DNA from: an uncultured Acidimicrobiaceae bacterium
Lineage (GTDB): Bacteria > Actinomycetota > Acidimicrobiia > Acidimicrobiales > Bog-793
Assembly (NCBI GenBank): GCA_963841155.1
Contig: CAWJBM010000002.1
Coordinates: 541,885-605,884, forward strand
Reading direction: 5' to 3'
DNA: 64,000 bases
In this document: positions 1 to 64,000 of the stretch, in pieces
Numbering within the stretch: position 1 is the first letter of the stretch
Layout of the letters: the number at the start of each line of letters is the position of its first letter
Translations under genes and position numbers: made by a program
The notes under the pieces: model-generated
Databases searched by the model: none
The model's input: only the letters and a program-made list of their open reading frames with translations
Told to the model about the DNA's origin: nothing

Positions 1-3000
1 CGTCGAAGTCGAGGCCTCCGAACGCCAGCCGGTTCGCCTCGTCGTCGCCGTCCCCGTGGCCGCGGTACGGCTCCCAGTCGTTCCGCCTCGCTGTGCCTTC
101 GTGGAGCTTGTAGGACAGGTCGGCAAAGAGCGGGATGGGCTCGCGCAGCCCCCGCCTGTAGCAGTCGACCGCCACCTCGAGCGCGTCGAGGGCGCGGCCG
201 TGGCGGTCGTCGCGTGTGCCGCCACGCCCAACCAGCTCGAGTGTCTTGAGCTTGCCCTCCTTCTGGGCGCGGCCCACGACGACGCTGCGCCAGTCGGTCG
301 CGGGGTAGGCAGCCACAAGGACCATGAGGTCGAGCCACGCCGCCAGGCGATGCTTTGGCGCAATCTTGCTGAACGTCACGCGGGCCGGGCCCGGACGGGG
401 CCCTGCGCAGCGACCCACGACGGTGCCGACTATGCGCGTGCCGTCGGCGAGTACGACCTCGACCGGGAGGCGGTCGTCACGTGTCGGGTCGACGCCGAGC
501 CGGGTCGCGGCATCGAGCAACCCGCCGACCGTGTCCTCGATCCCGCCGAGAGCGACCTCACCCAGCCCACCCGGGGGGAGCGTGCCGAGGGCGCGCTCGT
601 GGCGCTCCCACTCGTCGTTGGCGTGCCCGGCGAGACGAGCCTTGAGGAGCCGTTCCGCGACGGACCAGAGCTCGAGCCCGCCGAGCACCGTCGGGAGGTC
701 GTCGGACTGGCCGCGGTCCTCGTCGGTGAGGTGGAGCCGGAGCCGCTGCTGCCAGAAGGACCTCGCCGGGTGGCTGAGGAACCTCTGCAACTCGGTGAGG
801 TCGATCAGGACGTCCTCGCCGGGAGCGGGTGGGAGCGCGCCGTCGACGAGCAGGCGGTGCTCTCCGGCTCGTCTTTCCCGGGCACTCGCGCCGGCGAAGG
901 CGCCGGCGTCGAAGCTCCAGGGACCGGGCCGGTTCAGTTCGCGGGGCCGGAAGCACCTGTCGTCGAAGGGCTGGCGGGGATGGACGGTCTCGATTCGGCT
1001 CCGGTAGGTGCCCCGGCCTGGCGGCGCGAGCGTGGTGATGATCGTGTCGCGCAGCTCGGCGAGCACCGTCGCGCCCGGCACTTCCTGGTTCGTGCGGATG
1101 TTGTGACCCGTCCGGGTGATGACGAGGTGGTCGCCCGCGGCGAGAACGGCCTCGAGGAGCGCCTGGCGGACCTCCGAACGCGGGTCGCGGTCGCCGACGA
1201 GCGGGGCCACAGCGGCGAGATCGTCGCCGTCGATTGAGCCGGTGACGGCGCCCGTGCCGGCTTCGTCGAGACCGAGGATGCAGATCACGCGGAAGGGCAG
1301 CCACCGCAGCGGCGTCAACGAGCTGACGGTTATGCCACCCCGGAAGAAGTCGGGCCGACGCGGACACGCCCTTGATCCGGTCGGCAAGCAGGCGGCGGAC
1401 ATCTGCGAGGCAGAGCTCGACGGTCGCGGGCTCGCCGCCCACGAGGGCATGCTCGCCGACCTCGGCCACGATCCGCCGGAGCTGGTCGAGCTGCCACTGC
1501 TGGGGGGCCTCGACCTCGAAGAACTGGTCGATCGCCTTCGAGAGCGCCTCACACCACGCCGCCGCGTTACGGGGTCGCCTCATGTCGTCGACGGTCGACG
1601 CCAGACGCGCGACGAGGTCGGCCAGGCGACCGGCGACGGAGATGTCGTCGCCCTCGACATCGAGCGGCGCGATATCGCCCGGTGCGAGGCCGATGTCGTC
1701 GTCGCTCACCGCCACTCCCATGAGCACCCGGTCGATCGCGGCCCGCCACGAGTTGCCGGTGAACTCCCGCGGGAGGCCCCACGCCTCGCGGTGGCGGCCG
1801 TCGAGGCCCCAGCGCACGTTGGTCCCGGCGACCCAATCCGCGATGGTCCCGAGGGCGTCGTCGTCGAGGTCGAAGCGCTTGCGGACCGCCGGCAGCGAAA
1901 CGAGCTCCAGCACCTCCGAGGCTGTGAACCGGCCCGAGACCAGCGCGAGGAGCGAGTCGAGCGCCGCGAGGACCGGGTACGACTCGCGCAGGGAGCGGTC
2001 CGTGACACGGTAGAAGAGCCGGGGCGTGGCGCTGCCCGGTACCTCGGCCGCCCCCTCCGCAGAGGTCCCGAAGCCGGCTTCCACCAGTGGTGCGAACTGG
2101 TCGATCGCCGGGGAGAGCACGACGATGTCCTCCTCGCTGAGCGTCGGGTCGTCGGCAAGCAGATGGAGGATCGCGTCACGCAGCACCTGGACCTGGCGGA
2201 CCTGCCCGTGGCAAGAGTGCACCTGGATCGAACGGTCGTCGGTGTCCAGCTCGAAGTCACCGGCGGGCGCGCAGCCGGCACGCAGGTCGTGCTGCACGCG
2301 GGCAAGCAAGGTACCTGGCACACCGCCGGCGGTGTCCTCGTCCGCGTCGAGCGACAACGGCGCGGGGATCCCCCGCGACTCGGCCGACGCGAGGAGCACC
2401 GTGCGCTCGCGGTAGGGGCGCCCCCACGACCGCAACAGCGGGTGACGCACCTCGGCATCCGACGGGTCGTCGGCGCGGAGCAGTGCAAGTGGCCGCGCGC
2501 TAACCAGTGTCGCCTCGCGCACGCGCGCCGTCGTGGCCGGTGACGGGTCAAGCAGCAACAAGTGCAGGTCTCGGCGGGCGGCGACGGCCTCGATCAGCTC
2601 GATGAACGGCGCTCCGCTGGGAAGCGTCGTGACGCCGAAGATGGCAAGCCGAGCCGGCAGGTCGAGGGCGAGCGCCCCGGTGCGCAGGTCCTCGAGCAGC
2701 TCGGGCAACCGCTCGGGCGGACTGGGCACGCCGAGAAGGGCGCGCACCAGGCGCCACAGGTGCGGCTGCCAGCGGTCTTGCTCGGCGAGGAGGTGACCGG
2801 TCCCGTCGAGGTCACGGCCGGCGCTCCAGTGCAGTACGAGCCCGGGTCGGCGCACGGCGTAGCGGTCGAAGAGATCGGCGAGGCGCCGGGCACGGCCGAA
2901 CCAGGTGGCGCCGGGGGGCAGGACGGTGAGCGGACCGAGGCGGTTGTCGTCGCGCCGCGAGCGCAGCAGTGCGAGGACGGCCCAGACGAGACGGTCGACC

Positions 3001-3281
3001 TGCCAAGGATCGTCGGCCCCGCCACCTCGGCCCGCCTCGAGCACCGCCTGGCGCAGCGCGCCCGGGAAGGGGAACCTGATGTTCGCGGCGACACCGTCGC
3101 CGGTGCCGGGTCCGGACGCGCCGAGCGACCTGGCCAGCTCGAGGGCGAGCCACCGGCGCATGCCCACCGTCGGCACAGCGACCCACTCCGGGGTCATCGG
3201 GTCCTCGAGCGGCTCCGCGAGCATCTCGGCCAGCACCGCCGCGAGAGGCTCCACCCGGCTGGCGGTGAAGAGGTGAAGCAC
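1..3281 (-). CDS. recC: Exodeoxyribonuclease V gamma subunit RecC; the 3' end runs off the window and the reading frame breaks near 1350-1372
   Basis: ORF 558..3281 starts MLHLFTASRVEPLAAVLAEML..PEWVAVPTVGMRRWLALELA, a RecC N-terminus. It decays into Arg/Pro-rich nonsense after ..DVRRLLADRIKG. My translation of another minus frame from about 1360 down to nt 2 is open and reads DFFRGGITVSSLTPLRWLPFRVICILGLDE..VDCYRRGLREPIPLFADLSYKLHEG, which is the RecC C-terminal half. Confidence 0.8.
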
Positions 3282-3423
3282 GCGCGAACACTACCGGGGG
3301 GCTGTGACGCTCACCTGGGGGCTGTAAGGGTCACAATGGGCCATGACCTCTCGGGCGACCGAGGACGCTCTCTCGCGCCACCGGCTGCTCGACTGGACGA
3401 TCTCAAGCCGATAGCGTCCGGCC

Positions 3424-5074
3424 ATGACGATCCTGCTCGAGCTCGACCTCACCGGAGCACTCGTCGAGGACATCGGTTCGCATCCCGTCGAACGGGTCAT
3501 GAACCGACGGCGCCTCGCACTGCGCACGCTCGTGGGCCGGCTCGCCTCCGCTGGCGAAGACCCCAACGTCGTCGGACTACTGGCCAAGCTGGGTACGACT
3601 TCGATATCGCTGGCACAAGCCCAGGAGCTGTCCGACGCAGTGGCGAGTTTCCGGGCGAAAGGAAAGGACGCCATCGCCTGGGCCGAGACATTCGGCGAGC
3701 TCGGGCGGGCCACGACGGCCTATGTCGTGGCCGCCAGTTTCGGCGAGTTGTGGCTGCAGCCTTCAGGCAGCGTGGGCCTGATGGGAGCAGCGGCGGCCGG
3801 CACGTTCGTACGCGGCGCACTCGACCGGGCGCAGATCGAGCCGCTGTTCGCGCAGCGCCACGAGTACAAGAACGCGGCGGACACCTTCCTGCGCACAGAG
3901 TTCACCGAGGCGCACCGCGAAGCAACCGGGCGGTTGGCCGAGTCCGCCTACGAGCAGATCGTCTCTGCCGTGGCGGCCGGCCGGCGCCTGCCCGCGGACC
4001 GCGTGCGCGAGCTCATCGACCGAGCGCCGATCCCCGCCGCCGAGGCCCTCGAGGCCGGCCTCGTCGACCACCTCGGCTACCGGGACGAAGTTCGCCAGGC
4101 GGTCGGCCGCCGCTGGGCCGACAAGCCAACGCTTCTCTACGTCTCCCGTTATCAGCGGCGGTGGGACAACCTCCGTCGAGCATGCCAAGCGCGCCGTCCC
4201 GCGGTCGGGCTCATCGAGGCGACCGGGACGATCCGCACCGGCCGGTCCAAGCCGGGCCCGGTCGGGCGGGCGGCCGGCTCGGACACCGTCGCCGCGGCGT
4301 TCCGTTCCGCAGTGAGAGACGGACACACAAAGGCGATCGTGTTCCGGGTCAACAGCCGCGGCGGCTCCTACGTCGCCTCGGACACGATCTGGCGCGAGGT
4401 GTGCAACGCTCGCGAAGCCGGCAAGCCAGTCGTGGTCTCCATGGGCGACGTGGCCGGTTCGGGCGGGTACTTCGTGGCCATGGCCGCCGATGTCATCGTG
4501 GCGCAGCCGGCGACGCTCACCGGATCGATCGGCGTGCTCGGCGGCAAGCTCCAGACCAGCGGGCTGTTCGAGCGCTTCGGCGTGAACGTCGAGGGTCTCG
4601 GCCTCGGGCGTCACGCGCTGATGTTCTCGTCGCAGACAGGTTTCGGCGAGGACGAGTGGGCCAAGCTCGACGAGTGGCTCGATTTCGTCTACGACGACTT
4701 CACGACCAAGGTTGCCCGCGCACGCTGCGATGAGCAGCGAAGCTGTCCACGAGGTGGCACGCGGCCGGGTCTGGACGGGTGCCGACGCCGTCGAACGCGG
4801 GCTGGTCGACGAGCTCGGAGGGCTGCGCCGCGCCGTCGAGATCGCCCGGAAGCGGGCCGGCCTGCCACTCGACGCCCCGCTGCGGCCGGTCCTTGCAGTC
4901 TCGCCGGTGCAGCGGCTGCGTCAACCACGCAACAGCGACGACCCGGCGGCCTTCGTACAGGTCCGGGGATGGGACTCACATCTGTGGGAGTGGGGAGGCC
5001 ATGCCCAGCTGGCCGAGGCTCTGGGGCTTCCGGCCGCCGGGCCACTGACCATGCCGATGGGGCCGCTTGTCTAG
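3424..5074 (+). CDS. sppA: Signal peptide peptidase SppA (two-domain 67K type) with a frame break near 4724-4729
   Basis: ORF 3424..5112 carries VVVSMGDVAGSGGYFVAMAADVIVAQPATLTGSIGVLGGK. After ..DDFTTKVARAR it becomes Arg-rich nonsense. ORF 4712..5074 in the +1 frame continues MSSEAVHEVARGRVWTGADAVERGLVDELGG, the canonical SppA C-terminus. Confidence 0.8.
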
Positions 5075-5192
5075 GCGGGAGGATCGCCACACTGCGCCGA
5101 CCATGTGCCTGATGTGAACGGAAGTCTGGGCAATGCCTTCTGAGCCCATGGACGCCGCATCTCCTAAGGCGACGCCTCCACAACAGGGGCGC

Positions 5193-8102
5193 TCAGGTGG
5201 AGTACGTGTCACGCCCGGTCGACTTGACCCGGTACATCGCGATGTCGGCGTCACGCAGCACGTCTTCGGGCCGCTCGTACCCGGCGGTGCTCGTCGCAAC
5301 CCCGACGCTGGCCGTCACGACGACCCGGTGACCGTCAAGCTCGTAAGGCACCCGCAACCGTCCAAGAAGGCGCTGCACCAGGCGTTCGACGGTGGGCAAG
5401 TCTGAGACGTCCTGTAACAGGAGAGCGAACTCGTCGCCGCCGAAACGGGCGGCCGTGTCCGCTTCCCGCAGGTCGTGGCGGAGGCGCTCGGCGACCTCGA
5501 CTAGCACCTTGTCACCTAGGGGATGGCCCAAGCCGTCGTTCAGCTCTTTGAAGTTGTCGAGGTCCAGCCAGAGCACCGTGTAGGAGTAGCCTCGCTGGCG
5601 CTTCGCGGTGGCGACCGCCTGGGCCAGCCGGTCGAGGAACAGGACCCTGTTGGGCAAGCCTGTCAGGCTGTCGAAAAGGGCCTCGTGACGTAGGCGCTCT
5701 TCGAGAGTGCGTCTGTCTGTGATGTCGGTAAAGGAGCCGACGATTCGCGTCGCCGGAACACCTCCCCCCGGCACGGCCAAGCATCGGCAGAGGACCCACA
5801 AATAGGTCCCGTCGTTCGCCATGACACGGTGCTCGTACATGACCGAAACTTTCTCGCCCCCCTTGAGCGCGGAGAGCTCGGCCAGGAGACCTGGCCGGTC
5901 ATCGGGGTGCGCGCGGCCGATCCACTCCTCCGGGCTGTCGCCTACTGCGTCCTCTGACTGGCCGAGCATCTCCTTCCAGCGTGACGAGTAGTAGATCGTG
6001 CCCGCGACCAGGTTCCAGTCCCAAAGCCCGTCGTTTGTGGCTCGCGAAGCGAGCGCATAGCGCTCGTCGCTGTCACGCACGGAATCCAAGAGGTCCCTGT
6101 AGCCGAGGGCTTCACAAAGCAGCGCTTCCCACTCGTAAAGCGCGTCATCCCCCAGAAAACTCGAGTCCACGGGGGCGGCCACAGCCAAGTAGCCCCAGTC
6201 GGTGTCCTCACTCCTGACCGGGAACACCAGCACCAGGTCACCCGGGCCGGCACTGTCGAACAGACCTGCAGGAGGGAAGTCCTCGGGGCGGTAGCTGCAC
6301 GAATCGAGCTTCAGCTGGGCGCCCTTGGCGTCGAATGTGCCGCTCACGACCAGCTCGGAGTCCCTGGGTTGGGGCTCGAGGCGATCTCCTCCACTGCCAT
6401 GGCGCCGTTCCGGGGTCGAGCCCACGGGCACGGGGCTTTGGTCGTGGACGTCGTCCTTGTTCCCTCGACCCTCCTGCCTTGAAAGTGCGAGCACCCCGGT
6501 GATCGCACTGGTCTGTGCGAGCCAGGACAGCGACGTAGGGTCCTCCGTGTGGCCGCGCAGGAGGTTCATGCTGATGGCGTTCACGTTTCTGATGGATTGG
6601 CGTAGGTCGTAGTAGGCGTTGTTGCGCTCATTGAGGAGAGCTTGGGAAATGGCAAGGCGCACTTCCGCTACGCACGAGTTGAGCCTGAGAAGAGAGTCGA
6701 GACGTCTCTTTCCAGCCGGTCGCCCTTGGGTGGAGAGCCCCGAGCTGAGCTGGTGCGCCAACGCCAGGATCGCGTTGGATGTCGACTGGCCGGGACATAA
6801 GGCGTACAGGTCCTGGCAGGCTTGGCGGAGGTCGAAGAGCTCCAGAGACGTGAGCTCGTGGCTGGCCGCGTGACCGAAGGCGCCCTGTACCTCGCTTGCG
6901 AGCTGGGCGACCGCGCCCTCGGGAAAAGCCAATGCCGGGGCGCCGGCGATCGCCTCCCGCAGAACCTCGGTGAACCCGGCTATGGGATCTCCCCAGCGCT
7001 CCGGTTCGATCGAGCCCCAAGAGCCGGGGCTCGCGGTACACCCACAACTCTCGCGCGCTACGAACGCGGCGTCGACAACGTACGGGCCGGGCCCTACGGT
7101 CTCTCCCGCCAGCAGGCGTAGGAGAAGCTGGGCAGCCGTGGCCCCCATGACATCGAAGCGCTGAGAGACGCTGGAAAGCCCTGGGGAGAGAGCGCTGACA
7201 CCTGGCATGTCGTCGAAGCCGATGACCGCCTGGTCGCGTGGCACACGGTAACCGGCCCGCTTCAGCTCAGCCATTATGCCGATCGCGTTGAAGTCGTCGC
7301 CGGCAACGACCGCGCTGCACGGCAGCCCGGCGGCCATCATCTCCGCGGCGGCGCCGCTGCCTCCTGGTTCCATGTTGTCGCGCGCCTCGAAGAACAAGGT
7401 GGGGTCGGGCTCGATGCCGTGGGCAGCCAGTGTGTCTTGGTAGGCGGCATAGCGTTCTTGGATGTCGAACTGGGCCATGCAGCCTGCAAAAGCTATGCGC
7501 TCATGGCCATGCTCCAAGAGGTGCTCCACGGCCGCCGCCACGCCACCTCGGTTGTCTGCCATCACGGCCGGGCAGGGCAATCCAGGCTCCTGGTGGCTAA
7601 GGATCACCAACGCCTTGCCCGAGTCACACAGGGCGTCGAGGTAATCGCGCGGCACGGCCTTGCCGATCGAGACGAACCCGGCCGCGCGCTCCCAGGCAAC
7701 TCGGTCCAGCCGTTCTGGGGCGCGCCCCCCTTGGTTGTCTATGACGGGGCCGGCGGTCTGTATCGCGATGACACGACCTCCGGCGCCGGCGGCGACGTTC
7801 TCGACGGCCGATACGAGGGCGCCGTAGAAGTAGCCGGAGAGGTAGGGCGAAAGCACGCCGATCGTCGGTCCTGCTGAGTCCTCCAAAGCCAGCTCCCGTG
7901 TGCAGGGTGCCCCGGACCAGTGTTCACTGGTCGACTCTGCATTATCGTCCTTCTTTGGACGGTCAGTTGCTTTCTTGCCGCGCTGAAGCCCGTGATGCAG
8001 GGCCTCGCCCGGACCGGACCACGCCGGCGAGTGCTGGCAGAAGACCGTGACCGGCCCGTGGGGTCCCCACCCGATCGAGTCCGTGACCCGGAAACCTGCC
8101 AA
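5193..8102 (-). CDS. Diguanylate cyclase with a LacI/PBP1-type ligand-binding core (no HTH), an unassigned middle region, PAS and GGDEF domains
   Basis: TIGVLSPYLSGYFYG..VIGFDDMPG marks a PBP1 sugar-binding-like core. NDGLWDWNLVAGTIYYSSRWKEMLG marks PAS. RFGGDEF is the active site, with a READ (RxxD) I-site 5 residues upstream. The start codon is uncertain. Confidence 0.85.
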   Translation of the reverse strand: MAGFRVTDSIGWGPHGPVTVFCQHSPAWSGPGEALHHGLQRGKKATDRPKKDDNAESTSEHWSGAPCTRELALEDSAGPTIGVLSPYLSGYFYGALVSAVENVAAGAGGRVIAIQTAGPVIDNQGGRAPERLDRVAWERAAGFVSIGKAVPRDYLDALCDSGKALVILSHQEPGLPCPAVMADNRGGVAAAVEHLLEHGHERIAFAGCMAQFDIQERYAAYQDTLAAHGIEPDPTLFFEARDNMEPGGSGAAAEMMAAGLPCSAVVAGDDFNAIGIMAELKRAGYRVPRDQAVIGFDDMPGVSALSPGLSSVSQRFDVMGATAAQLLLRLLAGETVGPGPYVVDAAFVARESCGCTASPGSWGSIEPERWGDPIAGFTEVLREAIAGAPALAFPEGAVAQLASEVQGAFGHAASHELTSLELFDLRQACQDLYALCPGQSTSNAILALAHQLSSGLSTQGRPAGKRRLDSLLRLNSCVAEVRLAISQALLNERNNAYYDLRQSIRNVNAISMNLLRGHTEDPTSLSWLAQTSAITGVLALSRQEGRGNKDDVHDQSPVPVGSTPERRHGSGGDRLEPQPRDSELVVSGTFDAKGAQLKLDSCSYRPEDFPPAGLFDSAGPGDLVLVFPVRSEDTDWGYLAVAAPVDSSFLGDDALYEWEALLCEALGYRDLLDSVRDSDERYALASRATNDGLWDWNLVAGTIYYSSRWKEMLGQSEDAVGDSPEEWIGRAHPDDRPGLLAELSALKGGEKVSVMYEHRVMANDGTYLWVLCRCLAVPGGGVPATRIVGSFTDITDRRTLEERLRHEALFDSLTGLPNRVLFLDRLAQAVATAKRQRGYSYTVLWLDLDNFKELNDGLGHPLGDKVLVEVAERLRHDLREADTAARFGGDEFALLLQDVSDLPTVERLVQRLLGRLRVPYELDGHRVVVTASVGVATSTAGYERPEDVLRDADIAMYRVKSTGRDTYST

Positions 8103-8156
8103 GGCAATTCGTCATGGTGAGGGCTCTTCCATCACCGTTGACGTGGCCAGTGTGTA

Positions 8157-9407
8157 CTAGGCGTCGTTGAGGTACCTGTCCAGCTCCCAGGCCGTGACCT
8201 GGGCACGGTACGCCTGCGCCTCGGCCCGCCGACCGTCCACCATCCGCGTCAGCAGCTGCGCGTCGAAGGCGTCGACGAGGACGTCGTCGTCGAGAAGGGC
8301 GTCCAAGGCCTGGTCCAGGACGCGGGGAAGGAGCTGAGTCTGGATCTTGGTCGCGGTCGTGGGGTCGTATCCGCCGATGTCCTCGTCGAAGGCAGGGCCG
8401 GGGTCGAGCTCGCGAGCCAGCCCGTCCGCCGCGGCAACCAGGAGGCCCCCGAGCAGCAGGTAGGGGTTCGCAGCCGGGTCAGCCAAACGGAACTCGACGC
8501 TCGGCCTTTGCTCCACCGAAGAGCCCACCCGGATCACCGCATTGCGGCTCTGGTGCCCCCACACCACCGCGCCGGGCGCCTCGGGCCCGGCGTGCAACCG
8601 CTTGTACGAGTTGACGTTCGGGGCCGCCAGGGCGGTCAGTGCGCGGGCATGGAGGAGCTGGCCGCCGACGAACGCCCGTCCGGCTTCGTCGAGCTGCCAG
8701 CGGTCGTCGAACAGCTGGTCCACTACGTGCTGGTGGAGGTGCAGCCCCGACCCTGGCTGGCCGGCAAGGGGCCTGGCCATGAAGGTGGCCACCACTCCCC
8801 GCTCCTCTGCGACTTGGCGAAGAAGCGCCTTTGCGAGCACGAGCGCGTCAGCCAAGGCCACTGGGGGCATCGCCCCAAGGTCGATCTCGTACTGTCCGGG
8901 CCCCGCTTCGAGGTGGGCGCTGACGACCTTGACACCAAAGCTGCCGAGCAGGTCGGCCGCCGCATTCGTCACCGCCGTCCCGACTCCCGCCAAGTCGCCG
9001 AAGTATCCCCCGTTGTCGACCGGGACCCCGGCGTGGTCGAGCAGGTAGAACTCGAGCTCGGCCGCGACCTCGAAGCGCTCGGCCAGCTCGCCGGTACGGG
9101 AGATGATCTCCGCCAGTGCAGCACGAGGATCGGCCAGCCACGGCTGGCCGTCACGGGTCGTGATCGAGCAAACGGCCCGGATCTCGCCGCCGAGGTCCAC
9201 GAACGTGGAGGGGTCCGGCTTGAGCAGCATGTCGATCTCGAAGCGGCGGCTGCGGCCCTGCAGCGCCGAGCCATCGAAGGGGACACCGGAGTCCATCGCG
9301 CCCTGGAGCCGGCCGGCGGGCAGCAGCACAGCATGCGAACCTCCGAAGACGTCGACGAAGATCAGGCGGGCCCGTCCCGAACGCGCCGTGGCGCCTGGCC
9401 CATTCAC
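8157..9407 (-). CDS. Glutamine synthetase family protein (GlnA-like; substrate unknown)
   Basis: Catalytic-domain motifs AAELEFYLL, GSGLHLHQHV and EFRLADPAANPYL are present. The ORF extends to 9500 but would then overlap the kinase. A GTG at 9407 lies 15 nt after the kinase stop. Confidence 0.8.
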   Translation of the reverse strand: MNGPGATARSGRARLIFVDVFGGSHAVLLPAGRLQGAMDSGVPFDGSALQGRSRRFEIDMLLKPDPSTFVDLGGEIRAVCSITTRDGQPWLADPRAALAEIISRTGELAERFEVAAELEFYLLDHAGVPVDNGGYFGDLAGVGTAVTNAAADLLGSFGVKVVSAHLEAGPGQYEIDLGAMPPVALADALVLAKALLRQVAEERGVVATFMARPLAGQPGSGLHLHQHVVDQLFDDRWQLDEAGRAFVGGQLLHARALTALAAPNVNSYKRLHAGPEAPGAVVWGHQSRNAVIRVGSSVEQRPSVEFRLADPAANPYLLLGGLLVAAADGLARELDPGPAFDEDIGGYDPTTATKIQTQLLPRVLDQALDALLDDDVLVDAFDAQLLTRMVDGRRAEAQAYRAQVTAWELDRYLNDA

Positions 9408-9421
9408 GTCGGGCTCGGTGC

Positions 9422-10414
9422 TCAACGGAGGACCGACACGATCAGTATCACAGCGACCACACCGATGAACGCCAGTGCGATGAGCCCCGCATAGGCCCAC
9501 AACCGCTTGGCGGAATCGGCGGCCGCCATGCCGCCTATCGCGGGCTCCGGGGAGAGGTCGTAGCGCTGCGGGTCGAGCGAGTCGAGATGATCGAGGTCGT
9601 CCAATATGTCGGTCGTCGACTGGTACCGGCTCTCGGGCGATCGGCGCATGGCGTGCAACACGACGGCTTCGAGCGCAGGAGGCACGTCGGGCCGGACCTT
9701 GCGGATCAGTTTCGGTTTGCCCTGCAGGTGCCCGGCCATGACAGCCATCGCATTGTCCCCAGGAAACGGCGGCTCGCCGGTCAGCATCTCGTACATCATC
9801 ACTCCCCAGGCATAGATGTCACTTCGAGCGTCGCCCCGTTTGCCCTGGACCTGCTCCGGGCTCATGTAGTCCGGCGTGCCCAGGCCCTCCGACAGGTGCC
9901 TCCAGGTGAGCCGTCTGGCACCGTCGAGGCTGGCCGTGCCGAAATCGGAGATCTTGAGCCGCCCCTGGGTGTCGATGAGCACGTTTTCCGGTTTCAGGTC
10001 GCGGTGCACAATGCCCTGGCTGTGGACGTAGGTCAGCGCCTCGGCCAACTGGCGGCCCCAGTCCACGGCCTGGTCCACCTCGACCTGCTGACCCCGGCCC
10101 CTGACCCGCGTGCGGAGCGACTCACCTTCGATGTACTCGAGGGCGAGATAGGGCTCGGTACGGCTCTCGCCCGGGTCGACCCCGCGCTGGACGCCGGGAT
10201 GGTCGAGGCGGTTCGCGACTTCGGCCTCCCGCTGATAGCGGCTGAAAAGACCGGGGTCGGCGAACAGGCCGGGGGGAGGCATCTTCAGCACGACTGTCGT
10301 GCCTGTGCGGGTGTCGACGGCCTTGTAGGTCTCGGCGTACGCGCCGATGCCCAACAGCTCGACTATCTCGTAACGGTCCACCACTTGACCGGATTGGAAG
10401 CGGGTCATCGTCAA
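9422..10414 (-). CDS. Ser/Thr protein kinase, C-terminally tail-anchored
   Basis: Hanks motifs LGIGAYAETY, VVLKM, HRDLKPENVLI, DFG and GTPDYMSPE are present. A single TM (LWAYAGLIALAFIGVVAVILIVSVL) sits at the extreme C-terminus. Confidence 0.9.
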   Translation of the reverse strand: MTMTRFQSGQVVDRYEIVELLGIGAYAETYKAVDTRTGTTVVLKMPPPGLFADPGLFSRYQREAEVANRLDHPGVQRGVDPGESRTEPYLALEYIEGESLRTRVRGRGQQVEVDQAVDWGRQLAEALTYVHSQGIVHRDLKPENVLIDTQGRLKISDFGTASLDGARRLTWRHLSEGLGTPDYMSPEQVQGKRGDARSDIYAWGVMMYEMLTGEPPFPGDNAMAVMAGHLQGKPKLIRKVRPDVPPALEAVVLHAMRRSPESRYQSTTDILDDLDHLDSLDPQRYDLSPEPAIGGMAAADSAKRLWAYAGLIALAFIGVVAVILIVSVLR

Positions 10415-11301
10415 CCTCGCCGGAATATTGACCGGCGGGCGCCCGCAGCCGGAACTGCGCCGCCTGTCGTCACCTTGACGACGATGACTGTGACGTTATC
10501 AGGCGACCCAGCTTTGATCGCCAGGTCGACCAGCTGCTCGGCAGCTTCCACCACCGTCGGCACACTCGGCGTCCCCACCGCCCCGGCACGCTCGGCGATC
10601 TCGTGGTTGGCCACGGTGTCCCAGAGCCCGTCGGAACACAGCACGAAGACGTCCCCCGCCTCGGTGTCCGCCTTGGCTATGTCCACCTGGACTGTCGGCT
10701 CGATGCCGACCACCCGCACCAGCTGCGAACGGCCAGGGTGCCTGGCCGCCTGCTCGGGGCTCAGCAACCCCATTCGCAGCATCTCCCCCACCCGTGAGTG
10801 GTCTGCTGTCATCTGTGTGCAGGATCCCCGTCTGACCAGATAACACCGGCTGTCTCCGACGTGGGCGACGACAGCTTGGCACCCGGCGAGCGTCAGCGCG
10901 GTGAAGGTGGTGGCCATGCCCCGCTGCCTTCGTTCGAGGGCGGCATCGAAGACTGCGGCATTCGCCGCCCTTGCCGCAGCCCGCAGGGCCTGGGGCGGAG
11001 GACGCGGATCGGGTGCTGTCCATATGCCAAGGGCTGCTTCGACCGCGGCCCGGCTCGCGACCTCGCCTGCAGCGTGGCCTCCGAGCCCGTCGCACACGAC
11101 AAACAGCGGCCCACGGTCCCACGCGTCGTCCGGGGTGGTCAGTGCGTACGCTCCGGCGAAGTCCTCGTTGTGGGGCCGCACGTCTCCGGGCTCGGAGCAC
11201 AATGCCCACCCGAACTTGCTCAGCAGGCCGTGGCCCCGGAGAGAACCGTTGCCCGAAAGCTGCTCTGCCTCCGAGCCGGGCAGGAGCTCATCGTCTGTCA
11301 T
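10411..11301 (-). CDS. PP2C-family Ser/Thr protein phosphatase
   Basis: Motifs FVVCDGLGGHAAGEVAS, VAHVGDSRCY and VLCSDGLWD are present. The ATG at 11301 is preceded by GGAGCAGGAG. The stop overlaps the kinase start (ATGA at 10411-10414). Confidence 0.88.
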   Translation of the reverse strand: MTDDELLPGSEAEQLSGNGSLRGHGLLSKFGWALCSEPGDVRPHNEDFAGAYALTTPDDAWDRGPLFVVCDGLGGHAAGEVASRAAVEAALGIWTAPDPRPPPQALRAAARAANAAVFDAALERRQRGMATTFTALTLAGCQAVVAHVGDSRCYLVRRGSCTQMTADHSRVGEMLRMGLLSPEQAARHPGRSQLVRVVGIEPTVQVDIAKADTEAGDVFVLCSDGLWDTVANHEIAERAGAVGTPSVPTVVEAAEQLVDLAIKAGSPDNVTVIVVKVTTGGAVPAAGARRSIFRRG

Positions 11302-11525
11302 CGCGATCTCCTGCTCCGACGGCTGAACTCGCGATGCGTCGGGTGCGAGTAGCCTGCCGGGACGTGGCCAAGCGTCCGCAGAACAAGCGGCGCCCCGGCA
11401 GTCGGCAGCCAGGCACCCCGGGCGGGGAGCGGGACGCAACGCCATCGGGTGGTCCCCGTAGGCGGGGCTTCGACCCCGCGCAGCCCTTCCAGGTTGGTCG
11501 TAGGCCCTCGTCTCCGTTGCTGCTC

Positions 11526-11690
11526 ATGGTGGTCGGGCTGATGTGGGTGGCAGCAGGGGTCATCGCGCTGTTCGCCATGACCGCCAGCTGGCGGCTCGTT
11601 CCGGCGATTGCCTTCGTCGGGGTTGGGCTGTACTTCGTGCGAGGCGCCAGCGCCACAGTCCTGCGCCGTGATCGTCGCTCGCAACGCTGA
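11526..11690 (+). CDS. Small two-TM membrane protein (hypothetical)
   Basis: The C-terminal part of ORF 10971..11690 reads MVVGLMWVAAGVIALFAMTASWRLVPAIAFVGVGLYFVRGASATVLRRDRRSQR. An in-frame TTG at 11517 is an alternative start. There is no family-level evidence. Confidence 0.3.
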   Translation: MVVGLMWVAAGVIALFAMTASWRLVPAIAFVGVGLYFVRGASATVLRRDRRSQR

Positions 11691-11723
11691 TCCCGGTGCT
11701 CCGACGCCCCTCACGACACCGGC

Positions 11724-13289
11724 TCAGTTGACGGCCACCGAAGGTCGCGTCCGCTCCGAGATGACCATCTGCGCGCTCTGCTTGTTGGGGTTCACCGCTG
11801 CCCAGATGAACCCGAGGACGGCCCAGACGGTGACGACGGCTATGGCCTTGTAGGCGTCACCCGGAGTCGTGCCCGACCCAGTGACGGCGATGTACACCAC
11901 GCCGGCCATCTCGAGCAGGTTCAGGACCAACCCCAGCGCCGGGATGCAGATGTGCTTGACCAAATGGCGATCGTGACGGCTGGCGAACGCCACCAAGGCA
12001 ATGCCACAGGTAGCGCCGTAGACGAGGAACGTCCCCAGGTTGGATGCCAGCGTGATCTGGGTCAGGTTGTCCACCTGGTGAGGATCGGCCCCGAAGACGC
12101 CCAGCGCCGCCGACACGAGGGTGAGGACCAGGACTCCACCGTACGGGCTCGCAAACCGGCCGTGGAGCAAGCCGAGCACCGCCGGCATCTCCCTGTCCTT
12201 CGACATGGCGTAGGTGATGCGCACCGCGGTGTTGAGGCTGGCGAGCGCAGTGCCGACCAGCGCCAGCAGAACCGTGAAGGCGACCAGCACGGCGAGCGTC
12301 TGCCCGCTGTTGCCCAGGTAATGGTTGCCGATGGTCTTGATCATGTCGCCTATAGGCGCCGCGTCAGCGGAAGCAGCTGCGTAGCCATGTGCCAGCGTCT
12401 TACCCGATCCGGTCGTCAACGAGGCGCCGCCGATCGCGAGGTTCGCGGCGAAGTACTCGAACAGGTAGCACACTCCGCCCTGGATCAAGAGGCTGATCAG
12501 CACCCCGCGCTTTATGTCCCGCTGGGGGTTGACCGCCTCCGACCCGAACGCCGTGACCGACTCGAACCCGACCAGCAGGAGGATGGCGACCGTCGACTGG
12601 TACAGCATGTCTATGACGCTGTGAGGAATGATGACGTGAACGGCGCTGGCTCGCGCGAAGCCCCCGACCGCGTGACCGTGGGCTATCCGGAACCAGATGA
12701 ACATCACGCTGACCAGCAACAGACAGGTGATCTGGATCACGTTGATCGCTATAGAAGTCATGGTCGACCCGTTGATGCCCCGGTAAGCGATGTAGCCCAC
12801 GATGCCCGCAAAGCCGACAGCCACGATGCCCAGCGGCAGGTAGGTCAGCGTGTGGTGGAAGATCGCCGAGTACAGATAGCCGAACAGCGTCGCCGTGTAC
12901 GCCACCATGATCCCGGGATAGATCCAGTAGTAGAGGTGGCTGATCCAGCCCACGCTGAGCTTGGCGAAGCGCGCGTAACGCTGGTGAGCCGGGCGCTCCT
13001 TGTCCAGGAAGGCCGCCTCTGCGAAGTAGTAGCCCGAGCCGGTGCCGGCGTCAGGGTAGATCCGGGCCAGCTCCGCATAGCTGTACGCGGTCAGCATCGC
13101 CAGGATCAGGGAAAGAAGCAGGCCCGCCCACATCCCGTCCGCTGTCGAGGAGCCGTGGCGTGACAACGCGGCCTGGGTCTCGAACGTCGTCCACAAGAAG
13201 GCGCCTGGCGCAATTAGCGCCATCGCGTTGACCGTCACCCCTGTCAAGGTGAGGCTTCGTCGCATCTCGCCAACGCTGATGCCAGCCAT
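11724..13289 (-). CDS. APC-superfamily amino acid/polyamine permease
   Basis: A long multi-TM hydrophobic ORF with the N-terminus LTGVTVNAMALIAPGAFLWTTF. The ATG at 13289 has AAGGAAAGGG upstream; the ORF itself opens at 13355. Confidence 0.8.
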   Translation of the reverse strand: MAGISVGEMRRSLTLTGVTVNAMALIAPGAFLWTTFETQAALSRHGSSTADGMWAGLLLSLILAMLTAYSYAELARIYPDAGTGSGYYFAEAAFLDKERPAHQRYARFAKLSVGWISHLYYWIYPGIMVAYTATLFGYLYSAIFHHTLTYLPLGIVAVGFAGIVGYIAYRGINGSTMTSIAINVIQITCLLLVSVMFIWFRIAHGHAVGGFARASAVHVIIPHSVIDMLYQSTVAILLLVGFESVTAFGSEAVNPQRDIKRGVLISLLIQGGVCYLFEYFAANLAIGGASLTTGSGKTLAHGYAAASADAAPIGDMIKTIGNHYLGNSGQTLAVLVAFTVLLALVGTALASLNTAVRITYAMSKDREMPAVLGLLHGRFASPYGGVLVLTLVSAALGVFGADPHQVDNLTQITLASNLGTFLVYGATCGIALVAFASRHDRHLVKHICIPALGLVLNLLEMAGVVYIAVTGSGTTPGDAYKAIAVVTVWAVLGFIWAAVNPNKQSAQMVISERTRPSVAVN

Positions 13290-13934
13290 GAACCGTGCCC
13301 TTTCCTTGTCGATCGTCGGTTGCGCGACGCGTACGCACACGAGTGCCGTTTGCACTTGGCGTGAACGTAAACCTCTTGGGTTTCCTCACCGTGTCTGGGA
13401 TGTGAACGCAGCATTACCGGCGAAGCCGGGCAGGTCCGGTTCCAGCGCGACAGCGGCTCCGGAGTCCTGAGAGCCCTCAGAGATCTCTCTAGGGCGTCGG
13501 ACGGCGAAGCCACCACAGCCGAGTCAAGTCCTCATGCGGCCAGGCCAACTCGACGACGAAGTCGGCGATCGCGTGCTCCAGTCGACCGAAGTGACGGTGT
13601 AGTGGTGTGCCGGTGGGCACCGGGCCGCGGATCTACGACAGGCCGGTGCGCAGCATGCGGCTGCAGGTGGGGGTGAAGATCATGGCCACCCGCAACCCGA
13701 ACGGGGGCCGAGGCGCAGGCGCAGACCTCCCGACCGCGACCGCCACCCAAGGCGTATCGATTGCATCGCCTGTCATTCCGGTGGGGCCGTCACCGAAATG
13801 CCGTAACAAACGGGCATCTCCGATAGTGAACTCGACAGGCATGGGGCGCAGTGTTGTAACCTCCGCACAACGTTGCACCAGGGGTTTTCGCAACAGTAGA
13901 AGATGACGCAATCGAGCCCGGGGAGGAAGTACAG

Positions 13935-14864
13935 ATGAAGACTGTTCACGATTCACAGCACAAGCTCCGGAGGTCCGGGGTCGTCTCTGTATCCATCGCT
14001 CTCGTGGGTGCCGCGTTGCTCGCCGGCACCGGGACGGTGGCGTTCGCCGCGCCGGGCCGTGCCGCCCACGCGGCCGTCGCTATCCCCACCCCGCGGAAGG
14101 ATCCCAAGGTCGCGGCCCTGGTGCCGGAGAGCATCAAGAAGAAGGGTTACGTATCGGCCGCGATGGACGCCAGCTACCCGCCCGACGAGTTCGTGGCAGC
14201 CAACGGCACGACGATCATCGGCATGGACGCTGACTTCAACGCCGCGCTCGGCGCCGTCATGGGCGTCAAGTGGAAGGGGGTCAACACGGTCTTCAGCACC
14301 ATCATCCTCGGCCTCGGGGCGGGCAAGTACGACGTCGGGAACTCGTCGTTCACCGTGACCAAGAAGCGTGAGAGGCAGGTCAACTTCGTCACGTACTTCA
14401 AGGCGGGCGAGGGTTACTACGTCGAGAAGTCGAGTTCTCTCAGGCTGGACGGGCTGATGAGCCTGTGCGGCCACTCGGTCTCGGTCGAGATCGGCACGAC
14501 CGAGCAGATCGACGCCGTGAACACGGTCGCCACCTGCAAGAAAGCGCACAGGACACCGGACGCGGTGTCGGCCTTCGAGACCCAGCTCCAGGCGAACCTC
14601 GCCGTCTCGAGCGGTCGGGCCCAGATCGGCTTCGCCGACTCCCAGGTCGCCGGCTACATCGTCTCGCAGTCGAAGGGCCTGTTCAAGCTTGACGGCCCGG
14701 CTTTCGGAGTCGCGCCCTACGGCTTCGCCTTCCCGAAGTCCTCGACACTCGACAAGGCGACCCTGGCCGCCGTCAGGGACCTCATGAAAGACGGCATCTA
14801 CAAGAAAATCCTCGACAAGTGGGGGGTGCAAGCGGGAGCGATCACCAATCCGGCGATCGTTTAG
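13935..14864 (+). CDS. ABC transporter substrate-binding protein, family 3 (polar amino acid type)
   Basis: An N-terminal signal/TM segment is followed by GYVSAAMDASYPPDEF, GMDADFNAALG and GKYDVGNSSFTVTKKRERQVNFV. A GGAGGAAG RBS precedes the ATG. Confidence 0.85.
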   Translation: MKTVHDSQHKLRRSGVVSVSIALVGAALLAGTGTVAFAAPGRAAHAAVAIPTPRKDPKVAALVPESIKKKGYVSAAMDASYPPDEFVAANGTTIIGMDADFNAALGAVMGVKWKGVNTVFSTIILGLGAGKYDVGNSSFTVTKKRERQVNFVTYFKAGEGYYVEKSSSLRLDGLMSLCGHSVSVEIGTTEQIDAVNTVATCKKAHRTPDAVSAFETQLQANLAVSSGRAQIGFADSQVAGYIVSQSKGLFKLDGPAFGVAPYGFAFPKSSTLDKATLAAVRDLMKDGIYKKILDKWGVQAGAITNPAIV

Positions 14865-14897
14865 CCGGGCGGCGGCTCCCCGAGCGGAGGCGAGCCG

Positions 14898-15845
14898 GTG
14901 ACAATGCAAAGCACTGAGGGGCACCGTCCGGAGGAGATCCGGGCGGTGCCCCTGCGCCATCCAGGGCGGTGGGCGGCCGCGGCCGTCCTGCTCGTGCTGG
15001 CGGTGATGCTGGCCCACAACATGCTGACGAACCCCCGCTGGCAGTGGGGGGTCATCCGCAGCAACCTCTTCTCTCCGCCGATCGTGTCGGGGGCGGAGAA
15101 CACCATCAAGATCACGATCTTCGCCATGGCGATCGGCGTCATCCTCGGCATCCTCCTCGCCGTGATGCGGCTCTCGCCCAACCAGGTCCTCTCGAGTGCA
15201 GCGTGGCTCTTCATCTGGTTCTTCAGGGGCACGCCTGTCTACCTCCAGCTCACATTCTGGTTTGCCATCTCCTCGCTCTTCCCGACCTTCGGCCTCGGCG
15301 TGCCGTTCGGGCCGGAGTTCGTGCACCTGAGCGCCAACACGATCATCACCCCGCTCGTGGCCGGCCTCCTCGGGCTCGGCCTCAACGAGGGCGCCTACTA
15401 CGCCGAGATCGTGCGGGCGGGGATCCTCTCGGTCGACCACGGGCAGTTCGAGGCTGCGCAATCCCTCGGCATGCGCCGGGCGACGCTCATGCGCAAGATC
15501 GTGCTCCCCCAGGCAATGCGAGTCATCGTCCCGCCGACGGGCAACGAGCTGAACAACATGCTCAAGACGACCTCGCTCCTCGTCGTGGTCACATACCCCG
15601 AGCTCATGTACCAGACCACGAACGACGCCGCCCGGACCTTCGAGGCCATCCCCTTCTATGTCGGCGCCTGCATGTGGTACCTGTTCATGACCACACTGCT
15701 CACCATGGGCCAGTTCTACGTGGAGCGCTACTACGCGCGGGGCTCCTCCTACGCGCTCCCGCCGACGCCCATCCAGCGGATGCGGCGCAACCTCACGACG
15801 CTGCGCCGCATCCCCTTCTCGGCGAGCGGAACGGGAGGGTCATAG
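14898..15845 (+). CDS. Amino acid ABC transporter permease
   Basis: A multi-TM ORF with the conserved cytoplasmic loop AAQSLGMRRATLMRKIVLPQAMRVIVPPTGNE. Confidence 0.85.
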   Translation: MTMQSTEGHRPEEIRAVPLRHPGRWAAAAVLLVLAVMLAHNMLTNPRWQWGVIRSNLFSPPIVSGAENTIKITIFAMAIGVILGILLAVMRLSPNQVLSSAAWLFIWFFRGTPVYLQLTFWFAISSLFPTFGLGVPFGPEFVHLSANTIITPLVAGLLGLGLNEGAYYAEIVRAGILSVDHGQFEAAQSLGMRRATLMRKIVLPQAMRVIVPPTGNELNNMLKTTSLLVVVTYPELMYQTTNDAARTFEAIPFYVGACMWYLFMTTLLTMGQFYVERYYARGSSYALPPTPIQRMRRNLTTLRRIPFSASGTGGS

Positions 15846-16610
15846 ATGCCGGGCCCAATGGTGCAAGCCGAGGCGGTGCACAAACGCTTCGGCCCCCTCG
15901 AGGTGCTGAAGGGGATCACCCTCGAGGTCGCCCCCCGCGAGGTGATGTGCCTGTTGGGGCCTTCCGGCTCGGGCAAGTCGACGTTCCTGCGTTGCATCAA
16001 CCACCTCGAGAAGATCAACTCGGGGCGGCTGCGCGTCGACGGGGAGCTCGTCGGCTACGAGGAGCGCGGCGATCGCCTGCACGAGCTTCCCGAACGCGAG
16101 GTCTGCCGCCGGCGCACCGAGATAGGCATGGTCTTCCAGCGTTTCAACCTGTTCCCACACATGACGGCGTTGGAGAACGTCGCCGCGGCGCCTGTGCTGG
16201 TCAAGAAGGAGCCGCGAGCCGACGTCGCGACGCGTGCCCGGGCCTTGCTCGACCGGGTCGGGCTGTCGGACAAGATCGAGGCCTACCCCAACCAGCTCTC
16301 CGGCGGTCAGCAGCAGCGGGTCGCGATCGCCCGGGCCCTCGCCATGCAGCCGAAGCTCATGCTCTTCGACGAGCCCACGAGCGCGCTCGACCCCGAGCTC
16401 GTCGGGGAGGTCCTCGACGTGATGCGCGCACTCGCCGAGGAGGGGATGACCATGATCGTCGTAACCCACGAGATCGGCTTCGCCCGCGAGGTCGGCGACA
16501 CGCTCGTGTTCATGGACGAGGGCGTCGTCGTCGAGGCGGGGACGCCTCGGGAGGTCATCGCCAACCCACGCCACGAGCGCACCAAGGCTTTCCTCTCCAA
16601 GGTGCTCTGA
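15846..16610 (+). CDS. Amino acid ABC transporter ATP-binding protein
   Basis: Walker [10 protein letters not shown], signature [15 protein letters not shown] and Walker [13 protein letters not shown] are present. The start abuts the permease stop. Confidence 0.92.
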
Positions 16611-16621
16611 GCCTGAACGGT

Positions 16622-16642
16622 GACCGGCTGTGCCGGTCTTCG
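16622..16642 (+). terminator. Possible terminator hairpin after the ABC operon
   Basis: GACCGGC-tgt-GCCGGTC is a perfect 7-bp stem that begins 12 nt after the stop. It is followed only by TTCGGG, a weak U-tract. Confidence 0.3.
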
Positions 16643-16916
16643 GGCGATCACCGCGACGGAATGTGAGGATGCGGAGCGAAGCCCCGCTCGAAGCGCACAT
16701 CCCACTTCAGGCTGGCTGCTCGGGGCCCATTCGCTCAGGCGCCGGGAGCCGAACTCGCACCCTCGGCCTGGAAGAGGACCGTTTGGCATTGAATTCGGCA
16801 GCTTTCAGCCAACCGCGGCGGACGACCAGTGCTGGCGTCCCCAACCTGTGCAGGTAGCGCGTCCACCGACCGCGGGCCCCGTACGCGAAAGCGAGGCGGG
16901 GACACTTCATGGGACC

Positions 16917-17285
16917 ATGAGCACGGTGCGCAAGCTCGTCGGGATCGTGCTGGTGGCTGTGGCGCTGACCTTCGCCGCGTGCACGACAAGCACGAGCAGG
17001 CCCACCGGGGTTGTGACCGGCTCCGCCAACGCCTGCCGGGGATTGGCGGTGTCAGCCAAGGGTCTGCCTCCCGTGACCGTGCTGCTCTACTCCGGGTCGC
17101 GCCTCATCACATCGGAGACGCTCCCCTCCGGTGGCGAGTACCGGCTGACCGCCACGCCAGGGGCGTACACGGTCAAGTTCCGGCAGCGAGCGGGGACCCG
17201 AAGTTTTCAGCCATACCGTCCGAAGCCTGTGACCGTGCAGGCCGGTCGCACTGTCACTGCCAACTTCTTCAACATGTGCATGTAG
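16917..17285 (+). CDS. Putative lipoprotein with a carboxypeptidase-regulatory-like beta domain
   Basis: MSTVRKLVGIVLVAVALTFAAC is a signal peptide plus a lipobox-like FAAC. GEYRLTATPGAYTVKF..VTVQAGRTVTANF is a beta-sandwich-like pattern. Confidence 0.55.
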   Translation: MSTVRKLVGIVLVAVALTFAACTTSTSRPTGVVTGSANACRGLAVSAKGLPPVTVLLYSGSRLITSETLPSGGEYRLTATPGAYTVKFRQRAGTRSFQPYRPKPVTVQAGRTVTANFFNMCM

Positions 17286-17428
17286 AGGCTCGACACGGTA
17301 CGCGGAACCGTCCCGTCAGCGCTTCGTGGGAGCATGGCAACAGTGGGATCGCGCGTCCTTGTGCCGGTGATCGGGCTGGCCGGGAACGGCATGACGGCGC
17401 GGACGATCCTCTACTCGCTGCGGGCGAC

Positions 17429-17833
17429 GTGACCTGGCCCACCGCTTCCAGATGTCCGGTTCTCGGGCGTGAGAAAGGGCGACGGCAAGATGACTTCACC
17501 TGGTTCCGCTGGGCCGCGAGAGTCGCGGCACTCGCGCTTGTCGTCGCGGCGGTCGTGCTCGTCGTAACGGAGCCAACGGTTGGCTACGTCTTTAGCGGTC
17601 AGCACCTGACCGGCACCTGCAGCACTCCGTGGAGCAACTGGAGACACCCGTTCAACTTCCCGGTGCCGTCTGATGTCGGCATGCTGCTCAACGCGTGTGC
17701 TCCCACATACCCCGAGCGGTGGCACCTCGCCTGGGGAATCGTGCTCGGAGCCCTGGTCCTCGGCACGGCGTCGTTTGCTTCATCACTGGGTCTGCGTCGG
17801 ATACCGCATGCCCACAAGGTCCGCCCAACCTAA
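17429..17833 (+). CDS. Hypothetical membrane protein (start uncertain)
   Basis: The tail of ORF 16829..17833 has two hydrophobic segments, WAARVAALALVVAAVVLVV and LAWGIVLGALVLGTASFA. The GTG at 17429 is only one candidate start. Confidence 0.3.
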   Translation: MTWPTASRCPVLGREKGRRQDDFTWFRWAARVAALALVVAAVVLVVTEPTVGYVFSGQHLTGTCSTPWSNWRHPFNFPVPSDVGMLLNACAPTYPERWHLAWGIVLGALVLGTASFASSLGLRRIPHAHKVRPT

Positions 17834-18307
17834 CAATTGGCCGTCCTGCGGACCGTCGAAAGACGCACCGTGACACCGTGAAGGCGTTCCTGATGCTCAC
17901 CGCGGCCATGCTGGCCGCAGTCGGCATCGGCACCGGCCTTGTCGGTGGGCTTGCCTACCCACAGCTACCTTCTCGCACGTAGCTCGCCGCCGTAGGTGCG
18001 CTCGGCTGAACTCCCCCGCTCCCGGACGACGATGTTGTATGGGTTGAGGTGAGCGTGATGCTCAAGGTCCGCCACCCCATCGTGATGTTCGTTGTGGTCG
18101 CGCTGGTCGCAATCGGGATCGGCTTGGGTGTGTTGACGGCACCGGTGCCCGCTCGCAGCCTGCGCGGGCGCTTCAGACCCTGGGTCCATTCTCGGGTCCA
18201 TTCTCGCCCGAGCGAAGTTGAGCACCGAAGGGACCTTGCCCACCGTCTTCTTTGACCCCGACAGCGGACTCGCGATCGGCGACAAGCAAGCAGCAGAGCC
18301 GAGGCCC

Positions 18308-18535
18308 TCAAGTCGCGGCACCCGGATCGCGGATTCCCCGGGCAGGCATGACGGCGCCGGGTCTGTAGCCGTCCCGCGCGGCCCGGACGAACAGGTGGTA
18401 GACACCGGCGTGATGCAGGACACCGGCTTTGAACAGCGGCCCGTAGCCGAGCACCGCTCCGGCCTCGACAACGGGCCGGTCGCGCAAGCGCCGGACCGGA
18501 CGCCTTGGAATCCCGATCACCGAGCTGTCGTGCAC
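18308..18535 (-). pseudogene. Truncated 5' copy of the GH130-like gene at 19886..20890
   Basis: It retains the same RBS context and GTG start. It reads HDSSVIGIPRRPVRRLRDRPVVEAGAVLGYGPLFKAGVLHHAGVYHLFVRAARDGY, then diverges and stops. It lies inside the 224-bp repeat copy 1. Confidence 0.7.
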
Positions 18536-18580
18536 GGCGCCTCCCGCTCGGATCGATGGGGCGGCAACGCGCGCGTTATC
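18357..18580. repeat. Direct repeat copy 1 (224 bp)
   Basis: It aligns without gaps to 20712..20935, with about 13 mismatches counted by eye. Confidence 0.85.
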
Positions 18581-18624
18581 GACACAAGACAAGCACTGGT
18601 GAACCAGTCAGGTGGTGGACACAG

Positions 18625-19668
18625 ATGAGCAACCAAGCCGATCCTCGCGAACTGCTGCAGAGGTACTCGGGCAACCCGATCCTGCGCCCGCACGACTTCC
18701 CCAAGATGGTCAACGCGGTGTTCAACCCGGGCGCCACGGTCGTCGACGGCCGAACGCTGCTGCTGTTGCGCGTCGAGTACCGCACCGGCCTGTCCTCTCT
18801 CGTCGCGGCGACAAGCGAAGACGGGCTCACCGGGTGGGAGATCGACCCGGTTCGGGGGTTGCAGCCACAGCCGGACCGTTTCGAGGAGCACTGGGGGATC
18901 GAGGACCCGAGGATCACGCGTGTCGGTGAGGAGTACTTCGTCGTCTACGTCGGGTACTCCACCGCTGGTCCCCTCGTCTGCCTGGCCAAGACGCGTGACT
19001 TCGTGCAATGGGAGCGGAGCGGTGTCCTGCAGCCTCCCGAGGACAAGGACGCCGCACTGTTCCCGACGAGATTCGGTGGGCGGTGGGCGCTGATCCACCG
19101 GCCGGCACCGGCGATGTCAGGTTTGGGCGCTCACATCTGGCTGTCGTTCAGCCCCGATCTGCGCCACTGGGGCGACGCTCGAGTGCTGCTTGCGGCACGG
19201 CGCGGTGGTTGGTGGGACGCCAACAAGGTCGGGCTCGGCCCCCCGCCGCTGCTCACCAAGGACGGCTGGCTGCTCTGCTATCACGGGGTTCGGGTCACCG
19301 CATCCGGGTCGATCTACCGGCTCGGGCTGGCATTGCTGGGCAGGGACGACCCGACCAAGGTTCTGGCGCGCGGCAACGAGTGGGTGTTCGGTCCCCAGGA
19401 GACCTACGAACGGTCGGGCGACGTGCCCGACGCCGTGTTCCCGTGCGGTTGGATCCTGCGCGACGACGGCGACACCCTGCACGTCTACTACGGTGCCGCG
19501 GACAGCGTGGTCTGCGTGGCCGAGGCGAGCCTGGAGAAGTTGCTGGGCCACCTCGAAGAGCACCCGTACCCGCCGGACGAAGAGCACCCGTACCCGCTGA
19601 CCGAGGAGCACCCGTACCGGCTGGAGGGCGACGGCACGCCTCCGAGTGCGACCCCGGGCGTTGCGTAA
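18625..19668 (+). CDS. GH130-family (DUF377) glycosidase/glycoside phosphorylase-like protein A
   Basis: Family pattern: GNPILRPHDFP..VFNPGATVVDGRTLLLLRVE..WGIEDPRIT..ALIHRP..GWLLCYHGV..YRLGLALL..LHVYYGAADSVVCVA. The ATG at 18625 follows GGTGGTGGA. Confidence 0.8.
   Translation: MSNQADPRELLQRYSGNPILRPHDFPKMVNAVFNPGATVVDGRTLLLLRVEYRTGLSSLVAATSEDGLTGWEIDPVRGLQPQPDRFEEHWGIEDPRITRVGEEYFVVYVGYSTAGPLVCLAKTRDFVQWERSGVLQPPEDKDAALFPTRFGGRWALIHRPAPAMSGLGAHIWLSFSPDLRHWGDARVLLAARRGGWWDANKVGLGPPPLLTKDGWLLCYHGVRVTASGSIYRLGLALLGRDDPTKVLARGNEWVFGPQETYERSGDVPDAVFPCGWILRDDGDTLHVYYGAADSVVCVAEASLEKLLGHLEEHPYPPDEEHPYPLTEEHPYRLEGDGTPPSATPGVA
19555..19626 (+). repeat. Three in-frame 24-bp tandem repeats at the 3' end of GH130-like gene A
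   Basis: The units are gaagagcacccgtacccgccggac, gaagagcacccgtacccgctgacc and gaggagcacccgtaccggctggag. They encode EEHPYPPD, EEHPYPLT and EEHPYRLE. Confidence 0.9.
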
Positions 19669-19885
19669 TGCGCCTGGCACTGCTGGCACCCATCCCCTGG
19701 CGTACCGCGCCGCGGCATTGCGGCCGTGGAAGCAGGTCGTTCTGGAACTTACGGACCTACTCGACACTTCGGGTCTCCAGAATCCGCGGAGACCACATGA
19801 CTCAACAACAAGCCCATCGGCAGCTCAGACACCGGCTGGCCGTCCTCCAGCACGCCGAGGAGGCCACCGGTAACGCCGCGACCTC

Positions 19886-20890
19886 TCAAGCGGCGGCGTG
19901 CAGAGCCTCTAACAGCAGACCGACGTCCGCGGTGGCCACGCCGACGCAGCGGTCGGCGGCACCGTAGGTGAGGTACACGTCCCCGCCGGCGCAGTGCGCC
20001 CCCTGGACGAACACGACGTCGTTGACGTCCCCGGCGCGCTCCCAGTCGAGCTCCGGCTCGAGGAGTGGTTGGCTCAGGCGGCTGCGGACCCGGCCGGTGG
20101 CCTTGTCCAGCAGCGCCAGGTTGATCGTGTAGGAGCCGTCGGCCCGCTGCTCGTGGAAGAACAGCAGGAACCCCGCCTCGGTCGGGATGGGCGGCGCCCC
20201 CGCACCGACGCCGAGAGCTCCTGGTGCCGGCCTGATCAGCGTGTGACTGGCCAGCTCGGCCATGTAGGGCTCCCAGTAGCGGGGGCCCGCGGACCACAGG
20301 TGCTCGAGGTCGTCGAACACGGCCAGTTGCATGTCGGGGTGGATGCGGTGGATGAGGGCGACGCGGCTATCGGAGAGGGTGAACAACACGGCGTCCTTGT
20401 CCGCCACGCCGGCCGGCCCGAGCAGCCGGCCGGCCTCCTCTTCGAGCTCGAACCTGTTGGCGTCCCATCTCAGGCGGTGGGCGCCGATGCGCCACGGCCC
20501 CCCGCCGGGAGGCGGCACGTGGGTGTAGGTCATCAAAAGCCGCCGGTGGCCCCGGTCCTCGACCCACTGCACCCGCGGGTCCTCGAAGCTCAGCGCCCCG
20601 CCGGTGCCCGCCTCGGCGAGGACGTAGCCGTACTCGTAGTGGTGCCCGTCGGCGGAGGTGAACACGACGATGTCGGAGACGTAGTCGAGAAAACGCGCCC
20701 CTGTGCCGTCACCGGGGCTGTAGCCGTCCCGCACGGCCCGGACGAACAGGTGGTAGGCACCGGCGTGATGCAGGACACCGGCGTTGAACAGCGGCCCGTA
20801 GCCGAGCACCGCTCCGGCCTCGACGATGGGCCGGTCGCGCAGGCGCCGGACCGGGCGCCTTGGAATCCCGATCACCGAGCTGTCGTGCAC
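19886..20890 (-). CDS. GH130-family (DUF377) glycosidase/glycoside phosphorylase-like protein B
   Basis: GPLFNAGVLHHAGAYHLFVRAVRDGY..FEDPRVQWV..LIHRIHP..GFLLFFHEQ..YTINLALLD..VYLTYGAADRCVGVA. The GTG at 20890 is preceded by GCAGGAGG. Confidence 0.8.
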   Translation of the reverse strand: MHDSSVIGIPRRPVRRLRDRPIVEAGAVLGYGPLFNAGVLHHAGAYHLFVRAVRDGYSPGDGTGARFLDYVSDIVVFTSADGHHYEYGYVLAEAGTGGALSFEDPRVQWVEDRGHRRLLMTYTHVPPPGGGPWRIGAHRLRWDANRFELEEEAGRLLGPAGVADKDAVLFTLSDSRVALIHRIHPDMQLAVFDDLEHLWSAGPRYWEPYMAELASHTLIRPAPGALGVGAGAPPIPTEAGFLLFFHEQRADGSYTINLALLDKATGRVRSRLSQPLLEPELDWERAGDVNDVVFVQGAHCAGGDVYLTYGAADRCVGVATADVGLLLEALHAAA

Positions 20891-20935
20891 GGCGCCTCCT
20901 GCTCGGATCGATGGGGTGGTAACACTCGCGTTATC
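20712..20935. repeat. Direct repeat copy 2 (224 bp)
   Basis: It covers the first 59 codons plus 45 nt of upstream leader of GH130-like gene B. It ends exactly where the GC content drops. Confidence 0.85.
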
Positions 20936-21232
20936 TTATCGTTATCTTACTGTAACTATTCAGGTCTCAGCTGCGTGAGGTGACGAGCGGCGATCAAGCT
21001 GCAGAGCGATCAGGTCCGAGGGACGACTCCCGGGAGCCGGAGGTCTTCCTCGAAGAGGAGCCACATCCCGTCAAAGACGTCCTGTGCCCGCTTTCGCTTC
21101 GTCGGGATGCAGCTGCGGACGGCGCCGTGGTTGCGGGCAGCCTCGAGACTGCGCCAGGTGCCGGAGATCTTCTGCAGTAGCTCGACCATCCGGCCAAGGC
21201 CGGCAGCTGCCGTGACCACGGGACCGAATCTC

Positions 21233-22210
21233 CTAATCGGCGACCGAGCTGCCTTTCTGCAGAGAGGCCAAAGCTACTTTGATGTTGGCCTCGATACGAA
21301 ACAGCGGATCTTCGCTCTCGTCAGATCGAGAGAACGCGCGTCCTGTCAGCTTTTCGAACAGCTCCAGGTATCGTTCCGAGACGTCTTGGACGAACTCGTC
21401 GGGAAAGTCGGGAATGGTCTGGCCTTCTCGGCCCTGGAAGCCCTTCGCAATCAGCCACTCCCGCACGAACTCCTTTGAAAGCTGCCGTTGACGCTCGCCC
21501 CGCTCTTGACGATCGTCGAAACCCTCGGAGTAGAAGTAACGGGAAGAATCTGGCGTGTGGACCTCATCAATTAGGCACAAACGGCCGTCTTTCCGCCCAA
21601 ACTCGTATTTGGTGTCCGCAAGAATCAAGCCATTCTGCTCCGCCATTTCGCTACCGCGCGCATACAGCCGGCGTGTGAGTTCGGCCATATCGGCATAATC
21701 GGCTGCCGGTATGATACCTCTGGCTACGATCTCATCTGCCGAGATATCCTCGTCGTGACCTCGCTCAGCGTGCGTCGCGGGCGTGATGACCGGTTCGGCG
21801 AACCTATCGTTCTCCTTCAAGCCATCGGGTAGCTTGACGCCACAGACTGTTCGCTTGCCGGCTTCATACTCCCGCCAAGCGTGTCCCGCCAAATAGCCGC
21901 GGATTACCATCTCAATTCGGTAAGGTTTGCACAGGTGGCCTATCACGACATTCGGATCGGGAGACACTACGAACCAGTTGGGTACGATGTCCTCGGTCTG
22001 CTCCAGAAAATACGCCGCTATCCGGCTCAGTACCTGCCCCTTGTAGGGAATCGCCACCGGCAGCAGAACGTCGAATGCCGAAATTCTGTCTGTTACGACC
22101 ATTACAAGAAACTCGTTGTTGATGGTGTAGATATCACGCACGCTACCCCTCGAAAACTCCGTCTGGCCGGGCAAAACGAAGTTTGTCGCGGTTATTGTGG
22201 GGGCCGTCAT
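21233..22210 (-). CDS. purC: Phosphoribosylaminoimidazole-succinocarboxamide (SAICAR) synthase, long form
   Basis: GSVRDIYTINNEFLVMVVTDRISAFDV..YKGQVL..LADTKYEFG..LIDEVHTPDSSRY. Confidence 0.9.
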   Translation of the reverse strand: MTAPTITATNFVLPGQTEFSRGSVRDIYTINNEFLVMVVTDRISAFDVLLPVAIPYKGQVLSRIAAYFLEQTEDIVPNWFVVSPDPNVVIGHLCKPYRIEMVIRGYLAGHAWREYEAGKRTVCGVKLPDGLKENDRFAEPVITPATHAERGHDEDISADEIVARGIIPAADYADMAELTRRLYARGSEMAEQNGLILADTKYEFGRKDGRLCLIDEVHTPDSSRYFYSEGFDDRQERGERQRQLSKEFVREWLIAKGFQGREGQTIPDFPDEFVQDVSERYLELFEKLTGRAFSRSDESEDPLFRIEANIKVALASLQKGSSVAD

Positions 22211-22779
22211 GGCGGCTCATTATAACTGCGGGCAACCACATGCAAGGCAGGGCCGTGATAGCGGCGGGCTGGAGACAGCGGCCTTGTCTTGATCGGGAGA
22301 CCTGGTCGTGTGACGGGGAGACGCCTCACGACCTCGGGCGGAGCGGGCAGCTGGACGGGATCGCGGCCGGCGAACTGCGCCGGCCGGGCCCGATGGGCGC
22401 GGCTTGACGGCGAGGGAGCCTGGATACCCGTCGCCGGAGGGCTGAACCCGAGGCCCGCTGGTGGCTGGTGCGATCGCGGCCGCGCAATGCAACGAGCGCA
22501 TGAGTTGGAACTAGCTCTCCACCAGGGCTTGGTCCGTCCACGGGCGGAGCCCCGCGACCTCAGCCAAGACAGCGCTGCACCCCCACGCTCTAAACGGACT
22601 TTCGCGTCGCACGCTGGTATCGTCGCTCACATCCCGCCGCGGACTCGCGCCGGTCGGAGAGCGGCGGCGACTTGCAGCAACAGCAGGGCAGTAGGAAAAG
22701 CGCGTCGATGATCTTGCACCGCCGGAAGCCTCTTGCACGCGTTCCTGAGCATCGAGGAGTCGAAGTGGACAATTCAGCA

Positions 22780-23298
22780 ATGCCAAGAGTCGGTGTCGTC
22801 ATGGGTTCTGGCTCTGATCTCGACATCATGGCTGGCGCCATGGAGACGCTGGAAACGTTTGGCATCCGGTACGAAGTGCGCATTCTCTCGGCACACAGAA
22901 CGCCGCATCTGCTCGCCGAATACGCCAACACGGCGAAGCAACGCGGTCTGTCGGTCATTATCGCCGGTGCCGGTGGTTCAGCGCACCTACCTGGAGTTAC
23001 CGCGGCTTACACGACATTGCCCGTGATCGCGGTGCCGATTGCACGCAGCGACCACGGGCACGAGGCGCTCTGGTCGAACATCAAAATGCCCCCGGGAGTG
23101 CCTTTGGCCACCATGCCCGAGAATGGTGCCATCAATGCCGCTCTGTTCGCAGTGCGATTGTTGGCACTGACCGACGCGAACCTCTCAGATGCCTACGACA
23201 CCTTCAGGCAACAGCAGATCGCAGCCGGTGTCCAGGCGGACCAGCAACTGCAGACTGAGGGATGGGAGGCGATGCTGAGCGAATCAAGAGCTCCCTGA
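22780..23298 (+). CDS. purE: PurE-family N5-CAIR mutase / AIR carboxylase catalytic subunit
   Basis: MPRVGVVMGSGSDLDIM..ILSAHRTPHLL..VIIAGAGGSAHLPGVTAAYTTLPVIAVP. No purK is adjacent. Class I versus class II cannot be decided by eye. Confidence 0.85.
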   Translation: MPRVGVVMGSGSDLDIMAGAMETLETFGIRYEVRILSAHRTPHLLAEYANTAKQRGLSVIIAGAGGSAHLPGVTAAYTTLPVIAVPIARSDHGHEALWSNIKMPPGVPLATMPENGAINAALFAVRLLALTDANLSDAYDTFRQQQIAAGVQADQQLQTEGWEAMLSESRAP

Positions 23299-23432
23299 GC
23301 TGCTTCCGGCCGCCTGGCCAGCGATGCCCGCGCGACCTGCTGCGCAGCCCCGCCCACTTTCCGCGACTGCCTGCGAAGTCGACCTGCTGTTCCGACAACC
23401 CCAGACTCCACTTAAGGGACAAGCCAAGGCCC

Positions 23433-24914
23433 ATGAAATCGGCATCCGACGACAAGTTGCGCGAACAGTGTGCCGTCTTCGGCATCTATTGCCCTGGCAG
23501 CGAGGCAGCGCGCGTCGCCTTCTACGGCCTGTGGGCCTTGCAGCATCGCGGCCAGGAAGGATCAGGCATCGTCACCAGCGACGGCCACAGAATGTACAGG
23601 CATGCCGGTGCAGGCCTGGCATCGAGCGTCTATCACGACGAAGACATGCAACGCCTGAAAGGCCATATAGCTGCTGGGCACAACCGGTACTCGACCTCCG
23701 GTGGCGGCGGGGACTTCTACAATCAGCCCTTCCTGCACGACAGCGGCCAATTCGCCCTGGCTCACAACGGCAACCTACCGGATTGCAGCATGCTCGAGGA
23801 CTTCTTGGCGAGTCACAACGTTCCTACCGAGACACACAACGATACCCGCCTGATGGAAGCCGCCATAGCCCTTTACGTCAGCGCCGGCCATGACCTCGAG
23901 AGCGCCATCATCAAAGCGTACCCACTGTTCACGGGCGCTTTCTCCGCGGTTTCGATGGACGCACGTAGGCTGTTAGCCTTCCGGGACGAGTGTGGAATCA
24001 GGCCTTTGTCAATCGGGACGCTCGATGACGGATATGTGGTTGCCTCGGAGACCTGTGCCTTCGACACGATCGGCGCAGCGTTTCTCCGTGACGTGAGGCC
24101 CGGAGAACTGGTGTGTGTCGATGAGGACGGCTTGACCTCGCATCAGGTTGTGGAAGGCAATCAGAAGATCGATGTCTTCGAGTTCGTCTACTTTGCTCGC
24201 CCCGACAGCATAATCATGGGTCAGCGGGTCAACAGCGTGCGCCAGAACTTCGGCCTCGAGATGGCCAAGGAGTTCTGCGTCAAGGCCGATGTGGTCATTC
24301 CGGTCCCGGATTCGTCGATTCCAGCCGCTCTCGGATATTCGCGGGCGAGCGGCCTTCCCTTTGATGTCGGCATCATCAAGAACCGATACATACATCGCAC
24401 CTTCATCCAGCCGACTGCGGGCCTGCGTAGGCGCGACGTAAAGATGAAGCTCAATCCGATCTTGGAGAGCGTCGCCGGCAAGAGGGTCGTCTTGGTCGAC
24501 GATTCGGTGGTTCGCGGCACAACAATGAGACAGGTGGTGCAAATCGTACGCGATGCCGGAGCGAGACAGGTTCACTTGATAATCAGTTCTCCGCCTGTTC
24601 TGTATCCTGATTTCTATGGCATCGACACGCCGGACCAACGGGACCTCATTGCCGCACACATGAGCCTCGAAGAGATGCGTGCCTACCTGCATGCCGATAC
24701 GTTGAACTTCCTGTCGATAGATGGAATGGTGCGGGCGACCGGCTTGTCGCGGAGCCAGCTTTCGATGTCGTGCTTCGACGGCGTGTACCCGATAGGCATC
24801 GGCCGCCGGGAGGAGACCGTCGTCGCGGGCGGCTCGCCTGTGATGGGAAGGGTGGACGGCTCGACGGCCGAGATCGGCCAGGCGGAGGCCGACCGGAGCG
24901 GGCTGAGGGTCTAG
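23433..24914 (+). CDS. purF: Amidophosphoribosyltransferase
   Basis: A 12-aa propeptide precedes CAVFGIYC (Ntn Cys). Also present: LQHRGQEGSGI, the PRTase loop VVLVDDSVVRGTT, and the C-terminal CFDGVYP. Confidence 0.92.
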   Translation: MKSASDDKLREQCAVFGIYCPGSEAARVAFYGLWALQHRGQEGSGIVTSDGHRMYRHAGAGLASSVYHDEDMQRLKGHIAAGHNRYSTSGGGGDFYNQPFLHDSGQFALAHNGNLPDCSMLEDFLASHNVPTETHNDTRLMEAAIALYVSAGHDLESAIIKAYPLFTGAFSAVSMDARRLLAFRDECGIRPLSIGTLDDGYVVASETCAFDTIGAAFLRDVRPGELVCVDEDGLTSHQVVEGNQKIDVFEFVYFARPDSIIMGQRVNSVRQNFGLEMAKEFCVKADVVIPVPDSSIPAALGYSRASGLPFDVGIIKNRYIHRTFIQPTAGLRRRDVKMKLNPILESVAGKRVVLVDDSVVRGTTMRQVVQIVRDAGARQVHLIISSPPVLYPDFYGIDTPDQRDLIAAHMSLEEMRAYLHADTLNFLSIDGMVRATGLSRSQLSMSCFDGVYPIGIGRREETVVAGGSPVMGRVDGSTAEIGQAEADRSGLRV

Positions 24915-24926
24915 GGCGGCGCAGGC

Positions 24927-25664
24927 ATGGGCAAGGCGCTACTTGCGGTGCTCGCCTCCGGGGAGGGCACCACGGCTGAGGCACTCATTCTTGCCTGCCT
25001 TGAAGGCGAGATCGACTGCGAAGTCGGCCTCGTGATCTCGAGCAGCGAGAGTGCCGGGGTACTCGGGCGTGTCGACCGAATCAATCAGGAGCGCGGCTCC
25101 CGGATCGCCACGGCCTGCGTGGGACGCAAGACCCATCCGCCAGGCACGGGAGAGAGGCTGCGCCCTGGTGATCAAACTTCTGCCGAGGTCGCTGCTGTTC
25201 ACCAACTGCTGAGAGAGGGCGGGTTCGAGCTTGTTGTTCTGATGGGTTACTTGAAGCGTGTTGCGCCGAGCTTGGTGCACCAGTTCGGCTGGAGGCAGGA
25301 ATACACGAGTCCGTATCAGGCGCAAATGCTGAATATTCACCCGGGCCCGTTGCCGGAGACAAAGGGACTGTACGGTATCGACGTCCAGCGGCACGTTCTG
25401 GAGGAGGGGCTCGCATGCGCGGCCCATGTCGTTCACGTTGTCGCGGAGGACTACGACGAGGGTCCGGTTGTCTTCGAGCACAGGGCACCACTGCTCGCGA
25501 ACGACACGCCGGCAACGCTGTCGGAGCGGATCAAGTCTCTGCAGAGAGAGCAGGTCCCACGGGACGTAGGTCAGTTCGCAACCCGGCGGAGGAGGTATTC
25601 ACAGGCCATGCAGACGGGCAAGGCGTTCGGGGAACCGCTCGGGCAACCGGCCGGGGCCGGGTGA
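24927..25664 (+). CDS. purN: Phosphoribosylglycinamide formyltransferase-like (formyl transferase family, with insertions)
   Basis: LAVLASGEGTTAEAL, MLNIHPGPLP (catalytic His context) and VAEDYDEGPVV are present. It is longer than typical PurN because of an internal insertion and a C-terminal tail. Confidence 0.7.
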   Translation: MGKALLAVLASGEGTTAEALILACLEGEIDCEVGLVISSSESAGVLGRVDRINQERGSRIATACVGRKTHPPGTGERLRPGDQTSAEVAAVHQLLREGGFELVVLMGYLKRVAPSLVHQFGWRQEYTSPYQAQMLNIHPGPLPETKGLYGIDVQRHVLEEGLACAAHVVHVVAEDYDEGPVVFEHRAPLLANDTPATLSERIKSLQREQVPRDVGQFATRRRRYSQAMQTGKAFGEPLGQPAGAG

Positions 25665-25738
25665 GCACAACTCCCGATGGAGATCGGGCGGAGCCCTCTC
25701 CGGGAGACATCTCGACAAGGTGAAGGGGAGCTGGGAAG

Positions 25739-27073
25739 GTGGCCCGAATACTGGTGATAGGGGGTGGCGGAAGAGAGCACGCCCTGGCCTGGAAGCTCTT
25801 GCAGTCGCCGAAGGTGGAGAAGCTCTTTGTTGCACCGGGTAACGCCGGAACCGCAGAGATCGCCGAGAACGCGCCCATCCACTTCACTGACGCTCAGAAC
25901 CTGCTGGCGTTCGCTCGGCAAGAGAGGATCGACCTGACGGTCATCGGCCAGGAGGCTGCAAGCGAGGCCGGAGTCGTCGACGAGTTCCTGCAAGCGGGCA
26001 TGGCCGTGTTCGGGCCGAGCAGGGCCGCAGCTCGAATCGAGACGTCGAAGGCGTTCGCGAAAGAGCTGATGAGGGAGAACCACATCCCTACGGCGCCATT
26101 TCGTAGCTTCGACAGCTACCAAGCAGCGCTTTCCGGGCTCGCGAACCGGTCATTCCCGGCGGTCATCAAGGCGAGCGGCTTGGCCGAAGGCAAAGGCGTC
26201 GTGGTTGCGGGAACGTTCGAACAGGCGCGCGAAGCGGTCCGCGAACTCATGGTCGCCAGGAGATTCGGTGCCTCGGGCGACACGGTCGTCATCGAGGACT
26301 TCCTCCCTGGGCAGGAGATCTCTGTGCACGCCTTTTGCGACGACCGAACCGCAGTGCTGTTCCCAGCCTCACAGGATCACAAGCAAGCCTACGACGGCGA
26401 CAAAGGCCCGAACACCGGCGGGATGGGCGTCACAGCTCCAGTGTCCTGGGTGACCCGCGGTCACCTCGACACGATCCAAGCGCGCATCGTGCAGCCAGCT
26501 CTCGACGGGCTTCGGCGTGAGCAGGCGGGCTTCGTCGGCTGCTTGTATCCAGGTCTCATGATAGATGGAGACACCGTGAAGGTCGTGGAGTTCAACGCCC
26601 GATTCGGCGATCCGGAAGCTCAAACGTATATGCGCCTCCTTGACGGCGACCTATACGAGATCCTGGACTCTTGCACCAGAGGGGAGCTCGACCCGAGAGA
26701 CGTCACCTGGAAACCTGGAGTCGCCATTTCCGTTGCGGCGGTCTCCGACGGCTATCCCGGCACCTACGAGAAGGGCCTGCCGATATCAGGAATCGGCAGA
26801 GCCTCCTCAGAGCCGGGAGTCGTCATCTTCCACGGGGGAACGATTCGCGACCAAGGCGCCCTCAGGACTGCGGGCGGTCGCGTTCTGTACGTCACCGCGG
26901 TGGGGTCGGACCTGAATGACGCACGCCGCAAGGCCTATGACGCTATTCACTGCATAAGCTTTGCCGGCATGAGCTTCCGAACTGACATCGGTCTGCGGCA
27001 TTCGCCGGAGGTGACGCCGGGACAAGGTTCCGGTAGACCGGAGAGCCGCCCGAGCGAGCGGGAGCATTCCTGA
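25739..27073 (+). CDS. purD: Phosphoribosylamine-glycine ligase
   Basis: ARILVIGGGGREHALAWKL..FVAPGNAGTA..VIKASGLAEGKGVVV..NTGGMGV..EFNARFGDPE. Confidence 0.92.
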   Translation: MARILVIGGGGREHALAWKLLQSPKVEKLFVAPGNAGTAEIAENAPIHFTDAQNLLAFARQERIDLTVIGQEAASEAGVVDEFLQAGMAVFGPSRAAARIETSKAFAKELMRENHIPTAPFRSFDSYQAALSGLANRSFPAVIKASGLAEGKGVVVAGTFEQAREAVRELMVARRFGASGDTVVIEDFLPGQEISVHAFCDDRTAVLFPASQDHKQAYDGDKGPNTGGMGVTAPVSWVTRGHLDTIQARIVQPALDGLRREQAGFVGCLYPGLMIDGDTVKVVEFNARFGDPEAQTYMRLLDGDLYEILDSCTRGELDPRDVTWKPGVAISVAAVSDGYPGTYEKGLPISGIGRASSEPGVVIFHGGTIRDQGALRTAGGRVLYVTAVGSDLNDARRKAYDAIHCISFAGMSFRTDIGLRHSPEVTPGQGSGRPESRPSEREHS

Positions 27074-27109
27074 GAGGATCAGCCACGTAGAACCGGGAGA
27101 CCTGGGTTC

Positions 27110-28207
27110 ATGCAGGAACCACTGCCATATCACAGACTTGTCGACTACGGGACCGCCGATCCCGCGAAAGTGCTGGCACAGAGGCAAGGCCAAGCCACCA
27201 GTTCGAACATGCCCTACGGCTACAGCGAGGTGGCCGGCACCCGCGGTGAGTCGGCCTACGTGTTCGACATGGGCGACGTCTACGGCGCCCTGGTGCAAGA
27301 GGGTCTCGGCACCAAGAGCCTCATAGCCCGGGAGGTCTACGAGGTCACCGGTAAGTCCTACTTCCCCGCCATCGCGCAAGACACCGTCGCCGCTGTCATA
27401 AACGACCTGGTCAGCGTCGGCGCCCGGCCCGTGGCCTTGAACGCCTACTGGTCCTCGAGCTCCTACGAGTGGCTTGGCGACGCCGGGCTCACCGAAGGCT
27501 TCATCAGAGGCTGGCGGGCGGCTTGTGACCTGTCGAAAGTCGCCTGGGGCGGTGGTGAGACCCAGTCGCTACCGGGAGTGCTGCTGCCCGGAGCTCTCGA
27601 GTTCGCCGGGTCCGCCTTCGGCGTCATCAAGGACAAGAAGCGCCTGATCCAGGGCAAGGCTCTGCGGCCAGGCGACGCGATCGTCCTCATCGCCTCCAAC
27701 GGCGTCCACGCCAACGGGATCAGCCTGGTTCGAGACATAGCGAGCCGCTTGGAGGCCGGCTATCGGACCGAGCTAGATGACGGCGCTGAGCTCGGCGCGA
27801 CCGTTCTGCGTCCGTCTCATATATACGCCGAGCTAGTAGCCTCGCTGATCGATTCGAATGTGGAGGTCCATTATCTCTCGCACATAACGGGCCACGGCTG
27901 GCGAAAGCTGATGCGTCCCGCTGAGGAGCTCAGCTACGTCATCAATCGCCTTCCCCCGGTTCCGGAGGTGTTCAACTTCATTTCGGACCGTGCCCGGAGC
28001 GACCTCAGGGAAATGTACGGCAATTACAACATGGGCGCCGGGTACGCCGTCTATGTGCAGGAGAGCCACGCCGAACGCGTGATGTCGGTCGCGGCTGAGT
28101 GTGGGCTTCAGTCCTGGTTGGCCGGACGGGTCGAGGCCGGTCCCCGGCAAGTCGTCATCGAGCCGCTGGGTATCGTGTTCGGCGGCAGCACCTTAGGCGT
28201 CAGGTAG
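27110..28207 (+). CDS. purM: AIR synthase (PurM)-family protein, divergent form
   Basis: The PurM-family pattern is present with substitutions. [10 protein letters not shown] replaces [23 protein letters not shown] is present. [10 protein letters not shown] replaces [22 protein letters not shown] is present. Its position between purD and purL fits a PurM role. Confidence 0.65.
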
Positions 28208-31200
28208 TGCTGGTATACAGGGGGCCAGCCGCGCTCTCGGAGTTTCGTGCCGCGAAGCTGTTGAGCCGGATACAGAAGGAGTACCCCTCGGTCGTGAGCG
28301 TTGTGGCCGAGGTTGTGTACCTTGCCCACGGGTGTGACCAGCTCTCCTGCGCCGACGAGAGCCGCCTGAGGCAGCTGCTCGACAGCGGGCCGGCAGAGTC
28401 CACAAGGCCGGTCGGCACCTTGCACGTGGTGATACCCAGACCGGGCACGATTTCGCCCTGGTCGTCAAAGGCTACCGACATTGCCAGGAACTCCGGCTTG
28501 AGCGTGGAGCGTATCGAGAAGGGCGTGGCGTATTACGTCGAATCCTCGGATGCATCCTTGAAACCGCACTTGCCTGGGTACCTGCATGACCGGATGACCG
28601 AGGTCGTGCTCGGAGGACTCGAGGCGGCAGAGGAACTGTTCAAAGAGGGTCCTGCCAGGCCTGTGGTGCAGATAGACCTCCTGGGCTCTGGCAGGCAGGC
28701 GCTGTCCCAGGCGAACGCGCGCGAGGGCCTGGCGCTGGCGGAAGAGGAAATCGACTACCTGTGTGACGCGTACCGGGTTCTCGAGCGCAATCCGACCGAC
28801 GTCGAGCTGGTGATGTTCTCACAGGTCAATTCCGAGCACTGCCGTCACAAGACGTTCAACGCCGGCTGGACCATCGACGGGGAGCATCAGCCCAAGACGC
28901 TGTTCGAGATGATCAGGAACACCTACGAGAAGAGCCCCGCGGGAGTGTTGTCGGCCTACTCCGACAATGCCGCGGTCATCACCGGTGGCGTTGGTGGTCG
29001 CTTCTTCCCCGATGCCTGCACCCGGACCTACGAGTATCACCAGGAAGCGGTTCATTGGGCGGTAAAGGTGGAGACCCACAATCATCCGACCGCGGTTGCG
29101 CCGTTCCCGGGCGCCGCGACGGGCGTCGGCGGGGAGCTTCGAGATGAGGCAGCCACAGGGCGTGGCGCCAAGCCGAAGATGGGCCTGTCCGGCTTCAGCG
29201 TGTCAAATCTGAACATCCCAGGCTGGGAGCAGCCCTGGGAGGAGTGTTACGGCAGGCCGGACAGAATCGTGTCCGCGCTCGAGGTCATGCTCGAGGCCCC
29301 GATCGGTTCCGCCGGCTTTGCGAATGAATTCGGCCGCCCGAATGTGGCCGGCTACTTCCGCACCTATGAGACGGTGAGCGGCAAGATCGCCCGCGGGTAC
29401 CACAAGCCGATCATGCTGGCGGGCGGCTCGGCCGACATCAGGGCCGAGCACGTCCACAAGAGCCGGCTGGGCGCTGGTGCACTTGTCGTGGTTCTCGGCG
29501 GTCCGGCCATGCGGATCGGGCTGGGCGGTGGTGCGGCTTCAAGCATGCACTCCGGAGCCAGCACCTCCGAGCTCGATTTTGCGTCGGTGCAAAGGGGCAA
29601 CGCCGAAATGCAGCGCCGCTGCCAGGAAGTCATCGATGCGTGCTGGTCTCTTGGGACGCATAACCCAATCGTCTCGGTTCACGACGTCGGCGCCGGGGGA
29701 TTGGCAAACGCTTTGCCGGAGCTCGTGCACGACTCGGGCATGGGCGGCACCTTCGAGCTAAGGAGCGTTCCCTGCGCCGAAGGGAGTCTTTCTCCCATGG
29801 AGATCTGGTGCAACGAGGCTCAGGAGCGCTTCGTCCTGGCCACCGGCGAGGAAGGCTTGCGAGTCCTGACCGAGCTGTGCGCACGCGAGCGGTGCCCGCT
29901 CGCTGTCGTCGGCTACGCCACCGAAGATGCGAGGCTGGTGCTGACAGACAGCCTGTTCGGCACCGTGCCCATCGACTTGCCGATGTCGGTGCTGTTCGAC
30001 AAGCCGGTCAGAAAGACCGTCGAGTGCTCGAGCCAGAGACACGACCTGACCGCCTTCGATACGACGAACATCACTCTGGGGGACGCAGTTGAGCGGGTGC
30101 TGCGGCTGCCGGCGGTGGCGAGCAAGAAGTTCTTGGTCACGATCGGGGACCGCAATGTCGGGGGGCTGGTCACCCAGGAGCAGATGGTGGGCCCGTGGCA
30201 GGTACCAGTCAGCGACGTGGCCGTCGCCGCCCTGACTTTCGACGCGAACAGCGGCCAGGCCATGAGCCTCGGAGAACGAGCCCCTGTGGCGCTAATCGAC
30301 GCCGCTGCTGCTGCACGCCTGGCGGTGGCCGAGGCCATCACGAACATTCTGGCCGGCGACGTACGAGAGCTGTCCGACGTGAAGTTAGCGGCCAACTGGA
30401 TGGCGGCGGCTGGCTATGGCGACGAAGACGAGCGGCTGTACCGGGCCGTCAGGGCTGTCGGCGAGGAGTTCTGCCCTGCGCTCGGTCTGGCCGTACCGGT
30501 GGGCAAAGACTCGCTGAGCATGCGCACCGTGTGGGAATCCGACGGTGAGGAAAAGTGCGTGATATCGCCGTTGTCCCTGGTGATAAGCGCGTTCTCGGCC
30601 GTGGCCGACGTCCGCCGGACGTTGACTCCTCGGCTGGAAGTGTCGGAGGAGTCGGTCTTGATACTCGTTGACCTGGGCCTGGGCAGGAATCGCCTGGGTG
30701 GGTCGGCGCTCGGCCAGGTGTACAAACAGTTGGGGGACCAGGCGCCGGACATCGAGCCGAGCACGCTGGCACTGCTGTTCGACTCTGTCGTTCGGCTGAA
30801 GAGAGCGGATCTGATCCTGGCGTATCACGATCGCTCGGATGGCGGGCTGCTGACCACTGTGTGCGAGATGGCCTTTGCCGGGCGCTGTGGACTGGAGCTG
30901 GATCTGAGCGCGTTGCCCGGAAGCGATCTGGAGAAGCTCTTCAACGAGGAGCTGGGCGTGGTCATCCAGGTCCGGAGTGCGGATGCAGATCGGGTCATGG
31001 ACGTGCTGCGTGAAAACTTCGGCAGTCACGCTGCGATCATCGGCCGTCCGACCAGTGGCCAGACGATCTCAATCGTGGCCGGTCAGGGCACTTATGCCAG
31101 GCACCGCTCCGAGCTCGAGGGATGGTGGGCGGAGACCAGCTACAGGATCCAAAGGCTTCGCGACAATCCGCAATGCGCCGACGAGGAGTACCGCGCCATA

Positions 31201-32097
31201 TTCGACGACAGGGACCCGGGACTGAGCCAGAGAGCGACCTTCGGGAACATCGGGCTGGGAACGCCGAGCTCGAGAGCGGAGCGTCCGCGTGTCGCCATCT
31301 TCCGTGAGGAGGGGGTCAACGGGCAGATCGAAGCGGCGGCGGCTTTCGACGCTGTCGGCTTCACGAGCGTCGACGTCCATCTGAGCGATGTCATTACGGG
31401 TCGGATCGACCTCGAAGACTTCAGCGGGCTGGTCGCCTGCGGCGGCTTCTCTTACGGCGACGTCCTGGGGGCCGGCAAGGCCTGGGCGAAGTCGATCCTG
31501 TTGCAGAAAGACGTGAGGGAAGTATTCGCCGGGTTCTTCCGGCGTCCCGACACCTTCAGCCTGGGTGTCTGCAACGGATGCCAGATGCTGGCGGCTCTGA
31601 AGGAGATCATCCCGGGTGCAGATCAGTGGCCGGGATTCGTGAGGAACAGCTCAGAGCAGTTCGAGGCGCGACTCGTAAGTGTTCGTGTCAACGACTCGCC
31701 TTCCTTGTTCTTTCGGGACATGGCGGGCTCGGTCTTGTCGGTGCCGGTCGCTCACAGTGAAGGTCGAGTCCAGTTCGCGGACGATGAAAACTCGGTCGGG
31801 GCAGCGCTGGCCGGGCGGCTGGTGCCGCTCCAGTACGTCGACAATTATCACCGGGTCACAGCGAGATATCCCTACAACCCGAACGGCTCGATAGAAGGCG
31901 TCGCGTGTCTCACCAGCAGCGACGGGCGGGTCACTGTTCTGATGCCGCACCCGGAAAGAGCCTTCATGAGCCGGCAACTGTTCTGCGCAAGCCGAGCCCC
32001 TGGCCCGGACACAGGCTGGCTGCGGTTCTTCGAAAATGCGAAGGCTTGGACAGACGACGCAAGGCGGTCAGGCCTGCGAGCGGAACGCGCCCCTTGA
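28207..32097 (+). CDS. purL: Large single-chain phosphoribosylformylglycinamidine (FGAM) synthase
   Basis: N-terminus [52 protein letters not shown] closely resembles E. coli-type large PurL. The C-terminal glutaminase part has GVCNGCQML. The GTG at 28207 overlaps the purM-like stop by 1 nt. Confidence 0.92.
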
Positions 32098-32358
32098 GTG
32101 CCAGTCGCCCCAAAACGCGACCGACCTTCCGCCGTCTGCGACGGCGTAGCACTCCGGACCGGGATGAGGGGTTGGTTCATGCTCGACAGACCGCACGACG
32201 ACCCATCGGTGGCCCCAATTGCCACATGGCGACGTGAGCGCCATCGACCCAGGAAGGGGCCGACGGCGCTGCTACGCCCTATGCCCTCCGCGCAACACAG
32301 CCGACGCCGTCCGAATTGCACATAGGAGAGAACTACCTACAGCAATGAAGCGCGTCCT

Positions 32359-32919
32359 CTAGGTCCAGATGGAGCCCACCACGGGGGATCCCTGACAGAC
32401 ATCCAGCCCCTGCGGATTCAGGTCCCAGGATGTGCCCCCATGGGTCTCGGTTGCATCTGCGATTCCGCATTGATAGGACAAGCCCGCCTGGACCTCTATC
32501 CAGTCGGCAGACCACGAAGGCGTATATACATACGCGTGTCCAAGCTGGATCACACTTATCTTGTACGTGGTTGCTTGTGGGCCAAAGTAGCCTCCACTGG
32601 CATTGTAAAGAGTACGGCCGCTTGCCCCGATAGTTACGACGCCACTGTGAAGCGATACGCCCTGGTTTCCGCCTGAGAGCGCGGAATATACGACGTCATA
32701 GCTCGGCACTTGGATGTATGTGACGCCACCGCTCACGGCGAGATTGTAATTCTGCGTGATGCAGACTTTGTAGCTGTAGGTAAGTACGTCCTGGACACAC
32801 ATGGTATAGGGTACCGTGGCGCTGGCGGGCAGCGCCATTCCGAATCCGACCACGAGCATCGATAGCGCGGATATAATTGCAACGCCGACGATGGAGAGAC
32901 GCTTCTTCATTGATTGCAT
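32359..32919 (-). CDS. Secreted protein of unknown function
   Basis: An AAGGAG RBS lies 9 nt before the ATG at 32919. The signal peptide is MQSMKKRLSIVGVAIISALSMLVVGFGMALPASA. The mature part is beta-rich with 4 Cys and no motif I recognise. Sampled lines gave about 57% GC. Confidence 0.65.
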   Translation of the reverse strand: MQSMKKRLSIVGVAIISALSMLVVGFGMALPASATVPYTMCVQDVLTYSYKVCITQNYNLAVSGGVTYIQVPSYDVVYSALSGGNQGVSLHSGVVTIGASGRTLYNASGGYFGPQATTYKISVIQLGHAYVYTPSWSADWIEVQAGLSYQCGIADATETHGGTSWDLNPQGLDVCQGSPVVGSIWT

Positions 32920-33231
32920 TATCTCTTGCTCCTTCACAGGGCTGGGCGCAATTGTGAGGTCGCGCGATACATGGGTGGTTCTTGTGCGAACTGCGTGTCA
33001 TTACCGGTGGCCACGGTCCCCAGGGGCTTCCTCCCTTGTTCAACACGCGATTTCTGCGACGGTAGCACTCACGTGATCGGTCGCGGAGGTGACTGCGGGA
33101 CGTCGGCTGCGGACATGTCCGTGACGTCCCACCGCCCCCCGTGCCAAGGGCTGAGGGCGTGCCCTTCGTGCATGTTGCAGCTCGTTCCACGGGCCGGCCT
33201 CCACGCGGTCACGCTGCGCCTTACGGCGCAG

Positions 33232-33583
33232 ATGGTCGCGGTCCGGCTGACAGACGACATTGACGGCGGCGAAGGGGACGAGACGGTGTCGTTCTCTCTC
33301 GACGCCAAGGCGCATGAAATCGAGTGCAAAAGGAAGAACGCCGCAAGTTTGCGCAAGTTGCCTGCGCCGTACATCGAGAGCGGCAGAACGGCCGGCCGAC
33401 CGCCCAGCCCTGGCCGGGGACGGAGCTGTGGATCTCAGCGAAGTGTCCCCCGGATCCAAGACGCTCTTCTCGCAGCTCAGCGTCGAGGAGCGGGAGCGCT
33501 TGCGGGTCTGGGCCAATATGCCGACAGCTCGCCGAGTCGGCGACTCGCGAGTTCAAACCTGGATCGAGGCCGGCCGACCGTAG
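33232..33583 (+). pseudogene. lsr2: Lsr2-like nucleoid-associated protein gene with a frame break near 33395-33425
   Basis: Frame 1 reads MVAVRLTDDIDGGEGDETVSFSLDAKAHEIECKRKNAASLRKLPAPYIESGR, matching the Lsr2 dimerisation-domain pattern DDxDGxxxxDETVxFxLDxxxxEIxxxxKNAxxLR. The +1 frame continues ..SVEERERLRVWAN..VQTWIEAGRP to the stop. The C-terminal DNA-binding domain is only weakly recognisable. Confidence 0.55.
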
Positions 33584-33699
33584 CTGTCGGATGCGTCTTG
33601 CGCCCACGATGGACCAGTCCTGCGCTGTGAGAGGTGCAACCATTCCACAAGATCCTGGCGCTGCTCCTGCCTGCAGCTAGAGTGAGACCTCGAACGTAA

Positions 33700-33790
33700 A
33701 GCGGGTCCAGCGAGACCGTACGTACGAGGAGGAGCCCAAGTGGCCCATAGGGAGAGAGGTTCGACGCGCCCGTCAGGGCGCGTTTTTGTT
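33700..33790 (+). promoter_or_regulatory. pyr operon leader; possible PyrR-responsive attenuator
   Basis: GGUCCAGCGAGACC (33704-33717) and GGGAGAGAGGUU (33750-33761) are both near-matches to the PyrR loop consensus UCCAGAGAGGYU as I remember it. They sit directly upstream of a strong terminator hairpin and of pyrR. Confidence 0.45.
33764..33790 (+). terminator. Intrinsic terminator in the pyrR leader
   Basis: ACGCGCCC-gtca-GGGCGCGT is an 8-bp stem followed by TTTTGTT. It lies 13 nt before the GTG/ATG of pyrR. Confidence 0.7.
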
Positions 33791-33802
33791 GCCCGTAGCC
33801 AG

Positions 33803-34330
33803 GTGATGGACGGCGACGAGGTTCGAAGAGCCCTGGTGCGCATCGCGCATGAGATCGTTGAGCGCAATCGCGGGCTCCTGGGCGTCGTCGTCATCGGGCT
33901 TCAGACCGGCGGGGTGTGGCTGGCCGAGCGGCTCGTCACCATCCTCCGGGAAATCGAGGGAACGGCCGTGCCGTTCGGCACCATTGACGTCGCCTTCTAC
34001 CGCGACGACATCGGGCTGCGCCCGGTGCTGCCCGAGGAGGTTACCGACCTGCCCTTCGACATCACCGGGCGGACTGTGGTCCTGGTCGACGACGTCCTGT
34101 TCACCGGGAGGACGGTTCGGGCCGCGCTCGAGGCCTTCGCGGCTCGCGGGCGCGCTGGCGCCGTACAGCTTGCGGTGATGGTCGACCGCGGTCACCGGGA
34201 ACTGCCCATCAGGCCCGACTTCGTGGGGAAGAACCTGCCGACTCGGCGAGACGAGCTCGTCGAGGTGACCGAAAAGGGGGTCACGATAGGTGATCTCCTG
34301 ACGACCGACAAGGAGAGGGGGGTCCGATGA
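33803..34330 (+). CDS. pyrR: Bifunctional pyr operon regulator / uracil phosphoribosyltransferase PyrR
   Basis: [55 protein letters not shown] 33740 would include the terminator, so a start at GTG 33803 or ATG 33806 is more likely. Confidence 0.88.
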
Positions 34331-35424
34331 TCGCCCCCGGAATGACGACAAGCACTGGAACCCCGCCGAGGCCGACTGACCAGGTGAGCGACACGACCGG
34401 GGCGATCGGGGTCGCCCAGGTGACGAGCCCAAGGGCAACGGCGGCCGAGGAGGACTTCTTCGTGGACCACCGGGTCCCGGCGGTCCGACATCTTCTCTCC
34501 ATTGCCGACCTCGGCCGTGACGGCATCCTCGAGATCATGCGCCTCTCCGACGCGTTCGCCGAGGTGTCCGAGCGACCGATCCCGAAGGTTCCAGCACTCA
34601 GGGGGCGCACGGTGGCGACGGTCTTCATGGAGCCGTCCACCCGGACGCGCCTGTCGTTCGAGACTGCCGCAAAACGCCTCTCCGCCGACGTCATGACCTT
34701 CACCGCGGCCACGTCGGCTGCCGTCAAGGGCGAGTCGCTCCGCGACACCGTCGAGACGATCGACGCCATGGGCATCGACGCGATGGTCATCCGCCACCAC
34801 TCCTCGGGGGCGCCACTCAGGGTCACCAATTGGGTGGGCGCGAGCGTGATCAATGCGGGGGACGGCACCCACGAGCATCCGACTCAGGCACTGCTGGACT
34901 GCTTCACCATCCGTGAGGCTCTCACGGCGCGTCACGACGGAGAGGTCCCTGCCGATCTGAAGGGGCTGCGCATCGCGATCGTGGGCGACATCAAGCACTC
35001 GCGGGTCGCCCGCTCGAACGTGCTCGCCTTCAGCGCGCTGGGTGCACAGGTCGTGCTCGTGGCGCCGCCGACGCTCATGCCCGCTTCGTTGCAGGGCTGG
35101 CCCGTGACTGCAACCGGTGATCTCGACGGGGTACTCGGGGCGCTCGACGTCATCTACCTGCTTCGCATCCAGTCCGAGCGCCTCGGCGAGGTTCTGCTGC
35201 CCTCGCTCGACGAGTACCACTGGCGCTACGGGCTGACCCGGGCGCGGGCCGATGCACTCGACAAGGACGCTCTCGTGATGCATCCCGGACCGATGATCCG
35301 CGGTGTCGAGATCTCGCCGGAGGTCGCCGACCTGCCTGCCTCCCTCGTGACGCGCCAGGTGCGCAACGGCGTGATCGTCCGCATGGCCGTCCTGTTCCAC
35401 CTGCTCGGCTCGGGAGCGATGTGA
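34327..35424 (+). CDS. pyrB: Aspartate carbamoyltransferase catalytic subunit
   Basis: [29 protein letters not shown] and the HPGP motif context are present. There is an ATGA overlap with the pyrR stop. The roughly 45-aa N-terminal extension may not be translated. Confidence 0.88.
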
Positions 35425-36829
35425 TGCCTCGCCGGAGCGCATTCACACACAAGGGGGAGATCGTCGTCCGTGGCGGGAGGCTCGTGGACGAGACAGGCGA
35501 ACGGCGAAGCGACGTCCTCGTGCGGGACGGGCGCATCGTCGCCGTCGAGGAGGTCATCGACGCGCCGACGGGCGCGACCGTTCTCGACGCGGGCGGCTGC
35601 GTTGTCGCACCGGGCCTCGTCGACCTCCACGCGCACTTGCGCGAGCCGGGAGGGGAGATCGCCGAGACGGTCGAGTCCGGGTCGAGGGCCGCCGCGCTCG
35701 GTGGCTACACAGCCGTGGTCGCCATGCCGAACACCGAGCCTGCCATCGACTCGGCAGCGGTCGCGCGCGATGTGCTCACGCTCGGCAGGACGGCGCTGGC
35801 CGAGATCGCGGTCGCTGGGGCGATCACCCTCGGCCGCCGCGGCGAGCGACTCGTCCCGATGGCCGAGCTGGCCGAGCTCGGCGTGCGGCTGTTCACCGAC
35901 GACGGGCGAGGTGTGCAACACGGTGGGTTGATGCGCCGTGCGCTCGAGTACGCATCGGGCCTCGGCGTCGTCCTCGCCCAGCACTGCGAGGACGAGCAGA
36001 TCGCAGCGGGCGGTCAGATGAACGAAGGTGCCTGGTCGAGCCGCCTCGGGATCGCAGGCCAGCCCTCGCTCGCGGAGGAAGCGATGCTGGCACGGGATCT
36101 CGCGCTCGTGCGGCTCACCGGCGCACCCATGCACTTCCTGCACCTGTCCACGGCGGGCGCAATCGAGATGATCAGGAGCGCCAAGGCGGACGGGCTTGCG
36201 GTCACCGCGGAGGTCACGCCGCATCATCTCTCGCTCTGCGACGCCGCCGTCGCGGGCTTCGACCCCGTGTACAAGGTCAACCCTCCGCTGAGAACCGCCG
36301 CCGACGTGGCTGCGATCCGGGCGGGTCTCCTGAACGGCGTCGTCGATGCCATCGCGACCGATCACACGCCGCACGCGCCGGAGCGAAAGGAGGATCCCTT
36401 CGACGAGGCTCCCGCCGGGATGCTCGGTCTGGAGACCGCGCTCGCGGTTGCCCACACCGCTCTTTGCGTGGGCCCCGGCGAAGGCGGCAGCGATGAGGCC
36501 GGGGACGGCTGGGTGCCATCCAGCACCGGAGCTGTCATGTCGCTGCGGGACCTTCTCGGCCTGCTCTCCTGGCAGCCGGCCCGCATCGCCGGGCTCGACC
36601 AGGATGGCGGAGGTGGTTGGGCTCATCAGGGCGGCCAAGGCGGCCCGATCCGGTCCGGTGCTGCGGCGAACCTGACGGTGTTCGACCCGACCGCCGAATG
36701 GGTTGTCGACCCGAGCCGCCAAGCCAGCCGGAGTCGCAACACGCCCTATGCCGGTCGCCGGCTCACCGGCAAGGTCCGCCACACCGTGTTCGCGGGCGAG
36801 GCCATGGTCATCGACGGCGAGGCGCAGAG

Positions 36830-36833
<4 letters not shown>
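35421..36833 (+). CDS. pyrC: Dihydroorotase
   Basis: [25 protein letters not shown] and ATDHTPH motifs are present. The start overlaps the pyrB stop. Confidence 0.88.
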
Positions 36834-41343
<4,510 letters not shown>

Positions 41344-41526
41344 GCGAGCACCTTGTCGGAGAGGAGAGCTCACGATCACATTCTTTGCGGCCCCACTCCC
41401 TCGGCAGACCACCGCTGGGCGCAATTATCGCCGTCAGTCCCGGGGAAGACCCATATAGCTATGAACTGTCGTCGAACAAGCCCCGGCTGTAGCCACATAC
41501 ACACCCACGGCAATGCAAGGACGATC

Positions 41527-42606
41527 ATGGATACCGAAAGCTTACGGGCCAGGTGGGAAACCCTCGAGAGCGAACAGCTGAAGGAAGTGGCCGAACTCGG
41601 CCTTCACACCCTGGCCAAGCATCGGCTCGGCCACCACCTCATAGACTTCGCGCTCGGCGGTGAAAGGCTCGAGAGCACGCGGCTGCGCACCCGGGTCGGA
41701 GGCATGTCGCTGGAGAACCCCGTCCTGGTCGGCGCCGGCTGGGACAAGAAGGGCTGGGCCGTCGACGGACTGTACGCGCTGGGTTTCGCCGGTACGGAAG
41801 TGGGTTCCGTGCTCGTCCACCCCCAGGCAGGCAACCCGCGTCCGCGTCTGTGGTACAGCCGTGGGGCTGCACTCAACCGGATGGGGTTCAACAGCCCGGG
41901 CATGGAGGAAGTGGCCAGGCATCTCGATGCGGCACAGAGGCCGGGTATTCTCGGCGTCAGTATCGGCAAGAACAGGCTGACCCCCGATGACCAGGCCCCG
42001 TGGGCACATGCAGCCGTGGCCGACAGGCTGTACGACCATGCGGATTACTTTGTGATCAATGTCTCATCGCCCAACACACCGGGACTGAGGAACTTGCTAA
42101 ACCCCGAGCCCCTCACCGATATTGTCGTGGCGGTGAAGGACGTGCTCGACTCCAAGGGACAAAAGCCCCTATTCATCAAGACAACTGTGGACCTGGCTCT
42201 CGAAGACCTCGACGACGTGATCAAGGTGTGTGTAGGTCATGGCGTTACCGGGATCATCGACTCGAACACCACGATCGACGATGGGCTGAAGTCACGCTAT
42301 GGCTGGGAAGGCCTGGCCGGGGGACTCAGTGGCGATGTCGGCGAATTCCGACACAGGGCCAATGAGCGCATGAAGGACCTGACGAGAATGACTCGCGGCA
42401 CGGGCCTGCAGAGGATCGGTGTGGGAGCCATCAACAGTGCTGCTGCTGCAATCGAACGGCTGCGGGCGGGCGCCCAGGCGGTTCAGGTCGTCACAGGGAT
42501 CCGTCAGAGCAAGGGCAGAGTCGCCCGCGAGATCAACCAGGGAATACTGGACTACCTGGATCGGCAGGGGCTCGAGAGCGTCGAGGACCTGACCGGTCTT
42601 GCTTGA
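41527..42606 (+). CDS. pyrD: Dihydroorotate dehydrogenase, class 2 (quinone-type)
   Basis: LENPVLVGAGWDKKG, LNRMGFNSPG and INVSSPNTPGLRNL are present. ATG 41527 was chosen inside ORF 41353..42606. Confidence 0.85.
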   Translation: MDTESLRARWETLESEQLKEVAELGLHTLAKHRLGHHLIDFALGGERLESTRLRTRVGGMSLENPVLVGAGWDKKGWAVDGLYALGFAGTEVGSVLVHPQAGNPRPRLWYSRGAALNRMGFNSPGMEEVARHLDAAQRPGILGVSIGKNRLTPDDQAPWAHAAVADRLYDHADYFVINVSSPNTPGLRNLLNPEPLTDIVVAVKDVLDSKGQKPLFIKTTVDLALEDLDDVIKVCVGHGVTGIIDSNTTIDDGLKSRYGWEGLAGGLSGDVGEFRHRANERMKDLTRMTRGTGLQRIGVGAINSAAAAIERLRAGAQAVQVVTGIRQSKGRVAREINQGILDYLDRQGLESVEDLTGLA

Positions 42607-43351
42607 GCGCTGCGAAGCTCCGCGCACGCCCCCGGACGTGGAGCTGCGGGCGCATGTACGAGGTCGTCATGGGTTCACGTGCGGATCATGAGCGACCGGG
42701 CGGCGGGATCGAAACTGGTCTGCTTGTCGCTCGGGCCGTCGTTGCCCGGGTCGTGATGCCGGGCATTGGCGCGACGAGGTGGAGGCCTCGGTGAGGGCAA
42801 CCCTCGCCGACCATGCGCAGGCATCCCCGCCCTGGGTTTCCCCCCAGCTGATCGGCGAGGCGACAGCTGAGCCCGGCAGCCTGGCTGGAAGCGTCGGTCG
42901 ACCGGGTCCGCTGGCGGGTAGGCCCATAGCCGACAGACCACGGAGAGGTGCCACTCGAGGAACGCCTGTGGGGAGATGAGCAGACCGTGCCGCCGAGAGC
43001 CGGGAAGAGGCGGGCGAGAAGCTCAACGCCGCGCCGAGCGAGGCAATACAAGAAGGATGGAGCCGCAGTCGGCCAGCCCTGCTCGGAACCTTCGACCAGT
43101 TCAAGGCAGGTCGGGGAACTCGACGGACTCTTCAGCCGCTGCCAAGGCATCCCCCGACGTGTCCAGGTCGGTGATGGGCCGTAGCGCTCGAGCGATAGCC
43201 TTCGCCCTGTCAGGGGCACGATCGCCGTGGCGTACGGCGCGAACGCGACCCACGTACGGGACGCTGCGCCGAAGCTTCATCAGTACACACTGCCCAGCGG
43301 GGGAACCGTATGGCCTACCGCAAGGGGTGGATCTGCGTGAAGGAGCTGTGA

Positions 43352-44083
43352 GTGGAAGAAGCTGCTGGGCTGGTCATGACCGCCCTGTACGAGCGGGGCA
43401 TGCTTCGTACCTGGTATCGCGACAGGCCGGAAGGGTGGACCCTGGTCTCCGGCCAATGGAGCCCGATATACCTTCAACTGCGGGAACTCTGCAGTTACCC
43501 CGATGTTCTGACAGACGTCGGCGTCGCACTCGCAGCGTTGCTCGACAAAGACCAACCCAGGCCTCAGCGACTCGTCGGCGTCGCTCTCGGCGGCATCCCG
43601 GTGGCGATCGCAACTTCGCTCGCGTCAGGGGTTCCTGCGTTGATGACGCGGAAACTCGCCGCACGGACTGAGCCCGGTGCCGCCGAGGAGCTGCAGCAAT
43701 ATGGACAACATGCGGCCCTTGAGGGGCAAATTGAGGCCGGCGACCAGCTGCTGCTCGTCGATGACCTCGTGACTCGCTTCGACTCGAAGCTCATCGCGGC
43801 TCGACAAGTCCAGCACGAGATCGAGAGGAGGGACCTGGAGGGCGTGTCGTGCAGTGATGTCCTTGTGGTCGTGGACCGCGAACAAGGCGGGGCGGAAGCG
43901 GCGTCGGAAGCGGGCTTTACTCTCCGTGCCCTCATTCGCCTCAAGAGCCAAGGAATGGATCTTCTCCGACCACACCTCAGTGCAACCGAGTATGACGTCG
44001 TCTGTTCCTACCTGAGTGACCCAGCCGCTTTTCAGTCCGTCGACGTGCAGCGACAGCTTAGAGTTGTGGCCCAAGCGAGATGA
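43352..44083 (+). CDS. pyrE: Orotate phosphoribosyltransferase-family protein with an atypical PRPP loop
   Basis: LVSGQWSPIYLQLR, VGVALGGIPVAIATSLA and VVVDREQGG fit OPRT. The PRPP loop reads LLLVDDLVTRFDSK instead of VDDVxTxGxS/T. Confidence 0.65.
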   Translation: MEEAAGLVMTALYERGMLRTWYRDRPEGWTLVSGQWSPIYLQLRELCSYPDVLTDVGVALAALLDKDQPRPQRLVGVALGGIPVAIATSLASGVPALMTRKLAARTEPGAAEELQQYGQHAALEGQIEAGDQLLLVDDLVTRFDSKLIAARQVQHEIERRDLEGVSCSDVLVVVDREQGGAEAASEAGFTLRALIRLKSQGMDLLRPHLSATEYDVVCSYLSDPAAFQSVDVQRQLRVVAQAR

Positions 44084-44116
44084 CGCCGCGAGGGCATTAC
44101 TGGCCAGGGAGGGCCC

Positions 44117-45013
44117 ATGGCATCTGCGTTTGTTGAGCTCCTCAACGAAAGATGGGCATGTGGCCACGCTGTATCGGTGGGGCTGGACAGCGACGCCCGG
44201 GCTTTGCCGACGCCCGCCGGTCAGGCCAGCCCGTCTCAACGTGAGTTCAACGCCAACATGGTCGATGCGACTGCGGACTTGGCCGGCGCCTACAAGATCA
44301 ACCTGGCGTTCTATCTGAATGGTGGTGTAGATGGCTTCATCGCCCTGCAGGAGACCGTCACGTACGCACGAAGGTTCGCGCCGGGCGTGGCGATCATCCT
44401 GGATGCGAAGTTCGGAGACATCGGCAACACCAACGAGGCTTATTCAGGTTTTGCCTATGACCTGCTCGGCGTGGACGCCGTCACCGTGAATCCGTATGTC
44501 GGGCGAGAGGCACTCAGGCCGTTTTTGGACCGCGAGGACAAGGGTGCAATCGTGCTCTGTCGCACCTCGAATCCTGGTGCCGCGGAGTTCCAGGGGTTGC
44601 AGTGTCAGCACGAAGAAGCCGGCCCGCGACCTTTGCCCCTGTATTGCCGAGTCGCGCACTCGGTGGCCTGTGATTGGAACGTGTTGGGTAATTGCGGTCT
44701 GGTGGTTGGCGGCACTGCACCTGAGGAGCTTCGAGAGGTCAGGGGCATAGCGGGGAGCATTCCCATCTTGATTCCGGGTGTCGGAACACAGGGTGGCGAC
44801 CTCGAGGCCACAGTCGCCGCAGGCCGAGGCTCCAGGGGTCCGGGCATCATTGTCAACGCTTCGCGATCGGTCATCTTCGCCTCGGGGGGAGAGGATTACG
44901 CCCGAGCGGCACGGGCCGAGCTCACGCGCCTGGATACGGAAGTGCACAGGCTCCTGGAGCGAGAGCCCGCTGAGCCGCTGGGCGCTGAACCAGCCAGTGA
45001 GCAGGTCCAATGA
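44117..45013 (+). CDS. pyrF: Orotidine 5'-phosphate decarboxylase, type 2
   Basis: VSVGLDSD, IILDAKFGDIGNT (DxKxxD) and VTVNPYVG are present. Confidence 0.85.
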   Translation: MASAFVELLNERWACGHAVSVGLDSDARALPTPAGQASPSQREFNANMVDATADLAGAYKINLAFYLNGGVDGFIALQETVTYARRFAPGVAIILDAKFGDIGNTNEAYSGFAYDLLGVDAVTVNPYVGREALRPFLDREDKGAIVLCRTSNPGAAEFQGLQCQHEEAGPRPLPLYCRVAHSVACDWNVLGNCGLVVGGTAPEELREVRGIAGSIPILIPGVGTQGGDLEATVAAGRGSRGPGIIVNASRSVIFASGGEDYARAARAELTRLDTEVHRLLEREPAEPLGAEPASEQVQ

Positions 45014-45344
45014 CCCGGTGAGTCCGGCTGCGTGGCCGATGACGTGCGAATGAGTGGGGGACGTCGGACAAGAAAGAGGATGCTCGTCGGGTTCTCTTCG
45101 GGCAGGTCCATGTCGGGCGCGGCGGATTCTTGTTGCGTCGTGAAGGGTGCAAGTCGACGAGACGCCCTCTGAGCAGCGGTGCAGCGCATGTGTCAGGGGC
45201 TCTTCTTGTGAAACCGAACCACTCCGATCGGAACGGTGGCGTGGCGCTGTTGAGCATGTGCCAGGAACTTGACACATTTGGTGGTCAAGGCGGCGGGTTA
45301 GGGCCCAGCCAGAGGCAGTGCGAGAGGCGACACGCTGGTCGCGA

Positions 45345-45608
45345 TCACGGTGCCCCGTTCCGCGTGTCAGACCGAGAGCGAGCCGCGAGCTCGCCGTCAC
45401 GAGCAGGATGCTCCACTACGGCAACGACTTTGGCCGCCATGAACCGGGCGGTACGGACGGGTGTCCCGGAACGTGTGACCTCCGTGACCTCGACTATTCC
45501 CCGGGCGTTTCCTACCTCGACCCGCCTGCCGTTCCGAGTGGCCTCGATTTCGAAGCGCTCGACACCGGCTCCCACGTCGACGAGGACTTCCACGCGGTCA
45601 CCCTTCAT
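45345..45608 (-). CDS. Hypothetical small protein (87 aa)
   Basis: An internal ATG of ORF 45345..45764 gives MKGDRVEVLVDVGAGVERFEIEATRNGRRVEVGNARGIVEVTEV.., which is beta-rich. I see no clear RBS and no family I recognise. Confidence 0.3.
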   Translation of the reverse strand: MKGDRVEVLVDVGAGVERFEIEATRNGRRVEVGNARGIVEVTEVTRSGTPVRTARFMAAKVVAVVEHPARDGELAARSRSDTRNGAP

Positions 45609-45652
45609 TGGCACCAGGGTAGCTATCGGCGGCGGCGGCGGCCCGGCTGGCC

Positions 45653-46474
45653 GTGCGCGTCGGGCAAGATCGCGCTGTGATAGCCAATTCCTGGGGATGG
45701 CCGGAGAGCGAAGAGGAGCTCGTCGAGCTCCAGGGCCGCCTCGCCACTGCGGCGGCGAGCACATTGGCTGCCGAACCGTGGTTGCCGTCGAGCGAGCGGC
45801 CCGTCCTCGGCGGATGTTTCGTCGCGTACGCCCGCGGTAGCACGGGTCCGGGCCGGTCGGGTGACCCGGCGTGGGCAGCTGCTGTCGCGTGGCGGGGGGG
45901 TGCGGTCGATCGGAGCACCCGCAGAACCGACCACCATCTCAGGGGCGCTGCGACACCTGGCCGCCCCAGGCAGGCGGACGACGTCCTCGCCCAGAGCATC
46001 GTGACCTCGCGTGTCGCCTCTTCGTACGTGCCCGGGCTCTTGGCCCGCAGAGAGGGAGCGATCCTGGCTGCCGCTCTGGCGGCACTCGAGGTGCGACCTG
46101 AGCTCCTGCTCGTCGACGCGAGCGGGATCGACCATCCTCGGAGTGCCGGTCTGGCTGTGCACCTGGGTGCGGTCGTCGACCTTCCGACGGTGGGCGTGAC
46201 CCGCCAGCCACTCGTCGCCATCGGCGACCAGCCCGAGCTGCGTCGCGGATCTCTGGCACCGCTGGTCGTGGATGGTCGTTGTGTCGCCTTCTGGGTGTGC
46301 ACGAGGACCGGTGCCCGCCCGATCGTCGCTCACGCGGGATGGCGGACGAGCCCGGAGACCGCCTCCCGTGTCGTGCTCGACGCATCCACTCCGGCTGCCC
46401 GAACGCCGGTACCGTTGCAGGAGGCGCGACGCGTGGCGCGCGAGGCGCGGAGCCTTGCGTCTTCTTTGGTCTAG
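45653..46474 (+). CDS. nfi: Endonuclease V
   Basis: WGWPESEEELVELQGRLA..VLGGCFVAY..VPGLLARREGAILAAALAAL..LLLVDASGIDHPRSAGLAVHLG..PTVGVTRQPL. Confidence 0.8.
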   Translation: MRVGQDRAVIANSWGWPESEEELVELQGRLATAAASTLAAEPWLPSSERPVLGGCFVAYARGSTGPGRSGDPAWAAAVAWRGGAVDRSTRRTDHHLRGAATPGRPRQADDVLAQSIVTSRVASSYVPGLLARREGAILAAALAALEVRPELLLVDASGIDHPRSAGLAVHLGAVVDLPTVGVTRQPLVAIGDQPELRRGSLAPLVVDGRCVAFWVCTRTGARPIVAHAGWRTSPETASRVVLDASTPAARTPVPLQEARRVAREARSLASSLV

Positions 46475-46548
46475 TGGCTGCCAATTTGGGCCGGCGGGGT
46501 GTACGAAGACGTCGGAATCGGTCTACGGAATGGCTCGGAATCCGCAAC

Positions 46549-48126
46549 CTAACTGGCGAACGGACGAAGGAATTCGATTGTGGCGTGGCAGGTTCCCGAC
46601 GCGCTACCGAACGAGCGCACCTCATCAGCCACCTCTGTGATCTCTTCCAGAAACGTCTCCTGGGCGCCTTGGGCCGGGTCCTCGATAGTCGATTCGACGT
46701 AGAGGACCGCGAAGCGTGCGCGGCGGTGGTCGGGTTTCTTTCGGAGCACTCGACCCATCCGCTGGATCATCTGGCGGCGGGAACGGCTGGCACCGACGAT
46801 GAAGGCAAGGTCCGCCTCGGGGACGTCGACGCCCTCGTCCAGCACCCGTGGTGCCGAGATCACCTGCAGATCACCTTCGGCGAAACGCCGGAGCACCTCG
46901 CGGCGGTCCGCCGTTGCGAGCCGCGAGTGGACGCACTCAGCCCGCAAGCCCAGAGCAGTTAGGGCAAAGGCGGCGCTCTCGGCTGTTGCGATCGAGCCGG
47001 TGAAGACGATCGACCGGTCGGCGGAGGCTATCGCCGGAGCGAGTCCCTCCAGGGTTCGCGTCTTCGCCGGAGTGCCACCCAGAAGACGGCGGCGTTCGAG
47101 CAGCAGGGCCAGGTAGGCGCGGGCCTCACTCGCGCCGGCCGCGTCGCCACCGACACCTGAGGCGAGCAGGTTCAGCGCCTGAATGAACTGGCCAAAAGAG
47201 GCAGTCGGCAGTTGATAGCGCTGCATCAGCCGAGCGTGCCGGTGCCCGATCTGCAAAGTGAGCTCCTCGTAGATCGCCCGTTCGGCCGCAGGCAGGGCGA
47301 CACCAACCAAGGCAACCGTGAAACGAGCCGTGACGCCGTCGTCGACCGCTCGCCGGTATCCCATCCGAAAGCACGTCCCACCGAAGAAAGGATCGAGCCA
47401 ATTGACATGTCCGTCGTCGTCACGGGCGTAGGTGGCGCTCAGGCCCAGCCGGCGCTCGAAGCGTTGGTCGAGCGCGAGCCGGTTCATGGCGCTGGCGTAT
47501 CGGTGGCACTCGTCGGCCACGATCAGCCCTCCGCGACGAGTCATCCGCAGGTCATTGTCCCGAAGGCTGTTCACCACACCGACGACGATGTCGTGGGTCG
47601 CGAAGCTTCCGGTCTCTCCATCGCCGAGGCAACCGATCCAGTAGCCGGGCGGGAGAGCGGGCGTCATATGACGGTGCCATTGGTGCATCAGCTCGACGGT
47701 GGGGACGATGACGAGCACCTGACCTCGCCGGGCCAGTTCGTCGGCCGCCGCCGCTACGCCGAGCATCGTCTTGCCGGAGCCGGTCACCGCCTCGACGACG
47801 CCGCGATGATGTGCTGTCGCCCAACTGTCGAGGGCATCGCGCTGCCACGCGTACAGCCGGGAACGATCGAACGCAGCTGTTCGGCCATTCGCGAACTGAG
47901 TCGCCGGCGCGACGGTGGCTGGGTCGCTCCCCGCGAGCGACCACCTCTGGGGCAGGCTGCAGTCACACCTGAAGCGCTGGTGCCCGCTGAACAGGGCCAG
48001 TGTGATCGCCTGGACGTCCTGCCCGCGGTGAGCATCCGGCCGCGCCGTGAACAATACGGTCGCGATCTCGGCGGCCGTCAGCCCGGGGCGCTGTTCGAGC
48101 ACCTCCGATATGTCGTCGGCCAGCAC
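46549..48126 (-). CDS. Superfamily-2 DECH-box helicase (COG1061/ResIII-XPB-like); gene 5 of the five-gene operon
   Basis: Motif I AVTGSGKT, Ia VIVPTVELMHQW, II ADECHRY, III LSATYAR and VI QRMGRVLR are present. The ORF opens at 48282, but the GTG at 48126 lies 4 nt after the stop of the upstream ATPase. I see no nuclease domain. Confidence 0.85.
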   Translation of the reverse strand: MLADDISEVLEQRPGLTAAEIATVLFTARPDAHRGQDVQAITLALFSGHQRFRCDCSLPQRWSLAGSDPATVAPATQFANGRTAAFDRSRLYAWQRDALDSWATAHHRGVVEAVTGSGKTMLGVAAAADELARRGQVLVIVPTVELMHQWHRHMTPALPPGYWIGCLGDGETGSFATHDIVVGVVNSLRDNDLRMTRRGGLIVADECHRYASAMNRLALDQRFERRLGLSATYARDDDGHVNWLDPFFGGTCFRMGYRRAVDDGVTARFTVALVGVALPAAERAIYEELTLQIGHRHARLMQRYQLPTASFGQFIQALNLLASGVGGDAAGASEARAYLALLLERRRLLGGTPAKTRTLEGLAPAIASADRSIVFTGSIATAESAAFALTALGLRAECVHSRLATADRREVLRRFAEGDLQVISAPRVLDEGVDVPEADLAFIVGASRSRRQMIQRMGRVLRKKPDHRRARFAVLYVESTIEDPAQGAQETFLEEITEVADEVRSFGSASGTCHATIEFLRPFAS

Positions 48127-48130
48127 ATCG

Positions 48131-49588
48131 TCACTCCGTGGAGTCGCCAGCTCGGTCGCCGAACCAGCTTCCTTGAGAATGGGCTTGCGAAGAGCCGCTC
48201 CCGCCAGCGTCCTCCAAGTCCTTCTCGTCGGCACCGCCAACCCCGTGCCCGGAGCCTCCGTCGCCCAACCGATCCCCGCCATCCTCGGCTCCGCCGCCCT
48301 CGAGCTCGGCGTCTTCGCTCAGGTCGACCTCAAGGGTGGCGGCCTCGATCTCGGGCTCGTACGACGGATCGAGACGCCGGAGATCCCACTCATTGATCCA
48401 GGCGCGCACGTACTGGCGCATCCGGTTCGAGGGCAGGCGCTCCAGCCCGGTTACCGCGGGCGGAAGCCAACCGAACGCTTCGCCGTGTATCTCCCGCAAC
48501 CTCCTGTACGTGCGGTCGAGCTCCTCCTGCGCGGGAGGCTGGAGCTTGACCTGCTCGTGACCGATGATGCGCATCCCTGTCTCGGCTAGCGATGCAAGGA
48601 CGTCATCGGCGGCGGTCCCACCTGCCCGCAAGCGCTGCGGGATCAACACCGCGTCGTTCTTGCCGACAAGCACCTGGGTCTCATAGTCGTCGACAGTGGC
48701 AAGCACTGCGCCGATAGGGGCGCTGATGTCGTCACGGTCGCCGCGGACCCAGCGGGCAATCTCAGCGTACGACTTGGCGCGCTGACCGATCGTGTAGCGG
48801 CCGATGAGCTCCACTTCGTCGAACAGGACTATCCAGCCTCGGTATCCGGCTGCCCGCACCAGCCTGGAGACGAACCGGAAGCGTTGTCGCGCCAGGTCCG
48901 CCTCCCGCACACCGGCAATCCGGTAGGACGAGCTTGCACCGTGTTCGCGAAGCCGGCGGCGGATGTCGGTCACCGAGAGCCTGTCACCTGCCCAGAAGCG
49001 GATGATGCGGTCTCGCAGCTCCTCGTCACCTCGCGCGTACTCGTAGAGATAAAGTGTGGCCGCGAACCGCTTGTCCACCGGGGCCTCATCCCCATGTACC
49101 CAGCGATAGAGGTCCCGGTACTCGGGCGAGTCGAGGTCTATCGCCACGGCAATCTCGTCGATCGCCGACCCGGGCCGGCCCGGAACCCGTGCCTCGTCGA
49201 TCGCGGCGCGGAAAACCTTGGACGGGTCGTGAAGGGGGGTCTCCTTGGAGATCGTGACCTTCGACACGACGAAACTCTGACTCAGTGCGACGTTCGCCAA
49301 GTGCTCGAGCACGTGGCTCTTGCCACTGCCAAATCCTCCACCGATCATCATGGCCCGTGAGGTGGAGCGGGGCTGTGAGGTGACGAGCGGCGCGGACACA
49401 CCAGAAGGCGGGCCCAACGTCGGGTCGGCCAGAACGCCGACGGCATCGAGGATGTCCGCGAATCGGTCCTCCACGCCGATCTGCATCGACCCGAGCTCGA
49501 CGACCGCGTCGCGGTTGGGCACACCTGCGCGCAAGGCTTCGAGCGCTCGGCGCGCCCGCACGGCACGATCGGTAGTTTCGGTGGTCAT
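48131..49588 (-). CDS. P-loop ATPase resembling the DUF2791/BrxD family; gene 4 of the operon
   Basis: RARRALEALRAGVPNRDAVVELG leads into Walker A GGGFGSGKSH. The Walker B context is GWIVLFDEVE. The C-terminal tail is acidic and Gly-rich. The ATG at 49588 overlaps the upstream stop (ATGA). Confidence 0.75.
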   Translation of the reverse strand: MTTETTDRAVRARRALEALRAGVPNRDAVVELGSMQIGVEDRFADILDAVGVLADPTLGPPSGVSAPLVTSQPRSTSRAMMIGGGFGSGKSHVLEHLANVALSQSFVVSKVTISKETPLHDPSKVFRAAIDEARVPGRPGSAIDEIAVAIDLDSPEYRDLYRWVHGDEAPVDKRFAATLYLYEYARGDEELRDRIIRFWAGDRLSVTDIRRRLREHGASSSYRIAGVREADLARQRFRFVSRLVRAAGYRGWIVLFDEVELIGRYTIGQRAKSYAEIARWVRGDRDDISAPIGAVLATVDDYETQVLVGKNDAVLIPQRLRAGGTAADDVLASLAETGMRIIGHEQVKLQPPAQEELDRTYRRLREIHGEAFGWLPPAVTGLERLPSNRMRQYVRAWINEWDLRRLDPSYEPEIEAATLEVDLSEDAELEGGGAEDGGDRLGDGGSGHGVGGADEKDLEDAGGSGSSQAHSQGSWFGDRAGDSTE

Positions 49589-50547
49589 ACCTTCGCCTCC
49601 TCGCGGCCGATCCGGACAAGGGACGAGAACGGGTTGTCTCGACGACGGTCGCGAATCTCGTCGAAGATACGGAGTTTGAGGGCTTGATAAGCGTCGAGAC
49701 CGCGGGCCTCGTCGGTAAGCAGCTCCGGTGCTGCGATCACAACAACACAGCACCGAGCGAGCTCGTCGGTACTGTCGATTAGCTGCCGCAACACCTCGTA
49801 GGCGTCGAGGAGCCCGAGTCTCGTGTAGTACTGGCCGGCTCGTTCGTCCACCGGAGGACGACGGGCGACGCCGAGGCGACGGATGTCAATGACGACCAGC
49901 AGGCCGGCGAACCCGTTCGTCGCCAGCCAGTGCGGTAACGAAAAGAGCATCTGCCGGGCGTTGTGGCGGGCGATCCGCCGGTAGATGAGCGCGGACTTGA
50001 GCGCCGACATCTGCCGCAGATCCCCGCGAAGCCATTCGAGGAGAGCGCCGTGCTCGGCGTCACTCACCTGCCCGGTACGAAACGCAGCCTGGCACAACCG
50101 CAACATGCCAATCCGGAACTCCTGGACCATGTCGTAATCCCTGAAGATGCGGTGCTGCAGCTCACGATCCACATCGCGCTTCAGTTCCCGAGCATCGGTC
50201 CTGTAGTGGGCAGCGAGCGCGTCGACCGTCGGGATGTCGGTCGTCGGTGCAGGGAAGCCCGCCGCGGCGGCGGCGCTCCTCAGAGCTCTCACTGCGAGCT
50301 CATCCCAGTCGATCTGGCGGGCGACCTCGAAGAAGATCTGCTCCATCAAGTGCACGCGGGTGGCGGCCGCGTCCACGGTCGCCACGACGTAGCCGGACCG
50401 CCGCCCTTCGTTGACCACCCGATCCTGAAAGTCGGATGCAACAGAGTCGTCCGCCACGGCGAACTTAACAGCGCATCCGCCCGTGTCCACGTAGCCGCGG
50501 AGATACTCCCGTGAGAGGAATTCGACGTACTCCTCGGGGCCGATCAT
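49585..50547 (-). CDS. Unknown protein, apparently a P-loop-less paralog of the downstream ATPase; gene 3 of the operon
   Basis: YLRGYVDTGGCAVKFAVADDS sits where a Walker A would be. LLVVIDIRRL sits where a Walker B would be. ATGA overlaps occur at both ends. Paralogy was judged only by eye. Confidence 0.5.
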   Translation of the reverse strand: MIGPEEYVEFLSREYLRGYVDTGGCAVKFAVADDSVASDFQDRVVNEGRRSGYVVATVDAAATRVHLMEQIFFEVARQIDWDELAVRALRSAAAAAGFPAPTTDIPTVDALAAHYRTDARELKRDVDRELQHRIFRDYDMVQEFRIGMLRLCQAAFRTGQVSDAEHGALLEWLRGDLRQMSALKSALIYRRIARHNARQMLFSLPHWLATNGFAGLLVVIDIRRLGVARRPPVDERAGQYYTRLGLLDAYEVLRQLIDSTDELARCCVVVIAAPELLTDEARGLDAYQALKLRIFDEIRDRRRDNPFSSLVRIGREEAKV

Positions 50548-51344
50548 TCCCCCACCTCCTCGAAGCAGATACCGGCATAATCCTTCGCCTGGCCGCCGCG
50601 CGTCACCGTGCGCAGCACACCGCCTGATCGCGTAAGAGCACTCGCCGGAAGGCTCATCCGACGTCCTCGCTTCGTCGTCACGACCCCACTCTGATCCAAG
50701 AGATAGATGTCGCGGGCGAACTCGGGTCTCGTGTACTCGCGGGCGGCCCCGGGCATGATCGTGAGCACGCTGTGCACCTCCACGAGCCTGACGGGCGCGC
50801 CCGACCGCATCGACTTCGAGGCGATCACGAGATCATAAGCGGAGGAGAGCGCCTCGATGAACGCCTCCGGCTTGAACTTCGGCTCCCTTTGCTGAAGCTG
50901 GCCGAGCCTGGCGACAACGACCGATGGGCGGATCCGGCGGTCCTTCTTCTTGTCGATGATGACCGACGTATCGCTAGGCGACACCTGCACGATGACGGGG
51001 TAGCAAAGGATACGGTCATCCAACTCGAAGGCACTCACGCCAGCTTCGGCGGTAGAGGCCAGCAACTCCCTCTTGTACTCACCGGACGCGAACCAGTCCT
51101 CGACATCGAAGCGCCACGCCGCCTTCAGACGCTCTGCAGCAACTGCGGCGGCGTTGGCCAACTGAGCAGCTCCATCGAGGGCTTGCGGGATGTCTCGGAC
51201 AGTTCCGGTCTCGGCGGCTGCCTTGGCCCTCTTCGCAACTCGGGCCACGGACGAGACCACCTCCAGCAACGCTACCGCTTCAGCCTCGAGCGCTTCGAGC
51301 GCTCGTTCGAGGCCGTCGCCGCCCGCATCCGGCAATTCGTTCAT
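50544..51344 (-). CDS. Unknown protein (266 aa); gene 2 of the operon
   Basis: An Ala-rich helical N-terminus is followed by a beta-rich core, FELDDRILCYPVIVQVSPSDTSVIIDKKKDRRIRP. ATGA overlaps occur at both ends. I recognise no family. Confidence 0.6.
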   Translation of the reverse strand: MNELPDAGGDGLERALEALEAEAVALLEVVSSVARVAKRAKAAAETGTVRDIPQALDGAAQLANAAAVAAERLKAAWRFDVEDWFASGEYKRELLASTAEAGVSAFELDDRILCYPVIVQVSPSDTSVIIDKKKDRRIRPSVVVARLGQLQQREPKFKPEAFIEALSSAYDLVIASKSMRSGAPVRLVEVHSVLTIMPGAAREYTRPEFARDIYLLDQSGVVTTKRGRRMSLPASALTRSGGVLRTVTRGGQAKDYAGICFEEVGE

Positions 51345-53479
51345 GCCGCTCCTCCTGTCTCATCGGTCGTTTCGTCAACTTCACCGCTGGCCCTGAACGG
51401 TCCAGCAGAGCACGGACCACTGGCGACCACCGCAGGTCGTGCGACGAGTGCAGCCGCGCGCACCTCGACAACAACCTCCCCTCCGGGGGCGAATCCGAGC
51501 ACCAAGACATCGCCGGGTCCAGCCCCTGCAGCCATCGCGATCGGGCGCAGCGGTCCGCGCCGCGGCTCCGGCCCGTCGTTGGCCAGCCTCACCGGCCCGT
51601 ACCGGCTCGAGAACGTTCGATGCTGCCGCCAGCCGATGCCTAGAAAGCGGGCGACTCCGTCCGGAACAGCGGACTCGCCGCCTCGCATCAGGTCGTCGTC
51701 AACCCTCGCCGTCAACCAGGCGCGGCGGGAGGCTGGGTCATCGCCATCAGGCTCGGTCACGGCCCAGCCGGGCATGGATCCCCACACCTGCGCCTCGTCG
51801 TCAAGGCAAGCGGTCTCGGGCTTGGCAATGCCAGGAAGGCCCAGCTGCTCGTTCGGAACTGGGTCGGAAGTCTGACCAGGCGCTCCAAGGAAAGCTCCAC
51901 TAGACAGCTCGCCAGCTCGTCGCACGTCTGTCTTTCGCTCACGGGCGAAAGCCGCAACCGAGTCATCGGCACCGGACCCCGCTGGGGATTGTTGGCGGGT
52001 GCTCAGCCGGTTCGGGGACAGCCCACCCACGCTCCCCCGCGGCCAACTTCTCAGCTCGTAGACGTCGTTAGTGACTTGTCTGAACCGCCGGCCGCGAAGC
52101 GCCCGCTGGAGCTCAGCCTCATCGAAGGAGCGCCCTCCGTTGAGGAGAAGGTGCCGGCACTGGGAGAAAGTGAGGCCACGACCGCTGGCATCGATCAGGC
52201 GTTCCAAGACGTCGACCAACGATCCTGACAGCCAGACAGCGAGATCGTCGTCAACCACGGCGGCACCGCACGCGTTGAGCCAGGGGCGCACCGATGCCGC
52301 CACGACTCCAAGCTCTTCCAGCGATGGCTCGATCGCCGCCAGGGATCGGACGCCACCGTCTTGGGTCAGCATCTCCCTCGTCCGCGAAAGCAGGTCGTCT
52401 GGCTGCACGCAGCGCCAGCCAGGGCAGCGAGCTACTGGCTCGAATGGGCCCGCAAGCCAAAGCAACAGCTCCACCGCCCTCTTCGCCTCGTGCCCGGTCG
52501 ACGAGTCAAAGCCGAAACGGCGTAACCCGGCACGGATCGCCTCTGTCGTCGTCGCTCGTCCAAGTGACCGGCGAACGCGCTCGACCAGCCATTCGAGAGG
52601 TGCAGGTGCCGCTGCCAGCTCTTCGCGAACTTGAACCGCCGCACGATCACGTCGCTGAGCGACACGTGAGTGTGAGATCCCGAGCTCTTCGGCGAGCTCG
52701 GCAAGGCTCCGGCGGTCAGAGCACAGCTCATTCGATATGAAGATCGACCGATCCTGGTCGTCTGTGATGCCGCTCAGCAGATCAATCAACACGGAGACAT
52801 GCTCGAGTGCCCAGGGTGCACTGCTGACAAGGAGGCGGCGCGCGGCGTCAGTGCCAACGCTCGGAGCTTCTAGATGCGCTGTGGCGGCGTCGAGTAGCGA
52901 TTCCAGCACCGGTTGCTTCGGACCGCGTCGCTCCTCGGTCAACAGCAGGGTGAGGTCGTTGTCGTCGGAGGTCTCGACCCCCATGGAAAGACCGATCAAA
53001 CTCCTCTCAAAGCAGGCAGCCAGTACGGAGACGACTGTCGTCGGACCAAGACCTGACATCTCGAGCAGGTGGGCGACAGTGAGATCGAGAAGCTCCGACC
53101 AACGGGAATGCCCCGCACGCTCCAGTGCTGCTCTTGCCCTCTGGTGGAGGTTCCGCGGGCCAAGGCGACCATCAGGAACGAGCCGGGCGAGAGGTGCGAG
53201 ATCACCCAACTCTCGCGGGCCAAGCACGGCACGATCCCACCCCCGTGCGAACGCGCTCTCGAACCAGGACCGAACCTCCTGGCGTCGCTTCGGGTCACAG
53301 ACGTCGCCCAGCTCCACCAACGACAGCGAGTCGCAGCCTCCGCCAACGTCGCCATCGGCTCCGAGCTTCTCGAGAAGGAACGAGCGTCCGGAGTCGGTCA
53401 GCGCAGCGCCACCGTTGAAAGCGTCTCCGAACCGACGTCGCTGAGTGTGGCCAACAAGGTCTCTGGCTAACGAGTGCAT
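51341..53479 (-). CDS. Large multi-domain protein (712 aa) with RpoA alpha-CTD-like and sigma-70 region-4-like helices; gene 1 of the operon
   Basis: LGPRNLHQRARAALERAGHSRWSELLDLTVAHLLEMSGLGPTTVVSVL matches an alpha-CTD helix-hairpin-helix pattern. RSLAELAEELGISHSRVAQRRDRAAVQVREEL is an r4-like HTH. The rest is unassigned. Confidence 0.6.
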   Translation of the reverse strand: MHSLARDLVGHTQRRRFGDAFNGGAALTDSGRSFLLEKLGADGDVGGGCDSLSLVELGDVCDPKRRQEVRSWFESAFARGWDRAVLGPRELGDLAPLARLVPDGRLGPRNLHQRARAALERAGHSRWSELLDLTVAHLLEMSGLGPTTVVSVLAACFERSLIGLSMGVETSDDNDLTLLLTEERRGPKQPVLESLLDAATAHLEAPSVGTDAARRLLVSSAPWALEHVSVLIDLLSGITDDQDRSIFISNELCSDRRSLAELAEELGISHSRVAQRRDRAAVQVREELAAAPAPLEWLVERVRRSLGRATTTEAIRAGLRRFGFDSSTGHEAKRAVELLLWLAGPFEPVARCPGWRCVQPDDLLSRTREMLTQDGGVRSLAAIEPSLEELGVVAASVRPWLNACGAAVVDDDLAVWLSGSLVDVLERLIDASGRGLTFSQCRHLLLNGGRSFDEAELQRALRGRRFRQVTNDVYELRSWPRGSVGGLSPNRLSTRQQSPAGSGADDSVAAFARERKTDVRRAGELSSGAFLGAPGQTSDPVPNEQLGLPGIAKPETACLDDEAQVWGSMPGWAVTEPDGDDPASRRAWLTARVDDDLMRGGESAVPDGVARFLGIGWRQHRTFSSRYGPVRLANDGPEPRRGPLRPIAMAAGAGPGDVLVLGFAPGGEVVVEVRAAALVARPAVVASGPCSAGPFRASGEVDETTDETGGAA

Positions 53480-53614
53480 CCCCGCCGACGATACAAGAGA
53501 GGTGTGTCAGCTATCGGTGGGGTGCATCGAGTAACCACCTTCAGGCCGGTCCGGAATGGGGCCTCGGCACCCGAAGACGGAGCTACCGCCAGTGGCCGCG
53601 TCCAAGCGCCGGGT

Positions 53615-53706
53615 GGGCCAAACTGCTTTCGAGCATTGGTCCAGAACGTAACACACATCTGGGCCAAATAGCTTCGATAGGTGGGTCCAAAACGCTAACA
53701 TACTGG
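53615..53706. repeat. Imperfect 46-bp tandem direct repeat (x2) abutting the start codon of the DUF4143 ATPase gene
   Basis: Unit 1 is GGGCCAAACTGCTTTCGAGCATTGGTCCAGAACGTAACACACATCT. Unit 2 is GGGCCAAATAGCTTCGATAGGTGGGTCCAAAACGCTAACATACTGG. The shared core is GGGCCAAA..GCTT.CGA..GGTCCA.AACG.TAACA. Confidence 0.6.
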
Positions 53707-53707
53707 T

Positions 53708-54952
53708 ATGTGCCCGTCTCTCTATGTGACACGTCTGGTCGACAGGCCACTCGCGGATCTGTTCGCCCAGTTGCCGGCGCTGCTGATAGTCGGCCCCCGC
53801 GCCACGGGCAAGACCACCAGCGCACGGCGGCTCGCCCGCTCGGTGGTCAGGTTGGACGTGCCCGCCGAGGCCGCTGCGTTCCGCTTCGACGCCGATGCGG
53901 CACTGGGAGCGATGCCCACGCCGGTGCTCCTCGACGAGTGGCAGGAGGTTCCCGGGCTGATGGGAGCGGTGCGGCGCGCAGTCGACGAGGACTCGAGTCC
54001 CGGACGGTTCCTCCTCACCGGAAGCGCCCGGGCACGGCGCGGGAGTGATGTGTGGTCGGGCATTGGCCGAGTGGTCAGTCTGAGGATGTACGGACTAACG
54101 GTGCGCGAGACCGTCGGGCACAGTGACGGCCCGGGGTTCCTCGAGCGGCTGGCAACGGCTGATCTAGCGGCGTTCCCCGTTCCTGCCGACCCGCCGAACC
54201 TGATTGGATATGTTGACCTAGCGCTCAGGGGCGGCTTTCCCACGCCTTTCCTGCGCCTTGTCGGCGGCGCAAGGCAGGAGTGGCTCGACACCTACGTGGA
54301 TCAGCTGGTGACCCGCGATGCCGAGACTTTGGGCAGTACCCGGGACCCGGTGTTGCTTCGCCGTTACTTGGAAGCGCTGTGCGTCAACACTGCCGGCGTA
54401 GTCGAGGACAAGTCGATTTACGACGCCGCTTCGATCAGCAGAATGACGGCAGCTGCCTATGAGCGTCTGCTGTCGGACCTGTTCGTGTTCGAGGCGCTGC
54501 CGGCGTGGAGCAACAACCGACTGTCACGCCTCGTGAAAGGGCCGAAGCGCTACATGGTGGACACCTCCCTGGTGGCGGCTGCCCTTCGACTCGACCAGCG
54601 GGCCATTCTGCGTGATGGCGATCTGCTGGGCCGAGTGATGGACACATTCGTGGTCTCGCAGCTCCGGCCCGAGGCCGAGCTCAGCCCATTGCGCCCGCGC
54701 CTGTATCACCTGCGGGAGAAGGACGGACGGCACGAGATCGACCTTCTTGCGGAGGTGGCCGGTGGTGACGTGATGGCTGTCGAGATCAAGGCCACCGCCA
54801 CGCCAGACACTGGCGACGCCCGCCACCTGGCGTGGTTGCGGGATCGGCTCGGCCAACGGTTCCTTGCCGGCGCCGTCCTCCACACCGGGCCTCGGCCGTT
54901 CGGTCTCGGTGAAAGGATCTTCGCTCTGCCCATCTGCTCGCTCTGGCATTGA
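53708..54952 (+). CDS. AAA-type ATPase with a DUF4143-like C-terminal domain
   Basis: Walker A VGPRATGKTT and LLDEWQEVP are present. The C-terminal part, ..LYHLREKDGRHEIDLL..AVEIKA, is typical of the ATPase/DUF4143 family. Confidence 0.75.
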   Translation: MCPSLYVTRLVDRPLADLFAQLPALLIVGPRATGKTTSARRLARSVVRLDVPAEAAAFRFDADAALGAMPTPVLLDEWQEVPGLMGAVRRAVDEDSSPGRFLLTGSARARRGSDVWSGIGRVVSLRMYGLTVRETVGHSDGPGFLERLATADLAAFPVPADPPNLIGYVDLALRGGFPTPFLRLVGGARQEWLDTYVDQLVTRDAETLGSTRDPVLLRRYLEALCVNTAGVVEDKSIYDAASISRMTAAAYERLLSDLFVFEALPAWSNNRLSRLVKGPKRYMVDTSLVAAALRLDQRAILRDGDLLGRVMDTFVVSQLRPEAELSPLRPRLYHLREKDGRHEIDLLAEVAGGDVMAVEIKATATPDTGDARHLAWLRDRLGQRFLAGAVLHTGPRPFGLGERIFALPICSLWH

Positions 54953-55046
54953 GGCCGAAGCCAACGGTTCGTCGGTGCTCAGGGAGCGCCAGCCCCAGAC
55001 ATCGTTGATCAAACTTCGGGCTGAACTGTCAACGACCATTGAGAAA

Positions 55047-55115
55047 CGCGCGCCGACGGCCACGAGAACCGCGCGGTGACGGCCACCAAAGTCGCGCGGT
55101 GACGGCCACCAGTTC
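55047..55115. repeat. Three tandem 23-bp repeats, possibly the multi-repeat end of an IS21-family element
   Basis: The units are cgcgcgccgacggccacgagaac, cgcgcggtgacggccaccaaagt and cgcgcggtgacggccaccagttc. They lie 26 nt beyond the stop of the minus-strand IstB fragment. Confidence 0.45.
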
Positions 55116-55140
55116 TGCCGTGAACTTCAGGTGAGCGGCT

Positions 55141-55386
55141 TCACCCCGTCCCGGTCGTGGCCTGCTGCAGTCGCACGCTGTCACCGCAGGTGACACAGAC
55201 ATGCGCGTGATGCATCAGGCGATCGACTGTTGCACTGGCGAGCATCTTGGGCATGAGCTCCTCGAAGCCGGACGGGTGCAGGTTCGAGCTGACCGCGACC
55301 GAGCGCTTCTCGTAAGCGGCGTCCACAAGGCGGTAAGGACCCTCGGCGGCATCGTGGCTCACGGGCAAGAGCCCGATGTCGTCTTG
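55141..55386 (-). mobile_element. istB: IS21-family IstB helper-ATPase gene fragment (Walker B to stop only)
   Basis: QDDIGLLPVSHDAAEGPYRLVDAAYEKRSVAVSSNLHPSGFEELMP..ATVDRLMHHAHVCVTCGDSVRL. An in-frame stop lies immediately upstream. Confidence 0.7.
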
Positions 55387-55406
55387 TCATGCCGATATCC
55401 GCATAA

Positions 55407-55630
55407 GTCGACGAGCTCGGCTACGTGGCGCTCGACGGGAGGGGCGCGGAGCTCTTGTTCCAGGTGATCACCGAGCGCGAGCAGCGCGCCTCGATCGCCA
55501 CGGCATCGAACCTCCCGTTCTTGAGTCGGGCCAGATCATCGCCGACCGCCGCCTCGTCGCGCCGATCGTCGACCGGCTCACCTTCAACGGCCACATCCTC
55601 GAGACCGGCTCGGACAGCTATCGGCTGTGA
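55407..55630 (+). mobile_element. istB: Second, divergent IstB gene fragment (Walker B to stop) with an internal frame break near 55518-55525
   Basis: VDELGYVALDGRGAELLFQVITEREQRASIATASNLPF is followed, in the -1 frame, by ESGQIIADRRLVAPIVDRLTFNGHILETGSDSYRL. A stop codon lies immediately upstream. Confidence 0.7.
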
Positions 55631-55653
55631 TCGACACGATCGCGCAGGTCGAG

Positions 55654-56208
55654 CTAACCGAGCCGCTCGAGCACGGCGTTCACCGCGTCCTTGCTGAAGT
55701 CCTCGGAGTCGAAGTCCTCACCGACCCACTCGAGGTACTCCTCGTGCTCCTCGTGGGAGGGGTCGCCGAGCGCCTCGAGCAGGTTGTAATAGCCCCACAC
55801 CCCGCCGCAGTCCTCGGGCGGACAGGCACGCTTGCCGCCGGTGCAGAGCGCGACACCTTTCCACGCAACCGGGACGTCGGTCTTCTCGACGAGGAGCCGG
55901 TGCTCCCAGGAGTCGCCGAAGTCGTAGTCATAGACGCCACGCCGTTCATCAGCGAAGGCCTCGGCGATCGTCACGGTCTTCTCGTCGACCTCGTCCATGT
56001 CGAAGTCCTCGTAGTCGGCCGGCCCATAGCGGACACCGCCGATCCGGAAGCAGTGGAGGTGGTAGTCCTCCCAGCCCATCGCGACCTGGAGCACCCGGTG
56101 CAGCTCGTCGAGGGTGGCGGACCCGGAGACGACCAGCCGGCGCCAGATCGGTGGCCGGCTGCCGTCGAGCGTCACCTTGATCTGCAGCGTCGTCGGCGCA
56201 CCAGTCAC
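55654..56208 (-). CDS. Plasmid pRiA4b ORF-3-like family protein
   Basis: LQIKVTLDGSRPPIWRRLVVSGSATLDELHRVLQVAMGWEDYHLHCF..YDYDFGDSWEH..CPPEDCGG is the signature of this family. Confidence 0.8.
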   Translation of the reverse strand: MTGAPTTLQIKVTLDGSRPPIWRRLVVSGSATLDELHRVLQVAMGWEDYHLHCFRIGGVRYGPADYEDFDMDEVDEKTVTIAEAFADERRGVYDYDFGDSWEHRLLVEKTDVPVAWKGVALCTGGKRACPPEDCGGVWGYYNLLEALGDPSHEEHEEYLEWVGEDFDSEDFSKDAVNAVLERLG

Positions 56209-56320
56209 GTCCGCACGTTACGCGCCGGCGGCGCTCCCAGGGCGGACCCTTAACTGTCTGGATGTCCGCACAGCTATCGGTGGCCTCCACCGCTAGCCAA
56301 TCCGCAAGGACGATCCAGCC

Positions 56321-56634
56321 ATGACCGGGCGACGCGATAACTACCAGACGCCGACCACCGGCGAGGACAGCGCAGCCGTGCTCGCCGAGGCGATCGTCTC
56401 CCTCGGCCAGCTTCGCGACCTCGGTGGATGGACTGTGACGCCGCCGTCGAGCTCCATCTGTTGACGAGCGTCCTCGTGAAAGCCAGGACGCGACTGCCAA
56501 GGACGGTGGCTGACGCGCGGGACCAAGAGTGCTCGTGGGCCGAGATCGCCGATCTCCTCGGCGTCACCCGGGCGAGCGCGTGCCAGCGCTACGCCGGCCG
56601 CACCGGACGCGATCCAACACCGGTCGACGACTGA
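56321..56634 (+). pseudogene. Small HTH protein gene with a frame break near 56425
   Basis: MTGRRDNYQTPTTGEDSAAVLAEAIVSLGQLRDL (frame a, stop at 56462) continues in another frame (ORF 56428..56634) as ..AAVELHLLTSVLVKARTRL..ECSWAEIADLLGVTRASACQRY. Confidence 0.4.
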
Positions 56635-56741
56635 TCTGGTCCAGTTGTTCAGGTGGGGCCAAAGCGCGTGAGCGCGGTAGGGGCAAATCAGCTTGACATT
56701 CCCTACCTGACGGCACCACCCCTGACCAGGGAACGAAGCCG

Positions 56742-56816
56742 AGCGGGCGACGAGAATCGAACTCGCGTTCTCAGCTGGGAAGAGCGGTCAGCTGAACTCT
56801 GGCGAACTACGGCGGC
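56742..56816 (-). pseudogene. Degenerate tRNA-Gly-like sequence (not foldable into a cloverleaf)
   Basis: The minus strand reads GCCGCCGTAGTTCGCCAGAGTTCAGCTGACCGCTCTTCCCAGCTGAGAACGCGAGTTCGATTCTCGTCGCCCGCT. The T-arm GCGAG-TTCGATT-CTCGT and the 3' acceptor CGCCCGC are intact. The 5' acceptor is GCCGCCG rather than GCGGGCG, the D-arm is broken, and about 8 extra nt sit before the CTTCCCA loop. Confidence 0.5.
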
Positions 56817-56943
56817 ATCTTACGGCAGGTCAGACGGTTATCCACACGCTTGCGAATAACCATGAACGGCAGCGGCCGCGGGATATTCGCGGGATGATGT
56901 CTTACTGCGAAATCGGTCCGCCCTTGGCCCGGAACTAAAGCCG

Positions 56944-57510
56944 TCAAGCGGTATCAAGTGCGCGGTCAGGGCTGTGGCCTCTCTGGTGGCGATCCTGCCG
57001 GAGGGTGCGTCTGGCACGCGTGCTCCGCCTTGCCGGGGCGAGGTGCACAAGGGCATTGTAGGTCACAAGAGCGATCGCCAGGTGCGTGACCATCAGCACG
57101 AGGACGGCCTTCGGCGGCTGGCCCTTGGCGAGGATGTACACGTCCGGCAGCCACAGCACTGCCGTCACCAGGACAGCCATCCGGAAGAAGACCCAGCGGG
57201 GAGCCGACGAGATCCGCGTCACCACCGGCCATGCGACGCAGGCGATCAGCACGCCGACGACGGTCAGCCTGGCGTAGTCGGAGAAACGGAAGTGTACGTA
57301 GCCACTGGTCGAGGGGAAGATCCTCGTCCCGATCGCCACGAGGACAGCATCGGCTGACAAGGACCCGGCGATGGAGACGATCGTCGCGAGGAGAACACGT
57401 GCGGCCGTGGGCTGCTTATGCTCCGGGGCAAAATCGACCCGGAAAGCGTCTAGAACGGAGGTCAGGGTCGAGTCGCGACGCTGCCACGAGGGTTCCGTTG
57501 GAATTGACAC
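56944..57510 (-). CDS. Hypothetical four-TM membrane protein
   Basis: Four hydrophobic segments follow a roughly 35-aa N-terminus (VLLATIVSIAGSL.., LTVVGVLIACVAWPV, MAVLVTAVLWL, VLVLMVTHLAIALV). It may be DUF6069-like, but that was not verified. Confidence 0.55.
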   Translation of the reverse strand: MSIPTEPSWQRRDSTLTSVLDAFRVDFAPEHKQPTAARVLLATIVSIAGSLSADAVLVAIGTRIFPSTSGYVHFRFSDYARLTVVGVLIACVAWPVVTRISSAPRWVFFRMAVLVTAVLWLPDVYILAKGQPPKAVLVLMVTHLAIALVTYNALVHLAPARRSTRARRTLRQDRHQRGHSPDRALDTA

Positions 57511-57737
57511 TCGCCGATCTTAAGCGTCCCGCGAAGTGATGAACGGCAGAATCGCCAGTCTTTGAGCAGTCTTTGCCGAGTCTTTACCAATCACTGGGGA
57601 CGAGCTGGCCGTCTGTGTTCGTAGGTTCGCTCACGAGCCCGCCGTGAGGAGAACGATGGCCACTCGCCCGAACCGCAGCACCAAGACGGCGAGCTCTCGC
57701 CCGGTAACGCCGCTAGGCGGGGAGAGCTCGGAGCTCG

Positions 57738-58427
57738 TTGCTGCACGGCATCGTCGCTCTTCACGGGACGATCGCTTACCTCATCGTCGGCGCGCTCTGC
57801 TTCGGGGAGGCCAGCGTCTTCGTCGGCTTCGTGCTGCCGGGCGAGACCGCCGTCGTTCTCGGAGGCGTGCTCGCCTCGTTCCACCACGTGGGCCTAGTGC
57901 GGATGCTGGTGCTGGTGGTCGCCTGCGCCATCGTGGGCGACTCGGTCGGCTACGAGGTGGGGCGCCGTTTCGGCCCGTCGTTGGTCCGTCGCCTGCCCGG
58001 AAGGGCCCGCCGCGGCGCAGAGGAGGGTCGCAGGTTCCTCGAGCGCCGGGGCGGCCCGGCGGTGTTCCTCGGTCGCTTCACCGCAGTGTTCCGGGCCGTG
58101 ATCCCCGGAGCCGCCGGGCTGTCAGCGATGCGGTACCGGACGTTCCTTTTCTGGAACACGCTGGGGGGACTGTGCTGGGGTGTCGCCTTCACCCTCGCCG
58201 GCTACGGCGCGGGACGCTCCTACGAACGCGTCATCTCTGCGGCGGGCACGGCGTCGACATCGATCGGCGCCCTTCTGGCCGTCGCCGTGGCAGGATTCCT
58301 CGTCTGGCGCCGGGTGCGCGGGCGCCGTGACGGCCGAGAGACGCCCTCGGAGGCCCCCGAGGCAGGAGCCGAAGACACGCCCCTTGCCGATGAGGAGCTG
58401 GGAGCGCTCCCTGCGGCCCGCAGGTGA
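57738..58427 (+). CDS. DedA-family membrane protein
   Basis: FGEASVFVGFVLPGETAVVLGGVLA..GDSVGYEVGRRFG..FLGRFTAVFRAVIPGAAGLSAMRYRTFLFWNTLGG. The start is TTG. Confidence 0.8.
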   Translation: MLHGIVALHGTIAYLIVGALCFGEASVFVGFVLPGETAVVLGGVLASFHHVGLVRMLVLVVACAIVGDSVGYEVGRRFGPSLVRRLPGRARRGAEEGRRFLERRGGPAVFLGRFTAVFRAVIPGAAGLSAMRYRTFLFWNTLGGLCWGVAFTLAGYGAGRSYERVISAAGTASTSIGALLAVAVAGFLVWRRVRGRRDGRETPSEAPEAGAEDTPLADEELGALPAARR

Positions 58428-58462
58428 CGGCTTGACAGGAATGGCCCACCACGCCCCGATCC

Positions 58463-59203
58463 TCAACGGTGCAGGGGCAGTGGAGCCTTGTAGACGGCTT
58501 GTGCCTGCACGGTGGTGAGGACGTGGTTGGCGACCAGCTGGTCGAGCACCTGGAGCTGACGCTGCTTGGCGAGGCCGAAGTGGATGACCGGGTCGTAGGC
58601 GGACGGCGCCTGGGGGAGCCCGGCGAGCAGGGAGGCTTCGGCCCAGTTCAGCGCGTCGGGCGCGACGCCGAAGTAGCCCCGGGCCGCGTTCAGGTAGCCC
58701 CAATAGCCGTGCCCGTAGTAGATGGCGTTCAGGTACATCTCGAGGATCCGCTGCTTCGAGTAGCTCAGTGAGAGCTTGAGGCCGAGCCCGACCTGCTCCA
58801 AGGTGCCGGCGAAAGAAGGACTCGACGGGTAGAGCTGCTTCGCCAGCTGCTGAGCGATGGTGCTGCCTCCCGGATCGCCACTGCTGTGAAGCGCCGTGAG
58901 GGCGGCCCGGGCGGCGCCGTCGAAGACGTCCAGCAGCACGTTGGAGTAGAAGTGCTCGTCTTCGACGGCGACCGCGGCCTCGGCCAGCTTCGTCGGGAGC
59001 GGCAAGTGGCCCAGCTCGCCTCCATGTGCCCGCACGATCGCCGCGACCTTCGCCGGGGCGTCGGCGACGCTCGGCAGGCTCAGCTCGTAGCCGAGACCGG
59101 CGAGGACGAGGGCGATGACAATCCCCAGCAGGGCGAGGCCGACCCGGACGAGCCGCCGTCTCCACTTGCGCCAACGGGCTCTCGCGGCCTCAGCCTCAGC
59201 CAT
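58463..59203 (-). CDS. Monofunctional peptidoglycan glycosyltransferase (GT51 domain)
   Basis: An N-terminal TM is followed by AVAVEDEHFYSN, GGSTIAQQLAKQLY and KQRILEMYLNAIYYG. The ATG at 59203 overlaps the kinase stop by 8 nt. Confidence 0.8.
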   Translation of the reverse strand: MAEAEAARARWRKWRRRLVRVGLALLGIVIALVLAGLGYELSLPSVADAPAKVAAIVRAHGGELGHLPLPTKLAEAAVAVEDEHFYSNVLLDVFDGAARAALTALHSSGDPGGSTIAQQLAKQLYPSSPSFAGTLEQVGLGLKLSLSYSKQRILEMYLNAIYYGHGYWGYLNAARGYFGVAPDALNWAEASLLAGLPQAPSAYDPVIHFGLAKQRQLQVLDQLVANHVLTTVQAQAVYKAPLPLHR

Positions 59204-60620
59204 CTGCGGCCTCGAGCCGCACGACAGCGTCGACCCCTCCGCCAGGGGCGGCGTCGAGCCAGGCCGTCCCACCCGAGATGCGGGCGAGTTGGGAGACAAT
59301 CGCCAGCCCGAGCCCGGTTCCGCCGTGGGGAGCCCCCTCCCGCCTCCAGAACCGGTCGAAAGCCCGGTTCCGGTCGGCCACGCTCATGCCAGGCCCGTCG
59401 TCGATGACATGGACCTCGACGCGCTTGGCCAGGCGGAGCGCGCCCAGGGAAACCTTCCCGCCGGCTGGGGTTGCCTCAAGGGCGTTGGCGAGCAGGTTGT
59501 CGAGGACCTGCTCGAGATGACCGGGGCAGGCAAGGGCTCTAAGCGCCGATTCGTGTGGCCCGCCGGCCGGCAGCTCGCAGGTAAGCGTCACCCGGCGCTC
59601 CTCGGCTAGGGCGCCCCAGGCTTCCGCCCGGTCGCGCAGGGCGGATTCGACATCGACCACCTCTCGCGCCGGGCGCACGCCCCCCTCGCTGCGGGCGAGC
59701 GTGAGCAGCCCGTCGACGATCCGCGAGAGCCTGTCGGCCTCGGCGAGGGCGGGGGTGAGCTCCGCCCCCTGCTCGGGCTCGAGGGTGTCCTCCAGGTTCT
59801 CAAGTCGCAGGCGCAGGGCCGTGAGCGGGGTGCGGAGCTGGTGGGAGGCGTCGGCAAGGAAGGCCCGCTGGGTGTGGACGAGCTCCTCCAGGCGGTCCGC
59901 CATCTCGTTGACGGTCTCTCCGAGGGCCATCAGCTCAGCCGGGCCACGCTCGACGGGTGCCCTCTCGGAGAGCCGGCCCGCCCCGACGGCGGCGACGGCG
60001 GCCTCGATGCCCTCCAACGGGCGGGTGAGCGAGCGGGCCAGGAGAGCTCCGAGGGCGCTGGCCAAGGCGAGCACGCCAAGCCCGAAGAGCCCGAGGGCGA
60101 TCCAGTTGTTGCGGATGCGGGCGTGCATGGGCGCCGCCGACTCAGCGACGAGGAGGACCACGTCGCTCCCGTGAGCCGGCGACGAGCGGCCACTCGCCGG
60201 AGGCGCCGAGACCGCCACGGGCAGCGCCACGTAAAGGAAGTCATCGTCGGGATCGTCCGAGCCCTCCTCGCCCGAGATGTGGCCGGAGGCCGCCGAGGCG
60301 ACGATCACCTTCGTACGGACATCGTTCAGCTCCTCAAGGGCGCCCTTGCCGGCTGCTGCCAGGACGTGGTTGGCCGAGACGACCGCCACGACAGCGGCGT
60401 CGGCCCGGGCGAACTGCCTGACGGTGAGCCGAAGGCTCGACCCGTCGCCGTGGTCCAGCCCGGCGGCAACAAGCACGGCGAGCGAGGAGGCATCGCGCTG
60501 CACCTCCGACATCGAGGTGGTGCGGTCGTTCCGGGCCAGGCTGAGCCCGAGGGGAACCTCGAGGACCACGACGAGGGCGAGCGCGAAGAGGAGAAAACCC
60601 GCTAGCAGCCGCCTCCTCAT
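59196..60620 (-). CDS. Sensor histidine kinase (two TM, HAMP, HisKA, HATPase_c)
   Basis: H-box FLADASHQLRTPLTAL, N-box LDNLLANALEA, G-boxes DDGPGM and GTGLGLAIV are present. There is an ATGA overlap with the response regulator stop. Confidence 0.9.
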   Translation of the reverse strand: MRRRLLAGFLLFALALVVVLEVPLGLSLARNDRTTSMSEVQRDASSLAVLVAAGLDHGDGSSLRLTVRQFARADAAVVAVVSANHVLAAAGKGALEELNDVRTKVIVASAASGHISGEEGSDDPDDDFLYVALPVAVSAPPASGRSSPAHGSDVVLLVAESAAPMHARIRNNWIALGLFGLGVLALASALGALLARSLTRPLEGIEAAVAAVGAGRLSERAPVERGPAELMALGETVNEMADRLEELVHTQRAFLADASHQLRTPLTALRLRLENLEDTLEPEQGAELTPALAEADRLSRIVDGLLTLARSEGGVRPAREVVDVESALRDRAEAWGALAEERRVTLTCELPAGGPHESALRALACPGHLEQVLDNLLANALEATPAGGKVSLGALRLAKRVEVHVIDDGPGMSVADRNRAFDRFWRREGAPHGGTGLGLAIVSQLARISGGTAWLDAAPGGGVDAVVRLEAADG

Positions 60621-61279
60621 TGAGGGACTGCGAGCCTGAAGCCAACACCCCGGCTCGTCTCGATCCACTTGGGGTCGCCGAGCTTCTTGCGAAGAGAGGC
60701 GATGTGGACATCGACCGTCTTCGAGGTGCCGTACCAGTGGGGATCCCAGACCTCGGCGAGGATCTCCCGCCGGGTGACCATGGCGCCGGGATCAAGCGCG
60801 AGCAGGGCCAAGAGGTCGTACTCCTTCGGGGTCAGCTGCACTTCCTCGCCCGCCAGCAGCACGCGGTGCGTGCGCCGGTCGATCTCGAGCTCGCCTATCA
60901 CCTGCGGACCGGACGTGGCCGACGGCTGCGCCGCGCTCCGGCGGAGGACGGCGCGTATGCGGGCGACGAGCTCACGGAAGCCGAACGGCTTCACCACATA
61001 GTCGTCGGCGCCGAGCTCGAGGCCGACGACCCGGTCGGTCTCGTCGTCGCGGGCGGTGACGATGATGATCGGGACCGTCGAGCGGGCGCGCAGCTGCCGG
61101 CAGACCTCGAAACCGTGGGCGTCGGGAAGCCCGAGGTCGAGGAGCACGAGGTCGGCCGGTGGCGCCGACAGCGCCGCCGCGGCGCTCTGCACGAGCATCA
61201 CCTCGAAGCCCTCCCGGCGAAGCCCGGTCGCCAATGGCTCGCCGATGGCACTGTCGTCTTCGACCACGAGAACTTGCAC
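60617..61279 (-). CDS. OmpR/PhoB-family response regulator
   Basis: VLVVEDD, DLVLLDLGLPD and KPF are receiver motifs. The winged-helix output reads LTPKEYDLLALLA..VDVHIASLRKKL..IETSRGVGFRL. The GTG at 61279 was chosen inside ORF 60617..61675. Confidence 0.88.
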   Translation of the reverse strand: MQVLVVEDDSAIGEPLATGLRREGFEVMLVQSAAAALSAPPADLVLLDLGLPDAHGFEVCRQLRARSTVPIIIVTARDDETDRVVGLELGADDYVVKPFGFRELVARIRAVLRRSAAQPSATSGPQVIGELEIDRRTHRVLLAGEEVQLTPKEYDLLALLALDPGAMVTRREILAEVWDPHWYGTSKTVDVHIASLRKKLGDPKWIETSRGVGFRLAVPQ

Positions 61280-61439
61280 TTCTCTGTTAGCTTTCCACAG
61301 CCGATCACGGTCGGGTTGTCGTGTCGTGACAGCAGCGCCGCCACGAGCAAGCTCGAGTCTTGCCGGTGCCATCTGTTGGTGCGGCCGTCCTGGTCGAATC
61401 TTTACCGGTTGCTGGACTCGCCTTGCATCCCGGCTGCGT

Positions 61440-62846
61440 ATGGTCAAAAGCGAGATGGCCTCGCTCACCTTCGACCCGACGCAGTCCGCGAAGCGGGACG
61501 GCTCGCGCCGCCGCCCGGCCGTCTCCCGACCCGGGCCGGCTCCGCGGCCGGGCGTCACCGAGGTCGCGACCGCCGTGGCCTGGCTCGGCTTCGGGGCGTG
61601 CATCGCCCTAGCGGTGACCGCCGAGACCTGGAAGCAGCTCGAGGCGGCGGGGGGCGTCGCCATGTTCCTCGGCAACCTGACGGGCCTGGCCGGGAGCTAC
61701 CTGGCCCTTGTCATGGTGCTCCTCGTCGGCCGGGTCCCGGTGGTCGAACGGGTCCTCGGGCAGGACAAGCTGCTCGCCTCGCACCGCCGCCTAGCGCCTT
61801 GGCCCATCTCGCTCATCCTCGCCCATGCCGTGCTACTGACACTTGCCTACGCCGAGGCGGCCCGGACGGGCGTGTGGCACCAGTTCGCCACATTCCTCGC
61901 CTCGTACCCCGACATGGTCACAGCGACCGTCGCCCTAGGGCTGATGGTCGCCATCGCGGGCACGTCGGTCTACTCGATCCGCCGACGCATGCGCCGGGAG
62001 AGATGGTGGGCGGTCCACCTGTTCATGTACCTGGCCCTGGCTCTCGCCTTCGCGCACGAGATCGCCCTCGGGCCGTCGTTCGTGGGTCACCCACTGACGC
62101 GCCTCGTCTGGTCCCTGGCCTGGGCGTCCACGGCGGGCGTCGTGCTCGTCTACCGTTTCGGACTGCCTGCGTGGCGGAGCTTGCGTCACCGCCTCGAGGT
62201 CGTGGAGATCCACCAGGAGGGGCCGGACACGGTCTCGGTCGTCTGCCGCGGCCGGCACCTGGACCGCCTCGCTGTGGCGGGCGGGCAGTTCTTCGAGTGG
62301 CGCTTCCTTACAAGGGGAATGTGGTGGCAGGCGCATCCGTTCTCGCTTTCGGCCCGGCCACGACCGCCCTTTCTCCGCCTCACGGTTAAGGGCATCGGTG
62401 ACTACTCCTCGGCCGTGGCCCAGCTGCAGCCGGGCACCCGCGTGGCGATCGAAGGTCCCTACGGGGCCTTCACGGCGCATCACCGCCGTCGGGCGAAGGT
62501 GGCGCTCATCGCCGGAGGTGTCGGTGTGACGGCGATCCGTTCCCTGCTCGAGGACCTTCCCCGCAACTGCGATCCGGTCGTGGTCCTCCGGGCTTCCCAC
62601 GCCGACGACGTCGTCCTGGCATCGGAGGTGACCGAGCTCGTCCGCCACCGCAAGGGCCGGGTCCACGAGCTCATCGGCTCTCGCTCCGAGGTGCGTCTCG
62701 ACCGCCTCTTCGAGCTCGTCCCCGACATGTGGGACCGGGACGTCTACGTGTCGGGACCCGAGGGCTTCGTCAACCGGGTCGTCGCGACCCTGGCGCGCCG
62801 TGGCGTCCCCGACGACGCCGTCCACTTCGAGGTCTACTCCCTGTGA
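61440..62846 (+). CDS. Ferric reductase-like transmembrane protein with FAD- and NAD-binding domains
   Basis: A six-TM region carries conserved His residues (LILAHAVLL, WAVHLFMYLALALAFAHE). AHPFSLS marks the FAD site and VALIAGGVGVTAIRSL the NAD site. Confidence 0.8.
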   Translation: MVKSEMASLTFDPTQSAKRDGSRRRPAVSRPGPAPRPGVTEVATAVAWLGFGACIALAVTAETWKQLEAAGGVAMFLGNLTGLAGSYLALVMVLLVGRVPVVERVLGQDKLLASHRRLAPWPISLILAHAVLLTLAYAEAARTGVWHQFATFLASYPDMVTATVALGLMVAIAGTSVYSIRRRMRRERWWAVHLFMYLALALAFAHEIALGPSFVGHPLTRLVWSLAWASTAGVVLVYRFGLPAWRSLRHRLEVVEIHQEGPDTVSVVCRGRHLDRLAVAGGQFFEWRFLTRGMWWQAHPFSLSARPRPPFLRLTVKGIGDYSSAVAQLQPGTRVAIEGPYGAFTAHHRRRAKVALIAGGVGVTAIRSLLEDLPRNCDPVVVLRASHADDVVLASEVTELVRHRKGRVHELIGSRSEVRLDRLFELVPDMWDRDVYVSGPEGFVNRVVATLARRGVPDDAVHFEVYSL

Positions 62847-62898
62847 ACCGCCCTTACCGGTGCCTCACGGACCAGGAGATGCTGTGGAGGCTCGCGCC

Positions 62899-63351
62899 AT
62901 GAGACGCGTAGGAACCGTCGCCGCCAGCGTCGCCGGCTTTGCGGGCATCGTCGCCATGCACGCGGGCAGCGCCCCCTCGCTCTCGGGCGCCACCGCTCCC
63001 CCGGCGCCGGTCAGCTCCGCTCCGGGCTCGACGACGCCCGGCGCCACGACAGTTCCCACGACCACGGCCGCGACGGGGACGGCCGTCGGGACGAGCGAAC
63101 AGTACGGCTACGGGGTGCTCGCCGTGAAGGTCACCGAGCAGTCCGGACACATCACCGACGTGTCGGTGGCGAACCTGCAGACCGCCGAGCAGTACTCCCA
63201 GAACCTCGCCCAGCAGATCATACCGATGCTCCGCCGCGAGGTCCTCTCGGCCCAGAACGCCCAGATCAACGCCATCTCGGGGGCCACCTACACGAGCGAG
63301 GCCTACGCCGCCTCCGTCCAGTCAGCGCTCGACGCGCTCGCAGCGAAGTGA
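62899..63351 (+). CDS. Secreted FMN-binding domain protein
   Basis: A signal/TM segment and a Pro/Thr-rich linker are followed by GVLAVKVTEQSGHITDV..INAISGATYTSEAY, the FMN_bind flavinylation motif. Confidence 0.75.
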   Translation: MRRVGTVAASVAGFAGIVAMHAGSAPSLSGATAPPAPVSSAPGSTTPGATTVPTTTAATGTAVGTSEQYGYGVLAVKVTEQSGHITDVSVANLQTAEQYSQNLAQQIIPMLRREVLSAQNAQINAISGATYTSEAYAASVQSALDALAAK

Positions 63352-63361
63352 CGCCGCCGGG

Positions 63362-64000
63362 GTGATTGTCCACGTCGAAGCCGTCATGGGCACGATGTTC
63401 TCTTTTCACGTGGAGCCAGACGAGTGCCCGGGCGCCGAGGCGACGGCGGCCATCGCCTCGGCTTGCACGAGGTTGCACGAGCTGGACGCCATCTTCAGCA
63501 CCTGGAAGCCACGGAGCCCGATGAGCATGGTCCGGGCCGGGCTGCTCCACCTCGACGATGCCCCGCGCGAGATGGCCCTTGTGGTCGAGTTGTGCGAGGA
63601 GGCGAGGGCACTCTCGAAGGGTTGGTTCGATCCCTGGGCCATGCCCGGCGGCTTCGACCCGACGGGCCTCGTGAAAGGGTGGGCAGCGGCGGAGGCACTC
63701 AAGATTCTGCGGCTCGCCGGCGTCAAAGCGGCCATGGTCAACGGCGGCGGCGACATCGCCGTCCTCGGGTCGCCCGCAAAGACCCCCGCCTGGCGGATCG
63801 GCATCCGCCATCCGTGGAGAGCCGAGGCGCTTGCCTGCGTGCTCGAGATCGACAGCGCCGTGGCCACCTCGGGTTGTTACGAGCGGGGGCCGCACCTCAT
63901 CAACCCCAAGGACGGACGAATGATGTTCGCAACAGCCTCGGCGAGCGTCCTCGGGGCGAACCTGGGCATCTGTGACGCCCTCGCCACCGCCCTCGTGGTC
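63362..64000 (+). CDS. apbE: FAD:protein FMN transferase (ApbE family), 3' end off the window
   Basis: My translation reads VIVHVEAVMGTMFSFHVE..LHELDAIFSTWKPRSPMS..GWFDPW..FDPTGLVKGWA..AMVNGGGDIAV..WRIGIRHP..AVATSG. The ORF is not in the track because it has no stop inside the window. Confidence 0.8.
   Translation, partial: MIVHVEAVMGTMFSFHVEPDECPGAEATAAIASACTRLHELDAIFSTWKPRSPMSMVRAGLLHLDDAPREMALVVELCEEARALSKGWFDPWAMPGGFDPTGLVKGWAAAEALKILRLAGVKAAMVNGGGDIAVLGSPAKTPAWRIGIRHPWRAEALACVLEIDSAVATSGCYERGPHLINPKDGRMMFATASASVLGANLGICDALATALVV

Follow-up and report, generated by a model that had tools for sequence, protein, structure and literature searches.

Five minus-strand genes, referred to here as g1 to g5, fill positions 46549-53479 of the window (the whole 64,000-nucleotide stretch of DNA that was analyzed) end to end, according to both the ORF list and the gene calls (Table 1). 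Gene calling done independently on identical metagenome contigs from public data arrives at these five genes too. Direct reading of the junctions bears out the tight packing and the three ATGA overlaps reported in a preliminary description: g1/g2 reads GGCATGAAC (51341-51344), g2/g3 reads GGAATGATC (50544-50547), and g3/g4 reads GGTATGACC (49585-49588). The g4/g5 junction reads GAG TGA CGAT GTG. Here, the preliminary description had left a choice between a g5 start 4 nt past the g4 stop and an overlap with g4; the former stands, since homologue alignments begin at residue 1 of the GTG-initiated form, and the same alignments give no support to the longer ORF from an ATG at 48282. Each of g2, g3, and g4 has a GGAGG-like Shine-Dalgarno sequence ahead of its start, and the ATGA overlaps recur in loci with g1 identity of 37-52%. 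Translation of the five genes is coupled, and they are inherited together as a unit. Judging only from the gene layout, the operon promoter presumably lies in the region between g1 and the divergent DUF4143 gene; a sigma-70 consensus scan of this region gave no match.

Table 1. Features of the five-gene operon and its upstream region
Feature	Position	Strand	Basis
g1, 712 aa, multi-domain DNA-binding protein	51341..53479	-	ORF and gene call
g1 residues ~105-165, RNAP alpha-CTD-like helix-hairpin-helix	52985..53167	-	Profile vs PDB sequences
g1 residues ~223-297, sigma-70 region-4-like HTH	52589..52813	-	Pfam, TIGR02937, PDB profile, Foldseek
g1 residues ~295-476, three helix/beta-hairpin modules	52052..52597	-	AF2 secondary structure, pLDDT >90
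g1 residues 483-583, disordered linker	51731..52033	-	pLDDT <50; gappy, variable in alignment
g1 residues 584-680, B3-like DNA-binding pseudobarrel	51440..51730	-	Foldseek vs PDB
g2, 266 aa, signature protein of family	50544..51344	-	ORF and gene call
g3, 320 aa, P-loop-less PF10923 (BrxC_BrxD) paralog	49585..50547	-	PF10923 E=3.7e-15
g4, 485 aa from ATG at 49588, intact PF10923 AAA+ ATPase	48131..49588	-	PF10923 E=8.6e-20
g4 Walker A GFGSGKS	49316-49336	-	Motif read
g4 Walker B LFDEVE	48809-48826	-	Motif read
g5, 525 aa, SF2 DECH helicase/translocase, XPB/PbeA type	46549..48126	-	ResIII, Helicase_C, ERCC3_RAD25_C
g5 motif I GSGKT	47767-47781	-	Motif read
g5 DECH	47503-47514	-	Motif read
Intergenic region, 228 bp, divergent, g1 vs DUF4143 gene	53480..53707	.	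Gene layout only

The neighbors of the operon in the window are a convergent nfi, a DUF4143/AAA_14 ATPase, an IstB_IS21 fragment, and PRiA4_ORF3, in agreement with the earlier report of nfi on one side and a DUF4143 ATPase with IS debris on the other. The lower GC content that had been read as a sign of accessory origin is not found, as the operon has 65.7% GC compared with 66.7% for the window. Likewise, the DUF4143 gene, previously put at about 75% GC, measures 66.6%, and the housekeeping genes pyrD, pyrF, and purL lie at 62.7-64.2%. The operon therefore shows no compositional anomaly, which counts against reading it as a defense cassette.

The three genes at the downstream end agree with their first description as a P-loop-less ATPase paralog, a BrxD-like P-loop ATPase, and a DECH-box SF2 helicase. 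Both g3 and g4 match PF10923 above the Pfam gathering cut-off (56.2 and 71.5 bits, respectively). The P-loop position of g3 reads GGCAVKF, and across 72 homologues GGCAVKF stands in place of Walker A and a single D is left of Walker B; judged by these residues, g3 is a catalytically dead ORC/Cdc6-clade AAA+ protein. In g4, the catalytic motifs are intact and kept across 66 homologues. Both proteins match the BrxD and SngB models only weakly; in PADLOC, g4 matches BrxD (1.2e-13) and SngB (7.1e-11), and g3 matches SngB (5e-6). For g5, ResIII and Helicase_C both exceed the Pfam gathering cut-off, and its motifs are kept across 52 homologues, with a variable N-terminal part of ~90-140 aa. The match of g5 to PADLOC PbeA (E=2.7e-60) spans only profile positions 249-625 of 672, i.e., the helicase core, and no PLD/HKD nuclease domain was found in g5 by Pfam or PADLOC. 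Further g5 matches are to TIGR04095, "DNA phosphorothioation system restriction enzyme" (159.7 bits, cut-off 600), XPB/Rad25 NF045503 (E=6e-25), and, weakly, PADLOC SngC (3.5e-6).

The g2 protein combines a long coiled-coil hairpin (residues 12-76) with an alpha/beta domain (residues 81-262) in its AF2 model (pLDDT 86.5). It has no family match in Pfam, NCBIfam, PADLOC, or PHROG, and Foldseek gave no significant result in PDB or BFVD. Its homologues comprise 803 cluster representatives at E<=1e-3, and across this broad family only G47, P116, P140, Y204, and F209 are invariant. Within the cassette, g2 is highly conserved, and g2-g4 are 55-67% identical across loci where g1 is only 26-40% identical. 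We take g2 to be a non-enzymatic scaffold or adaptor.

By these identities, g1 is the fastest-evolving subunit of the cassette; defense sensors and specificity subunits tend to evolve fast. Only 24 word-sharing homologues of g1 were found among 5.8e9 proteins, the gene is confined to an Actinomycetota/Dormibacterota subtype, and no defense-family match was found in PADLOC-DB v2.0.0, Pfam-A, or NCBIfam. The two N-terminal modules proposed earlier for g1 (AF2 model pLDDT 77.6) fare differently. The sigma-region-4-like HTH is supported: matches to Pfam Sigma70_r4 (E=3.4e-4, under the cut-off) and NCBIfam TIGR02937 (E=8.6e-4, weak) are joined by RpoH region 4 in the profile comparison with PDB sequences (E=2.7e-5) and by the sigma region 4 structures 3hug and 6onu in Foldseek (prob 0.99-1.0). 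For the alpha-CTD-like region, RNAP alpha-CTDs make up 8 of the 9 top PDB sequence matches; however, since their E-values are 0.2-1.4, this identity is suggestive only, and short g1 variants lack the region altogether. The three modules that follow may be winged-HTH-like, judging from the pattern of their modeled secondary structure. Beyond the linker, the B3-like domain is the best-conserved stretch of g1 in the alignment. Its top structures are the plant B3 domains VAL1 (5yzy) and At1g16640 (1yel) and the LlaJI.R1 N-domain (6c5d), with prob 1.0, target TM 0.49-0.56, and E-values of 0.02-0.05 that reflect the 712-aa query; the C-terminal DNA-recognition domain of BfiI lies further down the list (prob 0.82, TM 0.40). 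The B3-like fold serves DNA recognition in EcoRII, BfiI, and LlaJI.

A pattern-limited scan of 185,579 species genomes yielded 78 species-level MAG loci, nearly all of which share the order g1-g2-g3-g4-g5. The distribution is thus patchy, the carriers being ~78 uncultured species, mostly actinobacterial and mostly Acidimicrobiia. The carriers found are MAGs without exception, so some loci may be mis-binned or have an incomplete context. The chromosomal site differs in nearly every carrier: the 308 flanking proteins of the 78 loci fall into 275 clusters, and flanks range from a his operon with a PIN gene to a ROK kinase with an ABC transporter to a sulfatase. This diversity is consistent with the accessory, variable location first proposed and not with a conserved housekeeping neighborhood, although many flanks are plain housekeeping genes, which counts against a defense reading. 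Immediate neighbors (n=110) are richer in TA/defense-candidate genes than distal genes of the same loci (n=110). Specifically, among the families listed, they include PDC-S01/DUF4143 (7-8), PIN (6), AbiEii (3), Uma2 (3), PDC-S03/DUF2786 (3), and Fic/SoFic (2), compared with 3 PDC-S01 and at most one of each other family in the distal set; PADLOC families matched number 131 versus 23. The enrichment has Fisher p from 0.002 to 8e-6, with a control built on home-made gene calls and top-25 family lists.

Eight more distant loci help to delimit the core. The g2-g3-g4 trio is kept in all those examined, and wherever the contig extends far enough upstream, no g1 was found there. In three of them, the helicase after the trio is not of the XPB/PbeA type but an SNF2 helicase closest to ZorD, DpdE, and DrmD. 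The replacement of one helicase by a non-orthologous one speaks for an ATPase-translocase pairing that works as a functional unit. At the conserved core stands g2 with a dead/live pair of BrxD-family (ORC/Cdc6-clade) AAA+ proteins, and in most loci the pair is followed by an SF2 translocase whose motifs are intact. The multi-domain DNA-binding protein g1, by contrast, diverges rapidly and ends in a B3-like domain.

Searches against PADLOC-DB v2.0.0, Pfam-A, and NCBIfam assign the five-gene set to no named system, as had been claimed, and neither g4 nor g5 reaches the equivalog threshold of an ordinary repair or replication family. In PADLOC, the affinities of g3 and g4 (BrxD, SngB) and of g5 (PbeA) are all to components of defense modules, and a Dnd/Pbe cluster next to one distant trio also speaks for a defense role. 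At the sensitivity of Pfam and PADLOC, no PglZ, PglX, TerB, or recognizable nuclease is present, in line with the preliminary description, nor any recognizable NADase, membrane protein, or protease effector, and no modification enzyme is linked to the cassette. The proposal of a candidate undescribed defense or DNA-surveillance module thus holds with respect to named systems, neighborhoods, and repair families. Altogether, the kept gene order, varied sites, TA/defense neighbors, and lack of a named match make the cassette a credible new anti-phage/anti-plasmid candidate.

The best explanation, which we consider about evenly balanced between right and wrong, is that the cassette is a chromosomally inserted, horizontally mobile, modification-independent system for ATP-driven surveillance against foreign DNA (phage or plasmid). 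In such a system, g1 would dock the complex on DNA or sense a DNA- or transcription-linked cue, and the g2 coiled coil would scaffold a g3/g4 hetero-oligomer. Like BrxD in the role proposed for it with BrxHI, the latter may be a nucleotide-gated loader or switch that engages the g5 translocase on the target. Since no nuclease is detectable, the output would most likely be translocation or unwinding that blocks invader replication or transcription, or exposes the invader to host nucleases, rather than direct cleavage.

We consider it unlikely that the cassette is instead a modification-dependent, restriction-like module related to PbeABCD/Dnd, i.e., the "restriction half" of a split system in which g5 and its partners read a DNA mark (phosphorothioate or methylation) written elsewhere in the genome. 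B3-like domains do occur in modification-sensing or sequence-specific restriction enzymes, PbeA and TIGR04095 are by far the best matches of g5, and one distant trio (L090) lies directly beside a DndD/DndE/PbeA-like/AAA_23 cluster. Moreover, about 58% of PbeAC pairs are reported to have no adjacent dndCD (PMC6459918). However, Dnd genes were found near L090 only; no dnd, ssp, or methyltransferase gene was seen among the 30 window ORFs scanned or in the gene calls of six other loci (L007-L009 and L092-L094; 8-10 kb flanks, Pfam annotation). The screen of most of the 78 loci, which covered immediate neighbors and a sample of distal genes, gave only three class-V aminotransferases as DndA/SspA matches, all in the distal set. 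In addition, the PbeA match is confined to the helicase core, the HKD nuclease, PbeC-type ABC ATPase, and DndE are absent, and nothing like PbeA occurs in the subtypes with an SNF2 helicase. A point against the defense reading is that repair and replication, too, employ PbeA/XPB-like helicases and ORC-like AAA+ proteins. In a further alternative, the cassette would be a non-defense accessory module for genome maintenance, in which an XPB-like helicase works with an ORC-like loader and a specificity factor that binds DNA, be it in repair, in restarting replication, or in clearing conflicts between transcription and replication. The XPB/Rad25 and ERCC3_RAD25_C matches of g5, the RNAP-like alpha-CTD and sigma-4 modules of g1, the adjacent nfi (endonuclease V), the absence of a toxin-like effector, and the classic role of ORC/Cdc6-clade AAA+ proteins as helicase loaders (PMC12839542) fit this possibility. 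We nevertheless regard it as quite unlikely, given repair equivalog scores far under their cut-offs, the patchy distribution, the changing position, the TA/defense-enriched neighbors, and an nfi adjacency that is confined to the window's own population (L001-L006) among loci with listed gene calls.

Two alternatives remain. In a guard or decoy system, the alpha-CTD-like and sigma-region-4-like modules of g1 would mimic the surface with which host RNAP recognizes promoters and so bait phage transcription-takeover proteins, whose binding would free or activate the AAA+/helicase machine, perhaps on the cell's own DNA as abortive infection. The co-occurrence of alpha-CTD-like and sigma-region-4-like modules in one fast-evolving protein, its restriction to one subtype and dispensability for the conserved core, as expected of an exchangeable sensor, and the absence of modification-based discrimination speak for such a role. 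We find it very unlikely, as the idea comes solely from the likeness of domains. The alpha-CTD match stays under the threshold, and the region is missing from short g1 variants; HTH and HhH modules bind DNA in many kinds of protein; and the best conservation in the B3-like domain suggests that the ligand is DNA and not protein. It is highly improbable that the genes are a module for maintenance, replication, or partition of an unrecognized integrated mobile element, with g1 as initiator, g3/g4 as loader, and g5 as helicase. An initiator-like multi-wHTH protein with an ORC-like AAA+ and a helicase does look like a replication module, the site in the genome varies, and transposases, integrases, or a TrwC relaxase lie nearby in occasional loci. 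Yet integrase, transposase, and rep genes show no consistent linkage, the conserved unit in most loci is the cassette genes alone between unrelated chromosomal genes, no flanking repeats or tRNA genes were found around the cassette, no viral contig matched, and g1-g4 have no PHROG match.

Among known systems, the BrxD-BrxHI dyad of type 2 BREX (Pgl) likewise has a PF10923 ORC/Cdc6-clade AAA+ protein directly upstream of an SF2 helicase, where BrxD is the proposed loader or activator of its partner (PMC12839542). In contrast to type 2 BREX, the cassette lacks PglZ, PglX, PglW, and BrxC/PglY, duplicates the ATPase as a dead/live pair, uses an XPB/PbeA-type helicase where BrxHI is Ski2/Lhr-like, and adds the signature genes g1 and g2; g3 and g4 score only 41-51 bits against NCBIfam BrxD (cut-off 350). 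Shango (SngA TerB protein, SngB ATPase, SngC DEAD/DEAH helicase), for which modest anti-phage defense was shown experimentally (bioRxiv 10.1101/2022.11.11.516204, 10.1101/2022.05.11.491447), shares the order of accessory protein, ATPase, and helicase, the lack of both nuclease and methyltransferase, and the SngB (7e-11 and 5e-6) and weak SngC affinities of g4, g3, and g5. The cassette differs in having five genes rather than three, with a dead ATPase paralog and g1 added, and in having no TerB domain (g2 is coiled-coil plus alpha/beta, with no Pfam/PADLOC match); it resembles the Sng models only weakly and in part. For the helicase core of g5, the nearest relative is PbeA of the CxC-ABC ATPase/DndE-anchored PbeABCD, which was reported to halt viral DNA replication without DNA degradation (PMC6459918), a possible precedent for a nuclease-less outcome. 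PbeA itself combines an HKD nuclease and an SF2 helicase in one fusion protein (PMC10853773). By comparison, g5 has no PLD/HKD domain, the cassette has no PbeB, PbeC (ABC ATPase), or PbeD (DndE), and no dnd genes are linked to it in the window. Finally, the B3/pseudobarrel fold at the C-terminus of g1 is shared with the EcoRII N-domain, BfiI C-domain, and LlaJI.R1 N-domain. These proteins have no sequence similarity to g1, in which a disordered linker of ~100 residues joins the B3 domain to an HTH array, and no PLD, PD-(D/E)xK, or McrC-type nuclease is attached or adjacent. In CglI/NgoAVII, the B3-bearing R-protein works with an NTP-hydrolysing SF2 partner, a pairing that resembles g1 with g5, and in LlaJI the B3-bearing subunit is likewise paired with an AAA+ motor.

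The five minus-strand genes of the cassette (g1 to g5), which a preliminary description had read as a single operon at window positions 46549-53479, form a co-inherited, translationally coupled gene set. The open reading frames agree with independent gene calls, which give the same g1-g5 on 21 public metagenome contigs that match the window exactly or nearly so, and a gene caller based on codon-usage log-odds reproduced the reference calls. ATGA start/stop overlaps, as that description had noted, can be read directly from the sequence at the g1/g2, g2/g3, and g3/g4 junctions, and GGAGG-like ribosome-binding sites are located within the upstream genes of the cassette. For g5, two starts had been proposed; the GTG start 4 nt after the g4 TGA stands, and the overlapping ATG start, with an ORF extending to 48282, finds no support in the homologue alignments.

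Positions of the cassette genes and of three neighboring genes in the window
Feature	Position	Strand	Product or match
g1	51341-53479	minus	712 aa
g2	50544-51344	minus	266 aa
g3	49585-50547	minus	320 aa
g4	48131-49588	minus	485 aa
g5	46549-48126	minus	525 aa
DUF4143/AAA_14 ATPase	53708-54952	plus	PADLOC PDC-S01, E=6e-101; divergent from cassette
IstB_IS21 fragment	55141-55362	minus	73 aa
PRiA4_ORF3-family gene	55654-56217	minus	

Both g3 and g4 exceed the Pfam gathering cut-off of 22.2 bits for PF10923 (BrxC_BrxD, the former DUF2791), with scores of 56.2 and 71.5 bits, respectively. The Walker A and B motifs of g4 are intact (GFGSGKS and LFDEVE) and are kept as GxGSGKS and LFDEVE across 66 homologues. 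The P-loop of g3 is replaced by GGCAVKF (GGxAVKF across 72 homologues), and its Walker B motif is reduced to a single Asp in the same 72 sequences. Since the loss of both motifs is common to these homologues, g3 is a conserved dead paralog. The paralogy follows from the PF10923 matches of both proteins and not from their profile-profile alignment, which is weak (E=0.033), although collinear and with the Walker B strands aligned. The DUF2791/BrxD-like ATPase and P-loop-less paralog recognized earlier are a live and a dead AAA+ protein, both from the BrxD family, which is related to ORC/Cdc6.

The predicted DECH-box helicase, g5, is likewise confirmed as an SF2 motor with intact motifs. It carries motifs I, II (DExH), III, and VI and both RecA-like domains; GSGKT, DECH, SAT, and QRMGR (the last as QRxGR) are conserved in 52 homologues; and ResIII, DEAD, Helicase_C, and ERCC3_RAD25_C all score above their Pfam cut-offs. 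Its closest match is the helicase core of PbeA (PADLOC, E=2.7e-60, profile positions 249-625 of 672). The N-terminal ~250 positions of that profile have no match in g5, in which neither a PLDc Pfam match nor an HKD motif was found. The protein also lies near TIGR04095, with a score well under that model's cut-off.

The first two proteins belong to no family that we could name, and neither g1 nor g2 matches anything in PADLOC-DB v2.0.0, which contains no model for either. The AF2 model of g1 (pLDDT 77.6) consists of a helical N-terminal half, a disordered linker of ~100 residues, and a small C-terminal beta domain. This domain adopts the B3/DNA-binding pseudobarrel fold. Its Foldseek partners at probability 1.0 are plant B3 domains and the N-domain of LlaJI.R1 (5yzy, 1yel, and 6c5d; target TM 0.49-0.56), and the C-terminal recognition domain of BfiI ranks lower (probability 0.82, TM 0.40). 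The E values of ~0.02-0.05 are diluted because the query is 712 aa long, and the assignment is a fold-level one since no sequence-level match accompanies it. In the N-terminal half, profile and fold matches agree with the sigma-region-4-like HTH of the preliminary description; its alpha-CTD-like HhH is suggestive only, with RNAP alpha-CTDs making up eight of the nine top matches at E=0.2-1.4. The g1 protein is a DNA-binding subunit that evolves fast and carries a B3 reader of the restriction-enzyme type, assigned by fold.

For g2, correctly described as a protein of unknown family, Pfam, NCBIfam, PADLOC, and PHROGs return nothing. Its confident AF2 model (pLDDT 86.5), in which a long coiled-coil hairpin precedes an alpha/beta domain, has no significant structural neighbor in the PDB or BFVD. 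We considered a hidden PD-(D/E)xK nuclease, prompted by a D125...D131-K-K pattern and by MutH at Foldseek rank 2, and rejected it, since the alignment to MutH spans just 56 columns at E=1.9, the lysine two positions past D131 varies, and the acidic residues are not kept across the broad family, whose only invariant positions are G47, P116, P140, Y204, and F209. PDB sequence matches to a TolR-like domain (E=0.13-0.5) were taken as chance.

To what extent the cassette is conserved was assessed by a scan with g2 patterns over 185,579 species, each represented by a single genome, which returned 78 loci, all in MAGs. By title, 42 are of Acidimicrobiia lineage, 13 are "Actinomycetes bacterium", 6 Actinomycetota, 5 Dormibacterota, 4 Mycobacteriales, 2 Nakamurella, and 1 Cellulomonas; a few are probably mis-binned. 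The order g1-g2-g3-g4-g5 recurs in practically all 78 loci (tblastn and a g1 HMM). Compared with the window, g1 is 26-40% identical, g2-g4 are 55-67% identical, and g5 is about 50-57% identical. The g2 protein is highly conserved. The g1 protein is rare: among 5.8e9 proteins, 24 homologues share words with it. Full-length g1 is ~700 aa long, and a short form of ~450-480 aa is missing the N-terminal ~165 residues; about half a dozen loci with enough upstream sequence to judge have no g1. One "uncultured proteobacterium" MAG has a cassette with no g1 match on each of two contigs (L072, with too little upstream sequence to judge g1, and L074), so that either the genome carries the cassette twice or the contigs are actinobacterial and mis-binned. 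The same suspicion falls on contig L056 of a "Bifidobacterium breve" MAG.

An exhaustive profile search extends the g2 family to 803 cluster representatives (clustering at 50% identity), of which 224 reach E<=1e-30. We inspected eight more distant loci and found that, wherever the downstream genes are readable, g2 is followed by a dead and a live PF10923 ATPase. In three of the eight, one of them from Dehalococcoidales, this g2-g3-g4 trio is followed by an SNF2 helicase closest to ZorD, DpdE, and DrmD, with an extra protein of 180-190 aa in two of the three. A further locus has a similar small protein and then an unannotated 571-aa gene; two have no adjacent helicase, and two contigs are too short to judge. 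Where the contig is long enough, gene calling gave no homologue of g1 upstream of g2. Given these differences in g1 and helicase, the wider family, itself unnamed, is represented in the window by one subtype (g1 plus an XPB/PbeA-type helicase). At L090 (3713-11390), the trio has no helicase of its own, its g2 is N-terminally extended (365 aa), and it is convergent to a Dnd/Pbe-type cluster comprising a DNA_S_mod_dnd_assoc_4 protein, an AAA_23 ABC ATPase, a 60-aa protein, a 648-aa SF2 helicase, DndE, and DndD. The SNF2-subtype cassette on the 496-kb MAG contig L092 lies near genes for an Anti-Pycsar Apyc1-like MBL hydrolase and a Macro-domain protein and a phage-type integrase gene (noted positions 7652-8614 and 18759-20581).

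The window itself is ordinary chromosome, with purF, purD, and purL followed by carB, pyrD, and pyrF and next by nfi, besides sensor kinases and other housekeeping genes. Between pyrD and pyrF lies a plus-strand 243-aa ORF (43352-44083) that has no Pfam match and is called on all related contigs. On L001, from the window's own population, carB is split at 19204-20963 into an 804-aa and a 247-aa MGS-domain piece, by a frameshift, an assembly error, or strain variation; it is an intact 1129 aa on L002-L006. A conserved housekeeping neighborhood, which would have spoken against an accessory module, was not found: the flanks are unrelated between species, with 308 flanking proteins falling into 275 clusters. 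The largest of these (8 members) is the DUF4143/AAA_14 ATPase that also adjoins the cassette in the window. Homologues of this protein, the PADLOC phage-defence candidate PDC-S01, directly adjoin the cassette in 7-8 other loci, some upstream and some downstream (PDC-S01-bearing loci L010, L011, L012, L014, L023, L065, and L070); it may be a partner that recurs in such islands or an accessory with a function. Besides these 7-8 PDC-S01 genes, the 110 immediate neighbors include 6 PIN, 3 AbiEii, 3 Uma2, 3 DUF2786/PDC-S03, and 2 Fic/SoFic genes. Among 110 control genes at least six genes away in the same loci, there are 3 PDC-S01 genes, and none of the other families occurs more than once. PADLOC families matched number 131 for the neighbors vs 23 for the control, and the Fisher p value of the enrichment ranges from 0.002 to 8e-6 with the way of counting unseen singletons.

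Beyond the DUF4143 gene, the IS debris reported earlier is present: the IstB_IS21 fragment and the PRiA4_ORF3-family gene look like mobile-element remains. An imperfect direct repeat of 22 nt (53508 and 56271), probably a chance pair, brackets this segment. Two tandem imperfect copies of a ~46-nt repeat (GGGCCAAAyxGCTTTCGA...GGTCCArAACG.TAACAyAC) at 53615-53706 end 1 nt before the DUF4143 ATG and may be an operator or regulatory repeat. No tRNA genes, Rfam matches, or flanking repeats were found around the cassette, and we therefore rejected a tRNA integration site, flanking repeats, and RNA elements. A phage or prophage origin was rejected as well, since IMG/VR viral contigs hold no cassette relatives and PHROG gives no match for g1-g4. 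The compositional argument for horizontal origin fails, since the operon (65.7% GC) resembles both the window (66.7%) and the DUF4143 gene (66.6%). Low GC is an unreliable sign of foreign origin here because pyrD, pyrF, and purL (41344-45013 and 23259-32097) are lower still, at 62.7-64.2% (62.7% for pyrD/pyrF, about 70% at the window ends), with a weaker GC3 bias than the window ends.

What might such a cassette do? We give an even chance to its being an ATP-driven defence or DNA-surveillance system. That an "AAA+ pair plus dsDNA motor" is the functional unit is argued most strongly by the exchange between XPB-type and SNF2-type helicases beside the same trio. In this model, g1 would target the complex, g2 would scaffold it, and g3/g4 would gate or load the g5 translocase, as has been proposed for BrxD with BrxHI (PMC12839542). 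As no nuclease could be detected, translocation would block the replication or transcription of the invader or leave it open to host nucleases. PbeABCD, reportedly non-degradative (PMC6459918), is a possible precedent for such a nuclease-less outcome, although this interpretation of PbeABCD is disputed (PMC10853773).

Against this model, we list four rivals: a split modification-dependent system, an accessory repair module, an RNAP decoy or guard system, and an MGE replication module. A more specific and rather improbable proposal is a new nuclease-less immune family, in which the alpha-CTD-like and sigma-region-4-like parts of g1, as copies of the modules with which host RNA polymerase recognizes promoters, would act as integrated decoys and, together with the B3 reader, sense a phage's takeover of transcription or foreign DNA. 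They would thereby activate an engine of g2 and the dead/live AAA+ pair, which would load the SF2 or SNF2 translocase and stall invader replication. If true, ORC-like "helicase-loading" logic would have been repurposed for immunity, with g1 as an exchangeable sensor.

Candidate defence systems now turn up in large numbers. This one is a useful, tractable case given its minimal nuclease-less and modification-less make-up, its dead/live pair, its helicase displacement, and the odd combination of domains in g1, and, if it is a defence system, it would let one ask how self and non-self are told apart without a nuclease or a DNA mark. It also offers a handle on the sizeable g2 family, which has no Pfam or NCBIfam model, and bears on the immune repertoire of Acidimicrobiia, an abundant, essentially uncultured lineage of soil and peat.

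We compared the cassette with the systems that share its parts. BREX type 2 (Pgl) includes PglZ, which has no match in the five proteins or in 25 other scanned window ORFs and is absent from the most frequent families of immediate neighbors at about 70 loci. It also includes the N6-adenine methyltransferase PglX/BrxX, whereas no methyltransferase domain was detected in the cassette or the scanned window ORFs. PglW and BrxC are not in the cassette, and g3 and g4 reach 41.5 and 50.9 bits against the BrxD equivalog NF033438, about 7-fold under its cut-off of 350. Its helicase, BrxHI, is Ski2/Lhr-like and matches g5 over the Helicase_C part only (E=5e-11), far behind PbeA. Shango differs in having SngA with a TerB domain; neither TerB (Pfam) nor SngA (PADLOC) matches g1 or g2 at E<=0.01, and the matches of SngB to g4 (E=7.1e-11) and g3 (E=4.8e-6) and of SngC to part of g5 (E=3.5e-6) indicate family-level relatedness, not orthology. 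PbeA is defined as an HKD (PLD) nuclease fused to an SF2 helicase (PMC10853773), and PbeABCD further comprises PbeC, a CxC ABC ATPase, and PbeD, a DndE cognate. The cassette, having no HKD domain and no AAA_23, SMC_N, or DndE match, is not PbeABCD; the same pipeline does detect AAA_23 and DndE families at L090. As to a dependence on DNA phosphorothioation, the 64-kb window yielded no dnd genes.

PADLOC-DB v2.0.0 accordingly assigns the cassette to no single system, its matches being split between BrxD/SngB and PbeA, and the SNF2 subtype fits none either. The absence of a recognizable PglZ, methyltransferase, TerB, or nuclease from the cassette, on which its proposed novelty rested, holds at the sensitivity of profile searches. 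A BREX or Pbe remnant was rejected, since the same gene set occurs in 78 species without those partners, and full-text literature on DUF2791, PF10923, BrxD, and BrxD-like proteins yielded no description of such a cassette. Altogether, the cassette is real, conserved, and mobile and appears to be undescribed, and we rate it as a candidate defence module of the AAA+ ATPase plus SF2 helicase kind, with g1 and g2 as signature proteins of no family. The BrxD-BrxHI dyad and Shango are closest to it in working, and it is a member of neither. If it is indeed a defence system, it would be a third, architecturally distinct setting of the BrxD-like AAA+/SF2-helicase module beside BREX type 2 and Shango. 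Having no methyltransferase, PglZ, TerB, or nuclease, it is the barest of these three settings and would be a cleaner system in which to probe what the ATPase-helicase pair does.
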